NCBI RefSeq assembly: GCF_020745735.1
Contig: NW_026869307.1
Location: forward strand, 62,001-126,000
Direction: 5' to 3'
Source: Hemiscyllium ocellatum
Lineage: Eukaryota
DNA: 64,000 bases
Shown here: one piece after another, positions 1 to 64,000 of the stretch
Numbering within the stretch: the first letter of the stretch is position 1
How the letters are laid out: each line of letters opens with the position of its first letter
Made by a program: the position numbers and the translations under genes
Notes under the pieces: model-generated
What the model saw: the letters and a program-made list of their open reading frames with translations, nothing else
What the model was told of the DNA's origin: nothing
Database searches by the model: none

Positions 1-399
1 TGTGGCAACTTTACTTTTAGTTTTTGCCACATTAAATATTAATTCAGGAGCACCTTCAGCTCTCCTCCGTCTCGTACTTTCTTCAGAAAGTTACCAGTCA
101 GACTATGCTGCTTCTCCTTACCCATACTCGAAAATTCATTATCTCCACTTTGCTAAATTACACATGCCACTAACTTGTCCATATCCTGTTACAATCCATT
201 TTTCTATCATCGTGCTGCTGCTACTTGGACTTCATCAGCAAATTTTGAAATTTGATTCTGTAATCCAATATCTACGTCTTTAAATACAACAACAAAAATA
301 TGTTATTGACTGATTTATTTCACTGGTTTGGTTCCGGTCAGTGTTTCGATCTTCTACCTCTTCATATTGTATTGTTGTTCTGTTTAAATGTTGACGTTA

Positions 400-1620
400 A
401 AGGTATTTGTTTGTCATTGTAACCGATTAAAATAAGCAGGCTAATGCTTAAATGAAAATAGCAAGCAGAAAAATGCCATATAGCCGTTTAATTTATTTAT
501 TTATCTGCAGTTAGTCTATTCTGCTTGCAGAATCGATCATTCTTGGTGGAATATGTCTTCGTTGAGATTTTAAATGTGTTGCACTGCTTTTCATAATCTT
601 TTCATTTGAAATAACTTCCCAGTTCAACTTATCCAAACCTGTCTTTGCAATTTTGCAAGTGTCTTTTAGTTAAGTTTCAGACACAGGTTTTAGATAGAAG
701 ATTTTCATTTTCAAACCAAATGTGAAAATTCTTTATGGTATGATCACTTTCTGAGGTGGTTCGTTTATTGCAACATTATCAAACAACTTTTCTCATTCAA
801 TATGACGTGTACTAATTTAATCTGTTCCACAAAGTATTGTTCTTAGAAACTGTCATGAATACATCCCATGAACTGCTTCTGAATCAAGTAACCCCTCGTA
901 CTTTGCAATTTCAGACAAGAAAAATTGATTTACTCAGCCTCTCATCAATGGACACCCACTTCACCTCAGGGACAATTTATGGTAGGCTCACCATGCAGTC
1001 TCCAATATGAATGCACCCTACATTAAACCAAAAGCAAATAAATGTAGAGTCTGGAAACCTGAAACAAAAAACCTGCATACTGACTTTCTGTGTTGCTTGT
1101 GTAACTATACCCACACGGGTCTGAGCATCAGATTTACACCTGCCAAATTAAGATATCCATTTAAATTCACAGCAAAATCACCAACAATTATTGCAGTACT
1201 TTTTGTCCTATTCATGGTTTTACTTGACTTCTATGAAATTAGCTGCTGATCGGTGGACTATGAACTATGTCCACTTGCAACTTCTTCTCCTTATTATTTC
1301 TTATCTCATTCTCACAATTATTGCATATTTATATTCTCATCAAAAGTAATGTATCATGGTTGTACTGATCAACAATTTTTAACAGAACCAATACATCGCC
1401 TTTCGCTTTGATTCTCATCCTATTGTAATGTCACACACTCTTTCACATTCGATATCCAGTCTTGGTTACCTTGTAAACATGTCTCTGCATTGACTATCAA
1501 ATCATAGCTGTTTTCTTGCATTCATGTGATCAATTCATCAAGCCCGTTACAAACTCTGTCTACATTCAACTGAGGAGCCTTTAATCTGACTGTATGTTTT
1601 CATCTCGCTTTGCATAATCA
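400..1620 (-). mobile_element. Highly degenerate CR1 LINE ORF2 fragment (endonuclease and linker)
   Basis: Minus-strand remnants such as YDLIVNAETCLQGNQDW and AIIVGDF resemble the CR1 APE domain; many stops. Confidence 0.55.
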
Positions 1621-2499
1621 GAAAATTGAAATATACACTCTCTGTCTTGAATTATTTGAATAGGTTTGAAATACGTCACGTTTTTGCATGCAGTAATATC
1701 AGTCTTCCAAAGTTAAAAGGTTTGGGTTGAGCACACTGTTTGCTTCGTATCTGTTAAACAATTCTCTATCAATGTTAATGTAATATTCTGAACGCAAGTT
1801 CTTGGCTGTCACGTGACCTTTTGGAATTCCATTTGGAAATGCCGACACACGATAATTTGTGATTTCCCTGTCTTCTCCTTTGCAACACGAAACCTCCAGA
1901 CACTTTAAAATATTTGTCAAACATGGTATCTCTTTTGTCAAACTGTGCTGACTTATTCTCATCATACACCAAATTTCTAACTGATTTGTTTATACTTTAA
2001 TAATATATTCTGGAATTTTTTTTATAAGAAACGAGGCAGACCTTAACGTCCTGCAATTCCCTGTTTCCATTTTATTTTTCCTTGAATGTGAGATTGAATT
2101 TTTCATTTCTCAATCTGATGTGAATGGTTTTGGAAATAAGGAATTTTGTTTGAAAATAGCTAGGATAGATTTCTTCATTGCTTGTGAAAATTTCTGCATC
2201 TGCATTACCAATATTTACTTGAGCAAGTTCCTTTCTTTTTGTACACGACCTATTTTTATATTTTTAGCTATTTTACTTTTATTTGTTTCCATTTTATCAA
2301 CTTTTCGATGCTTCCTTCTTACTTATTGAGTCACCCCCACTTTTCAGTCGAGTTTTCATTCTTTGCAAAATACAGCCTCTTCAAAAATTTTAAACTATGT
2401 TTGTCTTTCTGAGTGAGCCGTGGATCATATTTCTTGCTGAGTTTTTATTATTCAATGAATTGAATTTTTAAAAAATTGTGATTTTGAATCCTACCTACT

Positions 2500-3230
2500 A
2501 TGCATAATATCGTCTTAATATTATTTCAATTATATAATCATCTATTTCTATCTCATTGTAACGTATTGCTTTGGATGAAGTTTGTGATTCTTGTCCGTGG
2601 CTACAATTATGAATCCTACCATGGAATTCAATGGAATTTATTGACACTATTTCCCAGCAGACATTACAATGTTAGTGCGACTTAATGATTTCTCGTTAGA
2701 CAACATTAAATCTATAATAACTTCATTCAGAGGCAGTTGTACTATATATTTCTGCCTGAAACTATCACAAAAATAAATTCTCGAAACTACTGTTCCAGAT
2801 CATTCAGAGCAATTCAATTGACGCTGCTTATGTAAAGATTAAATTCACCCATGATAAACGCATTTCCTTTATGACAATCTCAAAAGTGTTAGCTCAATGC
2901 TTGGTCCACAGTACACTTTCTATTATGGGTCCGACAAACTGCTCCTGCTATCAGTCTCTGACTCCTGATTTTTCCATTTACCGCGGAAGAGTGAGTCTGT
3001 TTCATGATTTTCTTACTTATTTTGTTACATTATCCTTTATGATCAGAGACAACCTCCTCTCTTACGACTCCGAACTCCCTTTAAAACGTGTGTACCCTGG
3101 AATGTTTATTTCTCAATCTTTGTCACCTTGTAGTAATATCTCAGTTGTAGCGCTCAAATCAATTCCATTTACAATACCTATATTTGTGCAACTAACATGT
3201 ATATTTTCTTGAAGATGCGTCATGCATTGA
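2500..3230 (-). mobile_element. Degenerate CR1 LINE endonuclease fragment
   Basis: IDLSATTEILLQGDKD*EINIPGYTRF and IMGEFNL remnants on the minus strand. Confidence 0.55.
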
Positions 3231-3633
3231 GAAGAAAAGAATCTTTAATTTCACTGTTTTACTTCTCATTCTCACAATGGCTGTATTCAGAGATGAAGCA
3301 CTAATTCTAAACCCATAGTCCCATACAGCTTTTTTTTTCTACCTACACCACTGTACTGTTCTAATGTCTCAATATGTTATTCTATCCCACTGGATTGCTA
3401 AAGTCTTGCTTCACCGTATTCCTGTCACTATTATACCTGATTATAGCTATCGTAACAGCTTTATCCAGGGCATTGGTCCCACTAATGTAAGTAGTACCCA
3501 CCGAAATTAAATTGCTTTGTGTTTAACAAATAATCAACATCCTCCCTTGTTGCAACAGCATCATTTGAGCCATGTGTTGAAGTCTCTCGTCTGCTGTATC
3601 CTATGCCAACAGTCGCCTGGCTTAGGTGACAAT

Positions 3634-3918
3634 TGATTAGATTAGATTAGACTTACAGTGTGGAAACAGGCCCTTCGGCCCAACAAGTCCACACCGACCC
3701 GCCGAAGCGCAACCCACCCAGGGCAATTTAGCTTGGCCAATTCACCTGACCCGCACATCTTTGTGACTGTGGGAGGAAACCGGAGCACCCGGAGGAAACC
3801 CACGCAGACACGGGGAGAACGTGCAAACTCCACACAGTCAGTCGCCTGAGTCGGGAATTGAACCCGGGTCTACAGGCGCTGTGAGGCAGCAGTGCTAACC
3901 ACTGTGCCACCGTGCTGC
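3634..3918 (-). mobile_element. tRNA-derived SINE, HE1-type, young copy
   Basis: A box TGGCACAGTGG, B box GGTTCAATTCCC, body shared with copies at 11.9 and 34.2 kb, (TCTAA)n tail. Confidence 0.9.
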
Positions 3919-4299
3919 ATAGATTATAACTTGATATCTGTTCCATTTTTAATTGAGGCATTTACTCCTAAAACTCTTACAGCATGACATCATTCCTTGT
4001 TACACATATGTCATTGATTTTCCCCTCTCACTGCAGGTTCCTTCTCAGTCATGAGGTGATGTCCTCAACCTGAGAACCAGGCAGATAACATTGCATTTGG
4101 AGCTCGAAGGATCAACTGTTAATGGGGATAATAATTTCCCAGTTTGTTCTGTACAAGTGTTTCAATTTAGCAATTTGTAAATATATTATTTTTGAATGAA
4201 TTTCAATTATGATGGTTCAGAATCAGAGGTTTCTCCTTTTTAGTTTATCTGGCCGATGTCAGGTCCAAGTTAATTACCAAAGCACAGCAAAATGCTGTG

Positions 4300-5495
4300 A
4301 TTATTTATGAAACTATGGGCAAGGCAAGGAAGTTAGTGTTGAGTTTACCCCATTCTGAATCCATACACATGAAAAATGTAACAGCCAGAAAAGAGTGCAG
4401 TGGTCATTTAGAATGGTGTCTGGGATGAAGACCTTCAATCAGTCTGGGTAGATTAGATAACTTTTGATTGTTTTCCACAGGGCAATCACAGAAAAGGGAA
4501 GATTTCTTAAAGTTGCTCACAATTATGAGAGGTTTCAATAAAGTAAGTAAAATATGTTTTCAGTTGTGGCTCTGTCAGTAACCAGACGAAACATTTATGA
4601 TTGCTAATAGAATAAGCCTGGGACGATGCCGATTTATGGAGACTTCTACTCTAGTTTGAAAAGCACTTCCTGAATATCTGGTAGAAGCAGAGTCAATGGA
4701 AAATTTAAAAATGAAGTGGATATTTCCTCATAAATACAGAAACACAAGTTCAAGGACAAAATGTGAGGAACTGGGCTGATTGTTTTTTTTTGTTTCTAAT
4801 GACTTAAAGAACCGTAATAGCCCTCTTCAATCTGCAAATGAATCAACCTTCCCAAATTATTGCAATACATCTTGCCATTCCTTCCTAACTGGTTTTCTCT
4901 GAAGAAAGGTTGCCACCCTACCGGCTGTTGAGCTTCATCCTCTACCACAGCATGTCTCCCAACACTTAAAGGAAAGAAGAGATCCCTAAGTTAAATTCAA
5001 ATTACGAAAACACCCACAAATGTAAGCACAAATATTTACATATGTTGCCACTTACTCAGATGAAGTTCATTCGATTGACACCTGGATGGAATGGGTTGTC
5101 TTATGTGGATCAGTTGGATGGGCAAGGCTTCTTTCCATTGGGTATTGGAAGAAAGAGGCGCAACTTTATTGCATGTATCAGATCGTGGAACATTTTGACG
5201 AAGTGGATATAGGGAGAATGTTATCATATGAGTGAATCCTGAACCATGGGATACAGTTTACCAATAAAATGTTGTCCTTCGTGGACAGAGACATGGAGGC
5301 TTTTCTGTTTTCTTAGTAGATTGTACCAGTGTGGAACTCCCTGCTCCTGAATATTGTGGTGGTCGCATGATTAAATATTTAAAGGCAAATTTACTTAGAT
5401 TCTTGTTTGACAAGGGGAATGAAATTTTACTTGTGGATAGTTGGGAATGTAGAATTACAAGCATTAACTGCTTTACCATAGCTTTATTGAATGAT
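4300..5495 (+). mobile_element. Two degenerate CR1 3' fragments
   Basis: Similarity to the CR1 RT C-terminus and 3' end seen in better-preserved copies in this window. Confidence 0.5.
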
Positions 5496-5496
5496 G

Positions 5497-8400
5497 GAAC
5501 ATAGAACATTGAACATAGAACAATACAGCACAGAACAGGCCCTTTGGCCCACGATGTTGTGCCGAACATTTGTCCTAGCTTAAGCAACTATCCATGTACC
5601 TATCCAATTGCCTCTTGAAGGTCACCAATAATTTGACTCCGCCACTCCCACAGGCAGCACATTCCATGCCCCCACCACACTTTGGGTAAAGAACCTACCC
5701 CTGACTACCCTGTATTCCGCATTCTTATTTGTTCTTCCAAAATGGACAACCTCACACTTGAACGAGTTGAACTCCATCTGCCACTCCTCAATCCAGCTCT
5801 GCATCATGTCTAAGTACCTTTGCAGCCGACAACAGCCTTCCTCACTATCCACAACTCCACCAATCTTCGTATCGTCTGCAAATTTACTGAATCACCCTTC
5901 GAATCCTTCTTTCAAGTCATTAATAAAAATTACTAACAGCAGAGGATCCAAATCTGATCCCTGCCGAACTCCACTTGTAACTGGGCTCCTGGCTGAATAT
6001 TTACCATCTACCACTACTCTCTGACTTCGACTGGTTAGCCAGTTCTCTATCCAACTGACCAAATTTCCCACTATCCCATGCATCCTGACTTTCCGCATAA
6101 GCCTACCATGGGGAACCTTATCAAATGCCTTACTAAAATCCATGTACACTACATCCACTGCTCTACCCTCATCCACATGCTTGGTCAACTCCTCAAAGAA
6201 TTCAATAAGACTTGTAAGGCAAGACCTACCCTTCACAAATCTGTGCTGGCTGTCCCTAATCAAGCAGTATCTTTCCAGATGCTCATAAATCCTATCCCTC
6301 AGTACCCTTTCTATTACTTTGCCTACCACCAAAGTAAGACTAACTGGCCTGTAATTCCTAGGGTTATCCCTATTCTCTTTTTTGAACAGGGGCACAACAT
6401 TCGCCACTCTCCAGTCCCCTGGCACAACACTGTTGACAGTGAAGACGAAAAGATCATTGCCAACGGCTCTGCAATTTCCTCTCTTGCTTCCCACATAATC
6501 CTAGGATATATCCCGTCAAACCTGGGGGACTTGTCTATCCTCAAGTTTTTCAAAATGCCCAACACATCTTCCTTCCTGACAAGTATCTCCTCGAGCTTAC
6601 GAGTCCGTTTCATACTCTCCTCTTCGACAATACGATCCCTCTCATTTGTAAATACTGAAGAAAAGTACTCATTTAAGACCTCTCCTACCTCTTCCGACTC
6701 AATACACAGTCTCCCACTCCTGTCCTTGATCGGACCTACCCTCGTTCTCGTCATTCTCATGTTTCTCACATAGGCATAAAAGGCCTTGGGGTTATCCTTG
6801 ATCGTACCCTCCAAAGATTTTTCATGCCCTCTCTTAGCTCTCCTAATCCCTTTCTTCAGCTCTCTCCTGGCTATCCTGTATCCCTTCAATATTCTGTCTG
6901 AACCTTGTTTCCTCAATCTTTTGTAAGCCTCCTTCTTCCTCTTTACTAGACATTCAATCTCCCTCGTCAACCAAGGTTCCCTCACATGACCATCTCTTTC
7001 TTGCCTGACAGGTACATACATTTCAAGGACACGTCATATCTGTTCCTTGAAAAAGTTCCACATTTCAACGACATCCTTCCCTGACAGCCTATGCTCCCAA
7101 ATTATGCTCCTCAGATCCAGTCTTGCAGCATCTTATTTACCATTCCCCAAATTGTAAAACCTACCCTGTTGCACGCATCTATCTCTCTCCATAACCAAGA
7201 TGAAAGTCACAGAATTGTGGTCACCATAACCAAAATGTTCACCCACTAACAAGCCCATCACTTGTCCTGGTTCGTTACCAAGTACCAAATCCAATATGGC
7301 CTCCCCTCTGGTCGGACAATCTACATACTGAATGAGAAAAGCTTCCTGGACATACTGCACAAAAACAGCCCCGTCCAATCTACTTGATCTAAAGAGCTTC
7401 CAATCAATATTTGGGAAGTTGTAATCGCCCATGACGACTACCCTGTGGCTTCTGTACCTTTCCAAAATCTATTTCCTGATGTGTTTCTCCACATCTCTGC
7501 TGCTATTGAGGGGCCTATAGTAAACACCCAACAAGGTGACTGCTCCTTTCCTATTTCTGACTTCAGCCCATACCAACTCCAAAGGCAGATTACCCTCGAA
7601 CTGCCTTTCTGCAGCCATTATACCGTTTCTAATTAGCAACGCCACACCCTCTCCTTTTTTTTTACCACCCTCCCTAATCTTACTGAAACACCTATAACCA
7701 GGAACCTCCAACAACCATTCCTGTCCCTCTTCTATTCACGTTTTCCTGATGGCCACAACATCGTAGTCCCAAGTACTGATTCATGCCGTAAGTTCACCCA
7801 CCTTATTTCTGATACTCCTTGCGTTGAAGTATACACACTTGAACCCATCTCTGTGTCCGCAAAACATCCTGAAAAACAGCTAACCTGCTTGCTGGACTAC
7901 AAGTCCAGATCCCATCCCCATGCTAAATTTGTTTAACACCCCCCCCCCCCCCGCGAAGAGTGCTAGCAAACCTACCTCCCAGGATATTGATGCCCTTCTG
8001 GTTCAGGTGCAAGCCGTCCTGCTTGTACAGGTCCCACCTTCCCCAGAATGCAGTCCAATTGTCCAAATACCTGAAACCCCCCCTCCTACACCATCCTTGC
8101 AGCCACGTGTTCAACTGCACTCTCTCTCTATTCCTTGCCTCACTGTCACGTGGCACCTGCAACAACCCAGAGATGACGACTCTGTCCGTCCTAGCTTTTA
8201 GCTTCCAACCTAACTCCCTGAGCTCCTGAATGACCTCCCCACCTCTCTTCGTTGGTGCCAATGTGCACCACAACTTCTGGCAGCGCACCCTCTCCCTTAA
8301 GGATTCTGAAGACACGGTCCGAGACATCTCAGATCCTGGCATCAGGGATGCAACAAACCAACCAAGAGTCTCGCCCATGTGCACAGAACCGCCTATCTGT

Positions 8401-8745
8401 CCCTCTAACTATAGAGTGTCCTATAACTAACACTCATCTCCTCTCCCCCTTTCCCTTCTGAGCCTCAGAGCCGGACCTCGTGCCAGAGACCCGATCACTG
8501 CAGCTTACCCCTGCTCGACCGTCCCCCCAAATAGTAGCCAAAGCGGTAGATTTATTGTTGAGGGAAACGACCACAGGGGATCCCTGCACTGCCTGCTTCT
8601 TCCCCTTCCCACCTCTAACTGTTACCCAGCTACCTCTGTTCTCTGGCGTAACTATGTCCCTGCAGCTTCTATCTATCACCCTCTCAGCCTCTCGAATAAT
8701 TCTCAGTTCATCCGATTTCACTTCCCCGGAATTGACGGGAGAGAT
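5497..8745 (-). mobile_element. CR1 LINE, partial ORF1 (SGNH esterase-like) plus frameshifted ORF2 (APE-RT), with an internal deletion near 5710
   Basis: ORF pieces: WTAFWGRWDLYKQDGLHLN (ORF1), VVVMGDYNFP and LDLVLGNEP (APE), NYRPVSLT, YMDFSKAFDKVPH, FADDTKIGG (RT); (CTATGTT)n-like tail at 5497-5525. Confidence 0.95.
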
Positions 8746-8922
8746 GGGAACGATTGAATGGTCTATTGTCCTTTAATTCATATACATGCTTGTGTGACTA
8801 ATTTACTAAGTGCTCAAGCTACATCATTGGCCTGCATTACCAAGTGTTACAGCTCAGTTAGGAGTATACTATTTTCACAAATCCGGTCTTGGTACTACTC
8901 ACAACAGAGCAGACCTTTCCTC

Positions 8923-8981
8923 TTATCGGATTTTAATTTGACAATCTAGTTTGCATTGCGAAATTACTTCAAATTTAGCGC
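8923..8981 (-). CDS. Module C candidate terminal exon: short tail GAKFEVISQCKLDCQIKIR*
   Basis: Strong acceptor ctcttttatttacttccag 300 nt downstream of the TM donor, phase 1 compatible, stop after 19 residues, no Tyr. Confidence 0.6.
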
Positions 8982-9281
8982 CTGGAAGTAAATAAAAGAG
9001 TTTGGATATCACTTCAAAACTTCTAACTTTAGAATAGGAAGGTCACGTATAAATCGAGTGGACAGTTCGAATGAGGGGATGAAATAAATCCACTCTATAT
9101 TGTTATGTCGTATGGCTAATCACATAACTATTTGTGATATCCGCTTCATCCTTCAAAGGTGTAGGAAAGTGCTCACATTTTCTCCGCAGATAATCACGAC
9201 ACACCTGCACTTTGCGACTTCAAACGAGGATGATTGGGCCTTGGAAATTAAAAATATTCAGTGAAATAACGAACGTCTTAC

Positions 9282-9380
9282 CAGCTGATGCCTTTAACTC
9301 GAGTCTTGTCAAAATTATTACCAATAGTAAAATTGCCAGCGTGCCAACTGCCCACCTAGAGGTCAGCAGATAATCTTTCC
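9282..9380 (-). CDS. Module C exon: transmembrane with Arg (GKDYLLTSRWAVGTLAILLLVIILTRLELKASA)
   Basis: 99 nt phase 1/1, acceptor ctgtag, donor GCTG|gtaaga. Exon end and the first 40 nt of the downstream intron are clearly homologous to the gene A TM exon. Confidence 0.82.
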
Positions 9381-9849
9381 CTACAGGATCAATAACATTT
9401 GAATAAGAAACTGCAAAGCACAAGATTTAGACACTGAGAATCGAGGTTGGGCCCAAGACCAGCTGCAAAGTACTGTCCCAGAAGGATCCCGTCCATATAT
9501 GTGAATAGGGGCTGATCCCTTTTATTTCAACCGTGTGATATGTGTTCAAGGATTATACTGTCGGTCACATGAAAAATCAGTAATACAATTATTGGAGGGA
9601 ACAGTTCCACAGAGATTTGGGAATCTTCACTTTGCGTTGCTTCTTAAGAAGAAAATATATTTTATGAAACTCGCCAATTTATATCAACACCTGCTGCAAA
9701 ACTGTCAAATTCTTACCTTCAGCAGATTTAATGCAGATTGCCTCCTGTAACATTTGGCACTTAATGCGTGCATCTTGCAATTATGTAACTCCTTTAACAT
9801 GACCAGGCGTCCAACGCATTCCAGGGGTCCGTTATCAATACAATCCAGC

Positions 9850-11090
9850 CACATAGAGCAGATTAGAACAAATGGATCAGAAACAGAAATTTCTGGAGAA
9901 AGTCAACTGGTCTGGCAGCATCTCGTGGCGAGCGAAACCGAGTTAACTTTTCGAGTCCAGTGATTTTATTTTCAAACTGATAGCAGCTCGGAAAAAAGTG
10001 ATATATATGATGAAGACAAAGTTTGTAGTGTGGGGAGTATGGGTGGGGAAACGAGTGAGTGGATTGGCAGAGATGGAACCAAAAGAGATGGAATAACATG
10101 TGCACAGACAAAGGGAAGAAAAGAATGCTGGCAATGTGGAATATAACCAGATTCTAACGAGGTGACTGCCCTGAAAGCAGTTCATGTCCTTAGTAAGACC
10201 TCGAGCGTGAGAGTAGGCAAAGGCCATAAAAGAAGGTATTCAGGCCCTAAAATTGTTGAATTCGGCATCATGAGTCCTGAAGGCAACAAGGTCCCCAAGC
10301 AGCAAATGAGATTAGGTTCTTTTAGCTTGCACCTGAGGCTTGCTGGAAAACTGCAGCAAGCCCGAGACAGAAGTGTTGGCCAGGGAACATGGTACTGGCT
10401 TGTATTGACAGGCAACTGAAAGCTAGATGTCATTTTTGAGGACAGAATGAAGATTATTTGCAAAGGAATTGCCCAGTCTGTGTTTTCTGTCCCCAGTGTA
10501 GAAGAGACAGCATTGCCTCTAAACTGCTGAAGCCAGATGTCAACTGGAGGACACCACTTCCTACCACCCCCTCCACCATGACTCCACTCCCATCACCAAA
10601 CCATCATCTCCCAGACCATATAGAACCTCATCACCTCAGGAGATCTCCCACCCACAGCTTCCAACCTCATAGTCCAGGAACCCTGCCCTGCCCGGTTCAA
10701 CCCCATTCCCAAGGTCCACAAGTCTGACCACCCTGGCCGACCCATTGTCTCAGCATGCTCCTGTCCCACTGAACTCATTCATACCTACCTCAACACTGTC
10801 ATATCCCCACAGTCCAGGAACTCTCCACATATGTTCGAGACTCCACCCACGCCCTTCACCTCCTCCAAGACTTCCATTTCCCCGGCCCTCAATGCCTCAT
10901 CTTCACCATGGTTATTCAGTCCCTCTACACCTCCATCCGCCATTACCAGGGTCTCCAAGCCCTCCGTTTCTTTCTCTCCCGAAGTCCCGAACAGTACCCT
11001 CCCACTGACACTCTCATTCGTTTGGCTGAACTTGTCCTCACCCTTACCGTGGCAGACTCATTATTTCTGCCTGTTACTGCCATACAGGGC
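9850..11090 (+). mobile_element. Penelope-like element remnants (terminal repeat piece plus RT fragment)
   Basis: PKVHKSDHPGRPIVSACSCPTELI-type RT remnant at about 10700-10780 and a recurrent terminal-repeat sequence at 9870-9965. Confidence 0.7.
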
Positions 11091-11894
11091 TTATCTCTCC
11101 CTATCTTGACTCAATGTTTTTTCTCCTTCTCAGGTCCATTCCCACTTACATCCATGATACAAAGCTTAACTGGTCTCGACAGTGTAAATGAGCAAAGGAT
11201 CTGTCCGAAGGCAGATGCTCTCAAACTGGAGAACACAGTTTTGGACCAAATAGCAAATGATTTAGGACTGAGGTGAAGAGGAACCTCTTCAACTAGAGGG
11301 TGGTGAATCTTTGGAATTCTCCATCCCAGAATGATAGAAAAGTTCAGTCACTGATAGTATGAAATACTGAGATCAGCAAATATGCAGAGGTTAAATTGTA
11401 TGTAAATAGTGTAGAAAATAGCGCTGATGAAGATCAATCATAAACTAGTCGAATGGCAGAGCATGTTCGCGGGTCTCAATGTCTATCCCTGCTCCAGGTG
11501 ATCATGTTTCTTTGTAACCTATTTAGGAATTGAAAACATTACCTTGTAGCTGTCTAAATCTGTTACGCTTTGTATGCCTGGATCCAAAGAAAGGGAATTC
11601 ATGGAATGCTTACAGGATGGCTTTTGGGAACAGATTGTCATGGAGCCCACAAGGAAGCAGGCTATTCTGGACGATTCTCCTTGTCAACCTTTTGCCTTTG
11701 CCTGAAGTGTGGAGATGCTCAGGTTAAAACTACCATCACCTGTCTCTCTCTAATGAGAGCCAACCCTGCGGTCTGGTAGACTATGGCGACTTGTTGCTCT
11801 GTCTGATCTTCCCCTCAGATGCTGTAAATTCAATGCTTTGCAAAGAATTTCATTTATTCCTTTATGCCCCCATCTCAATGAATTTCAGGCAGAA

Positions 11895-12255
11895 CTTGGG
11901 ATCACGATGGCTCTGTGCTTATTACAGCTGCCTCACATTGGCAGGAACCCGTGTTCGATTCCAACCTTTTGTAACTGTCTGTGTGGAGTCTGCATGTTCT
12001 CCCCATGTCAGTGTGGCTTTCTGCTAGCTTACCCAGTTTCTTTCCCACAATCCAAGGACGTGCAAATTCAGTCGATTGGCTATGCTAAACTGCCAATATT
12101 GTTGAGGAATGTCTAGGTTAACTGCATTAGCCAACGGAAATGCAGAGTAAAACACAGTTTGGATAGAGGGATAGGTCTGAATGGGATGCTGTTCATTGGG
12201 TTGGTGTGGACTTGTTAGCCTGAATGGCCTGTTTCCACATTGTGGGGATTGTATG
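11895..12255 (+). mobile_element. HE1-type SINE, older copy, absent from duplication copy 2
   Basis: Same body as 3634-3918 in reverse orientation; its flanks join directly in the paralog near 45005. Confidence 0.8.
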
Positions 12256-12689
12256 AAATGATGTTTAACTCTGGGGCAGGAGTCTCCATGCTGCTCCCAT
12301 GACTCTTTCACCCATTTCCAAGTGTCCCCTGTACCTGGTTCCCTCCACACACTCTTTTAGCTTGATCTCTTCATTGAGAATGGCCAACTTGACATTGGCT
12401 ACTTAATTTATCTGCTCCTCTAAAATAATTTAAATTTGCATTCCTTTGAATTTACTGCACTTCATACTCTCTGTTCTAACCTTGAATTCATTATCCCATT
12501 TGCTGATAAGAATTGTGGTGTTCCCATCTCGCTGGAATATGTGAACACCAACTTTCAGACACATCCTCTTATCTGATTCTGGTTCATGGTTCCACAGAGG
12601 TCCCACAGAACATCAAGCTGTTATTTTTGGGATGGTTGTTAACCTCATCTTCCCTAGTTATCTACCTTCCACAGTTCAGGATGAAAACT

Positions 12690-13680
12690 GTAACTATTGA
12701 AGCGTGACAGGATTCAGTGTTGTGGCCACAAATGTGCACAGTATATATTAATGGCTTAGATGTGGAAATAAATGTTCTACAGCCAGGTACGCAGATAGCA
12801 CAAAAACAGTTGGGAAGACAAGCCATTAGGATGACACAGAATTTGCAGAGGAATATAAACAGGTTACATGATTGGGCAATAATTTCAAAAAAGTGAAGTT
12901 ATTCACTCTGCCAACATGTATAGAAGAGCTGAATATTATGTAAGTGGAAAAAGACTGAAAAAACCTATGGAACAAAGAGATTTTTGAGAGCTTGTTGATG
13001 AATGTCACACACACATACACATACACACAAATTAGAATCTGAGTTGAAAAGTTAATATGGAAGGCAAATAGAATGTTACTCTTTATTTCAAAGAAATCGA
13101 GCAGATATGTAGGGAGATCTGCTAAAACTATACAAGACACTTATCAGACCACAAGCGGATTTCTGTGAACAAATTTATTCCTATTATCTAAGGAAAGATA
13201 TATAGGCATTGGAGGTAGTCTAGTAAAGGTTCACTAAGTTGATACCAGGTATGGAGGAATTGTCTTCTGAATACAAGTCGAGTAGGTTGAACTTAGAGTG
13301 AGAGGCAATCTTATTGAAATATAGAAGATTCTTATGGGATCTGGCAAGTTAAATCTTGAAACGATGTTTGCTCTTGTGGGAAAGTCCAGGTAGAGGGTAC
13401 AATCTAAGAATCAGAGGTTGCACATTTAGGACAAAGATATGAAGGAATTTCTTCTAACCGTAGTGAATCTGTGGAATTCCTTCCTACAGAGAGCTGTAAA
13501 AGCTAGGTGTTTAGTGATATCCAGACCTGAGGTAGATATATTTTTTAAATGGGAAATAGAATCAAGGATTACGGCGAAAAGGCAGGAAAGTGAAGATGAA
13601 GATCATTACATCAGCCATGACCTCATTGAAAGTGAAGCAGACTTGTCGTACTGAATGGCCCACTTCTGCTCCAGTTTGTG
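12690..13680 (+). mobile_element. Degenerate CR1 RT/3' fragment shared with copy 2 (about 45420-46270)
   Basis: CR1-like RT and 3' remnants present in both duplication copies. Confidence 0.6.
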
Positions 13681-13749
13681 TACTGGGCATATGTTTTATG
13701 AGTTTCACTCTGAGTACCCTCACAGTGTACGCTTTTATCTCTTTACCAC

Positions 13750-13822
13750 GCCTCCTCTCTCTCTCTCACTCTCTCTGTCTCTTTCGCTGTCTGTCTCTCT
13801 CTTTATCTCTCTCTCTCTCACA
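13750..13822. repeat. Imperfect (CT)n microsatellite
   Basis: Direct reading. Confidence 0.85.
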
Positions 13823-14149
13823 CCCACTCCTAAGTCGTCATCATAAGATTATGTTTTTGCAGCCCTGTTCAATTCCAAAGAAGAGGCAAGCTGGATTTAC
13901 ATCATTATCAGCGTCTCTCTCTCCACACAGGCTGCCAGACGTGTCGAGTATGTTTCATGATTTGACAAGTGTTGATCAGATCATTCCATAGCCGTCACTT
14001 CTCTTGAATTTCTTTCTGTTGTCAGATTATGAGCAATCTCTTGTGTTCAGTGGTTAACCACCATGCCAGTTACAATGCCCCAATATAATCTATGTTGTAA
14101 TTAGTCAGATTTCACTCTGAGGTAGGTTTTGTTCTGTATTACAATCAAC

Positions 14150-16720
14150 TGTGATAAAAACAAATTGTGGGTTATCCGGGACAGACTTCTGTTGAATTTA
14201 AAAGGGATCGGCGAAAATTTAAAGAAAATGTACATAGGATTACTGGACATTGCAAGATTGTCTTTAAATTTATTGCACAATTTGGAATTTCAAGACGGTT
14301 GTGACTGATGTTAAAACTTTTTTGGGATTGGAAAAATGCATTTGACAATTATTTGAAATCTTTGAGAGTGCACCAAGAGAACGAACTATGAAGTTGGAAG
14401 TAGAAAATGAAAGTTGAAACTTGTAAAGTTGAGATGCTTAAAGATTTTACTCAACAATTAGAATTAAATTGAGGGAAATCTGACATTGGCATGTCACCGT
14501 TGAATTAAAATTCAGTTGGAATTATAAAAGAAAAAAAAGGAATTAAAGAGCAATGGAAAGCATGAGAACGAAGAAGAAAAAAAGGGGAAGAAACCCACAA
14601 ATTTGATAATTTTAACTGGATAGCGGAAGGGAAAAAAATACAAAGAGGAATGGACATTTAATACTATATATTGATAATATATAGTCGGCAGAATTACAAA
14701 GTATGCCTTTGTTACAGAAAAGCTTAGTCTAATTGTTGAAAGAATATGTATTAGCTCAAAAGATGATTTTTAGTCCATTGAAAGATTTGATTTAGATAGA
14801 AATCAGTTTTAGTTCCTAAATTTACAGAACATGGAGTGGAAAGACATTTCATTCCATTTGGAAAAGTGGCTTTGAGGTTGAAGTGGCTTAAAGATATTTG
14901 GACGCAAATGTCACAGAATATTTCAGTAGGTACCATGATAAATATGAATGCCTTTTTGCTTGAAGAACAAACAGTAGAGCATGACATTGCAAGAAAAAAC
15001 CCTAAATGCATATGGCCCTCAATATATTAATGAATATGTCTTGAAATAAGAAACTAGATTAGTCAGGAATTTGTGAAATTGTTAGGAAAAAAAAGTAATT
15101 GGTATTGGTGCATTATCTGACTGAAGATAAAGAAAACTCTTTGAGAGCTCAAGACAATCATACATATGGCATTCAACAATCATATTGCAACATTACCTAG
15201 ATGAGTATCAATTATCAAAGATGTGAGAACAGCATTTCTGACAGACTCCTACGATATTGAACACAGACATTTACTTGTGGGGTATAGGTCATACGTAAAT
15301 CAACAAGTAAACTGGAATAGAATATATATCTTGGTTTTAAAAATGATTAGCTTTATGAAATAAACAGAGGAATTCCAAACAATACAGGAAAAGGCTAGAA
15401 CCCAAATGTGATTTAAATAAAAGCAAATAACATACCTTCATTACAATAAGATAGGACATACTATTGCTGAAACAAGAGACCAGTTGCAAAACTAAAAGCC
15501 CAAGGAATTCTTCGAAGAGACAGCTATATGGAAAGGAAATGCCAATTAAAGCTGCAGCAGTAGTGCAAGTGAAGCATGTTGCATAGCATTCTGTTAGGAA
15601 GAAACAGATAACTCAGACCATTTTTGAAAAATTTTATTTGATACTTTAACACAAAAACATATTATTGGATGTCCTGGACAGTTTATTTCAAAGGGAAAGG
15701 TACATCCTTGCTCTTATAAAGGAGCTATAGCAATAAAGATAATGAGAGACAATGTTTGGTTAATGAAGGGAAGAAATTATTGGATTTATACAGAACGTAG
15801 AATCTCATTCTAATATATTGAATTGGCTTAGAATATGAAATTAAAAAATGAGTCGGAGCATTTTGACCAATCCATATTGAAAGAACTGGTTTCAACTGAG
15901 TCAATGACATGACTATTCGAAGAGACCACACTGTTTACTTTTAGGGAAGTATAAATTGAAATGAAGTTGGATTGCAATACAATTGAACCACCTGGAGAAG
16001 TTCGCAACTTAAAGGTTAAGAAGAATGGAAGTAAAAACCTCTCATACAATTCCTCGTTCCTCAAACAAAATTGAATTCCTGAGCTTCTCGTGAATCTATG
16101 ACTTTCAATGAGCATTTGTGCCGAACATCAGCACGATAGCTGTAACTTTAACAGAATTGTCCAAAGGTGGGGAAAAATCAAATGGTCAGCAGCGTGCAGA
16201 TCATTATTTGAGAAGCTGAAGGCAGTATTAACAAATGACTTTGCACCTCCCCGTGATTTTGTAAGGCATTTTTGAATCAATTTGAATAGTAATGACTTTG
16301 CAATTGTTGCAGTCTTACGACAAGGTGATGAATTTGGCAATACAGAAGACTCTGGGATCCTTTCAAACGAAGAGAAAACATTATTAGAAGAAATGCTCAA
16401 CATTGGAAAGGTAAACTTTGGGATTATCGTTGACTTTATTTTAGCATTTTGAAGACAATGTTCATCATGGTGGCAAAGAAACACTCATATATACTTACAG
16501 TATTCTGTTAGCTTGTGTAAAGAAATTTATGACCTGAAATTCAAAATCGTTCAGATGGAGCTTATTGATTCAACTTTAACTATATTGTTGGAAGAGAAAA
16601 CATATTGGAAAATGCATGATCAAAATGTGATCGTGGTGAAATAGTTTAAGAATTTTGGAAGTAAATGAAAATCCATTGCTTAAATCCTGTGTAAGGAATG
16701 AGTGAGGGTGAATGAATGTA
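14150..16720 (+). mobile_element. Ancient Gypsy relic, Gmr1-type order (gag, integrase, RT, RNase H)
   Basis: PBS-like tgtgggttatccggga, gag FIPFGKVALRLKWLKDIW, integrase QGILRR remnant near 15500, RT/RNase H remnants 15830-16480. Also present at 46490-49800. Confidence 0.65.
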
Positions 16721-19700
16721 ATTTGATTATGTTGTTATGTGTTTGCGCTATGTGACCTCAGCTACTCTTTATGTATAGAGGTAGGAGCCAGACAGTTTTC
16801 TTGTTTAGGGTGAGATACTGGAAGTTGGACTACTATAAATGAAATACCAGGAAGTCTTTGCAACTTGTAAAATGAGCAATGCATTTTTTTGAGCTGTGGA
16901 ATACAGTGATGTGTATCAAAGCAGGGAGGGGAGAATTCAAGGTTGCATGACAGCCAGAGACAGTTTGCTGTGAATACTGATATAACATATTTATTCAAAT
17001 CCTCTGCCATTTCCTGGTCCCTTATTATTCTTTCCACAGACCTCATTTCCTAAGGGACCTATATTATCCTTGCCTTCTGTCTTCTTTTTATATTTGAAGA
17101 AGCTCTTGCTGTTTATGTTTTTTGTTAGACATGTTTCAGAAGATTTTAACTAAGTCTGGAACGATGACCCCTTGCTGTTGGTTGACACGTTAACTCATGT
17201 CTGTTCATTGAAACATTAATGTTTTGTTTCAGGCATCGCAGGAGTCGACAACTTATGACTGACGGGAAAAAAATTATTTAATTCAGACGATGGTAAATGT
17301 TTGGACTTCTCTAACCTTTAAGACTCACAGCTGACTCATTAAGAATGCTAACCACAGTAATCTATAGCACTCTGGATGCAAATGGCTCAGGAGATATTGA
17401 TATATTCCAGCAACATGGTAGTGAGGTAGGTGTCTGACATGAAATAAATGAATGACAAATTGGGCTCGGCAGGTTTGATGGACAACCCCTATCCATTGTA
17501 TCGATGTCCCTTAGTGCTAGGTATGACTTCAAGCCTGAATAGCTTTCCACAAATTCCTATTGACTTCAGTGTTAGTATTTGGAAATATAGAACGTAACAA
17601 TTGTAAAAGGAGACAAAATTCAAAGCTTTTTGTTTTATTGATGCAACAAGGATACAAGGAAGAGACCTGACAAGGTGAGCTGCCACAGCCCTCTACATTA
17701 GAGAAGTCCAAATATTTATCATCCTCTGAATTAGGAAACTCTTGTTTCCCTCAGTCATAAGTAGCCAAACCCTGAAACAGAGCATTAATGTTTCAATTAA
17801 TAGGCATGAGTTATCATGTCAGCCATTCATACAGTATGAGAAGAAGAGGCAGACTTTATAGTTCTGAGAGCTCATTGATGCCACACTCAATGAAATAATT
17901 CCTCGATGTCAAGACAGCCATTCTCATATCAAAACTTGAGTTCATCTCTTTTGCCTATGCTCAGTCTGAAACCCCAATGAGGTCTGGAGATCAAGAATCC
18001 TGGCTGATCATAAGCTGGACATGAATGAGTCATAATGTCATAGAGTCATAGAGATGTCCAGCACAGAAACAGGTCGAACTCGTCCATGCCGACGAGATAT
18101 CCCAACCCAATCTAGTCCCACTCACCAGCACCCGGCCCATGTCCCTCCAAACCCTTCCTATTCATATACTCATCTAGATACCTTTTAAATATTGCAATTG
18201 TATTAGCCTCCAACCCTTCCTCTGGCAGCTCATTCCATACGCATACCACTCTCTGCATGAAAGCATTTCCCCATAGGTCTCTTTTTTATCTCTCCCCTCG
18301 CACCCTAAACTTATCACCTGCAGTTTTGGACTTGCTCACCCCAAGGAAAACATTTTGTCTATTTGTCCTGTCCATGCCCCCTCATCATTTTATAAACCTC
18401 TATAAGGTCACCCCTCAGCCTCTGACACTCCAGGGAAAATATCCCAAGCCTATTCAACCTCTCCCTAGAGTTCAAATCCTCTAACCTTGGCAACATTCTT
18501 GTAAATCTTTTCTGAAACTTTTCAAGTTTCACAACATCATTCCGATAGGAAGGAAACCAGAATTGCATGCAATATTCCAAAATGGCCAAACCAATGTCCT
18601 GGACAGCCGCAACATGACCTCCTAACTCCTTTAGTCAATACTGTTGACCAATAAAAGAAAGCACACCAAACGCCTTCTTCACTATCCTACCGATCTGCGA
18701 CTTCACTTTCAAGGAGCTATAAACCTGCACTTAAAGGTATCTTTGTTCAGCAACACTCCATCGGACCTTACCATGAAGTGTATAAGTCCTGCTAAGATTT
18801 GCTTTCCCAAAATGCAGCACCTCACATTTACCTGAATTAAACTCCATCTGCCACTTCTCAGCCCATTGGCACATCTGATCATGATCCAATTGTAATCTGA
18901 AGGATCCTTCTTCGCTGTCCATGACACCTCCAATTTTGGCGTTATGTGCAAACTTACTAACTATACCTCTTATTCTCGCATCAAAATCATTTATATAAAT
19001 GATGAAACCTAGTGGATCCAGCACCAATCGTGTGGCACTCCATTGGTCACAGGCCTCCAGTCTGAAAACAACACTTCTCCACCACCCTCTGTCTTTTACC
19101 TCAGAGCCATTTCTGTATCCAAATGGCTAATTCTCCCTGTATTCCATGAGATCTAACCTCACTAACTAGTCTTCCATGGGGAAACTTGTCGAATGCCTTA
19201 CTGAAGTCCATATAGATCATGTCCACTGCTCTGCCCTCATAAACCCTCTTTGTTAGTTTTTCAAGAAACTCAGTCAAGTTTGCAAGGCATAATTTCCCAG
19301 GCACAAAACCATGTTGACGATCCCTGAGCAGTCCTTGCCTTTCCAAATACATGCACATCCTGTCCCTCAGGATTCCCACCAACAACTTCCTCACCACTGA
19401 CGTTAGGCCTCAGTGGTCTATAGTTCCCTAGCTTGTCCTTACCACTCTTCTTAAACAGTGGCACCATGTTAGCCAGCCTCCAGTCTTCTGGCACCTCGCC
19501 TGTGACTATTGATGACATAAATATCTCAACAAGGGGCCCAACAATCTCTTCCCTAGCTTCCCACAGAGTTCTAAGGTACCCCTGATTAGGTCCTGGGGAT
19601 TTATCCACTTTTATACGTGTCAAGACATCCAGTACTTCCTCCTCTGTAATATGAACAATTTTCAAGATGTCACCATGTATTTCCCTACATTATATAACGT

Positions 19701-20953
19701 CCATGTCCTTTTCCACAGTCAACACTGATGCAAAATACTCATTTAGTATCTCCCTCATCTCCTGCGGCTCCACATAAAGTCCACCTTGCTGATCTTTGAG
19801 GGGCCTATTCTTGCCCTAGTTACCTTTTTGTCCTTAATGTATTTATAAAAACCCTTTGTATTCTCCTTAACTCTATTTGCCCTCCTGACTTCCCTCTTAA
19901 GAATACTCTTACTGCCTTTATATTCTTCGAAGGATTCAGTCAATCTATCTTGTCTAAACCTGACATATGATCCATTCTTTTTCTGAACGAAATCTTCATT
20001 TGCTTTAGTCATCCAGCATTCCCTACACCTACCAACCTTTCCTTTCATCCTAACCGGAATATACTGTCTCTGGACTTTCATTATCTAATTTCTGAGGGCT
20101 TCCCATTTTCCAGCCATCCCCTTACCTGTGAACATCTGCCCCCATTCAGCTTTTGAAAGTTCTTGCCTAATACCATCAAAATTACCCTATCTCCAATTTA
20201 GAATTTCAAATTTTACATCTGGCCTCTCCTTTTCCATCACTATTTTAAAACTGATAGTATTATGGTCACTGGCCCCAAAGTACTCTCTCACTGACACCCC
20301 AATCACCTGCCCTGCCTTATTTGCCAAGAGTAGGTCAGGTTTTGCACTTTCTCTAGTAGGTATATCCACATATTGAATGAGAAAATTTTCTTCTACACAC
20401 TTAAAAAAACCTCTCCATCTAAACCCTTAACACTATGGCAGTTCCAGTTTATGTTTGGAAAGTTAAAATCCCCTCCCATAATAATTCTAGTATTCTTACA
20501 GATAACTGAAATCTCCTTACAAATTTGTTTCTCAATTTCCCTCTGACTATTACGGGGGGCTATAATACAATCCTAATAAGGTGATTATCCCTTTCTTATT
20601 TCTCAGTTCCAGCAAAATAACTTCCCTGGATGTATTTCCAGGAATATACTCACTCAGTACATCTGTAATGCTATCCCTTATCAAAATCGCCACTCCCCCA
20701 CCTCTCTTGCTTCCCTTTCTGTCCTTACTGTAGCATTTGTGTCTTGGAACATTAAGTTGCCAGCCCCGTCAATCCCTGAGCCACAATTTTCTAATTGCTT
20801 TGATATCTCAGTCCTATGTTCCTAACCATGCCCTGAGTTCATTTTGCCTTCCCTGTAAGGCTTCTTGCATTGAAATCAATAAAATCTGATTGAAGATTTG
20901 TAGCTCGGGTGTCTGTTGTTGTGGTTCTGCTCGCCGAGCTGGAAGTTTTTGCT

Positions 20954-20993
20954 GCAAACGTTTCGTTCCCTGGCTAGGGAACATCATCAGTGC
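20954..20993 (-). ncRNA. Minimal type I hammerhead ribozyme motif (inverted copy)
   Basis: Exact reverse complement of 22477-22516. Confidence 0.72.
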
Positions 20994-22476
20994 TGTTGGA
21001 GCCTCGTGTGTAGCGCTGCTTTGATGTTTCTTCCGGTATTTATATTGGTTTGTTCTTGCCGCTTCCGGGTGTCAGTTTCAGCTGCATTGATTTGTATGTG
21101 GGGTCCAGGTCGATGTGTCTGTTGATGGATGTTCTTGCCGTTTCCGGGTGTCAGTTTCAGCTGTAGTGGTTTGTATATGGTGTCCAGGTCAATGTGTCTG
21201 TTGATGGAGTTTGGGGATGAATGCCATGCTTCTAGGAATTCTCTGGCTGTTCTCTGTCTGGCTTGTCCTATGATAGTGGTGTTTTCCCAGTCAAATTCAT
21301 GTTGCTCGTTGTCTGAGTGTATGGCTACTAGAGATAGCTGGTCGTGTCGTTTTGTGGCTAGCTGATGTTCATGGATGCGGATTGTTAGCTGTCTTCCTGT
21401 TTGTCCTATATCATGTTTTGTGCAGTCCTTGCATGGTATTTTGTAAACTACGTTAGTTTGGCTCATGCTGGGTATTGGGTCCTTTGTTCTAGTGAGTTGT
21501 TGTCTGAGCGTGGATGTTGGCTTGTGTGCTGTTATGAGTCCTAAGGGTCGCAGTAGTCTGGCTGTCAGTTCTGAGACGCTCCTGACGTATGGTAGAGTGG
21601 CTAATCCTTTTGGTTGTGGCATGTCCTCGTTCCTCGGTCTATCTCTTAGGCATCTGGTGATAGTAACCACCCCAACACACACAAACGAAGCTGCATCAGG
21701 ACACTATTCAAAAGGGCCACAACACACTGCAGTACACCAGAACTGCGAAAAGAGGAAGAGGAACATCTATACAAGGTATTCGCCAAAAACGGATACCCAC
21801 GCAACTTTATCACCAGATGCCTAAGAGATCGACCGAGGAACGAGGACATGCCACAACCAAAAGGATTAGCCACTCTACCATACGTCAGGAGCATCTCAGA
21901 ACTGACAGCCAGACTACTGCGACCCTTAGGACTCATAACAGCACACAAGCCAACATCCACGCTCAGACAACAACTCACTAGAACAAAGGACCCAATACCC
22001 AGCATGAGCCAAACTAACGTAGTTTACAAAATACCATGCAAGGACTGCACAAAACACGATATAGGACAAACAGGAAGACAGCTAACAATCCGCATCCATG
22101 AACATCAGCTAGCCACAAAACGACACGACCAGCTATCTCTATTAGCCATACACTCAGACAACCAGCAACATGAATTTGAATGGGAAAACACCACTATCAT
22201 AGGACAAGCCAGGCAGAGAACAGCCAGAGAATTCCTAGAGGCATGGCATTCATCCCCAACCTCCATCAACAGACACATTGACCTGGACACCATATACAAA
22301 CCACTACAGCTGAAACTGACACCCGGAAACGGCAAGAACATCCATCAACAGACACATCGACCTGGACCCCACATACAAATCACTGCAGCTGAAACTGACA
22401 CCCGGAAGCGGCAAGAACAAACCAATATAAATACCGGAAGAAACATCAAAGCAGCGCTTCACACGAGGCTCCAACA

Positions 22477-22516
22477 GCACTGATGATGTTCCCTAGCCAG
22501 GGAACGAAACGTTTGC
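22477..22516 (+). ncRNA. Minimal type I hammerhead ribozyme motif in a Penelope-like terminal repeat
   Basis: GCA-CTGATGA-t-GTTCCCT-agcc-AGGGAAC-GAAAC-GTT-TGC: intact core, perfect 7-bp stem II, 3-bp stem I, palindromic AACGTT at stem III. Confidence 0.72.
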
Positions 22517-25321
22517 AGCAAAAACTTCCAGCTCGGCGAGCAGAACCACAACATTGAAATCAATGCAGTTTAGTTTATCAGACCTACCTTGTTCTCTGCT
22601 CTGTCCCTACCTGCCCTAACAGTTGGACTCGCTTCCCTTCTCAACTGTACCAGTCTCTGATTAATCTCTTTCCTTACTGTCCCCCTGGATACCATCCATC
22701 CCTCACCTTAATAGTTTAAATCCTCCTGAGCAGCTCTAGCAAATCTCCCTGTCAGGATATTAGTCCCCTTCCAATTCAGTTACAATCTGTCTTTCTTGTA
22801 AGGTCACTTCTATCCCAGAAGAGCTTCAATGATCCAAAAATGTGAATTCTTCTCCCAAACACCAGCCCTCAGCCATACATTATTCAGCTCTGCCCTCCTA
22901 TTCCAACTGTCACTACCTCGCAGCACAGGGAATAATCCAGATATTACTACTCTTAAGGATCTCCTTTTTAAATTCCTGCTTAATGCTTTATGTTCTCCTT
23001 TCAGAATGTCATCCTTTTCATTTCCTATGTCATTGTTTTCAATGTGTCCAATGACCTCCTGCTGGTCCTTCTGCCTTCTGCATTCTGCACTCTCTCTGAG
23101 GCATTCTTGATCCTGGTACCAGGGAGGCAACACTCCATTCTGATTTTTCGTTGCTGGCCACAGAAACTTGTGTCTGTGCCTCGGACTAGAGAGTCCCCTA
23201 ACACAGTTGATCTCTTGGAAACTGACGTACTCCTCATTTCATTAGAGCCAGTCTCGATACTAGAAACTTGGCTGTCCATGCTACAATTCCCCTGAGAATT
23301 CATCACCCACTGCATTTTCCAAAACAGCGTACTTGTTTGAAATGTGCATAGCTACAGAAGACTCGTGCACTATCTACTTACCTCTCTCACCTTTCCTGGA
23401 GTCAACCCATCTATGTGACTGTATCTGCAAATTTTCTCCCTTTCTATAACTGCCATCCATCACATCCCAATGAGACCATTCCTCATTGCCTCTAACTGTC
23501 TCTCCAACTGATCCATTTGATCTGATAGGATTCACAAACAACAGCATTTATTGCAGATATAATCCCCAGTAACACGTAAACTCTCCCTAACCTCCTATAT
23601 CCGACAGGAAGAGCATATGACTCTATTAAAGAGTCATATTTTTGCTTCTTTCAGTCTATGGACTCAGAAAATAGCATTGTCTTATTCTTTTACAAAATAC
23701 TGTTCAGGCCAACCTAATACCCATGATTTATATTTTTAAGTTTAATCAAGCGACATATCTCAATAAAACATATAATCAAGAAAGAAACCACTCTACTCAC
23801 TGCTGCAGACTTACTGGAAGGCCATGCTTAAAATATTGACTTATCTGTTTCTGTGCTGTGACCTCTCCCAAACAGATTCCTCCAAGATTAGTTGTGAATT
23901 TCACTGTTTCTTAATTCTTTCTTTCTTTCTCTCTTTCTCTCTCTCCTGCACTGACCTCACCATGTGCTCGTTGCCTTTGTATGTTCCTCTCCCTGTTAAA
24001 ACTGCTGTTGTTTTAACTTTTATTCCTCCAAAGTTCCAAAACAATGCAACAGCATATGAAGCAGTAAGTGCTGCTCCTGGAATGCAAGGAAATCACCTCC
24101 AATACCTAAACTACCCAAAAAGGAGCAGCCTGTTACAGCCAGAAATATTTCCCATCCTCCATCTTGGATTACGCAGAATCCTTTAACCTAAACCAAGAAC
24201 CATGGATGCTAAAAACCCAGAACAAACCATTACTTTCTGAAGAATCTCAAAAAATCTGACATCATCTGTGAAGAGAAGACAGAGTCAACGTTTCAAGTCT
24301 TTAGAAAGGATGATTAGAATATTGCTGTATGAGGGATGTCTAATGGCAGTGCCATTATTTGTTTTCCAAACTGTCCAGAGTAAATTGGTGAATTAAGCAG
24401 CTTGAATTTCTCTTGCATTCTTTGGACAATTTATCCTCGACACCTTTTCTACGTAACTAAAATCTTGGCCTTGAAAGATAATGAACCACCTCTTGGTCAA
24501 GATTGGCTCGTGTCTCCAACTGATGGTGAAAACATAGCTCAGTTGATAAATTCTTCACACAAACTCAAGATGATTGAAAATGAGGTGCATATACTCTTCG
24601 CAAGAGACGTTTGATGATTTCAAACATAGTACTGATGGAAGGATCAGAGACAGCATCAATTTGAGGAAGACGTCCATTGTAATATTCCTGGTGACAAAGA
24701 TAATTTCTCTATTCAATGTACATTCCAAAATAGATTTTAAAACAAGATTATTGCTCCACTGTTTGTACTTCGATATTGAGAAATCTGGTACATCTTAATA
24801 CTGTCCACCAATGTAGTTTTGAATTGCTTTGGACGAATAGAGTGCTGTATAACTTTATTGCTGACTCCAGGTAGTCTTCATCAAAATAGATGACCGGATC
24901 ACCATTGGATTCACAATGTCAAGTCCACATTCTCCCACAGATGCTCCCAGACCTGCTGCATTTTGATAGCAGCTTCTGCTTTTGTAACATATCTCCAGCA
25001 CCCACAGTTCTTTGTTTAATTTATTTGACTTGATTTTATGTAGGTATGTATTATTTTTACCAACTTGCGTTGAAAATGATGCATGCAATGCAATATATAT
25101 TGTCTGTTACAGCTTTTTGGTTTCCAGAGAGATATGTATATTGATAGTGAGTAACAAAGTTTAGATTAGATTACTTACAGTGTGCTAAAGTTGGCAAGGA
25201 AATGATAGAAAATGGAATTTCAATTGTGCATGCAGTGCAAAGCATTGCTTAAATTTGGATTATGTGCAATGCAGCGGGGCATTAGGGTCACTGGTTGTAA
25301 CTTTGACATGCCATAGCAAGT

Positions 25322-26343
25322 CAAAATATACGGTACTGGAGGAACAGGCGAGTTGACGCTTCAGAAATAAGCCTTTCATCAGGAATGTGGAGATGTTAGG
25401 GGGCTGAGAGATAAAATAGGGGCTGGGGGCTGTGCTGAGGGGAAGGTAGGTGGAATGGTGACAGGTGGGAGGTAATAACAATAGGTCAGTGGGAGGGTGG
25501 AACAGAGACGTGGGAAGGAAGGTAGGCATATAGGACACATCAAGAGGTTGGGGCCAAATTGGAGGTTTCAATCTGGGATGAAGTGGTGGGAGGGGAGATT
25601 TGGAAGCTGGTGAAATAAATGTTGATGCCATGTCCTTATGAGATTTCGAGGCAGAAGATGAAGTATTCTTCCTCTAGTTCATTGGTGGCTTTGATTTGGT
25701 GGTGGAAAGCCAGGTTTTGCATGTGCTAAGGGGACTGTGAGGGGGAGTTGAATTGTGTGGTCACGGGGTGGTAGGGTTGTTTGATGGTTATGGACCAGAA
25801 ATGTTCCCTGAACTGCTCCATCAGTTGGCATTCTGTTTCCTCAATGGAGAGAAGGCTGCACCGAGAACAATGGTGAATGTGCAGGAAAATCTCCAACGGG
25901 TGTGAAATTATCCTTTAGGTCCTTGGATGGAGGTGAGGGGGATTGCATCGATGCAGGTTTTGCACTTCGTGCGCTGGCACAGGAATTTGCCTGCTGTAGA
26001 TGGTGGGTTGGTTGGGGGTATGGACCTAACGAGGGAGTCGTGGAGGAGATGGTCCCTGTCGAATGCAGATAGGGCTGAGGAGGGAAATATATTTTCCGTG
26101 GTGGAATCTGACTGTCGGTGGTGAAACTGCCGGAGGATAATGTGCTGTATCCAGGGATTCGTGGGGCAGGAGGTGAGGTCGTGAGTCGGGGGTGGGGAGT
26201 GGGTGGGGTGGGTTCTCTCCTTGCTGTGGTTGGAAGGGTGGGGGTTGGAGGACAGAAGTGTGGGAAGTGGAGAAGACACATGGAGGGCATTGTTGATGAC
26301 GTGGGAGAGGAAATTCTGTCTATGAAATTAAAAAAAAACAGAA
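25322..26343 (-). mobile_element. Degenerate Penelope-like 3' fragment, specific to duplication copy 1
   Basis: FHHRQSDSTTENIFPS...AFDRDHLLHDSLV...KCKTC remnant. The paralogous site at about 53445 is empty; possible short duplication caagt on both sides. Confidence 0.75.
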
Positions 26344-27808
26344 CAAGTGATAGACGGTGACTTATGCTCTTTATTCCTGTTTCCCACCCTCACCCCTACC
26401 ACCCACCCATCCTGTCAGGCAAACAGGATCGTGAGCTTTGAGACTTATGTTCGTTCAAAATCAATCGTTCTATCACTGCTGCCATCCATTAAAAGGACCC
26501 ATAGTATTGTACCTGAACGACATATCACAACCTCACACTTTATTGATACCAAGATGCTGCGTGATAGCACACGAATGTAAATATTGGCCAGCCTTTATAT
26601 CTTGTTTATAAAGGAAAGTCGACAATACTTTTGGCCAAACAAATTCTTTAACAAATTTGTTGACTAGCTCTCCCTAAAGTTGTCTAAACGTTGTAGGAGT
26701 TTGAACCTAGGCACGTGACATGCTCTTGCAGTCTCTTGACTATTTTCTGTTCCCAATCGTTCCTTCGGCTGGAAATAACTTGATTTACAATGCTGGAATC
26801 TTCGGTGTATCTTTGCATTATGCTCTGTTCAGCAATAGCACCTCTCAGCAGAAACCTATGCCTTCACCTTGCTGGACATGGGGAACTGGCACATATTACA
26901 GCGTTGCAATGAAAACTGCACAACCTGGATGGCAGCCAGATGAGCATCAACCAGAGTTCATGTTGATAGCATTGGGCTTTGGGATTGGCTCTAACTGGAC
27001 ATTTCTTTGAGTGGCAAGAACTAAATTATTCTTGTGTTTCAGTAGGTTCCTTCTGTCCGTTTTCTCCAACTAAACTCACCACCCGTAATAAAGGTTTGGT
27101 TAAAACACATTCCTTGGCACTCATATTTATTCTGTATTTTGCTTTTGAATAGAATATGGTCTTATCTTTTATTTTCAGTGGAATAATGGCTCAGCCTCAG
27201 TTGCATTTTAGTAAGGCTTTCACCGTAAAGTGTAGAACTTAGTTGTATCTGTGTGCCTGTTAGGTTTGGCTGTTGTTGCATTGAAAACGATAAACATTAA
27301 ACACGAATGACGCAAAATTAACAGTTTTGGGACAGGTTGCGCACTTGTGGATTCAGCGGAGTTCCTCCTGCTTACCTATCCACTGACCGAGAAGGTCTTA
27401 GGAGATCATGTTTAGTGAATGGTTGTTTTTTGCTTAGCAGTAACAAGTTCCCTAACGGAGCTTAAATTATATTTTTAAACAAACTGCGTGCAACCTAAAT
27501 GTTAATATAGAAATGCATGTTTCAAAATTAGAAAACTTGTCCTGAACTTAGTTTTCAACTTGCGACAAGTTGGAAATGGTTGTGTAAACTTTGCTCTGGG
27601 CGTGGAAAGCTCCCGATGTTAGATTGGTTTTGCAATGGACTCGTCAGCAATTCTTCGATGTAGCATTTCCTAGTAGATACAGATATTTCAAATAGTTGGT
27701 TCTTAGCTTGACTGCAATGAACGTCAATAATGATTGCAGCACGTTTTATGTTATAAAACCAAATACTCCATAGTTCACACAGTAGTATCATCCATCTTCC
27801 CAATATAT

Positions 27809-27949
27809 TTAAATTCTTGCTTTCTTTGCCACCTTTATGCCTGCATATAATGTAGAATTGTCTTGGAGTTTGGGTGTTGATGCTTTCTTGGAACCAGGTA
27901 TTTGCAGGGTGGCATACATCAGATTGTTATCTTCGCTTCCTTTTTTGGT
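27809..27949 (-). CDS. Gene A terminal coding exon with ITIM LMYATL and ITSM-like TLYAGI
   Basis: Acceptor ttttactttcacag. Translation TKKGSEDNNLMYATLQIPGSKKASTPKLQDNSTLYAGIKVAKKARI*. Homologous exon at 60847-60951. Confidence 0.88.
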   Translation of the reverse strand, partial: TKKGSEDNNLMYATLQIPGSKKASTPKLQDNSTLYAGIKVAKKARI

Positions 27950-30900
27950 CTGTGAAAGTAAAATTTAATATCACGCATTATTCCATCATTGACTCTTTGC
28001 TAAACACAGTCATTTTTTAAAATAAAAAGACTTCAGTGGAATTTCCTTTCATCATTTGCCAACTTCAGAGTGTAACAGAGTTTATAATTATTATTAACTG
28101 ATTTCTCTCCACTCTGCAGCTCTGCAGTAAAAGTTCTTGTTATTCTGATTTAAACTTCTCATAAAATAAGCTAGAATATCAGCATTGCCCATTAAAGAAA
28201 GCACGTTATTACTTCAATTAAAATAGCAAATGAATGAATTGTCGGTGTATTAAATGTGTTTGGAATGCTGATATTGCAAAACATCACTTTCGACACCCAA
28301 TTTCTGAGCCGTGACAGCCAATGTGATGTGCTTACCGATTGGATAGGCCTCCAGTTGCAATTCACTACCAGCTTTACCCCCCATTGTTGCTGATTTACCG
28401 AACCCTGGGACCCAGGCGAATATGGTGAGCCTTGGCCGAGATGGTCGGGCCCAGTACAGTATGGGTTAAACCTCTGACCTTTCGATTCCTACAGTTTAGA
28501 TTAGGGCCAAACATCATTGAACGTCTTTTAAAAATGTTAAAGCTTCACTTGATCATAGACGGTAATCTTCTTTGTTTGTTTGGGATTCTTATTTGTCTTG
28601 GTGCTGAATTCGACAGGGTAGGCATAAGGAAGTTTGTTCTGAGTTCCGTACTTTGTCTGTAAAATCGCTATTTGCCACTCTTACCAGTTCAGTTGCTATC
28701 ATTATTACTGCTAGTTCATAAAAGGAAACAATGATAATTTTCATTGCATTCTCACACAAAACTCACAGTAAGACCTAGCTGTCCATTTGATATCTCCCCT
28801 GATTTCTATTTCCAACAAAATCGGCAAAAGAGACATCGACATCAGTTTACTTTTGTCTTTTTAGTCATAGCATAGCATGCAAACAAGGAATAAGAGCACG
28901 GCACTAGGCCCTTCAATCCTGCTCCATCATTCAACAATGTCATGGCCGACTCTGTCAACACTCCATTCAGATTCCCCTCGATAATCTTTCATCTGCTCTA
29001 TCATCGACAATTTATGTACCCCGCCGTAACACATTTAACGTTTCTGCATTTAGTGCCATTTGAAGAAGGCATCTTCAAAGACTTACAACCCTACGACAGA
29101 AACGAAAAATCCTCACCCCTGTCTTAAATAGACAATCATTTACTTTTAAACTTGGCCTTCTACTTTTAGATTCTCCCACAAAAGGAAAGATCCTTTCAGC
29201 ATCCACCATGCCAAATTTGTCAGGATCTTATATATTTCAATTAAGTCACCCCTAACTCTTCTAAACTCCAGAGGTATAGGCCAACTCAATGGTTTATAGC
29301 TTTTGAAAAGGAAGAGAGAAATCAAAATTAACATAGGCCCCGAAGAGGAGGTGGAGAAAAAACATGGGGCAACCAGGAAATGGTAGAATACACTAGCAGC
29401 TTTCTAAGTTATTAAGTATCCAAGGGCAAAAGGAGGAGTGGAATTAAAGAAAATAACTGTCACTGGAGAGGATGCGTCAGGGAAACTAATGGGGCATAAG
29501 ACTAATATGTCCCTTGGACCTGATGCAGTACATTACACAATATCAAGGGAAGAAGATACAGTAGTGGATGCACCAGTAGTAATCTCCCAGAAATCCTTAG
29601 ATTCTGAAAGAAAAACTCCCAGAGGAGTAAAACTTTTCCAAACCAACATCTTTATTTAAAAGGAAATAAGACAAGAAATAGTAATAAATAGGCTAGTTAG
29701 CGAACGCTTGAGTCAATTATAAAGGATGCAGATCATTTCAAAATACATAATATCATCAGAGTCAGCTTGCCTTCATGAAGGGGTAAGCATGTCTGACAAA
29801 CTGACTTTTTTTTTATTGAGGTCAGAAGGAGGGCAGATGAAGCTGAAGCAGTAGATGCAATACTTTTGAATTTTCAGGAGACCTTTACTAAAGTACCACA
29901 AACTAGGTTGCTTTATCAGATTAAAAACCCATGATGTTGCGGGCAGTACATTAACATAGATTTAGGATTGGCGAAGTAATAGAAAACTGAGAGTTGGGAT
30001 AGAGTGGTAGGGCATTTTCAGAATGGAAACCTGGAACTTCTGGTGTGACACAGGGATTAGTGCTGGGGTCAAAAGGTTTCCAATTATATATATTTATATA
30101 TATTACATTTAGATGTAGCAAGTGAATGTACAGTGGCCGAGTTTATGGTTAACATTAAAGTAGGCTGGGTGATGAGAATTACACAAAAATCTTTAGAGGG
30201 ATTTAGCCCGATTACGTGAATGGGCAAAGATTTGGCAGATGGGGTATAATGTGGGAAAATGTGAGATTTATACACTTTAGCAGAATGAATGGAGGGAACG
30301 AATATTCTTTAAGTGCAGAAAGCCTGCAGAATGCTATGGAGCAGAGGGATTTTGGAGTCCCAATTCGTGAATCACAAAAAGCTAGCACTCACTTACAACA
30401 GGCAATAGAGAAGGCAAATGGAATGCTGACCTTTATTTCAGTGAGAATGGAATATAAAAGGCAGGGATATTTGCCAACACTATACGAGGCACGAGCTAGA
30501 TCATAGCTGAAATACTGTGAACAGTTTTCTGACCCTTATCTCAGAAAAAGGTGTATTGGCATTGCAGGCAGTCCAGAGAAAGTTCACTGGGCTGGTATCA
30601 GATCAGAAGGAAGTCTCTTATGAGGACATGTTAAGATGGCTTGGCCTGTACTCATTGGAATTTAGAAGAATGAGGGGTGACTTGACTGAAACACACAATA
30701 TGCTTAGGATAATTAACGAGGTAGATGTGGAGAGTTTGTTTCCCATGTGAGAGTCTAGGACCAGAGGGCACATTCTCAGAATAAGTGATTGCACCTTTAA
30801 AATAGAAGAAGGAATTTCTTCTATCAGAGGTTAGGGAATCTATGAAAGTATTTATGACACAAGTTTGGATTATTAATGTTGGGTTATTAAAAACATTCAA

Positions 30901-33900
30901 ACTATTCATTTACTGACTAAAACTATATTTTAGGCTTGAATATAGATTTTTAGTCTGTAAAGAAATAAAATGTGAAAGGAAAGGGGCAGGGTTATGGAAT
31001 AGAGGTTTGTAAGATCAATTTTCAATTCCTTGGATGGTGGAGCAGACTGGATGGTCTAAATGGCTTAGCTCTCTTTTGTTATTTCATTCATAATTAGTGG
31101 ACATCATTGGCTAGGCCAGCATTCATTCTCCACCCCTAACTGAACCAGAGGGAAGTTGAGAGTCAACCACATTGCTGTGACTCTGGATTGACAAGTAAGG
31201 CAAATCAGGTCAAGATGGCAGATTTCCTTCCCTGAAGACCGTGTCTTATGGTCATGAGATCACACAAGGGAATCTGCTCATTTCCGGTATTAGTCTAGTA
31301 AACCTTGCCTGAACTACTTTCAATGTCCTTCCATCAAAAGGGTGACCAGTATTGTACGCAGTGATAAAGAATTGCTCCTATCAATCCCTTGCATTCATGA
31401 AATAGGGAGCTGTTCTTCTGATAACAATTCACGACAGTTTGCATGATCAATGTTTACTGAAATTAGCTTTGCATTCCAGATTTTTCGATTGAATTAATTT
31501 CCATTAGCTGCCCTAGTGAGATTTAAACCGATGTCCCCATACTATTAACATTGGCAACTGAATATCTGCCGCTTGTTCTGTTTTATCAAGTCAAAGGTAC
31601 AGCACCCCCTTCCCTTACTGTACAGTGTCTTTTTTTAAACGACTCCATTATCGCAATGACAAAGTGAAAGTGAGGACTGTTGATGCAGGAGGTCAGAGTC
31701 GAGAAGTGTAGCGGTGAAAAAGCACAGCAGGTCAACCAGCATTGGAGGCTCAGGAGTGAAGATATTTGCCGAGACATCGACTCTCCTGCTTCAGTGATGC
31801 TGCGTGACTTGCTGTGCTTTTCCAGCACCAAACTTTTCGACTCCATTATCACAATGTTGATGTTGTATGGGAGTGGCGTGGATATTTTGTTCTTGACAAT
31901 TCTGGCAGCATACCTGGGAATAGTCAGTATTTTCTTCCGCGCGTCTGTGTTTGGAGAATCCTTTGTTGGCTTTCAATTTTACTGCAGCAGAGGCGGCGTT
32001 TTCTTCAGATGGTGCTTTTCTAAGCTAGAAAATAAGATATGAAATATCGATAGAAGCGTGTTTGATTTTACAGCCAGCCATCGCCAACTGGAACTGAACA
32101 ATAGAATATTAACGTGCACACAGTAGTTAATCAAACAACCTAGAAATTGCATTCTGTCAACTCTCAATGATTTGCATCGAATATCTCACCAATGTGGTTG
32201 GGAGTAATGTTCTAAATATGAAACCCAGAGCATTCAAGGCATTTACCTACAATTTAACATACAGCTGACGAAAAATAGACATTCATTAATTCCTTGTTTA
32301 TCTCTAGGACTCTTCAACCTTGTTGTGGCCTCGGCAGTTTCCTTTTTCCATAATTAACCCAATCTATTAGAAGATCAGACAGCGAAGCCTTTGGCTGTTC
32401 TCCTTATACTTCTGGAATCTTGCATCCTCTGACTGGCAACCAACAATTAGATTTCTGGCAAAAATTCTCCCCAAGCACGTCTACAGCCATTATTTCCTCT
32501 CCCTCAGAAACTAGGAAACAGCCTGCCCCCAGCACTGCTAACAAAGGAATATAATACAGAAAGACCTGAGATTTTATGTCCCACACTACTTGAGGAAGAT
32601 GCCGTGGTTTCGAGAGGACATAACAGAGATTTACTAGAAGGGTCCACCGTTCAGGGATGTCAATGATGTTTAGAAGCCTGGACATGATGTTTTACATAGA
32701 TCAGTTACGTTTAAGGGGAGATTTAACTTAAATGTCTAACATGTTGAGAAATTGTGATGGAATAAATTAGGATAAACTATTTTCATTGGCTGGATGTTTG
32801 AGATTTAGGTGACAAGATTCGTTTTCATTGGTAAATAATCTGGGGAGTATGTTTGTTCTGCAACCCAGTGAGCGCCTGCAAACTGACAGAGTGACAGGAA
32901 GAATTCGATAGGAACTTTCAAAAAGAGAACTGGTTTGACACGAAAAATGTAATAAACAGGAAAATAGCACGAGACCGGAACAAATTGATTAATTGCCTCA
33001 TAGATGCAGTAGAGGTTCTAACTCTTCATCCCGGGCACTGTAATTCTCTGTTCTGTGAAATCTAAGTAATTTCGACCGAACGCAAAATCATTGCTATCCT
33101 TTCCACGCACCCACCTCTTAGTTGTTTGGAATATAATGAATATTATCTCCTTACCGGTTGGCTATTTTGATTTGCTTCCACCGAATTTCTCCCTCTGCCT
33201 AATAGAAAGCAAAGTAATATACCATGAGTGACAGAATCACTTATTCAATGTTGTCTTCGCTGCAAGAAACGTTTAATTTCTATATATAGTTCAGAAATCT
33301 AGTTGGACAATGTTCAGCAGCATCAAGCTCATTATGCTGTGTTTTACCTGCTCACTGCTCTCATCGCGCTTCCCCCAATGACGCAGAGTCAGTCACTATG
33401 TGACAGTGCAAGTGCAAGTTGGCATCTTATTTAATCTTACAAAATTAGAATGGAAATAAAATCTGCGGATGTGCATATCTGTTTGTGAGTTCGAAAACGC
33501 CCACTTAACCTTAATGCCAAATGCCAAAATTCACTTCGAAAAATGTTTCCTTCTCAGGAAAGAGGACCTCCACTGAACTATAATAGAGGACACTCAAAAT
33601 TTCGATTGCAGCAGCATGGAGGTGAATAAACCGAGTGTATAGTTCGAATAAGAAGGTGAAATATTTGCTTTTCAAATACGGTTAGCTCCTCATATCCACA
33701 ATTTAAAGTCAGACCTTTGACTTCTCACCTGCTCTCTATGCTTCTTACACTGGGGTTATGGAAATAAAAAGTATACAGTGAAATAAGAAAGATTCTTACC
33801 AGCTGATGCTTTCAATTTGAGTATCAAGAAAATGCTTATGATTAGTATCATCGTCAATGCCCCTCCTGCACCTCCAATAATCATCAGACGATTGAAATCT

Positions 33901-36900
33901 TCACCTACAGAATCAACACGTGATGGAAGTGAACATGTGTGGAACACAGGAGTGACATATGCAGAGCATAATGCACAGGATGATAAATTGCAAAGGTGTT
34001 TCCCAGGATAACCCAACTGTTAACCAAATTGGACCGTTTTAATTTTGTTGGGAAAACCTGTACAAGGTCCTTAATTTGCATCTGACCCAATGAGTTGCAG
34101 CTCAGCTATGTATTTTATGGAGAAAACAAATATAATGACTTAACGGTGTGAGAAACTTCATCTGCATAGGAACACTGCTTGCTCTGAGTAAAGGAAGTTG
34201 TACTTGCTCATTCATAGAATCCTAGAAGAATCATAGAATCCCTATAGTGTGGAAACAGGTTATTTGGCCCAACAAGCCCACACCGATCCCCTGAAAAGTA
34301 TTGCAGCCAGACCCTATTGCTCTCCATTTCCCCGAATGATGCACGAAATCTACACATTTCTTAACACTATGGGCAATTTAGCTTGGCCAATTCATCTAAC
34401 TTGCACATTTTTGAACTGGGGGAAGAAACCGAAGCACCCGGAGGAAACCTGCACAGACTCGGGGAGAATGTGCAAACTCCATAGTCGCCGGAGGCTGTAA
34501 GTGAAGCCGGTTTTTTTGGTGAATCAACATTGTGAACCACCGAGCCACCATGCTGCAATTTCGGATCTTCCCCACACCACACACCCCATTCCCTATTAGA
34601 TATATTTTCAATCTTACCTCGATTAAAGGTGTAGCTGACGCTGGTGGGCACCTTAAGACAAGCATGAGATACCAGACAGGTATAAACTACACCATTCTGC
34701 ACAGGCTGTGCATCTTCCAATGAACTAGTAACCTCATAAAGTCCATCCACAGTCTTGTTTTTCACAGTCTCTATTCCAATATGAATTTTCAAACCATCTC
34801 TTAACCAAGAGATTCCTAATTCCTCTGGGTAAAATGCAGTCGTTTTGCATTCGAATTTCAAATAGTTCTCTGAAATCCCTTTTATGGGAACGATTTTCTG
34901 GAGTTTCGGAGGAACTATAACAGAAAATCAAACCTTTTAAAATAATAATTTTCATTCTCTTTTTTTCACCCTTCGCACTCGACCCGTTTCGGCACCCCAT
35001 GTAATGCTGTTCCATTACTAACGTGACAACAGTTTTCCTTGTTATTCTGTTTGAAACTTGGTATTTTGCACTTATTTTTAAAAATGCTCGGCAAAATGTT
35101 TGGATCATTTGCAAACGATGCACAACGAGCATAAACATGGGTAGAAAAACTTTAATGAAATGCAGCTATCATAATCCTCGGGGTTTAGCTTTATGTAAGT
35201 GAATTCGGTTTGTTGAACCTTTTTTGGAAGACATTCTACCTGGAGGTAACACACGAATTAGGAGCTGAAGTAGGACAGTCAATGGGTATCTCCATCCTGG
35301 AGGCTCCCTGCCTCCATTCCTGATGAAGGGCTTTTGCCCTCTCTAATCTAAACTTTGGTTTACACCATCTGCAGTCCTCACTTTTGCCCAGCCAATGGCT
35401 TGTCAATTCAGGCATTTGAGCCTGATCCAACAGTTAATGTGACCTTCTCTGAGTTCTTTCTGTTCCTGATTGGCATTCCCGGTTTGGTCTGAAACCCTTT
35501 TTTGAAGTTTCAATTCTACATTATTCAAGTGACGTTGTGTCCTCTCCATCTACAAGCGGTGCTTAGCTGCGAGCTGATCTCCTGTTATAACTTTTATTGC
35601 ATCGAAAGAATAAGCTACAATCACGAGCGCAAACGTCTTTTGGCATGTTTGCTGCTGCCCTTACTTCATTTTGCCTGCTATGCCTACATCAGAGAGTATC
35701 CATTTGGCAAACCGCAGGGGGTCAAACAGAGGCAATGGGCAACTTCACTGCCTTACAGCTTTAGGATTGTGGATAGAATCCAGCGTTGAGGGCAACATCA
35801 ACACTTGCTGTCTCACTGAATCATGTGATTCATTTGTTAAAACAAGCATTGGCATTTCAAGCATGTTAAAGTGGGAAAATGCGCACCTGAAACACTAAGC
35901 AATTCCATTCTTGAACTTACTCTGCCATTCACTTAGGTTATGGTTGAACTGTACCTCAACTCCATTTGTCCGGTTTTATTCAATTTCCTTTATCCCCAGG
36001 ATTAAGTTTACTCGATGTTGATCTCCAAGTTTGAAGGATTTGCGACAGAATAGTTTGATCGGCAATTTGGGGTCAAAACATTATCTTGTGTCTGTTGAAT
36101 ATTAATGGCCGTGGGTATGTTATCATTCACCTTAATTTGACGTGAATGCATATTGTCGATGCTGATTAGATGGTCTTTATGATCTTGTATCAAAGCTGTT
36201 GGAGCTGTTAAAATTATTCTTCTGAAAGATTACGACCTGAAATGTTAATTGTGTTATTGATCAACAAGGAAGTACAAAAGTATCAGAGCGGACAGGAAAA
36301 TGCAGTTGAGACCATAATCAGATCAGCCATAATGTTGATGAGTGGCTAAGTAAACACAAGGGATGAATGGTCTACTCTTGCTTCTAATTCTTATGGTCGT
36401 ATTACCAAGTAGATGTTCAGACATATTTCAAGTCATTTCTGTTCATATTCCAACTTTTCAAAATCTGTAGTACATTGTTTTGTTTTCTTTTTGGTTCTGT
36501 TGTCACAGTTTAGTACCATTATTTTGGTTAGAAGTAAACTGTGCGTTTTGCCTCATGATATAAAAGACAGAAAGTGCTAGATAAACTGAGTAGGTCTGGC
36601 ATCATAAGAACATAATAAATAGTTGCAGTGGTAGGCCATTTGACCCTCTAAGCCTTCTCTGCCATTCAATAAGCTTATCGCTTTCTTGGACTCAGCTCCA
36701 CTTCCCCGCCCTTTCACCTTTACTTTCTTTAATGTTCAAAAATCTAAGTGTCTTTGCCTTAAAAACATTCCTCGAGCGTAGCTCCAGTGCTTCACTGGAA
36801 AGGGAATTCCTCAGATTCACAACCATTTGAGTGAAGAAGTTGGACCTCAACTCAGTCCTAAATCTGTTCCCCCTAATTTTGAGGCTATGTGTGAAGTGAA

Positions 36901-37978
36901 AGGAGAGTTAACGTTTCCTGGTCCAGTGACCTTCCTTCAGAAACGTTCTAAAGGATAGTTGAATGCTAAACGTTAGCGCGCACAGATGCTGCCAGAACTG
37001 CTAAGTTTTTCCAGCAATTTCTAGTTTTGTTTCAGATTTCCAGAATGCACATTTTTTTGTTTTATCTTATTGCATGAATTAATTTCATCGTAAAATTTGA
37101 ACAGTTATCCCATTTCACTATCTTGACGCAAGATCAACTACTTCTGCCCCAAAAAGGCACTCATTGAACTAATAACACTGTGCAATGTCATGATCACAAT
37201 GAGCAGTGGAATTGACATTGAGAAATGGCGTAAGACGTACGAAATCTAATCAACAGCCTTTGTACAGCGAGGTCATTGGGGAAGAGATCCCCTACAATGT
37301 GAAGCAAATACTCTGTAACCGAGTTTTCTCTAATTATTAAAGCTCAGATCACATGAATTGCATAAAACAGCTGAATAGTTGTTTGTCCTGGGTGCAGTGC
37401 CACTTACCGCACACTGTCAGCAATGAGCCGCTTTCCGCTCCATGGGTGGCTTGCTGATGCTTTACTTTACAATGATACATTCCAGAATCTGTAAATGTGA
37501 CGTTGAGAATGTGAAGCGAGCCTCTTCCTTTCTGGACGTGAAAACGCTTTCTGTTGTCTGGTTCCAGAAACGATTCCTCGTTGTGTCTCCACCAAAATAT
37601 TTCAGGAACATGTTCAAATATTGGAAATGTGCAGAACATGGAAACATTGTCACCTCTCGCCGCCTCTAAGAATTTGGGAAACTGATGTACTTTGCTCGAA
37701 GTTACTTTAGTGACTACTGAAAAAAAAAGTAAAACCATGATACTAGCTGTAGACAGCTGACATGAAATAACCTCGGGAGGAGTAAAACATGCAAACAATT
37801 GAGAACAATCGCACGCATCAAATTGGAGAAGCAAGACATCAAACTTTGCAATTCACGGAAGTTGTAAATATGAAATAAAATCTAGGTTACTCTAAAAGGG
37901 CAATTCGTAACATATAGGAGTACCTGGCCAAGCCATACGCAGAAGAGCCATGAACAGAACCGCTGCTCTCACCGACAT
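27809..37978 (-). CDS. Gene A: multi-exon type I membrane Ig-superfamily receptor (leader-V-C1-TM-long tail with ITIM and ITSM-like motif), SIRP/NKp30-like architecture, about 404-417 aa
   Basis: Exons 37978-37924, 37716-37408, 34914-34618, 33904-33800, 33198-33155, 32024-31914, (28805-28767), 28488-28336, 27949-27809. All have AG/GT boundaries and compatible phases (1,1,1,1,0,0,0,0), giving one uninterrupted frame of 1254 nt with the optional 39-nt exon. Exact family name is not assignable without a search. Confidence 0.85.
28336..28488 (-). CDS. Gene A exon: cytoplasmic 4 (ESKGQRFNPYCTG...WRPIQS)
   Basis: Donor ATCG|gtaagc, acceptor aaactgtag, 153 nt. The only open frame ends in phase 0. 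Homologous to 61326-61460. Confidence 0.7.
28767..28805 (-). CDS. Gene A candidate exon: cytoplasmic 3 (KSGEISNGQLGLT), optional
   Basis: 39 nt phase 0/0, good donor ACT|gtgagt, weaker acceptor ttttgttggaaatag. The gene stays in frame without it. Confidence 0.45.
28870..31060. mobile_element. CR1 fragments in a gene A intron (minus 3' piece 28870-29280; plus RT/3' piece 29290-31060)
   Basis: LEFRRVRGDLIEIYK and LYSLEFRRMRGDLTETH motifs. Confidence 0.75.
31080..31520 (-). mobile_element. DeuSINE/SacSINE-like or L2-tail-sharing SINE remnant
   Basis: Reverse complement contains GAAGGAAATCTGCCATC...CAGCAATGTGGTTGACTCTCAAC; the family assignment is from memory. Confidence 0.45.
31914..32024 (-). 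CDS. Gene A exon: cytoplasmic 2 (LRKAPSEE...EENTDYSQ)
   Basis: Acceptor atcttattttctag, donor CAG|gtatgc, 111 nt phase 0/0, open frame. Confidence 0.75.
33155..33198 (-). CDS. Gene A exon: cytoplasmic 1 (GRGRNSVEANQNSQP)
   Basis: Acceptor ctttgctttctattag, donor CCG|gtaagg. 44 nt converts phase 1 to phase 0 as the downstream exons require. Confidence 0.8.
33800..33904 (-). CDS. Gene A exon: transmembrane (GEDFNRLMIIGGAGGALTMILIISIFLILKLKASA)
   Basis: 105 nt phase 1/1. Acceptor ctgtag is conserved with the paralog at 9381; donor GCTG|gtaaga. Hydrophobic core has no charged residue. Confidence 0.9.
34211..34557 (-). mobile_element. HE1-type SINE in the C1-TM intron of gene A
   Basis: Same body as 3634-3918, ATTCTATG-type tail. 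Confidence 0.85.
34618..34914 (-). CDS. Gene A exon: C1-set Ig domain
   Basis: Acceptor ttttctgttatag, donor CGAG|gtaaga, 297 nt phase 1/1. C1 motifs CKTTAFYPEELGISWLRDG, DGLYEVTSSL, YTCLVSH. Confidence 0.95.
37408..37716 (-). CDS. Gene A exon: V-set Ig domain
   Basis: Acceptor tttttttttcag, donor TGCG|gtaagt, 309 nt phase 1/1. B-strand Cys (MFCTF), C-strand Trp (IFWWR), DSGMYHC, J-like end GAESGSLLTV. Confidence 0.95.
37924..37978 (-). CDS. Gene A exon: signal peptide (MSVRAAVLFMALLRMAWP)
   Basis: ATG plus 55 nt hydrophobic stretch, donor CCAG|gtac, phase 1 matches the V exon. Confidence 0.8.
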
Positions 37979-38300
37979 TTTGCAAATGGAATATAAGAGT
38001 GACCTCCTTGATGTAAACACGGGCTGTATTCTGAGTGGCTGGTGTGGAGAGACAGATGGGTTTCATAGGTAAAATGTTAAACATGACATGAAATATCACA
38101 TGACTAATGTGGCTTATTCAATATGGTTGTACTTCTCTGTGGGAGTTTGTTAGGTCGGAGGTCCACTCCTAACTCCCTTCTGAAACGTTTCCATATGAAG
38201 TGATCACAGTATCACTGCGTTCCAAAATCCTCCTTCGTCAGCACTCACATTTTATCATTAGTTTAATTCTGAAAATATCGCTTCAGCTCGCAGTACTTCA
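37979..38300 (-). other. Candidate 5' UTR of gene A with a short intron (38039-38248)
   Basis: Donor AAAT|gtgagt at 38248 and acceptor ctgtctctccacaccag at 38039, upstream of the ATG. The transcript start is not determinable. Confidence 0.35.
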
Positions 38301-40269
38301 GTTCGTCATCTAAGCGATCCATTTCATGTAGCAACTGTTTATCCTGGGAGCTCTGAGTTTCATGCCATTCTCATCTTTAACAACCTTCGAAAACTTGAGT
38401 TTTCAGGAGCAAGCACTGGATTGGTAATTTTATTCATCTCTATTTCTCCACTCCAGAGCTGATGTGGACAGTTTGAGGTTTGCTTTGGCTGAAGATGAGG
38501 GATGTCAAGTCTGGGGAGCACATTTTTAAGGTGAGGGGCAGCAATTTTTAAAAAAGACATGTGGGACAAACGTTTTTACACGTGCGTAATGATGTTCCTG
38601 ACGACGTGATGGATCTGGATATAAATACAACATTTAAAAGCAACATTTTACTTTGACAAGTAAATAAATAGGAAAACTTTGGAGGGATACAGGCCAGAAG
38701 TGGGCAAGTGGGACTACATTACATTAGGATTACATTCAGCATGAACTGATTGCACCGAAAAATCTGTTTCTAGGCTGTGTGACTCTCTGACTATGACTTT
38801 ATCGAGGAGAATAGCATCACATCCTCCATACTACTGAAGTTCCTCAGCCCGCACTTCATTCCGATAAATATCTTCGAACATCTTTACGGCCTTGACATTC
38901 CTCAGGATTGAGCATAAGATTCCAGGTTGAGGCTAATTCATGTTCAAATTAGGGGTCTTATGGTTTATGTCCACTTGTCCACCCACCTACAAAATATTAT
39001 AAACACACCCAGAACTTTACTATCAATTAAATTGTCCTTCTCAAGACAATCACTAAAACGTGAATCATTCCTTCTGCTTGCTTTTTAAAAATATTCCATC
39101 ATGAGCAAGGCAGATTTGTCCATCCCGAGTTAACCATGAGGGAAGACTCATTGCTCATTTTTATGCGTAGTAGGAAAGCTGTCAGTTCTTGCTATTTTCT
39201 CATCAACCTGTTTAGAGACGTGGTGGTATAGGATTGGACTCTTTGTGATTTATACTGGGATCTGTCGGCTCAGAAGTGGGGACAATAATACTGCACCACA
39301 AGAACCCCTGAGCTGACAGGTGCTGTCAGGAAACGCATGGGACAGAGTTTTGAAAACTATAAGATTAAATGGTCCAGTGCAAACACTAACCATAGCTGTG
39401 AAATCTTTAGGATTGATATTGACAACTGGAATTGTTAAAGAATGATTTTTCAGGTCAATTGTTTTCCCTCATGAAATCCCAGCAATTGCTGAGTTTTCAC
39501 ATGTTGTGTGGATGGACAATAAAGGACTTCTGAAGGAATTAAAGATAGATACCACTCGAGCAGTGATGAATCTCCATAGACAGGTGAAAATGACTGTCGC
39601 TATTGTTTGTTGGGCTTCCCACAATTGCAACAGAAATTCCGAGGTGAAAAACAAAGCCGCACGGCAATTTTCATCAGGTAATTGTTACTAAGGAAGAAAG
39701 GGCGTAATGGCAGTTCAGATATTAAATACATTGCATGCAAAGATACATTTGGATTGATGGAATTAAGATGCCGAGTATGGAGGCATGATGATAAATATTA
39801 AATATTTGAAATACATTCATGATCTTTCAGTATGTGTAGAAAAGGCTTATGAGTCACATGGAGGTAATGATTGGAGATTTAATTTTGCTTCACAATAGAG
39901 AAACACAAGTTCATTATTTAACTCTCCCAGCGTTTCTTCCTCTCAATCAAGTTATAGCAGATTTGGAATTTTACAAGTTGCACTTGATATTTGATACAGT
40001 GGTATTTCCCTATTGGATGCGATCTCCCAGAGTTGGAAATGCGAACCTGTTGGAAGAAGACTCTGGCTTTCGAAGGACTGTGATCGTTCGCTCGAACTTT
40101 GCTACGTTCAAAAGTGTAACACTTTGAGATGGAGGGTGGAAAATAGCGAAAAGGGAGGATTATTATAGGGAGAACAGAGCAGAGACGAAAAGATTGGAGA
40201 GTTCTGGTACGGAGCCAATGAGAGTGGTGATGGGTGAAAAGAAACAATGTAACAGAACTGTAATCAAGA

Positions 40270-41390
40270 AGTGAGGTGAGAGTGACAGCCCTTGACACCA
40301 AGGCCATATTTGACTGACTGTGGCATCAAGGAGTCCTAGAAAATCTGGAAACAATGGGCATCGGCAGGCAAACTCTTTGCTGGTTGGAGTAATACCTGAC
40401 ACATATGAAGATAGTTGCAGTTGTTGGAGGTCAGTTATCTCAGCGCCAAAGCATCTCTGCAGGAGTTGTTAAACATATTGTCTAAATCCAACCATCTTCT
40501 GCTACTTCATCAATTACCTTCCTCCGATGTCTAAAGTGATGATATTCGCTAATAGTTGCATAAGATTCTGCAACATTTATGACTCTTCAGTTGCTGGAGC
40601 AGTCCTCGTTCAAATGCAACAAGATCTGGACAGTATTCAGGCTTGGACTAATAAATGGCAGGTAACATTCGCACCATACAAAGGCCAAACAATAGTTTCA
40701 CTGAAATCCCGCCATCAACACCCTGGGTTTATCATTGATCAGATACTCAACTGGACCCGCCAGAAAAAATACATAATGACTACAAGAGCTGGTCAAAGGC
40801 AGGAATACTATGGTTTATAACTCACCTCCCAACTCCCCAAAACCAGCTCACAATCTACAAGGCACAAGTCAAGAATATGGTGGAATACGCCTCATTTTGT
40901 CCGGATGGCTTTAGCTCAAACAACTCTGAAGAAGCTTCACATAATCCATGCCAATGTCGCCCACTTGACTGGCAACACATCCACAAGCATCTACTCCCTA
41001 AGTTGCATCAACACTGAGGAGCATCAGTGTGTACCATCGAGAAAAATGCATTGCAGAAATGCATCAAAGATCGTTAGACAGCACATTCCAAACACTGAAC
41101 CACTTCTATCTAGAAGGACAAAGACAGTAGCTACATGGGACTGGGTGTAAGTTGCCCCCAATCCACTCACCATCCTGACATAGAAATATATTTCCGTTCC
41201 TTCAATGTCACTTGGTCAAAGTGCTGGAATTCCCTTCTAAAGGGCATTGTGGATCGCCGTAGGGCACGTGAACTGCAGCAATTCAAAAAAGGCAGCTCAC
41301 TACTACCTTCTCAAGCGCAGTTATCAAATGGTAATAAGTGCTGACCAGCCAGCGATGCCCACGTCCCACATCCCACGAGTTAATGAAAAA
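40270..41390 (+). mobile_element. Degenerate LINE of a second (L2/CR1-clade) family, RT 3' half
   Basis: MIFANSC (FADDC remnant), WQVTFAP, YKAQVKNMVEYA remnants and a tail ending aatgaaaaaa; related to 51062-52050. Confidence 0.7.
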
Positions 41391-44300
41391 AGGTCTCATA
41401 TTCACAAACATCGTTTCTCTGATTGTTCACATGCCACGAAGAGCTCTTCTGGTGTTTTGATCAACATAGTTCAGAAACGACATTTACAGATTATCTAACC
41501 ATTGCGCATGTAACTCATCAGGGTGCTCGCTGTAGTTCATATTTCTTCACACTACATTTGTCAAAACCTCACAAGTGCTTCATGGTTTCCAAGCCTTTGG
41601 AGAGCATTGCATGTGTACACAAATCATTTCCTTTATCTACTGTTGGTAATAAAATTTGCGATGAACAAATATGTCTCCAGTTTTGCCTTTGTCACAAACT
41701 GTGAGTTAATGAAATGCTAAAAGAATAAAATATACTTACTTCATCAAGGTTGTATACTAACAACTAACAAATGCAAAATTGGTTGGAATTTAACATCTCC
41801 TGAGGCCTCTTGCAAGTTAAAGAACTCAACGCTCGTGAAATTCATTATTATGACGCGGTAGTGGCAAGGCATTAAGGTGTAAATGTTTTCTTTTTCCTAT
41901 TGTCTCCATTTTCCAAGATAAACCTAGAACCAGGCTTTTAGTGGAATTCAGAAGATTGAATTCCGCATCTGATTCTTCATACCCTGGACCTAACACCGCA
42001 ACGTTTTACACAGCAGCCCCACGTCTTTGGCAACGGTCAGAATGCTTGGGTAGATTAATAACGATTGGCTGTCTGTTTCCCTTTGCAGAAAATAACTGTG
42101 CAAATGAAGGTTAGAGGCAAAATCTGAATAACACAACTCTATATCATGTTACTCGCGTGTTGCTCAGGAGTCAGGTAGTGATGTACTTACAGATGATATA
42201 CTGTACCAATGTCGTCATGTGAAATTCAAAAAACAACACGCATAAAAAGTCTTTAACGCAATTACTCTTTGTATTGATTATTCCCTGGCTAATATTCACG
42301 CCTTAATGAACTGCATTGAAGTGTATAATCTGCTCCTTATAATGTTTCCTTATGTAGGACTTTTTTCCTTTGATCGTGACTGCCATATTTCCAACATAAC
42401 ACTGACAACATGGCAAATGCAGACGTGTCAAAAATGTCAAGCTCGCGAAAAAAAACACTTTGGTAGCTCAAGTATAATGCACAAAATCAGTGGACGAATT
42501 ATATTATGCTATACTCTAGTGTAACATGAGCATTCCATTGCATATGCAATCTAAAATATTCGACAATTCAGCACCGAGAAATGTTTGAACTGCACGGTTA
42601 TTCGCTGTTATGACTGCATAAAATTGTCACTTTTTCTAAATATTTCCTGGCGTGATATAACTTAATTAAGAGAGACTCAGTTGCATGGAGTCAATTGTGC
42701 AATGATTGCTTTGAAAGAAAAACATAAATGACTCTCTATGAGATGCTCCAACAGCAAAAGAATCTCCGAAATGAATTGTGTTTATCATTGACAATAGCTA
42801 ATTCATCTGGTTAGCTCAATTAATGGGATCACTAGTGCGTATTTGAACTCATTACCAATTAAGGAGCTTTAATTTCCATTCAGTCTGAAGCAGATTTGCA
42901 ACTTGACTCTGTCCCATTAAATGGAAATGTAAGGCAATATGAAACCCCACCGACAAACCCCGCCAGGAAACGGCGCAGAATGAAGCAGCAAAGGATGGTG
43001 AACTAAGGATGCACTCAGAATGTCAACGTTGATTGAGCTAATATCAGAATAATGTCTTCAAATATTGCCTTTCATAATCAGCAAGCTGGAGAATCGCTAA
43101 ACATAGACATTGCAGAGCTATCGTTTGTTTGACAGATGTGAAAATGCAAATAAACTTCTTAAATTATACTTCTGAATGTCCAACAATGTCTTATGAGCGT
43201 GATGTTGACTCGCACAACTTGAGATGGGTGCAATGTCTAACCGCAACTGTTTCCATCATGCTGTTAGTTGCGATGACGTTCTGTTTTCCAAGCGGTTGCA
43301 ATGATTAGCTAAATGAGCAAAAATGAGCGAGGTATTTTGATCTATTTTAATCGATAAGTTGCAAGAATTCATACTTGAGTGGCAACCACCGTGTGATAGA
43401 AATACAGATGGCGAAAATGGATTCATCTACGGCTAATACTTCTACTCTGAATAAATGACAAATGAGAAGAATTTAAAGGGAAAAAGAACGAATTAAGGCA
43501 AGAAAATCATTACCAATGAAAGGCGAGTATGCGCACGCATACATGTAACAATAAAGCAATTAAATGACGTATGTATAAAGTATCCTGAGGCGCTTCAAAG
43601 GGAACTGTGGAGCTCAGGGCATATCCACTAACGATGAAAATTAAGGATGGACAAGAGATCAGAATTGGAACAAAAGAACGGTGCAAGAGGGATCTGAGAA
43701 CAACGGTGAGAATTTTAAAATAAAGGCATTGTGAGATCAGGAGTCAATGTAGATAAACCAAGAAGGTGATGATGTCAGAATAGGAATTACAGAAGTTACT
43801 GGCACGCCTACACAGACGTACATAAGTATATATAGACATACATAGGCAGTTATACACACATTCACATGCAGTTATAAATACGCATATATTCAAATACACA
43901 GTCAAAAATACCTACATATGCAAAGCAGACCAACACAGCGAATAGATAGCAGAATGAAAGATGAAAATAATATTGGCAAAGAGAATATAAGAATTGGATA
44001 CTGTTGTCATAAAATAGAGTTGAAAAGTCTTCTACAACCTTTAATTTGTAAACAGGTGGCAAAACGTTTTGTGTCACCTATTGATGCAAAACAGCGAATT
44101 GTGATCTGAGGCATAAGGCAAAAGTGGATAATGTAATGAATATTTTGACTGATATTTACTTAAGAAGATGATTCAAGCCAAGCATACAACGAAATGGAGA
44201 GGGTAGATGGAATAAATTGTGTAAAAAGTCTGGCCAGGATATACTGGAAATGCTGTTTTCCTAATAGGCCATAGGTTGTTTGGTTTAGAAGGCTTACTTT

Positions 44301-44689
44301 GTGGGGTGAAAATGAAAGTGAGAATAGACATAACAGGAGGGATTGCCAAATTTTTAAATCGTCCCCATATGCAGCAGTGGTGCTAGATAATTGGACAATA
44401 ATAATACTCAGCCACTCTGACCTCATCCCACAATGCACACCCACTGCCATGTGCTACCACATGCACACTCTATACCTGTCTGTCCATCAGCACTACCTCC
44501 CATCCATCGCAATCTCCAGATCCATTTTATTCTTTGTTTCATGCACAAATTTAACTATAATCCATTCTTTTTCCTTTCAGTTGTTAAGGATATGGGTTCC
44601 CTTCTGGATTCGTCCTCCGTTCTTCTGCCCTTTGAATTAATCACTTCTTCTAATTCCACAACTTGCACTGTATTCACGGTATTCATCAC

Positions 44690-44915
44690 ATCAACTAGCA
44701 TCAGTTACCCTGAATGGCTGCTTTGCGATGCAGAGTGATGCCAAAATGTTGAGCTTCATTCCTGCACTACCTGAAGTCACCGTGAATGAATTTCCTTCTG
44801 ACCCTCTGCCCTTGGCTCAAAAGTAGTAACCCTCAGATTGAAACGATCATCAATCATCTCTTCCGAATGAGGGAGCAGCCCGATAGTCTGGCAAGACTAT
44901 GGTGACTTTAAGGTT
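44690..44915 (+). mobile_element. SINE-like repeat at the left edge of the duplication; its 3' half is also at 11670-11790
   Basis: Shared sequence ctcag(g/a)tt(a/g)aaac...gtctgg..agactatgg.gact. Confidence 0.5.
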
Positions 44916-46489
44916 CACACTTTTAGACATTCCTGCCAGATGCTGAAGAATTAACGCTCAAAAAAAATACACTTTATGACCTCACTTCAATGAATTGCAG
45001 GCTTAACCTAATGTTGAACTCTGGGGCAGAAGTTACCATGTTGCTCGATTGAGTCCTTCACCTACATCCATGCGCCTACTCCCTCTGGACATCTGGTTTG
45101 GCCTTTTAGTTCAATATTTTCATTGAGAATTTTCAACTTGACATCAACTGCCTTATTTTCTCTGCTCTCATTCTATACTCTAATCTGTGTCCCCTTGAAC
45201 TTGCTGCACTACATTCTCCAAATTCTAAATATGAACTTTTAAAATGGTATTTGCTGTTAAGAAGAGTGCTGTTGTTGTCTATGTGGTAAAGGCTGCCCAC
45301 TAACTTTCCTATACACCCTCTGATCTAACTCTGGATCATGGTCTCACAGAACATCAAGCAGTTATTTTTGGGATTGTTTTTAACCTCATCTGCTCTTGAG
45401 ATTTCTTTCCACAGTTCAGGATGGAAACCTGTAAATATTGGAACGTGATGGGGCTCAGTGTTGTGACCACAATTGTTCACAATATATATTAATGACTTAA
45501 AGGAGCAGAGTGAATGTCCTATGGTTAGGATTGCAGATTGCCCAAAACTAGTTGGGACGTGAAATTATTCGGATAATACAGTTTGCAGAGGAATATAATA
45601 AACAGGTTACACGAGTGGACAATAATTCGAAAAACGTGAGATTGCACACTTTGCCAGGAAGAATAGAGAAGCCGAAGATTGTTTTTGTGGAGAAAGACTG
45701 AAATAAATGATGGAGCAGAAAAAACTTTTGAGTCCTTTTCCATCGATCACAGAAAGCTAGAATCTGAGTTCAGCAATTATTATGGAAGGTAAGTAGAATG
45801 TTGCCCTTTATTTCAAAGTGAGTGGAATATGCAAGTAGGAGATCCCATTAAAACTATGCAAGGCACTATTCAAACCACAGCTGGAAAGCTGTGAACAGTT
45901 TTATTCCCGTTATCTAAGGAAATTTATGGAAGGACTGTCTTAGAAAGACAAGCTGTGTAGTTTGAACCTTTAATCATTCTAAATTTAAAGTGAGAGGTAA
46001 TCTGAATGCAAGACAGAAGGTTCTTATGGGACCTGGCAGGTTAGAAGGTGAAAGGTTGTTTCCCTTTGTGGGAAAGTCTAGCACAGAATGCAAACTCTCA
46101 GAGTCAGGGGTTGCACATTTAAGACAGAAATATGAAAGAATTTCTGCTCTTAGAGAGTAGTGAATCTATGGAATCACTTCCAAAGGGGAGTTGTAAGGAA
46201 TGAGTCTTTAATGATGTTCAAAGCTGAGATAGACAGGTGTTTAAAAAGGTAAGGGTGAAAGGCAGCAAAGTATAGTTTCCCTCTCCATACATGCTGCTAA
46301 CTGTGCTGTGTTTGTTTCCTGATTTGACAAATGTTGATCAGGTCATCACTCAGCCCTCACTTTTCCTGTTTTTTTTATCTGTTAACAGATTATCAACATG
46401 ACAGTCACACTGAGCAAACACAGCTTATGTTCTGTCTGGTAGGGTTTCACTCTGAGATCTGCTTTGTTCTATATTACAATCAGCTGGGA

Positions 46490-49400
46490 TAATAACAAAA
46501 TGTGGATCATCCGAGGTAGACATTTGTTGAATTTGAAATCAGTCTTTGAATCTTTAAAGAAATAATTACACAGAATTACTGGACATAGAAAGAGGAGTTT
46601 TGAATTTTATTGCACAGATTAGAATTTGGAAATAATTTTCACTTTTCTTAAAAGCTTTCTCGGAGTAGAAAAATGAGACTGAAGTTTATTTGAAATCTTC
46701 AACTAAGACGACACTGTGGGAATGAACAAATAAATTAGAAGTAGAAAACAAAAGTGTAACCTTGCAAATTTGAGATTCTCAAATATTTTACCGAACATTT
46801 GGAACTAAATGGAGAGAAAACTGAAACTGACATGTCATCACTGAATTCAAATTCAGCAAAAATAAAAAAAGGGAAAAGAAATGAAGGGAACAATGGAAAA
46901 ATGAGAATGAAGAAGAAAAAATGAAAGGTAAAAAGCGATGACTAAGAACATTTGAATTGGATGGAGCAAAGGAAAAATGCAAATAAAAATGGACTTTAAA
47001 AATATGATCAGTAAAGAGACAGCAGAACTAGAAAGTAGGTCTAAACTACAGAAAAGCTTACCATAATTGTGGAAAGAATATGCACGAACTCAAAAGAGGA
47101 TTCTTATTCCATTGATAATTGTGATTTAACTGGACATGTGCATTTGTTGCTAAATTTCCAGAGCTTGGAGTGGAAATATGTTTCAGTTCAATTGAAAAGG
47201 TAGCCTGGAAGATGAAGTAAACACAAAAAATAGAATATAGATCTTAGAGCAAAGATCATAGAACAGTACAACACAGTACAGGCCCTTTGGCCCACGACGT
47301 TGTGCCAAGCATTTATCTTAATCTAAGATCATCCTAATCTAAAAACCCCTCAATTTACTGCCATCCATGTGCTTGTCCAGCAGTCGTTTAAATGTCCATA
47401 ATGTCTCTGACTCTACTAGCACTGCTGCCAGTGCAATCCATGCACCCACCACGCTCTGTGTAAAGAATCTACCTCTGACATCCCCACTATACTTTCCTCC
47501 AATCATCTTAGAATTATGACCCCTCATGACAGCCATCCTTCCCTGGGAAAAGTGTCTGGCCATCTACTCTATCTGTGCCTCTCATTACCTTGTATACCTC
47601 TATCAAGTCAGCTCTCTTCCATCTTCCTTTCAGTATGAAAAGCCCCAGTTCAATCAATCTCTCTTCATAAGACAAGCCCTCCAATTCAGGCAGCATCCTG
47701 GTAAATCTCCTCTGCACCCTTCCAATAATGAGGTGACCAAACTGGACACAACATTTCAAGAGCGGTCTAACCAGGATTTTATAGAGCAGCAAAGCATTGT
47801 CCCCCTGTTAATGAAAGCCAAAACTCTGTATGTCTTCTTAACATTCATATCAATCTGGGTGACAACTTTGAGGGATTTATGCACATGGACCACAAGATCC
47901 CGCTGTTCTGCCAAACTGCCAAGAATCCTATCTTTAACCCTCTATTCAGCATTCAAAATCGACCTTCCAAAATGATTCACTTAGCAAGTGCTGAAAGATA
48001 CATGGACCTGAATGTTACAGAATATTTTGATCAGTATCATTAAAAATTTGATGAATCAATTTGTCAGAAGAACAATTTGCAGGGCACAAAACTAGACAAG
48101 CAAAACAAATGTATGTGCATTTGAAACTATTAATTTATATATCAGATGATTAGAAACTAACGTAATCAGTAATTTGAAGGAAAAGAAATTCATTTGGATT
48201 GTTACCGTCTCCCACTGAAGTTGGCAAAAGAGTTTGAGAACTTGAAGAAAGTAATGAATTTAGTATTCAAAATTGTATATTAGCAATTGCGCCTATAAGC
48301 TTCAATAAGCTTCAAACGTCAAAGATCTTGAAAAAGTACTTCTGACAGGTTCCTATGATTTTGTAGACAGACCATTACTTATAGGGCATTTTTCATATGG
48401 AAATAAACAAAGAAATTGAAAGAAAATATTCATTTTGGTTTTAAAAGGTACTGGTTTTAGGAAATAAACAGAAGGATTCCAAACAATATAGGAGAAAGGC
48501 TGGAACCCAGACGTGAAAGAAAGACAATAATATGCCGCCATTATGATAAGACAGAGTATATTAATGCTGAAATGAGAGATTATTTGCAAAAAATAGAAGC
48601 CCATGGAATCCTTCGAAGAGACAAGCATCAGGAAAGGAAATGAGCATTACAACTGGAGCAATAGTACAAATGGAGCATGTTGCATTGCTTTCTACTTGGA
48701 AGGAATAGATAAGTCAGATATTTAAGACATTTTTTGTTTGACAATGCAATTCAAAATCAGACCATTCAGTGTTCTGGATAGTCTTTTTAACGGGAAATGT
48801 ATTTTCTTGGTCTTCTAATAAAAGAGACAAACCAATAAAGATATTGAGACACAACGCATGGGTTAATGATGGGAAGAAATAATTGGCATCAAACACAGAG
48901 AGCACAATGTCATCCTATTATCTTGCATTGACTTAAAATATGAAATAAAAGTTAGTTTACTAATCCAAATTGAAGGATCTGATTTCATCCGAGGCAATGA
49001 TATGATTATTTTAAGAGACCACACCGTTTCTTTATTTGGTTACATATAAGGAAGTTGACTGCAATACAACTGAAATATCTGGAGAAGTTTGCAACTTAAA
49101 AATTAAGAATGGGAGTAAACGCTCTTATAGAATTCCTGATTCATAAAACTAAAGAGAATTCATGAGGTTTTTGTGAATGTACGATTTTCAAGGGACATTT
49201 GTGCCTAACATCAGCACAATATCTGTAGCTTTGATAAAATTGTTACAAAAAACAAGGAAAATGATATGGTCAGGGGCGTGACAATTATTATTTGAGAAGT
49301 TGAAGGCAATGTTAATCAGTGAATTAGCAATTCCTCCGATTTTAGAAAGCGTTTTACGATGGAAACTAATGTTTCTAACGTTACAATCTTATGAAAAGGT

Positions 49401-49800
49401 AATGAATTTATCAAAAGAGAAGGCAGTGGGACGCTTTTCTAAAAAAAAAGGTCAGAAGAATTACTTAACATCGATAAAGGAAACTTTGGAATTATCATTA
49501 TCTTTAATATTTTGAAGTTAATTTCCAACATGATTGCAACGAAACACCAATATATACTGATCATACTCTGTTAGGTTTTGTAAAGAAATTTATAACTTGA
49601 AATTCAGTATCATTCTGATGGAGCTTATCGATTCAAATATAACTACAATATATTGCTGGAGAAGAAAGTATAACAGCAAACACGTTATCAAGAACGTTTT
49701 TGTGCTGTAATAGCTTAAGAGTTTAAGAAGTAAATGAAAACACGTTGCTTAAATCCTATGTGAGGAATCAGTGCGGGTGAGTTTTATATATTTAAATAAG
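46490..49800 (+). mobile_element. Paralog of the ancient Gmr1-type Gypsy relic, interrupted by a CR1 piece
   Basis: Collinear with 14150-16720. Confidence 0.65.
47255..47985 (-). mobile_element. 5'-truncated CR1 3' fragment with internal deletions, specific to copy 2
   Basis: LVRPLLKCCVQF...RFTRMLPELEGLSYEERL; tail resembles that of 5497-8745. Confidence 0.85.
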
Positions 49801-51061
49801 CTCTTGCTGACCATCTTTTTGAATAGGTCTGTTTGAATAGATTGTTTCTCAAATTATATCGAACTCTGATCCCGTGTTTTTTGACACCTTAGCTCATGCC
49901 TGTTCACTCAAACACTAATGCTTTGTTTTAGGCATCTCGGTGGTTGGCTAATTATGACTTGAGTTAAACAAAGATATCTTAACTCACTTCTTGAACGACG
50001 AGGGTTGTGGCAGCTCACTCATTGAGAATGCTCACGACAGTAATTTGTTGTCCTCTTGATGCTAATATCTCGAAGGATATGGACATAGTGAGGAAATGTG
50101 GTAGTGAGGTAGATGTCAGCCATAAAATAAATGAATGATAAATCGGGCTTCCCAGGCTGAATGGGCAACTCCTGTTCTCTTTTATTAATGCTCATTTCTA
50201 CTTTAGTCATTCAGAAATACAGAACTTAAAATTGTTAAAAGAAGATAAAATTCAAGCTTTATGTATTATCTGGATAAGGATGCAAGAAAGAAACTTGTGA
50301 AAGGGCCAACAAATCAGACAGAATGACGATGCAGACCTAGTTATCTCTAGAGCTCGTTGATGCCACACATAATGAAATAATGCCTTGATGTCAAGACGGT
50401 CAGTCTCATCTCAAAGGTTGATTTGTCTTTGTTGGGTCTGAAACTATAATGAGATCTGGACTTAAGTGACCATGGCAGATCATAAATCGACCATGAATAA
50501 ATTGACTAATGTAAAACAAAGAACTATGGATGTTAGAAATTTGGAATCTGGTAGCATCTGTGGAGAGAAAAAAAAGTTGATGTTTAGAGTCCAGCGACCC
50601 TTCTTCCGAATGGATGAGTAGACTATTGATAGGTGAACGATGTTTAATGTCAGTGTCAAATACATATTGCATATTTTCTAAACTGCCCAGAGTAGATTGA
50701 TTAATTGAGCAGCTTTAATTTATCCCGCCTTCTTTGGACAATTTTTCATCGACAGCTTTTCCACATAACTAAAATCTTGGTCTTGAAAGGTAATGAATCA
50801 TATGCAGGTCTAGGATTTCTGATGAATAGCTTATGATCGAAACATTGATTCTCCTGCTCCTCCGATACTGCCTGACTGTCTGTGTTTTCTATCACAACAA
50901 TCTTCGACTCTGATCTCCAGTACCTGCAGTCCTCACTTTCTCCTTGCAGGTATAGGATTGTCTGTTTTTCCAACTGATGATGAAAACATACTTAGTCGAT
51001 ATTAACTTGATACAAATTCATGAGTTTGGAAAATAAGTGCAGCCAGTCTTGTGTAGTGGCT

Positions 51062-52050
51062 TTGATTTTTTTTTATTCATCTGTGGAACTTTGTTGTCGC
51101 TGATTGGTCAGCATTAATAGCCCATCCGTATTTGCCATTGAGAAGGTGGTGGTGAGCTGCCTTCCTTGAATCACTGCAGTCCACTTGCTGTGGGTTGACT
51201 CACAATGCTAGTAGGGAAGGAATTCCAGAATTTTGACCCAGTAACTGAAAGGAATGGCGGTATATTTCCAAGTCAGGGTGATGAGTGGCTTGGAGGGAAA
51301 CTTGCAGGTGGTGGTGTTCCCAAATACCTGCTGCCTTTGTCCTTCTAAATGGCAGTGGTCGTGAGTTGCAAAGTGCTATCTAAGGATCTTTGGTGAATTT
51401 CAGCAGTACATGTTGTAGATAGTACGCACTGCTGCTACTGAGCACTGGTGGTGGAGGGATTGAATGTTTGCAGATGTGGTGCCAATCAAGTGACTCGCTT
51501 TGCCCTGGATAGTGTCAAGACTCTTGAGTGCTGTAGGAACTGCACCCATCCAGGCAAGTGGGGAATAGTCCATTACACTCCTGACTTGTGCCTTGTAGAT
51601 AATGGACAGGCTTTGAGGAGTCAGGAGATGAGTTACTGTCCGCAGTATGCTTAACCCCTGACCTGCTCTTGTAGCCACTGTGTGTTTCTGGTGAATCCTG
51701 TTGAGATTCTGGTCAATGGTAACCCATAGACTGTTGACAGTGGGGAATTCAGTGATGGTAATAGTGTTTAATGTCAAGGGACGGTGGTTAAAATCTCTCT
51801 TATTGGTGATGCTCATTGTCTGGCATTTGTGTGGTACAAATGTTACTTGCCACTTGTCAGCCCAAGCCTAGATATTGTACAGATCTCGTTGTATTTAAGC
51901 AGATTGCTTCAGTTTCTGAGGAGTCGTGAATGGTGCTAACATTGTGCAATCATTGGCGAACATCCCCACTTCTGACTTTATGATAGAGGGAAGTTTGTTG
52001 AAGAAGTAGCTGAAGATTGTTGGGCCTAAGACACGACCTTAAGGGACTCC
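51062..52050 (-). mobile_element. Degenerate L2/CR1-clade LINE, specific to copy 2
   Basis: IYKAQVRSVMDYSPLAWMGA...LDTIQGKA; A-rich 3' end at 51066. Confidence 0.75.
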
Positions 52051-52654
52051 TGCAGAGATGTCCTGGAGCTGAGATGACTGACCCTCCACAGCCACAACCA
52101 TTTCGAATGTGGTGCTATTGGAACCATCCCAGACTGAATGAATTCAAGGAAGATACCTGTGGTCATGATCTTGCAAAGATAATTTCCCCATTCACTTCAT
52201 TTCCCAAAATGGATTTTAATGGAAAGCTTTTGCTCCATTCTTTTCACTTGGAGAATGAGCTATCTGGTATGCCTTGAATGCTGTATACCACAGTAGTTTT
52301 GAACTTATTTGGTACTTTGGGGTGCAGTAGAATATTATATCTGGCATACGCTGGATGCCAGCCAGAAATTTAGAATCTGGATAGTCTTCATCAGAAGAGA
52401 TGACCGGATCATGTTAACTCTGTGTTCTCCCCACAGATGCTGCCAGACCCGCTGGGGTTGACAGCAATTTCTGTTTTTGTTACAAATCACCAAGTTCTTT
52501 ATTTTAATTAATTAACTAGAACTGCTGTAAATATGCGTTATTTTTACAAACGTGTTTTGAAGGTGATGCATGCAATTACATCGTAATGCATATTGTCTGT
52601 TACAAATTCTTGAGGTCAAGGGAGATCTGTATGTAGATCATGAGTACCAATGTT

Positions 52655-53270
52655 AAAAAATGACTCAACACCAGGTTTTGGTCCAACAGGTTTATTTGGA
52701 AGCACTAGCTTTCGAGATGCTACGTCTTCATCAGGTGATTGTGGAACATAACGTTCCAGAACAGAATTTATAGCAAAAGGCTCAGAATGTCATGGAGTTG
52801 TAATGATATATTAAACAACTTCAGTTAAAATTCACACAACAGCAAGTTATAATTCTGAAGCAAATTTCGATTAAGTTTTTCATCTTTTAGAATGGGATAT
52901 GGTGGTTTAGGTTCTTTAATAGGTAAATACCAGAATTACGTTCTGAAGGTGGCATCTTCTTATCTGATAATAGGTGTCATCTCAGCTCAGACAATGCATT
53001 AAATGTGTGAAAGTAAAGTCTATACCAATGTTGAGACTTTTCTATTTCTAACATGCGGCTTACAGAACCTTACATGGATTTATGCAGTTTTTGAGCAAAA
53101 TAACGTCATTTTGGAAATACAAATTCACCCCATAAACTTGTGCGTGCATGCAGCAGAGACAGCGTGGGTGTATGGATGTGCAAGAGTGTGCGTATGTGTG
53201 CGTGTAAGCTTGGTCAAGATAGTGCTTACAAATAAACCTGTTGGACTATAACCTGGCGTTGTGTAATTTT
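52655..53270. mobile_element. Short Penelope-derived element with about 50-bp inverted termini
   Basis: 52660-52708 is the imperfect reverse complement of 53221-53270; CTGATGA...GAAA motif on the minus strand at 52703-52737; absent from copy 1. Confidence 0.65.
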
Positions 53271-54793
53271 GAACTTTGTCCACCCCAAATCTTGAGTAGC
53301 AAAGTTATAAAGGATCTGCTAATATTGGGAATGATGGAAAATGGAATTTGCTTTGCACGTGCAGTGAAAAACCTGGATTGGTTCGATCTTGTGCAATGCA
53401 GCGACACATTAAAGGTCACTGATTGTAACTTTGACAAACCACAAGAAGTGATAGGTGACGCCTTCCACACTCTTATTCCTCTTATTGCTGTTGCCCACCC
53501 CTCACCCTTGCAAATCACCCACCCTGTTAGCCAAACAAGCTTACCAGCTTTAAAGCAGCAAATTGATGGGTGAGGGAATTTCAAAATCAGTTGTCCCATC
53601 ACTATGAAAATGTCCTATAATATTGTACCTGAACGACTCTTTACAGTCCAACACTTTATTAGTGCCGATATACTGCCAGATAAAAGTCAATATAGACATT
53701 GGTCAGACTTACATCTTGTTTATAACGGAAATCCAACGGTCCTCTGGTCAAACAAATTCTTGCACACAATGAAAGATTTTTAGCTAGCTCTTTTCAAATT
53801 CCTCTCTGCTTTATGAGGGATTGAACGTGGGCACGTACGATTTTCCTGAAGTCTTTTAAACGTCTTCAGTTCCCAAAACGTCTATTAGGCTCGAAATAAA
53901 TTGATTTACAATGCTGGAACCATGCACGTGTCTTTATATTATGCTCTGATTGGCACGTGTTACAACATCACAATGAAAGCTGCTCAACTCTGGTTGACAG
54001 TCCTGTTGATAGAATTGGATCTCTGGGATTGGACTCTCACTGGGCCAATCTTTGAGCATCAAGAACTAAATTGTTCCTGTCTTTCAGTAGGTTCATTCTA
54101 TCCTGTTCTATCCAACTCACTCAACCTACTGCAGTATAGTTTGATTAAATAAAAGGCCTTGCAGCCCAAATGCTATTTTCTACTTTGTTTTTGAATACAA
54201 TGATACTATATCTTGTTTACATTGGTGTAGCAGCTCCATCTCTGGAACATTCAAGTAATGTTTTCGCCTTCAATGTAGAAGCTAATTACATCTCTGTGCT
54301 TGTTAGGTTTGGCTGTTCTTTTATTGAAAACGGCAGGCATTAAACTCAAATAACTAAAGCAAAATTGGTTTCGGGACAAGTTGTGGAGTTTTGGATGCAG
54401 TGGCCTTCCTCCTGCCTACCGATCCCATGACATAGAAAACTATGTATGTTTATATATAGAAGACCATGTTTACTGAATGATGACTTTCATTTCAAATAGT
54501 ATCAGGTCTCGCAATGGTATGTAAAGATATTTGTGAAACTCTGCAAACTAACTCCAAAGTCAATGCCAATTTCGAAATGCACAAACAAGTGTATGTTTAC
54601 AAACCAGAACACTTGGTTTGAACTTAGTTTTCAACTTGTGACAAGTTGAAAATGGTTTTGGAAACTTTGCCCTCGGTGTGGTCAGCTCCTGACATTACGT
54701 GGGTTTTTTTTAATGGATTGGCCAGCAATTCTTCCATGTAGCATTTCCCAATAAACACAGATATTCCAGATATTTAGTTCTTAGCCTAACTGT

Positions 54794-55397
54794 TATTATG
54801 GACTCAGCCGGAACACTCAAAACATCCTTAAATAGGCAGCCCAGACCATAAATTTGCAACTTTTTTCGGTAAGTGTACAGTGAAAATTACTCACAGTAAG
54901 TTAGCTAGGTTGACAACTAAATTTTAAAACAGACACAACTTTATTCACAAAATTACACAATGGAACACAACGATCAGAATAAAGAACCCCTACAGAACTC
55001 AACCTATCTAACTAGACTTAATTATGCTTTTCTGAATATTTACAAGAGTCTCAATAAGTAAACTCTCTTTAAAGCCAGTATAATTCTAACACATGCTTAC
55101 AGATTGAAGTTGTAGGACAGAAAAGAGAGAGAGAGTTTTCACACAGCTTCCTATTGAATTTCCAACTAGTTCAAAGTTGAACTAAAACTGCTCAGCTCAG
55201 TTAGCTAAAGAGCTGACACTCCCCTTTCTTTACACACGTCACTTCTCATTTGTTTACATAGAAGTAAAAGGCCTCTCAAAATTCTTTTCATCTCTGTACC
55301 AAACCAGACTGATTGGAGCCCGGCTCGGTTTATTGATACTTTGAAAAGAAAATTAAGGACACAGCTTTTAGGAAAAAAAAGGACTAGCTTTGTGACA
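54794..55397 (-). repeat. 3' LTR
   Basis: Ends gtgaca on the plus strand; aligns with 60078-60713. Confidence 0.85.
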
Positions 55398-58300
55398 CCT
55401 CCCCCGTTAAAAAAAATGAACGATCAATCCCAGAGAATGGCTTCATTTTTAACCCTTCAAAACTCAGTTCATAGACTAAACACACATATATACAATATTA
55501 ACGATAAACATGCAAATATGCACAACCACATGCAAATTCAGGCTGCGGTGCACCGACCACTGAATGCCTCCATATCTCATTCGAATCTGGTAACACATCA
55601 GCAATAATATTTTTGTAACATCGCACATGCCCAATTATCAAATTGAATGGCTGCAACACCAAGCTCCATCTGAACAGTCTGGCAATTTTTTTCTTAAATC
55701 TTTCCACAAATGCCAATGGGTTGTGATCAGTGTGTACGATTATCACAGATGCATTGCTGGTAATATAAACACTGAAAATGCCAACACCAAGCTTAAAGTC
55801 TCTTTCTCCACTATTGAATATTTCTGCTGATGCACATTCAACTTTCTGGAAAAATACCCGATGGGTCTTTCTATCCCTTCATCATCCTCCTGCAGGAGCA
55901 ACACACCAGCACCCACATCTCTGGCATTGAAAGGTTTCGTGTAATCTGGTGCAGCTAATACTGGGGCAGTGGTTAACACAGTTATTAGGCTGTCAAATGC
56001 CTTTTGACAGTCCACTGTCCAATTCAACCTCTTGCCTTTTTTTAAACAATTCAGTGAGTGGAACAGCTACACTGCTAAAGTTCAGTGCAACCTTGCGGTA
56101 AAATCCACTCATCTCCAGGAATTGTGGTACTGCTTTTTTGTTGACGGAGTGGGAAATCCCCGAATTACTTTCATTTTTGCATCTCGTAGTACCGTTTGTC
56201 CATGTTCAATAACATGGCCCAGGAAAGTGACTTGAGCGTTCGCAAATTCACTTTTACCTAGGTTCACCACCAATGCCTTCCGAAGTCATTTGAATAAGTC
56301 TGCTACATGCTGCACATGCTCCTTCCATAAGGAACTAACATGGCTGTTGGCGAGGTCCAGTCACTGCAAATCACTTCGATTATGCCATCTTGGAACATGC
56401 AATCTATCTCCTTCTGAACCTGTGCCAACTTTAGAGGATTATGCCCATAAGGATGTTGCTTAATCAGTACAGCATCCCCTATATTTACATCATGCACAAT
56501 TAGGTTAGTACTTCCCGGTTTATTTCTGTATATATCTCTCTACGTGATAGTAATAACTTTTTCAGGTCATTTCGATTTTCTTGTGGAAGGTAACTTAATA
56601 ATTTATCCCAATTTTTGAAAACTTCCTCATTGTTCAATATGGTTTGAGGAATGTCCAATTCAGAATCCTCTGAACTTGGTTCGTCGTTCTGTGATGTGAT
56701 CATTAACACCTTCTCCTCTTGCTATCCTTCCCTTCAAAACACCTTTGTGGGATACTCACATGACACTCTGTGAGATTTCTTCCTGTCTGGAGTTCTTATC
56801 AAGTCAATCACCATACTCAATTTCTTCTCAATTTGATATGGTCCACTAAAGCTTACTTTTGAAGACTCACCTAAAACTGGAAGTAACACCAATACCAACA
56901 CTATTTACCAATTGCAAAATAGTGAATTTGTGATTTACTTTTCGATTCCTGTTTTTTTGTGTATGCTGTGATACTTTTAAATGCTGTCTAGCCAACTCTC
57001 CAGCTTGACTTAATGGTTCTCTAAAATTTGATGTATAGTCCAAATGGGTAGTCTCTGAATTCTGACTTATTAATTTCTCCTCAGTCAATATTAATAGTCC
57101 TCTTACTTCATGCCCCAAAATTAATTCAAGTGGATTGAATTTGGTTAAGGAATTCAGTGCACCTCTGATCACAAAAAGTACAAATGGAACTCCCTTATCC
57201 AAATCATCTGGATAATCCTAGCCATAAACCCTCAACATGGTATTTAGTGTTTGATGCTATTTCTCTAGTGCTCCTGTTATTCGGATGATATGCAATAGAT
57301 TTGAATAGCTTTATTCCCAAGTTGTTCATAACCTCCTTGAATCGTTTGGATGTGAAGTTTGATCCTTGATCTGACTGGATCTCTATTGGTAGTCTGTATC
57401 TAGTTAAAACAAAATTCTTCTGGAAACCTTTAAGCTGTGATGTTGCGTAATGGGATTGCCTCTGGAAATTTAGTCGATACATCCACTATTGTTAGTAAGT
57501 GCTTATTCTCACTTTTTGTTCGAGACAGCGGCCTTCGCAATTAATAATGACTCTTGTGAAAGGTTCCTCAAATGCTGGAATATTTATAAAAGGTGCAGGT
57601 TTTATTACTGCCTGTACTTTTCCAATTAGCTGACATGTATGACACGTCTGGCAAAATTCAACTACATCCGGGCTAGTAAAAATGTCTTTGTATTTTAGCC
57701 TGTGTTTTCCTCACCACTAAATGACATCCAAGTAGAAATTCATGCGCCACTGGCAGCACTTCCTTTGTATACCCTACTGGCAAAACAATTTTATGAATCC
57801 CTGCCTACCTCTCATCTGCTTGGATGTGTATTGGTCTCTGTTCCCTCAATAAGAACATCATTTGTTAAGTAATAACACACTGGGATGCACTCACTTTCTT
57901 TCTCAAAGAAAATATCTTTCAATATAACTGTTTTAACTCCTCATCTTTCGGCTGCAATTCAGTAAGCTTAGCAGATGCTTGCATATTTACTTATTTGCTC
58001 CTCCTCCGTTCAACTTATCTGATCAAAAAAAAAGATTTGGATAATGCTATGTCAGTATCCTTGTCTATGCCTTTTGCTTCAACTGCAATCTTGTGATCAA
58101 ACAATTCGGGAAAAAAAAACTTGGATAAACCTTCTCCATATCTTCAGTTGCCTGCATCTCTACTGGCTTTTCACCTAGAGTAGGCCGCATACCTAGCGTT
58201 GAATTAACCGTATCATTTGCAAGGAGAAATTGTATTCCTGGAGCTGAGAGTTTGTCCAGTACACCTACCACAAATTCTCCACTCTTCTGTGGACTCTCTA

Positions 58301-59085
58301 GCTTCACTTTACATAATTGAGAACTTTTTGTCTCATCATGAATGTCTGTTATGTGTACCTTTTCTGGCAATAGTTCCTCAGGAATGCATATTTCTGCACC
58401 CTTTAGCATTACAGACTGAAAGAATCCAATGCCCATTAATACTATTCCTGGCTTATGTGAATAAACTTTATGCTTGCTGGTGTATTTTTAAGCAGATCTG
58501 GCATTTCCTCTGTAATCAAGCTCTGATCATCTTGGACACTCTGAAGTTGTATAACTTCCCTGTGCTTTTTGTTACCAGTGCAACAATACTTTCAGCTTGT
58601 CTGGTTTTCCTACATCTGGTTTCCTCTTAGCCCACCAACACTGTGATTTCGTGTGGCCCACTTTATTACAATGAACACACTGGAGCCTTTTAGCTTCTTT
58701 GTCCTCCTCAAGAGTTTCTTTTTAACCCTGTAATAAGTTATCCCAATGATCTTTACTGAGATTTACCTTTCCCTTACCATGTGAAGATTTCTCGTTGCCC
58801 CAATTTCTATCCCTCATGGACTGAAATTGATTCTGGTTGTCAAACTGAGTTTTGTGGACGAGCTCGGAATCATCAGCTACTTCAGCTGCCAACCTTGCTG
58901 TTTTAAACCTCTGCTCTTCCACATGAGTTCACACTACTTCAGGCAGTAAATTTTTAAATTCTAAACTAATTAACTCTCTAAGGGCATCATAGGTTTGCTC
59001 GATTTTTAAAGCTTTTACCTATCTATTGAAATTACTCTGTTTGATCCTTTCAAACTCAATATGGATTTGACCAGGGTCACTCCTT

Positions 59086-59371
59086 AGATTCCTGAAACGT
59101 TGTCTATACGCTTCTGGAACAGACTCATATGCACTTATAATTTTTTCACCTCCTTGTACTCCCCAGATACCTCCTGTGATAGAGATGCAAATACCTCACT
59201 AGCCCTACCTTCAAGTTTCGTTTGGATTCAGATTCCTGAAACGTTGTCTATTCGCTTCTGGAACAGACTCATATGCACTTTTAATTTTTTCACCTCCTTG
59301 TACTCCCCAGATACCTCCTGTGATAGAGATGCAAATAACTCACTAGCCCTACCTACAAGTTTCGTTTGGAT
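59086..59371. repeat. 144-bp tandem duplication inside Gypsy gag
   Basis: Units start at 59086 and 59230; 4 mismatches counted. Confidence 0.92.
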
Positions 59372-60077
59372 CAACAAAACCCACATTGCCACTGGCCATT
59401 ACATTTGTTAAGCCACCTTTTCAAATGAGATAAAAAAAGACTTCCACAGCCTTCTTATCAACTTTAGGAAATGCTTGAACATACTTAAACAGTTTCTCAC
59501 CAGGCTTCTGACTACCAGGTACTTGCTCATCCTTACTCTCTTCCTCACTAAGTCTACCCTCAGCCTTTATCTCCAGCCTTTTAAGTTGAGTTTCCTTTTG
59601 AAGTGTCAATTTTTCAAGTTGAAAAGCTCTATTTTACTTTCTCTGCTCTCTCTTTTTCCCTCTCTTCTGCTTCTAATCACCAGTCAACCTGTTTCATTTT
59701 AGCAGCCCTTTCCTGAGCTCTTGCCTCTAACTCAAGCTGCTTCATTTGCATTTGAATTCCTGCCATCTCTATAGATTCTGATGGTTTCTCTAGGAAGTTT
59801 AAATTCTGAGATACTGCTGTAATTATCTCTCCTTTCCTCACAGAAGCAGGCAGTTTCATTTTCAGCATCTCTGCTAATTCCTGCTGCTGGTCTCATTTAC
59901 TTTTGCAAAACATCTACAGTCACCGCATTCACTTCCAGAAAACTTTTGGGGACTGAAAGAGCCATTACTTTGACTGAAAGAGAGTTTAGCTTTGTCTACC
60001 AAACCAAACCAACACCCAAAATGTAGAAAATAGCACCTCCCACTCACTGTTTAAAGTCCTGCAAAGAGCCCACCATC

Positions 60078-60713
60078 TATTAAAAACTAGGTCAGACCAT
60101 TCAAGACATTCTTAAGCAGGCAGCCCCAGACCATAAATTTGCAATTTGTTCTGCTAAGTCTACTTTCAAAATTGCCTGGAGTAAATTAGCTAGGTTGACT
60201 ACTAGATTTTAAAACAGAGAAAAAGTAATTCACAAAATTACACAATGAAACACAAAGAACAGAGTAAAGGACTCATACAGAACTCAACATATCCAACTAG
60301 ACTAAATTATGCCCTTCCAAATATACACAATTATCCCTTAAAAACCAGTATAAATGGAACACATGCTTACAGGTTGAGATCGTAGGGCAGAAAAGGGAGC
60401 GAAAGTTTCCACACAGCTCCCTGTAGAACGTCCAACTAGTTCAAGATTGAACTAAAACTGCTCAGCTCTGCTAGAGTGCTGACTAACCCCCCTTTCTTTA
60501 CACAGGTCACTTCTACAACGTGACCACTTTGGCCTGAAGTCTCATCTGTTTACATGTAAGCAAAAGGCCTCTCAAAATCCTTTTAATCTCTGCACCGAAC
60601 CAAACTGATCAGAGCCCGGCCCAGTTTATTGCCCCTCTGAAAAATATCAAAGTCAGAGTCTCCTTGAGCCAAAGAACAACTTCTGGGGAAAAAAATTAAC
60701 TAGCTTCGTGACA
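60078..60713 (-). repeat. 5' LTR
   Basis: Ends gtgaca on the plus strand; aligns with 54794-55397. Confidence 0.85.
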
Positions 60714-60846
60714 TTGTAATGCATGTTAATAGCAATTGGTTCATGTTTTATAATGCATAACGAAATACAATGCACCAGCATCCATTACTATCTTCCATCT
60801 TCCCAATATATCTAGAGTCTCAGCTGCGCCGATTTCTTCATCACGT

Positions 60847-60951
60847 TTATTTCTGCACATTGTTCTGTTGTTTGGGTTTTGATGCTTTCTTGGAATCAGT
60901 TATTTGCAGAGCAACATTAACCAGCTTTTTATCTTCTCTTCCTTCATTGGT
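60847..60951 (-). pseudogene. Gene B terminal exon paralog with Tyr motifs lost (TNEGREDKKLVNVALQITDSKKASKPKQQNNVQK*)
   Basis: Aligns codon by codon with 27949-27809 and has the same ttcacag acceptor. Y to N in the ITIM; about 10-nt deletion plus TAT to TGT at the second motif. Confidence 0.8.
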
Positions 60952-61325
60952 CTGTGAAAGTAAAATTAAATATCGCCCGGTAGTCCATCGGCGACTCATC
61001 CACAGAGACAGTCGAGGTTTTAGTAAAAAGGCTTCAGTGGAATTTCGTCTCATCAATTTCCAACTTCAGGTTGTAACTGGGTTTTGTATTACTTTCTATC
61101 TGCCATATCTCTTCATGATATAGCCCAACCATAAAAATTCTTGTTATTCTGGTTTCAACGTCTTGCAAAATGAGTTAGGATTTAAGGGAACCGGTTAGTA
61201 CTTCAACTAAAGTTGCAAAGACATTAAACGCTGGTGTGCTAAAAGTATTTGCAATGCTGACATTGCAATACATTCCTTTCAAGTTCCAGTTGCGGAGCTG
61301 TGACGGCCAATAAAATCTATTCATC

Positions 61326-61460
61326 CAATGGAGAGGCCTCAAGTCATACTTTGTAACTGCCTTTACTACACCGCTTCTGACTTTCCAGACCATGGGACGC
61401 AGGGTGAATATGGCGAACTTTGGCTGAAATGTTCGGATCCAGTACAGCGAGGATGTTAAA
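61326..61460 (-). pseudogene. Gene B remnant of cytoplasmic exon 4
   Basis: CTGSEHFSQSSPYSP matches CTGPDHLGQGSPYSP of gene A. Has a +1 frameshift, donor GT to GA at 61324, and its 5' end is replaced by a CR1 3' tail. Confidence 0.75.
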
Positions 61461-64000
61461 CATAGAACATAGAACATAGAAAAATACAGCGCAGTACAGG
61501 CCCTCTGGCCCTCGATATTGCGCCGACCCAAGCCCACCGAACCGACATTAGCCCATTATCCTCCATATGCCTGTCCAATGCACGTTTAAATGCCCATAAA
61601 GAGTGAGAGTGCACCACTGCTACTGGCAGGGCATTCCATGAACTCACGACTCGCTGAGTAAAGAATCTACCCCTAACATCTCCTATACCTACCTCCCCAT
61701 AATTAGAAGCTATGTCCCCTCGTAATAGCTGACTCCATACGTGGAAAAAGGTTCTCATTGTCAACCCTAACTAAACCCCTAATCATCTTGTACACCTCTA
61801 TCAAGTCACCCCTAAACCTTCTTTTCTCCAATGAAAACAGCCCCAATTGCATCAGTGTTTCCTCATACGATCTTCCAACCATACCAGGCAACATCCTGGT
61901 AAACCTCCTCTGCACCCGTTCCAGTGCCTCCACATCCTTCCTATAGTATGGCGACCAAAACTGCACACAATACTCCAGATGCGGCCTCACCAGAGTCTTA
62001 TACAACTGCAACATGACCTCAGGACTACGGAACTCAATTCCTCTACCAATGAAAGCCAGTATGCCATATTCCTTCTTCACAGCACTATTTACCAGGGTGG
62101 CAACTTTCAGAGATCTATATACATAGACACCAAGATCCCTCTGCTCATCCACACTACCAAGTATCCGACCATTAGCCCAGTACTTCATCTTCTTGTTACT
62201 CTTACCAAATGAATCACTTCACACTTACCTACATTGAACTCCATTTGCCACTTTTCTGCCCAGCTCTGCAGCTTATCTATATCCTGTTGTAACCTGTCAC
62301 ATTCTTCCTCACTGTCAACAACTCCACTGACTTTCATATCATCTGCAAACTTGCTCTCCCAACCTTCTAGCCCATCCTCCCGGTCATTTATAAAAATGAC
62401 AAACAGCAATGGTCCCAAAACAGATCCTTGTGGAACACCGCTAGTAACTGCACTCCAAGATGAACCTTCACCATCAACTACTACCCTCTGTCTTCTTCCA
62501 GCCAGCCAATTTCCTAATCCAAACCTCTAACGCACCCTCAATGCCACACCTCCATATTTTCTGCAGTAGCCTACCATGGGGAACCTTATCAAACACCTCA
62601 CTAAAATCCACATACACCACATCTACCGCTTTGCCCTCGTCCACTTCCTTAGTCACCTTCTCAAAGAATTCAATAAAGTTTGTGAGGCACGACCTGCCCT
62701 TCACAAAGCCATGCTGACTATCCTTGATCACATCATTTCTATCCAGATGTTCATACATCCTATCCCTTACAATTCTCTCTAAGACTTTGCCCACAACAGA
62801 AGTGAAACTCACCGACCTATAGTTACTAGGGTTATCCCTACTCCCCTACTTGAATAAGGGAACCACATTTGCTACCCTCCCGTCTTCTGGCACTATTCCT
62901 GTTGACAACGAGGACATAAAAATCAAGTCCAATGGCTCTGCAATCTCCTCCCTTGCTTCCCAGAGAATCCTAGGATAAATGCCATCAGGCCCAGGGGACT
63001 TATCTATATTCACCCTTTCCAGAATTTTCAACACCTCCTCCCTACATACCTCAAAGCCATCCATTCTAATTAATTGTGACTCAATATTCACATCGGCAAC
63101 AATGTCCTGTTCCTGAGTGAATACTGACGAAAAGTATTCAGTCAGTGTCTCTCCAATCTCTTCAGCCTTCACGCACAACTTCCCACTACTATCCTTGACT
63201 GGACCTATTACTACCCTAGTCAATCTTTTATTCCTGACATAACTATAGAAAGCCTTTGTGTTTTCCCTAATCCTACCAACCAAGGACTTTTCATGTCCCC
63301 TCCTTGCTGCTCTTAGCTCTCTCCTTAGATCCTTCCTGGCTACCTTATAACTCTCAATCGCCCCAATTGAACCTTCACGCCTCATCTTTAGATTGGCCAC
63401 CCTCTTCCCTTTAACAAGGGATTCCAATTCCTTATTAAATCACGGCTCCCTCGCACGACCCTTTCCTCCCTGCCTGACAGGTACATACTTATCAAGGACA
63501 GTGAATAGCTGCTCCATGAATAAGCTCCACATATCGATTGTGCCCTACCCTTGAAACCTATATTTCCAAGCCACGCATTCTAAGTCATGCCTCACTGCAT
63601 CATAATTTCCCTGCCCCCACCTATAACTCTTACCCTGCAGTGCACACTTATCCTTCTTCATCACTAGAGTAAATGTCATCAAATTGTGGTCACTATCCTC
63701 AGAGTACTCACCTACCTCCAATTCTAACACCTGGCCTGGTTCATTACCCAGAACCAAATCCGTATGGCCTCACCTCTTGTTGGCCTGTCTACATATTGTG
63801 TCAGGAAACCCTCCTGCACAAATTGGACAAACACCGACCCACCTAACGTCCTTGAGCTATAGCTTTCCCGGTCAATATCTGGATAGTTAAAGTCCTCCAT
63901 AACAACCACCCTATTACTTTCACTCTTCTTCTGAATCATCCTCTTCGTCCTTTATTCTATGTCTCTAGGACTATTAGGTGGCCTCTCCTGCGCGCCTTTA
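61459..64000 (-). mobile_element. CR1 LINE ORF2 (APE end, RT, 3' tail), cut by the window edge
   Basis: VMEDFNYP, YVDFSEVFDKVPH, FADDMKVSG, YKTLVRPHLEYCVQFWSP; (CTATGTT)n tail at 61459-61481; frameshifts. Confidence 0.95.

What the first reader, a model, noticed from the sequence alone, without database searches (positions are those of the whole stretch)
8923..9380. Orphan activating-type TM plus short-tail module paralogous to the inhibitory gene A
Seen: a 99-nt TM exon with the same ctgtag acceptor, LKASA|gtaag donor and intron flank as the gene A TM exon. Aligned from the C-terminus, an Arg (TSRW) replaces a Gly that lies 4-5 residues inside the gene A helix. A phase-compatible exon 300 nt away gives a 19-residue Tyr-free tail. 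Established: an outer-leaflet TM Arg with a short tail marks FcR-gamma/CD3-zeta-coupled receptors (NKp30, NKp46, LILRA, GPVI, OSCAR). Inference: A and C are the inhibitory and activating members of a paired V-C1 receptor family in a cartilaginous fish.
Basis: partly seen in the sequence, partly recalled or inferred. Interest (0 to 1): 0.82.

Follow-up and report, generated by a model that had tools for sequence, protein, structure and literature searches.

The report
Orphan Arg-type membrane exon, likely gene relic
A shark immune-receptor gene cluster holds a lone membrane-anchor exon with the arginine typical of "activating" receptors, but no antibody-like exons go with it, so it is most likely the leftover of a lost sister gene and not a working receptor.

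Summary
On the minus strand there is a 99-nt phase 1-1 exon (9380-9282). It shares its ctgtag acceptor, LKASA|gtaag donor and about 45 nt of intron flank with the TM exon of gene A (33904-33800). An Arg replaces a Gly five residues into the homologous helix. A strong acceptor 300 nt downstream would give a 19-residue Tyr-free tail.

The family-level inference holds. Gene A belongs to a large VJ-C1 receptor family of sharks, rays and chimaeras. Public annotation calls its members SIRP-like, NCR3LG1-like or tapasin-related-like. In this family, Gly-type TMs go with long ITIM tails and embedded-Arg TMs go with short tails. Module C's Arg lies in the same column as in four annotated short-tailed members.

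The module itself is an island. Only 9014-9392 matches gene A. The window holds one V and one C1 exon, both gene A's, and the module lies 18 kb downstream of gene A's last exon. A LINE starts about 200 nt below the putative stop. The tail exon has no homologue anywhere.

The most likely reading is a relic of a decayed third paralogue.

This scan noted the same family earlier elsewhere in this genome (s1-203474, s1-195888).

The parts
9282..9380 (-). TM exon of module C. It is 99 nt, phase 1-1, and reads (G)KDYLLTSRWAVGTLAILLLVIILTRLELKASA. Arg codon AGG sits where the family has Gly.
   Evidence: The family profile scores it 15.5 bits (E 1e-3), higher than gene A's own TM exon.
8923..8981 (-). 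Putative terminal exon. It reads GAKFEVISQCKLDCQIKIR plus stop. It is predicted only and lies outside the island of homology to gene A.
   Evidence: It has the best acceptor in 950 nt. It has no homologue in about 180 family proteins or in the window.
9014..9392 (-). The whole island of homology to gene A (33594-33916). It holds the TM exon, 12 nt of upstream intron and two blocks of downstream intron.
5486..8721 (-). Decayed CR1/L2-like LINE with esterase-type ORF1, endonuclease and reverse transcriptase pieces. Its 5' part starts about 200 nt below the putative stop. It occupies the place where cytoplasmic exons would be expected.
33800..33904 (-). TM exon of gene A (Gly-type).
34618..34914 (-). 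C1-set exon of gene A. It is the only C1 exon in the window.
37408..37716 (-). VJ-type V exon of gene A. It is the only V exon in the window. The leader exon is 37978-37924.
27812..27955 (-). Last exon of gene A, with ITIM (LMYATL) and an ITSM-like motif (TLYAGI). Further cytoplasmic exons lie at about 33146-33199 and 31914-32024.
60859..60957 (-). Relic or diverged copy of the family's last exon ('gene B'). The ITIM Tyr is lost (LVNVAL).
11668..28471 (.). One copy of an old segmental duplication, paired with 44783-61461 at 65-71% identity. It covers the last exon plus about 16 kb of downstream DNA. Collinearity stops at 11668, 2.3 kb above module C.

Best explanation
Module C is most likely the surviving fragment of a third, now decayed paralogue in a tandem cluster of VJ-C1 receptor genes (B, A and C on the minus strand).

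An old duplication gave C its own TM exon. Later, deletion and transposon insertion removed or overwrote the promoter, leader, V and C1 exons upstream and the cytoplasmic exons downstream. What remains is a 380-bp island holding one intact-looking exon.

The Arg sits at the family's recurrent 'activating' position. At roughly even odds, the lost gene was a genuine Arg-TM, short-tailed partner of the inhibitory type. Otherwise the Gly-to-Arg change arose by drift after the gene died.

Shown: the homology, the Arg column, the absence of Ig exons, the transposon flanks and the paired nature of the family. Inferred: the order of events and the lack of present function.
For: 1. Homology to gene A is confined to 9014-9392. 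Both sides are unrelated sequence.
2. A family profile run on all six frames, tblastn with eight or more family proteins, and an Ig-motif scan find only gene A's V and C1 exons in 64 kb. Nothing is found between 9.4 and 27.8 kb or below 8.9 kb.
3. The module lies 18 kb downstream of gene A's stop on the same strand, so it has no 5' exons of its own.
4. A LINE starts about 200 nt below the putative stop, where gene A has its first cytoplasmic exon about 600 nt after its TM exon.
5. The C lineage has twice as many exon changes as A or the bamboo-shark B orthologue: 21 against 10 each, with 7 synonymous to 14 non-synonymous. The exon (64% identical to A) is no better kept than its intron flank (about 80%).
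6. The tail exon has no homologue.
7. In other sharks, Arg-TM short-tailed members have their own V-C1 exons (P0003, P0118, P0029).
8. A second relic in the same cluster (60859-60957) shows that gene decay happens here.
Against: - The exon has no stop, an in-frame indel and both splice sites, and it keeps a 16-residue hydrophobic core.
- In a crude neutral simulation at the observed 21% change, this happens in only about 9% of trials. An Arg at either of the two family columns arises in about 16%.
- Long neutral decay is therefore mildly disfavoured. Either death was recent or the exon is still used.
- The C-terminal 24 residues are 79% identical to horn-shark TMs, closer than gene A's own TM.
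- A strong acceptor and ATTAAA signals follow the exon.
- No RNA data could be laid, so use of the exon is not excluded.
Confidence: 0.72

Rival explanations
1. Module C is a live alternative 3' cassette of gene A. Gene A's C1 exon (donor at 34618, phase 1) would splice over about 25 kb to the acceptor at 9380. The same ectodomain would then be made with an ITIM tail or with an Arg-TM and short tail.
For: - Same strand, downstream of gene A, with phase-compatible 1-1 exons.
- Intact ORF and splice sites, a good downstream acceptor and poly(A) signals.
- Intactness is somewhat unlikely under pure drift.
- Gnomon models in other sharks show TM-skipping isoforms of the family (P0163, P0167).
Against: - Transcription would have to pass gene A's own terminal exon and run 18 kb through LINE and Penelope-like elements.
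- No annotated isoform of this kind appears in any species retrieved.
- No protein carrying this TM was returned by the database searches made with family queries; the TM peptide itself was not searched.
- Arg-type members elsewhere are separate genes.
Confidence: 0.1
2. Module C is a relic of an ordinary inhibitory paralogue. The Arg, and the Thr, Ser and Trp next to it, are post-mortem drift. No activating receptor ever existed here.
For: - GGA to AGA is a single transition, and Arg at either family column arises in 13-20% of neutral simulations.
- The changes cluster in the N-terminal third together with a 6-nt deletion, as relaxed constraint would give.
Against: - The Ser-Arg pair at exactly the columns used by P0118 and P0039 (LLISRC), and the Arg column of P0029 and P0161.
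- The rest of the helix stays hydrophobic.
- The codon is AGG, one further synonymous step beyond AGA.
Confidence: 0.3
3. Module C belongs to a complete activating gene whose Ig exons are missing from the assembly or lie elsewhere.
For: The exon looks intact.
Against: - The window has no N.
- The DNA runs hold the words of this stretch (8800-9800) to about the same share (0.52-0.62) as those of gene A's C1 exon (0.63-0.75).
- The upstream neighbour on this strand is gene A itself.
Confidence: 0.04

Closest known systems
Scyliorhinus canicula 'natural cytotoxicity triggering receptor 3 ligand 1-like' (P0003, 271 aa), the closest complete Arg-type member
   Same: Same subfamily TM exon (...AILLLIIVWARLKLKASA), an embedded Arg, and a short Tyr-free tail of about 17-25 aa.
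   Different: P0003 has its own leader, V and C1. Its Arg is one column further on, replacing Cys. Its tail uses the family's first cytoplasmic exon, which module C lacks.
Short-tailed Arg-TM members P0118 (Heterodontus), P0039 (Hemitrygon) and P0029/P0161 (Hypanus, Hemitrygon)
   Same: Arg in the identical alignment column, preceded by Ser or Leu. Tails are 28-36 aa without ITIM.
   Different: They belong to other subfamilies, are complete genes, and have other juxtamembrane sequences.
Mammalian adaptor-coupled Ig-like receptors with an outer-leaflet TM Arg (NKp46, GPVI, OSCAR, LILRA, Fc-alpha-RI, KIR2DL4 and macaque activating KIR)
   Same: Arg about 5-6 residues into the helix, followed by about 16 hydrophobic residues, with a short predicted tail. 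Arg-TM pairing with FcR-gamma is documented for KIR (PMC8102735) and Fc-alpha-RI/CHIR-AB1 (PMC4016189). The other examples are from my own knowledge.
   Different: No ectodomain here and no sequence relationship. The adaptor partner in sharks is unknown, and FcR-gamma was not found in sharks in the 2014 survey.
SIRP-alpha / SIRP-beta paired receptors (the name NCBI gives many family members)
   Same: A VJ-like V domain plus C1-set domain(s), an ITIM-bearing inhibitory form and a charged-TM short-tailed form. SIRP-alpha is a weak PDB hit (E 1e-8).
   Different: SIRPs have V-C1-C1, and SIRP-beta uses Lys with DAP12 (own knowledge). The similarity is no closer than to Ig light chains, B7-H6, CD276 or UrIg2, so orthology is not shown.
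Gene fragments in primate KIR/LILR clusters (own knowledge)
   Same: Partial paralogues left inside fast-evolving paired-receptor clusters.
   Different: Different family. Here only one exon survives.

Membership tests
Adaptor-coupled activating Ig-like receptor | Extracellular Ig domain(s) encoded by the same gene | tested here: not met
   No V or C1 exon other than gene A's in the 64 kb, by profile search, tblastn and motif scan.
Adaptor-coupled activating Ig-like receptor | Basic residue inside the outer third of the TM helix | tested here: met
   The Arg is at position 5-6 of the best 19-, 21- and 23-residue Wimley-White windows and of the 21- and 23-residue Kyte-Doolittle windows. Only the 19-residue KD window excludes it. 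By homology it is residue 6 of a 22-residue family helix.
Adaptor-coupled activating Ig-like receptor | Short cytoplasmic tail without signalling motifs | tested here: inconclusive
   A 19-residue Tyr-free tail is predicted from the best nearby acceptor. It has no homologue and no transcript support.
Adaptor-coupled activating Ig-like receptor | Association with an ITAM adaptor through a TM Asp | not testable with these tools
   This needs co-expression and co-immunoprecipitation. FcR-gamma was reported absent from shark genomes in 2014 (PMC4016189).
Adaptor-coupled activating Ig-like receptor | Transcribed and spliced | not tested
Two small RNA runs of the organism hold none of the words, but they hold none of gene A's either.
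Shark/ray/chimaera VJ-C1 receptor family (annotated SIRP-like, NCR3LG1-like, tapasin-related-like) | Family-type TM exon (phase 1-1, ..GCAGG..AILLL..RLKLKAS) | tested here: met
   79% identity over 24 aa to Heterodontus TMs. Profile hit E 1e-3. Alignment A2.
Shark/ray/chimaera VJ-C1 receptor family (annotated SIRP-like, NCR3LG1-like, tapasin-related-like) | Leader, VJ exon and C1 exon | tested here: not met
Gene relic (partial pseudogene) | Only part of the parent gene is present, bounded by unrelated or transposon DNA | tested here: met
   The island is 9014-9392. A LINE lies at 5486-8721. Collinearity of the old duplication ends at 11668.
Gene relic (partial pseudogene) | Disabling mutations in what remains | tested here: not met
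   The ORF, the AG and the GT are intact. This is expected by chance in about 25% of neutral trials, or about 9% if the hydrophobic core must also be kept.

The most novel reading that the evidence does not exclude
Gene A uses module C as an alternative terminal cassette. One V-C1 ectodomain would then be displayed either with an ITIM/ITSM tail or with an Arg-TM and a LINE-bordered short tail. That would be a paired receptor made from a single gene, with a retrotransposon insertion having created the truncating exon.
Probability: 0.08. Interest if true: 0.7.

Novelty: new member of a known kind. Interest (0 to 1): 0.3.

Why it matters
The module by itself is probably dead DNA and matters little.

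The family behind it is of more interest. It is a large VJ-C1 receptor family in cartilaginous fish in which Gly-type TMs with ITIM tails and Arg-type TMs with short tails recur. The Arg has arisen at the same one or two helix positions in several subfamilies. That is the paired-receptor logic of KIR, LILR and SIRP, present in the oldest jawed vertebrates. It appears only under misleading automatic names in the databases, and I found no paper describing it.

Module C adds one more, apparently independent, Gly-to-Arg event in the gene A subfamily. It also gives an example of turnover in such a cluster.

Tried and rejected
- RNA evidence. Two run searches found mostly DNA-like runs, which hold similar word shares for the mostly non-coding stretch around module C and for gene A's C1 exon. 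They also found two 2026 single-cell poly(A) runs.
- Orthologous DNA. The C. plagiosum and S. torazame loci could not be fetched because the files are too large.
- C. punctatum L001 holds a complete inhibitory paralogue, probably the gene B orthologue, but ends 2.8 kb after it. L002 ends 360 nt after its C1 exon.
- Protein database. No protein of this species for gene A, and none carrying module C's TM, was returned by the searches made with family queries; the TM peptide itself was not searched.
- A second TM type of the family (R...DH, as in P0002 and P0169) was looked for in the window and not found.
- Codon-level analysis of the 99-nt exon cannot separate selection from drift.
- Chance similarity was rejected.
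- UrIg/UrIg2 were considered and rejected as the family. They have many C domains and give only a weak C1 match.

Full report
**What is there**

On the minus strand, 9380-9282 is a 99-nt open exon. It is bounded by ctgtag| and |gtaaga and reads (G)KDYLLTSRWAVGTLAILLLVIILTRLELKASA in phase 1-1.

Gene A's TM exon (33904-33800) has the same acceptor hexamer and the same CAGCTG|gtaaga donor. About 45 nt of its downstream intron is about 80% identical.

The match is not chance:
- A 21-mer over the donor occurs twice, against none in 100 shuffles.
- blastn gives 70% identity over 159 nt, E 5e-17, plus a second collinear block at 9014-9086 / 33594-33663.

The DNA alignment places a single 6-nt in-frame indel near the exon start. 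It aligns AGG (Arg) in C with GGA (Gly) in gene A and in a bamboo-shark paralogue.

Three hundred nucleotides downstream, the best polypyrimidine acceptor of the neighbourhood (8981) opens a 19-codon Tyr-free frame that ends at 8923. ATTAAA signals lie at 8937 and 8777.

**Gene A and the family**

Gene A has these parts:
- leader 37978-37924
- VJ-type V exon 37716-37408
- C1 exon 34914-34618
- TM exon
- cytoplasmic exons near 33.2, 32.0 and 27.9 kb

Its last exon carries LMYATL and TLYAGI. The Chiloscyllium plagiosum orthologue (P0167, 97% identical in V) keeps these motifs.

A full HMMER search with a catshark relative found 374 representatives at E<=1e-10. Those of receptor size come from sharks, rays and chimaeras. 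They carry automatic names such as 'tyrosine-protein phosphatase non-receptor type substrate 1-like', 'natural cytotoxicity triggering receptor 3 ligand 1-like' and 'tapasin-related protein-like'.

Against solved structures the family is no closer to SIRP-alpha than to Ig light chains, B7-H6, CD276 or UrIg2.

I found no paper describing the family. The UrIg/UrIg2 papers concern different, multi-C-domain genes.

**Is the Arg an 'activating' signature in this family?**

Yes, at family level.
- 23 proteins have an Arg or Lys embedded after hydrophobic residues at the N-terminal end of the TM. Their median tail is 29 aa.
- 50 proteins have none. Their median tail is 88 aa, mostly with ITIMs.
- Fisher p is 0.011. 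The sequences are not independent and the ITIM pattern is loose.

In alignment A2 the family motif is ..x-G-C-A-G-G... The Gly column holds Arg in module C, P0118, P0039, P0029 and P0161. The next column holds Arg in P0003 and P0158.

Each Arg form has a close Gly-type or Cys-type counterpart:
- P0118/P0039 against P0076/P0069
- P0029 against P0095
- P0003 against P0171
- module C against P0005 and gene A

The change has therefore happened repeatedly.

Wimley-White windows of 19, 21 and 23 residues and Kyte-Doolittle windows of 21 and 23 residues keep the Arg inside the span, at position 5-6.

**Why the module is probably not a working receptor**

1. Homology to gene A is limited to 9014-9392.
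2. The window holds one V and one C1 exon, both gene A's. A profile built from 89 family proteins and run on all six frames finds only these:
   - gene A's V, C1, cytoplasmic and last exons (its own TM exon scores only E 0.14)
   - module C's TM exon
   - a degenerate last exon at 60859-60957

   tblastn and an Ig-motif scan agree.
3. On its strand the module lies 18 kb downstream of gene A's stop, so its upstream neighbour is a complete gene.
4. An old segmental duplication (11668-28471 against 44783-61461, 65-71% identity) shows that the cluster grew by tandem copying. Collinearity stops 2.3 kb above the module, and nothing corresponding to gene A's 5' half follows.
5. A decayed CR1/L2-like LINE (esterase ORF1, endonuclease, RT) occupies 5486-8721. 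It begins about 200 nt below the putative stop, where cytoplasmic exons would be expected.
6. The putative tail exon lies just outside the homology island. It resembles nothing in about 180 family proteins.
7. The C lineage has about twice the exon changes of A or the bamboo-shark B orthologue, with 7 synonymous to 14 non-synonymous.

**What speaks the other way**

The exon is intact and still strongly hydrophobic. In a crude neutral simulation at the observed 21% change:
- open frame plus both splice sites survive in about 25% of trials
- the hydrophobic core is also kept in about 9% of trials
- an Arg at one of the two family columns arises in about 16% of trials

Its C-terminal 24 residues are 79% identical to horn-shark TMs, closer than gene A's own TM.

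So the exon was probably under selection for much of its history. Either the gene died fairly recently, or the exon is still used, for instance as an alternative end of gene A. I could not test this. The fetchable bamboo-shark loci stop short of the syntenic interval.

**Verdict**

- The reading 'activating-type TM of a paired family' is supported for the family and plausible for the history of this copy.
- 'C is the activating member paired with A' is not supported. Module C is most likely (about 0.7) a relic of a lost third paralogue, and it is about even whether that gene was truly Arg-type.
- A live alternative cassette of gene A keeps about 0.1.
- Earlier notes of this scan describe the same family elsewhere in this genome (s1-203474, s1-195888) and gene A itself (s1-210518). 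According to s1-203474 the genome is the epaulette shark, which I did not verify independently.

Noticed in passing
window 60859-60957 (-), within 60715-61461: A diverged copy of the family's last cytoplasmic exon (SQTNEGREDKKLVNVALQITDSKKASKPKQQNN) with the ITIM Tyr replaced. It is closest to the last exon of the C. punctatum gene in L001. It is probably the 3' end of a 'gene B' whose body lies beyond the window, or a relic.
   Followed up: partly
family proteins P0002, P0004, P0023, P0038, P0066, P0071, P0091, P0101, P0169, P0172: A second, well-conserved TM type in the same family: Arg near the outer end and Asp-His at the inner end (e.g. VVITRLVLGFLVILGLLGIIVDHV), often followed by a conserved short end GK(D/G/E)RLxISxSAAxN... 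It looks like a dedicated adaptor-binding TM. It is absent from this window.
   Followed up: partly
P0167 (Chiloscyllium plagiosum orthologue of gene A): The public model spans 24.5 kb, has two 95%-identical C1 domains and no TM. The bamboo shark may have two adjacent gene A-like copies merged into one model. The DNA could not be fetched.
   Followed up: no
window 31914-32024 (-): Gene A's membrane-proximal ITIM is lost in this species and in C. plagiosum (AASAAVKL where relatives have TAYATLNL / AAYASLNF). Only the distal ITIM and the ITSM-like motif remain.
   Followed up: partly
window 20917-22553: A 1.65-kb perfect-register inverted duplication (92.6% identity). Each arm carries an ORF of about 210-230 aa with a GIY-YIG-like stretch (YKIPCKDC..GQTGR). 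It looks like a head-to-head pair of Penelope-like elements.
   Followed up: no
window 59086-59371: Two tandem copies of a 142-144-nt unit at 97% identity.
   Followed up: no
window 3654-3919, 11903-12243 (inverted), 34243-34557: Three copies (71-83% identity) of a short interspersed repeat. One lies in gene A's C1-TM intron and one lies just above the end of the old duplication.
   Followed up: no
L001 13130-13150 (C. punctatum): The TM-exon acceptor ctgtag of the family is ctgtat in this bamboo-shark paralogue. An AG 9 nt further on would keep the frame.
   Followed up: no

What the first reader, a model, noticed from the sequence alone, without database searches (positions are those of the whole stretch)
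27809..37978. Intact non-rearranging V-C1 receptor with ITIM plus ITSM-like tail
Seen: eight to nine exons assemble into one frame, of which the ORF track shows only pieces. The ectodomain is one V plus one C1 domain with three NxS/T sites (NVS, NVT, NKT). The terminal exon has LMYATL (I/V/L/SxYxxL/V) and TLYAGI (TxYxxV/I) about 23 residues apart. Established: membrane-distal ITIM+ITSM pairs recruit SHP-1/SHP-2 (PD-1, SIRP-alpha, Siglecs), and C1-set domains are largely restricted to antigen receptors, MHC, tapasin, SIRP and B7-H6. Inference: an inhibitory leukocyte receptor, possibly of a poorly characterised shark-specific family.
Basis: partly seen in the sequence, partly recalled or inferred. 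Interest (0 to 1): 0.75.

Follow-up and report, generated by a model that had tools for sequence, protein, structure and literature searches.

The report
Shark SIRP-like inhibitory V-C1 receptor gene
This is an intact shark gene for a small antibody-shaped cell-surface receptor whose tail is built to switch immune cells off; it is one ordinary member of a large, still unnamed receptor family of sharks, rays and chimaeras that most resembles the mammalian SIRP receptors.

Summary
On the minus strand, 37978-27809, seven exons (not eight or nine) with canonical AG/GT sites close one 353-codon frame. They encode a leader, a V-type domain with a germline-joined J-like end, a C1-set domain, an uncharged membrane span and a three-exon tail. 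The tail carries LMYATL (ITIM, Y319) and TLYAGI (ITSM, Y342), 23 residues apart. NVS, NVT and NKT are present.

A Chiloscyllium plagiosum RefSeq model is 93% identical and uses the same tail junctions. A Callorhinchus relative has the same seven-exon layout.

The gene belongs to a multigene family that my searches found only in cartilaginous fishes. NCBI names its members inconsistently (SIRP-alpha-like, B7-H6-like, TCR-beta-like and others). The family mixes inhibitory members with charged-membrane "activating" members. Its consensus tail has two ITIM-(23)-Tyr units, like the SIRP-alpha tail. This gene has lost the first tyrosine and keeps the distal unit.

Membership in SIRP proper is not shown: there is one C1 domain rather than two, the ectodomain is equally close to B7-H6, TAPBPR and CADM, and synteny was not tested. 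Read mapping failed, so the junctions rest on homologous gene models.

The scan reported this family before on other pieces of this genome (s1-228438, s1-200204, s1-228430). Verdict: real gene, new member of a known kind, moderate to low interest.

The parts
37924..37978 (-). Exon 1: start codon (37978) and signal peptide; the donor leaves 1 base of the next codon (phase 1).
   Evidence: The leader resembles family leaders (MS..MALL..W).
37408..37716 (-). Exon 2: V-type Ig domain with the J-like G strand in the same exon, so it does not rearrange. Cys47-Cys101 lie only 54 residues apart. The J-like motif has diverged: GAESGSLLTV against the family's GNGTGSxLTV. There is an extra Cys121 at the domain boundary.
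   Evidence: Pfam V-set 7.6e-12. Family alignment A2. The AF2 model of the 93% identical relative shows strands A, A', B, C, D, E, F, G but no C''.
34618..34914 (-). Exon 3: C1-set Ig domain (Cys144-Cys201, FYPE...W...YTC.V.H), with an NKT site and an extra Cys207.
   Evidence: Pfam C1-set 1.1e-8. PDB hits to Ig constant domains, UrIg2 and B7-H6. Family alignment A3.
33800..33904 (-). Exon 4: short stalk, uncharged transmembrane helix (about residues 226-250) and a KLK stop-transfer.
   Evidence: hydropathy. It aligns to the TM of inhibitory family members.
33155..33198 (-). Exon 5 (cy1, 44 nt): juxtamembrane tail (GRGRNSVEANQNSQP).
   Evidence: Splice-site enumeration. The peptide is nearly identical (one substitution) and sits at the same junctions in P0168. 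A homologous exon is present in Callorhinchus.
31914..32024 (-). Exon 6 (cy2, 111 nt): holds the family's first Tyr unit. Here the first Tyr is replaced by Ser (AASAAVKL); Y305 remains (TDYSQT).
   Evidence: tblastn with P0042 and P0057. P0168. The Callorhinchus exon is also 111 nt.
27809..27949 (-). Exon 7 (cy3): ITIM LMYATL (Y319), ITSM TLYAGI (Y342) and stop TAA at 27811-27809.
   Evidence: The motif is conserved across the family (LTYAAL nearly invariant).

Best explanation
This is a functional, germline-joined (non-rearranging) type I membrane receptor gene. It belongs to a multigene family of V-C1 receptors found in cartilaginous fishes that resembles the SIRPs. The protein has 353 residues.

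Predicted layout:
- a signal peptide
- a short V-type domain that carries the ligand-binding face
- one C1-set domain
- an uncharged membrane helix
- a tail of about 100 residues

Inferred mechanism, by analogy with SIRP-alpha:
1. The ectodomain binds an unknown ligand.
2. Src-family kinases phosphorylate Y319 (ITIM) and Y342 (ITSM).
3. The two phosphotyrosines, 23 residues apart, engage the tandem SH2 domains of SHP-2 or SHP-1, as in the SIRP-alpha ITYADL-(24)-TEYASI unit.
4. The recruited phosphatase damps nearby activating signals.

The family pairs such inhibitory members with members that have a charged membrane span. This gene is therefore the inhibitory half of a paired-receptor system.

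Shown: gene structure, domain types, motifs, family membership and conservation. Inferred: expression, phosphorylation, phosphatase recruitment, cell type and ligand.
For: Gene structure:
- A closed seven-exon frame with canonical splice sites.
- 93% protein identity to C. plagiosum model P0168, with the same tail junctions.
- The same seven-exon plan in Callorhinchus.

Domains: V-set and C1-set by Pfam. The two-domain AF2 model of the close relative has pLDDT 90.

Family:
- More than 45 chondrichthyan proteins.
- The tree puts the window gene with P0168 (100/100) inside a clade shared by sharks and rays. Inhibitory and charged-TM forms are interleaved.

Tail:
- The family consensus has Tyr units at 23-residue spacing.
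- SIRP-alpha has ITYADL, TEYASI and LTYADL (PMC5413580).
- The SIRP-alpha ITYADL-(24)-TEYASI peptide is used as an SHP-2-activating module (PMC5589908).

Likeness to SIRP:
- Language-model features of a full-length member are nearest to SIRP-alpha clusters, at 0.97 and 0.96.
- A SIRP fragment cluster ranks second for the C1 exon.
- Mouse SIRP-alpha has the highest identity (24%) among Swiss-Prot structural matches.

Possible expression: exon 31-mers occur in several runs of uncertain type, at 0.63-0.81 of sampled words.
Against: - There is no direct transcript evidence.
- The first tyrosine unit of the family tail is lost in this gene.
- The G-x-G of the J-like motif is broken (E-x-G).
- The neighbouring copies in the window are relics: the gene B tail has no tyrosines, and there is an orphan TM exon. 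Decay in this cluster is therefore real.
- The ligand and the expressing cells are unknown.
Confidence: 0.75

Rival explanations
1. It is the true one-to-one orthologue of SIRP-alpha (SHPS-1), working as a CD47 receptor.
For: - The NCBI name of the close relative P0168 and of many other members.
- The nearest atlas clusters are SIRP-alpha.
- A tail plan with two Tyr units, as in SIRP-alpha (PMC5413580, PMC5589908).
- The best Swiss-Prot identity is to mouse SIRP-alpha.
Against: - It has one C1 domain, where SIRPs have two (PMC12975943).
- The family has many tandem copies per genome, falling into two deep clades, so no one-to-one relation exists.
- B7-H6, TAPBPR, CADM, BTN and CD276 match the ectodomain at the same E-values.
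- An earlier scan note (s1-200204, not checked here) places a paralogue outside the SIRP locus.
- Sequence searches reached no bony-vertebrate protein.
Confidence: 0.1
2. It is a B7-H6-like (NCR3LG1-like) ligand displayed to NKp30-type receptors. On this reading it is not a signalling receptor.
For: - It has the same V-C1 ectodomain plan.
- The B7-H6 C1 domain is among the best non-immunoglobulin PDB matches, at 6e-10.
- Human B7-H6 shows 23% identity by Foldseek.
- NCBI calls many paralogues 'NCR3 ligand 1-like'.
Against: - The conserved ITIM/ITSM units at SH2-tandem spacing, and sister genes with charged membrane spans, are hallmarks of paired receptors.
- The full-length feature search prefers SIRP clusters and lists no B7-H6 cluster among the best.
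Confidence: 0.07
3. It is an intact-looking but silent or decaying copy in a birth-and-death cluster.
For: - The first tail tyrosine is lost and the J-like G-x-G is broken.
- The neighbouring gene B tail has lost both tyrosines and stops early.
- An orphan TM exon lies at about 9242-9304.
- There is no read evidence.
Against: - There is no stop or frameshift in 1062 nt, and all twelve splice sites are canonical.
- A relative in another genus is 93% identical and shares the same tail features, so these are old and retained.
- Exon words are present in several sequencing runs.
Confidence: 0.08

Closest known systems
SIRP-alpha / SIRP family (SHPS-1, CD172a)
   Same: - A V domain with a germline-joined J-like strand, followed by C1-set domain(s).
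- A tail built of ITIM-(about 24)-TxYxxI/V units that recruit SHP-1/2.
- Paired activating relatives with a charged membrane span.
- The nearest named clusters and the best Swiss-Prot identity.
   Different: - One C1 domain, not two.
- A shorter V domain (54 residues between the cysteines, no C'' strand in the model).
- Only about 21-24% identity.
- Many tandem copies.
- This gene lacks the first tail tyrosine.
- CD47 binding and locus are untested.
B7-H6 (NCR3LG1)
   Same: A V-C1 ectodomain, a single membrane span, and a comparable structural and sequence match.
   Different: The tail has a SIRP-type ITIM/ITSM unit, and the family contains charged-TM partners. B7-H6 is a ligand, not a paired receptor (from general knowledge, not tested here).
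PD-1 and other ITIM+ITSM receptors (Siglecs, PECAM-1)
   Same: A membrane-distal ITIM followed by an ITSM about 20-25 residues later, and the inferred SHP-2/SHP-1 recruitment.
   Different: The ectodomains are unrelated in plan: PD-1 has a V domain only, and Siglecs have V plus C2 domains. No homology is claimed, only the same signalling logic.
Ig light chain / TCR chains and the shark non-rearranging UrIg/UrIg2
   Same: V plus C1 domain order. Fab light chains are the top structural matches. UrIg2 is among the best C1 sequence matches. The V and J-like parts lie in one exon, as in UrIg (PMC12227049).
   Different: It has a membrane anchor with an inhibitory tail, no further C domains, and a divergent J motif. 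It does not rearrange.

Membership tests
Chondrichthyan SIRP-like V-C1 receptor family (unnamed) | The V and C1 domains cluster with family members to the exclusion of other proteins. | tested here: met
   V-C1 identity is 93% to P0168 and 37-62% to other members. The tree places the gene inside a 27-row clade with 100/99 support.
Chondrichthyan SIRP-like V-C1 receptor family (unnamed) | Seven-exon plan: leader, V, C1, TM, then three tail exons; the first four donors are phase 1 and cy2 is 111 nt. | tested here: met
   Window model; Callorhinchus P0175 mapped on L001.
Chondrichthyan SIRP-like V-C1 receptor family (unnamed) | A tail with two ITIM-(23)-Tyr units: xxYAxL, xVYxQT, LTYAAL, xxYAxV. 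| tested here: inconclusive
   The distal unit is intact (Y319, Y342). The proximal unit has lost its first Tyr (Ser) but keeps Y305.
SIRP family | An ectodomain of one V-set and two C1-set domains (PMC12975943). | tested here: not met
   There is only one C1 exon between the V and TM exons, and no other Ig exon of this family in the window.
SIRP family | An inhibitory member with ITIM tyrosines that recruit SHP-1/2, and an activating member with a charged TM. | tested here: met
   Motifs and spacing match at sequence level (PMC5413580, PMC5589908). Charged-TM relatives are P0023, P0172 and P0105. Phosphatase binding itself is not testable here.
SIRP family | Closer in sequence or structure to SIRPs than to other VJ-C1 proteins. 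| tested here: inconclusive
   Foldseek against Swiss-Prot puts SIRP-alpha/beta, B7-H6, TAPBPR, CADM, BTN and CD276 all within E 5e-13 to 8e-12. Atlas features favour SIRP. Profile searches against PDB were swamped by multi-domain Ig proteins.
SIRP family | Binds CD47; lies at the conserved SIRP locus. | not tested
Look-ups with 10-kb flanks showed only further family members.
B7-H6 / B7 family | A V plus C1-like ectodomain on a ligand-type molecule without a paired activating form. | tested here: inconclusive
   The ectodomain plan is met, but the family has charged-TM partners and ITIM/ITSM tails. No authentic shark B7-H6 was available for a tree.
ITIM-bearing inhibitory immunoreceptors | An (I/V/L/S)xYxx(I/V/L) motif in the tail of a membrane protein with an uncharged TM. 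| tested here: met
   LMYATL at Y319; the TM has no charged residue.
ITIM-bearing inhibitory immunoreceptors | An ITSM, TxYxx(V/I), downstream of the ITIM at tandem-SH2 spacing. | tested here: met
   TLYAGI at Y342, 23 residues after Y319.
ITIM-bearing inhibitory immunoreceptors | Phosphorylation-dependent recruitment of SHP-1/SHP-2. | not testable with these tools
   Needs biochemistry.
Rearranging antigen receptors (Ig/TCR) | Separate V and J segments flanked by recombination signals. | tested here: not met
   The V domain runs through its J-like G strand to a splice donor within one exon, 37716-37408.

The most novel reading that the evidence does not exclude
The family would be the cartilaginous-fish descendant of the gene that also gave rise to the SIRPs. 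If so, the two-unit SHP-binding tail and the inhibitory/activating pairing on an antigen-receptor-like VJ-C1 ectodomain were already in place in the first jawed vertebrates. Sharks then expanded the family into a fast-evolving, KIR/LILR-like recognition system. The cluster in this window would show that turnover in progress: an intact inhibitory gene, a copy stripped of its tyrosines, and an orphan activating-type TM exon.
Probability: 0.3. Interest if true: 0.55.

Novelty: new member of a known kind. Interest (0 to 1): 0.32.

Why it matters
Non-rearranging V-C1 genes are of interest as relatives of the precursor of antibodies and T-cell receptors. Paired inhibitory/activating receptor families are how vertebrates tune innate cells. 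A documented family of this kind across cartilaginous fishes, with a SIRP-like tail, would push the SIRP-type checkpoint design back to the base of jawed vertebrates. It would also give shark immunology a candidate myeloid or NK checkpoint family.

This particular gene adds one well-resolved, intact inhibitory member with exact exon coordinates. It does not open a new class. Related gene models already exist in RefSeq, and the scan has met the family several times in this genome.

Tried and rejected
No junction was checked with reads.
   - They were only present inside local scripts that handled the window as a whole.
2. PDB sequence searches with the single exons and with family profiles. Multi-domain Ig proteins swamp the ranking, so these searches cannot tell SIRP from B7-H6.
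3. Foldseek and VIA against PDB. Only Fab light chains and TCR chains came up. This confirms the V-C1 plan and nothing more.
4. Word-indexed searches with the family profile and with a Callorhinchus tail. Only chondrichthyan proteins were found. Given the tool's word and length limits, this does not show absence from bony vertebrates.
5. Neighbour look-ups. No DNA was held for C. plagiosum. In Callorhinchus the flank held only another family member, so synteny was not resolved.
6. Literature. I found no paper in the held library that describes this family. The UrIg/UrIg2 papers concern different genes. The B7-H6/NKp30 paper and the first UrIg paper were not held. The PRARP paper (Fu et al. 2019), known to me only from a reference list, did not come up in the searches and was not looked up by id.
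7. I rejected P0168 as proof of a V-C1-C1 form. It carries two near-identical C1 copies, has no TM and spans 24.5 kb, so it is most likely a model fused across tandem copies.
Full report
**What is there**

The finding sits on the minus strand. Reading the sequence and enumerating splice sites gave seven exons:

| Exon | Coordinates | Content |
|---|---|---|
| 1 | 37978-37924 | leader |
| 2 | 37716-37408 | V domain |
| 3 | 34914-34618 | C1 domain |
| 4 | 33904-33800 | stalk and membrane span |
| 5 (cy1) | 33198-33155 | tail, 44 nt |
| 6 (cy2) | 32024-31914 | tail, 111 nt |
| 7 (cy3) | 27949-27809 | tail and stop |

Joined, they give 1062 nt with no internal stop: 353 codons ending in TAA. All acceptors are AG behind a pyrimidine tract and all donors are GT. 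The first four exons end in phase 1, as is usual for Ig-superfamily genes.

**Domains and motifs**

- Pfam scores exon 2 as V-set (7.6e-12) and exon 3 as C1-set (1.1e-8).
- The C1 exon's best solved relatives are Ig heavy constant domains, shark UrIg2 and B7-H6.
- The ectodomain has NVS, NVT and NKT.
- The membrane span is uncharged.
- The tail has three tyrosines: Y305 (TDYSQT), Y319 (LMYATL, an ITIM) and Y342 (TLYAGI, an ITSM). The last two are 23 residues apart.
- The V domain is short. Its cysteines are 54 residues apart, and the AF2 model of the 93%-identical relative shows no C'' strand.
- The G strand lies in the same exon and is J-like, so the gene cannot rearrange.

**Relatives**

An exhaustive HMMER search with the V exon returned giant multi-Ig proteins plus a set of single-hit proteins of 130-410 residues with 40-62% identity. 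These are V-C1-TM proteins. Searching with one of them, and then with a family profile, found only cartilaginous-fish proteins:

- rays: Mobula, Hypanus, Hemitrygon, Pristis
- sharks: Chiloscyllium, Scyliorhinus, Heterodontus, Heptranchias
- chimaera: Callorhinchus

NCBI's automatic names for them disagree. They include SIRP-alpha-like (SHPS-1-like), B7-H6-like, TCR-beta-like, Ig-lambda-like, PD-L1-like, MHC class II-like and tapasin-related-like.

One of them, P0168 from Chiloscyllium plagiosum, is 93% identical to the window protein over V-C1. It has an almost identical tail, read across the same cy1/cy2/cy3 junctions. That model has two C1 copies, no membrane exon and spans 24.5 kb. It is probably fused across tandem copies, and I do not take it as evidence for a second C1 here.

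The window itself holds only one V and one C1 exon of this family.

Mapping the Callorhinchus member P0175 on its own DNA shows the same seven-exon plan, with a cy2 exon of exactly 111 nt. The architecture therefore predates the split between chimaeras and elasmobranchs.

**Family structure**

A maximum-likelihood tree of 42 V-C1 regions shows two deep clades. The window gene pairs with P0168 (100/100) and lies inside a clade shared by sharks and rays. Its next neighbour is a Scyliorhinus member with a charged membrane span.

Members with ITIM tails and members with charged spans (..IIVDHV.. with an Arg upstream) are interleaved. This is the pattern of paired inhibitory/activating receptor families that evolve by gene birth and death.

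**The tail and the mechanism**

The family consensus tail has four tyrosines in two units:

- unit 1: xxYAxLN-(23)-xVYxQT
- unit 2: LTYAAL-(23)-xxYAxV

SIRP-alpha has ITYADL, TEYASI and LTYADL (PMC5413580). Its ITYADL-(24)-TEYASI stretch is used as a bisphosphoryl module that binds and activates SHP-2 (PMC5589908). SIRP-alpha ITIMs recruit SHP-1/SHP-2 after Src-family phosphorylation (PMC12975943).

By analogy, the window protein should recruit SHP-type phosphatases through Y319 and Y342. Its proximal unit is crippled: Ser replaces the first Tyr. P0168 shares this change, so it is old and not a recent lesion.

The structure, the motifs and their conservation are shown here. Phosphorylation, phosphatase binding, ligand and cell type are inferred.

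**Is it a SIRP?**

For:
- The atlas feature search puts SIRP-alpha clusters first for a full-length member, at 0.97 and 0.96.
- A SIRP fragment cluster ranks second for the C1 exon.
- Among reviewed proteins, mouse SIRP-alpha has the highest identity to the modelled ectodomain, at 24%.
- The tail plan matches.

Against membership:
- There is one C1 domain, where SIRPs have two.
- TCR-beta, Ig kappa, CADM2, B7-H6, SIRP-beta, TAPBPR, butyrophilins and CD276 all match at practically the same E-value.
- The family is large and has no one-to-one relation to any bony-vertebrate gene.
- No bony-vertebrate protein was reached by sequence. This is weak evidence, because the tool is word-limited.
- Synteny was not resolved.

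I therefore call the gene SIRP-like in design and do not file it as a SIRP.

**Expression**

Sampled 31-mers of the V exon and of the last exon occur in several 3-4 Gb runs of one organism at 0.63-0.81. They also occur at lower shares in small runs flagged as probable RNA. The type of the large runs is unknown.

No junction is confirmed by reads. I sent those letters to no search tool afterwards; they were only inside local whole-window scripts.

**Surroundings**

- A 70%-identical copy of the last exon and its flank lies at 60783-61447. Its 3' flank is displaced to 54049-54792. Its reading frame has Asn in place of the ITIM Tyr (LVNVAL) and stops before the second motif.
- The 3' end of the membrane exon has an 83% match at 9242-9304. 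This is the orphan membrane exon noted by another reader.
- The rest of the window shows reverse-transcriptase debris and no other recognisable gene.

**Prior knowledge and novelty**

In the held library I found no paper describing this family. The shark UrIg/UrIg2 genes are different molecules.

Gene models of relatives are in RefSeq under automatic names. Earlier reports of this scan describe the same family on three other pieces of this genome. My independent work agrees with them.

The gene is real and well resolved, but it is one more member of a family that has already been sighted. I class it as a new member of a known kind, of moderate to low interest.

Noticed in passing
window 60783-61447 and 54049-54792 (minus strand): This is an old (about 70% identical) copy of the last exon and its flank from a second gene, whose upstream exons lie beyond the window end. 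The ITIM Tyr is Asn (LVNVAL), and a stop comes before the second motif. The copy's 3' flank lies 6 kb away, which suggests an insertion.
   Followed up: partly
window 9242-9304: An 83% nucleotide match to the 3' end of the membrane exon (33759-33822), with no V or C1 exon nearby. This is the orphan membrane exon reported separately.
   Followed up: partly
residues 121 and 207 of the model (window about 37411-37409 and about 34660-34650): Two extra cysteines: one at the V/C1 boundary (LTVC) and one in the C1 G-strand region (SHACL). P0168 shares both, and other family members lack them. They may form an extra intrachain or interchain disulfide.
   Followed up: no
P0168 (Chiloscyllium plagiosum RefSeq model): The model carries two near-identical C1 domains, lacks the membrane exon, has an odd N-terminus and spans 24.5 kb. 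It is probably fused across tandem copies.
   Followed up: partly
window 5892-6494 (minus strand): An ORF with a reverse-transcriptase domain (RVT_1, 5.4e-21), that is, retroelement debris. The ORF at 7923-8384 has a GDSL-lipase-like match below the Pfam cut-off.
   Followed up: no
   Followed up: no
L001 26142-27843 (Callorhinchus): A second V-C1 family gene lies 8 kb downstream of P0175, so the family is tandemly clustered in the chimaera too.
   Followed up: no
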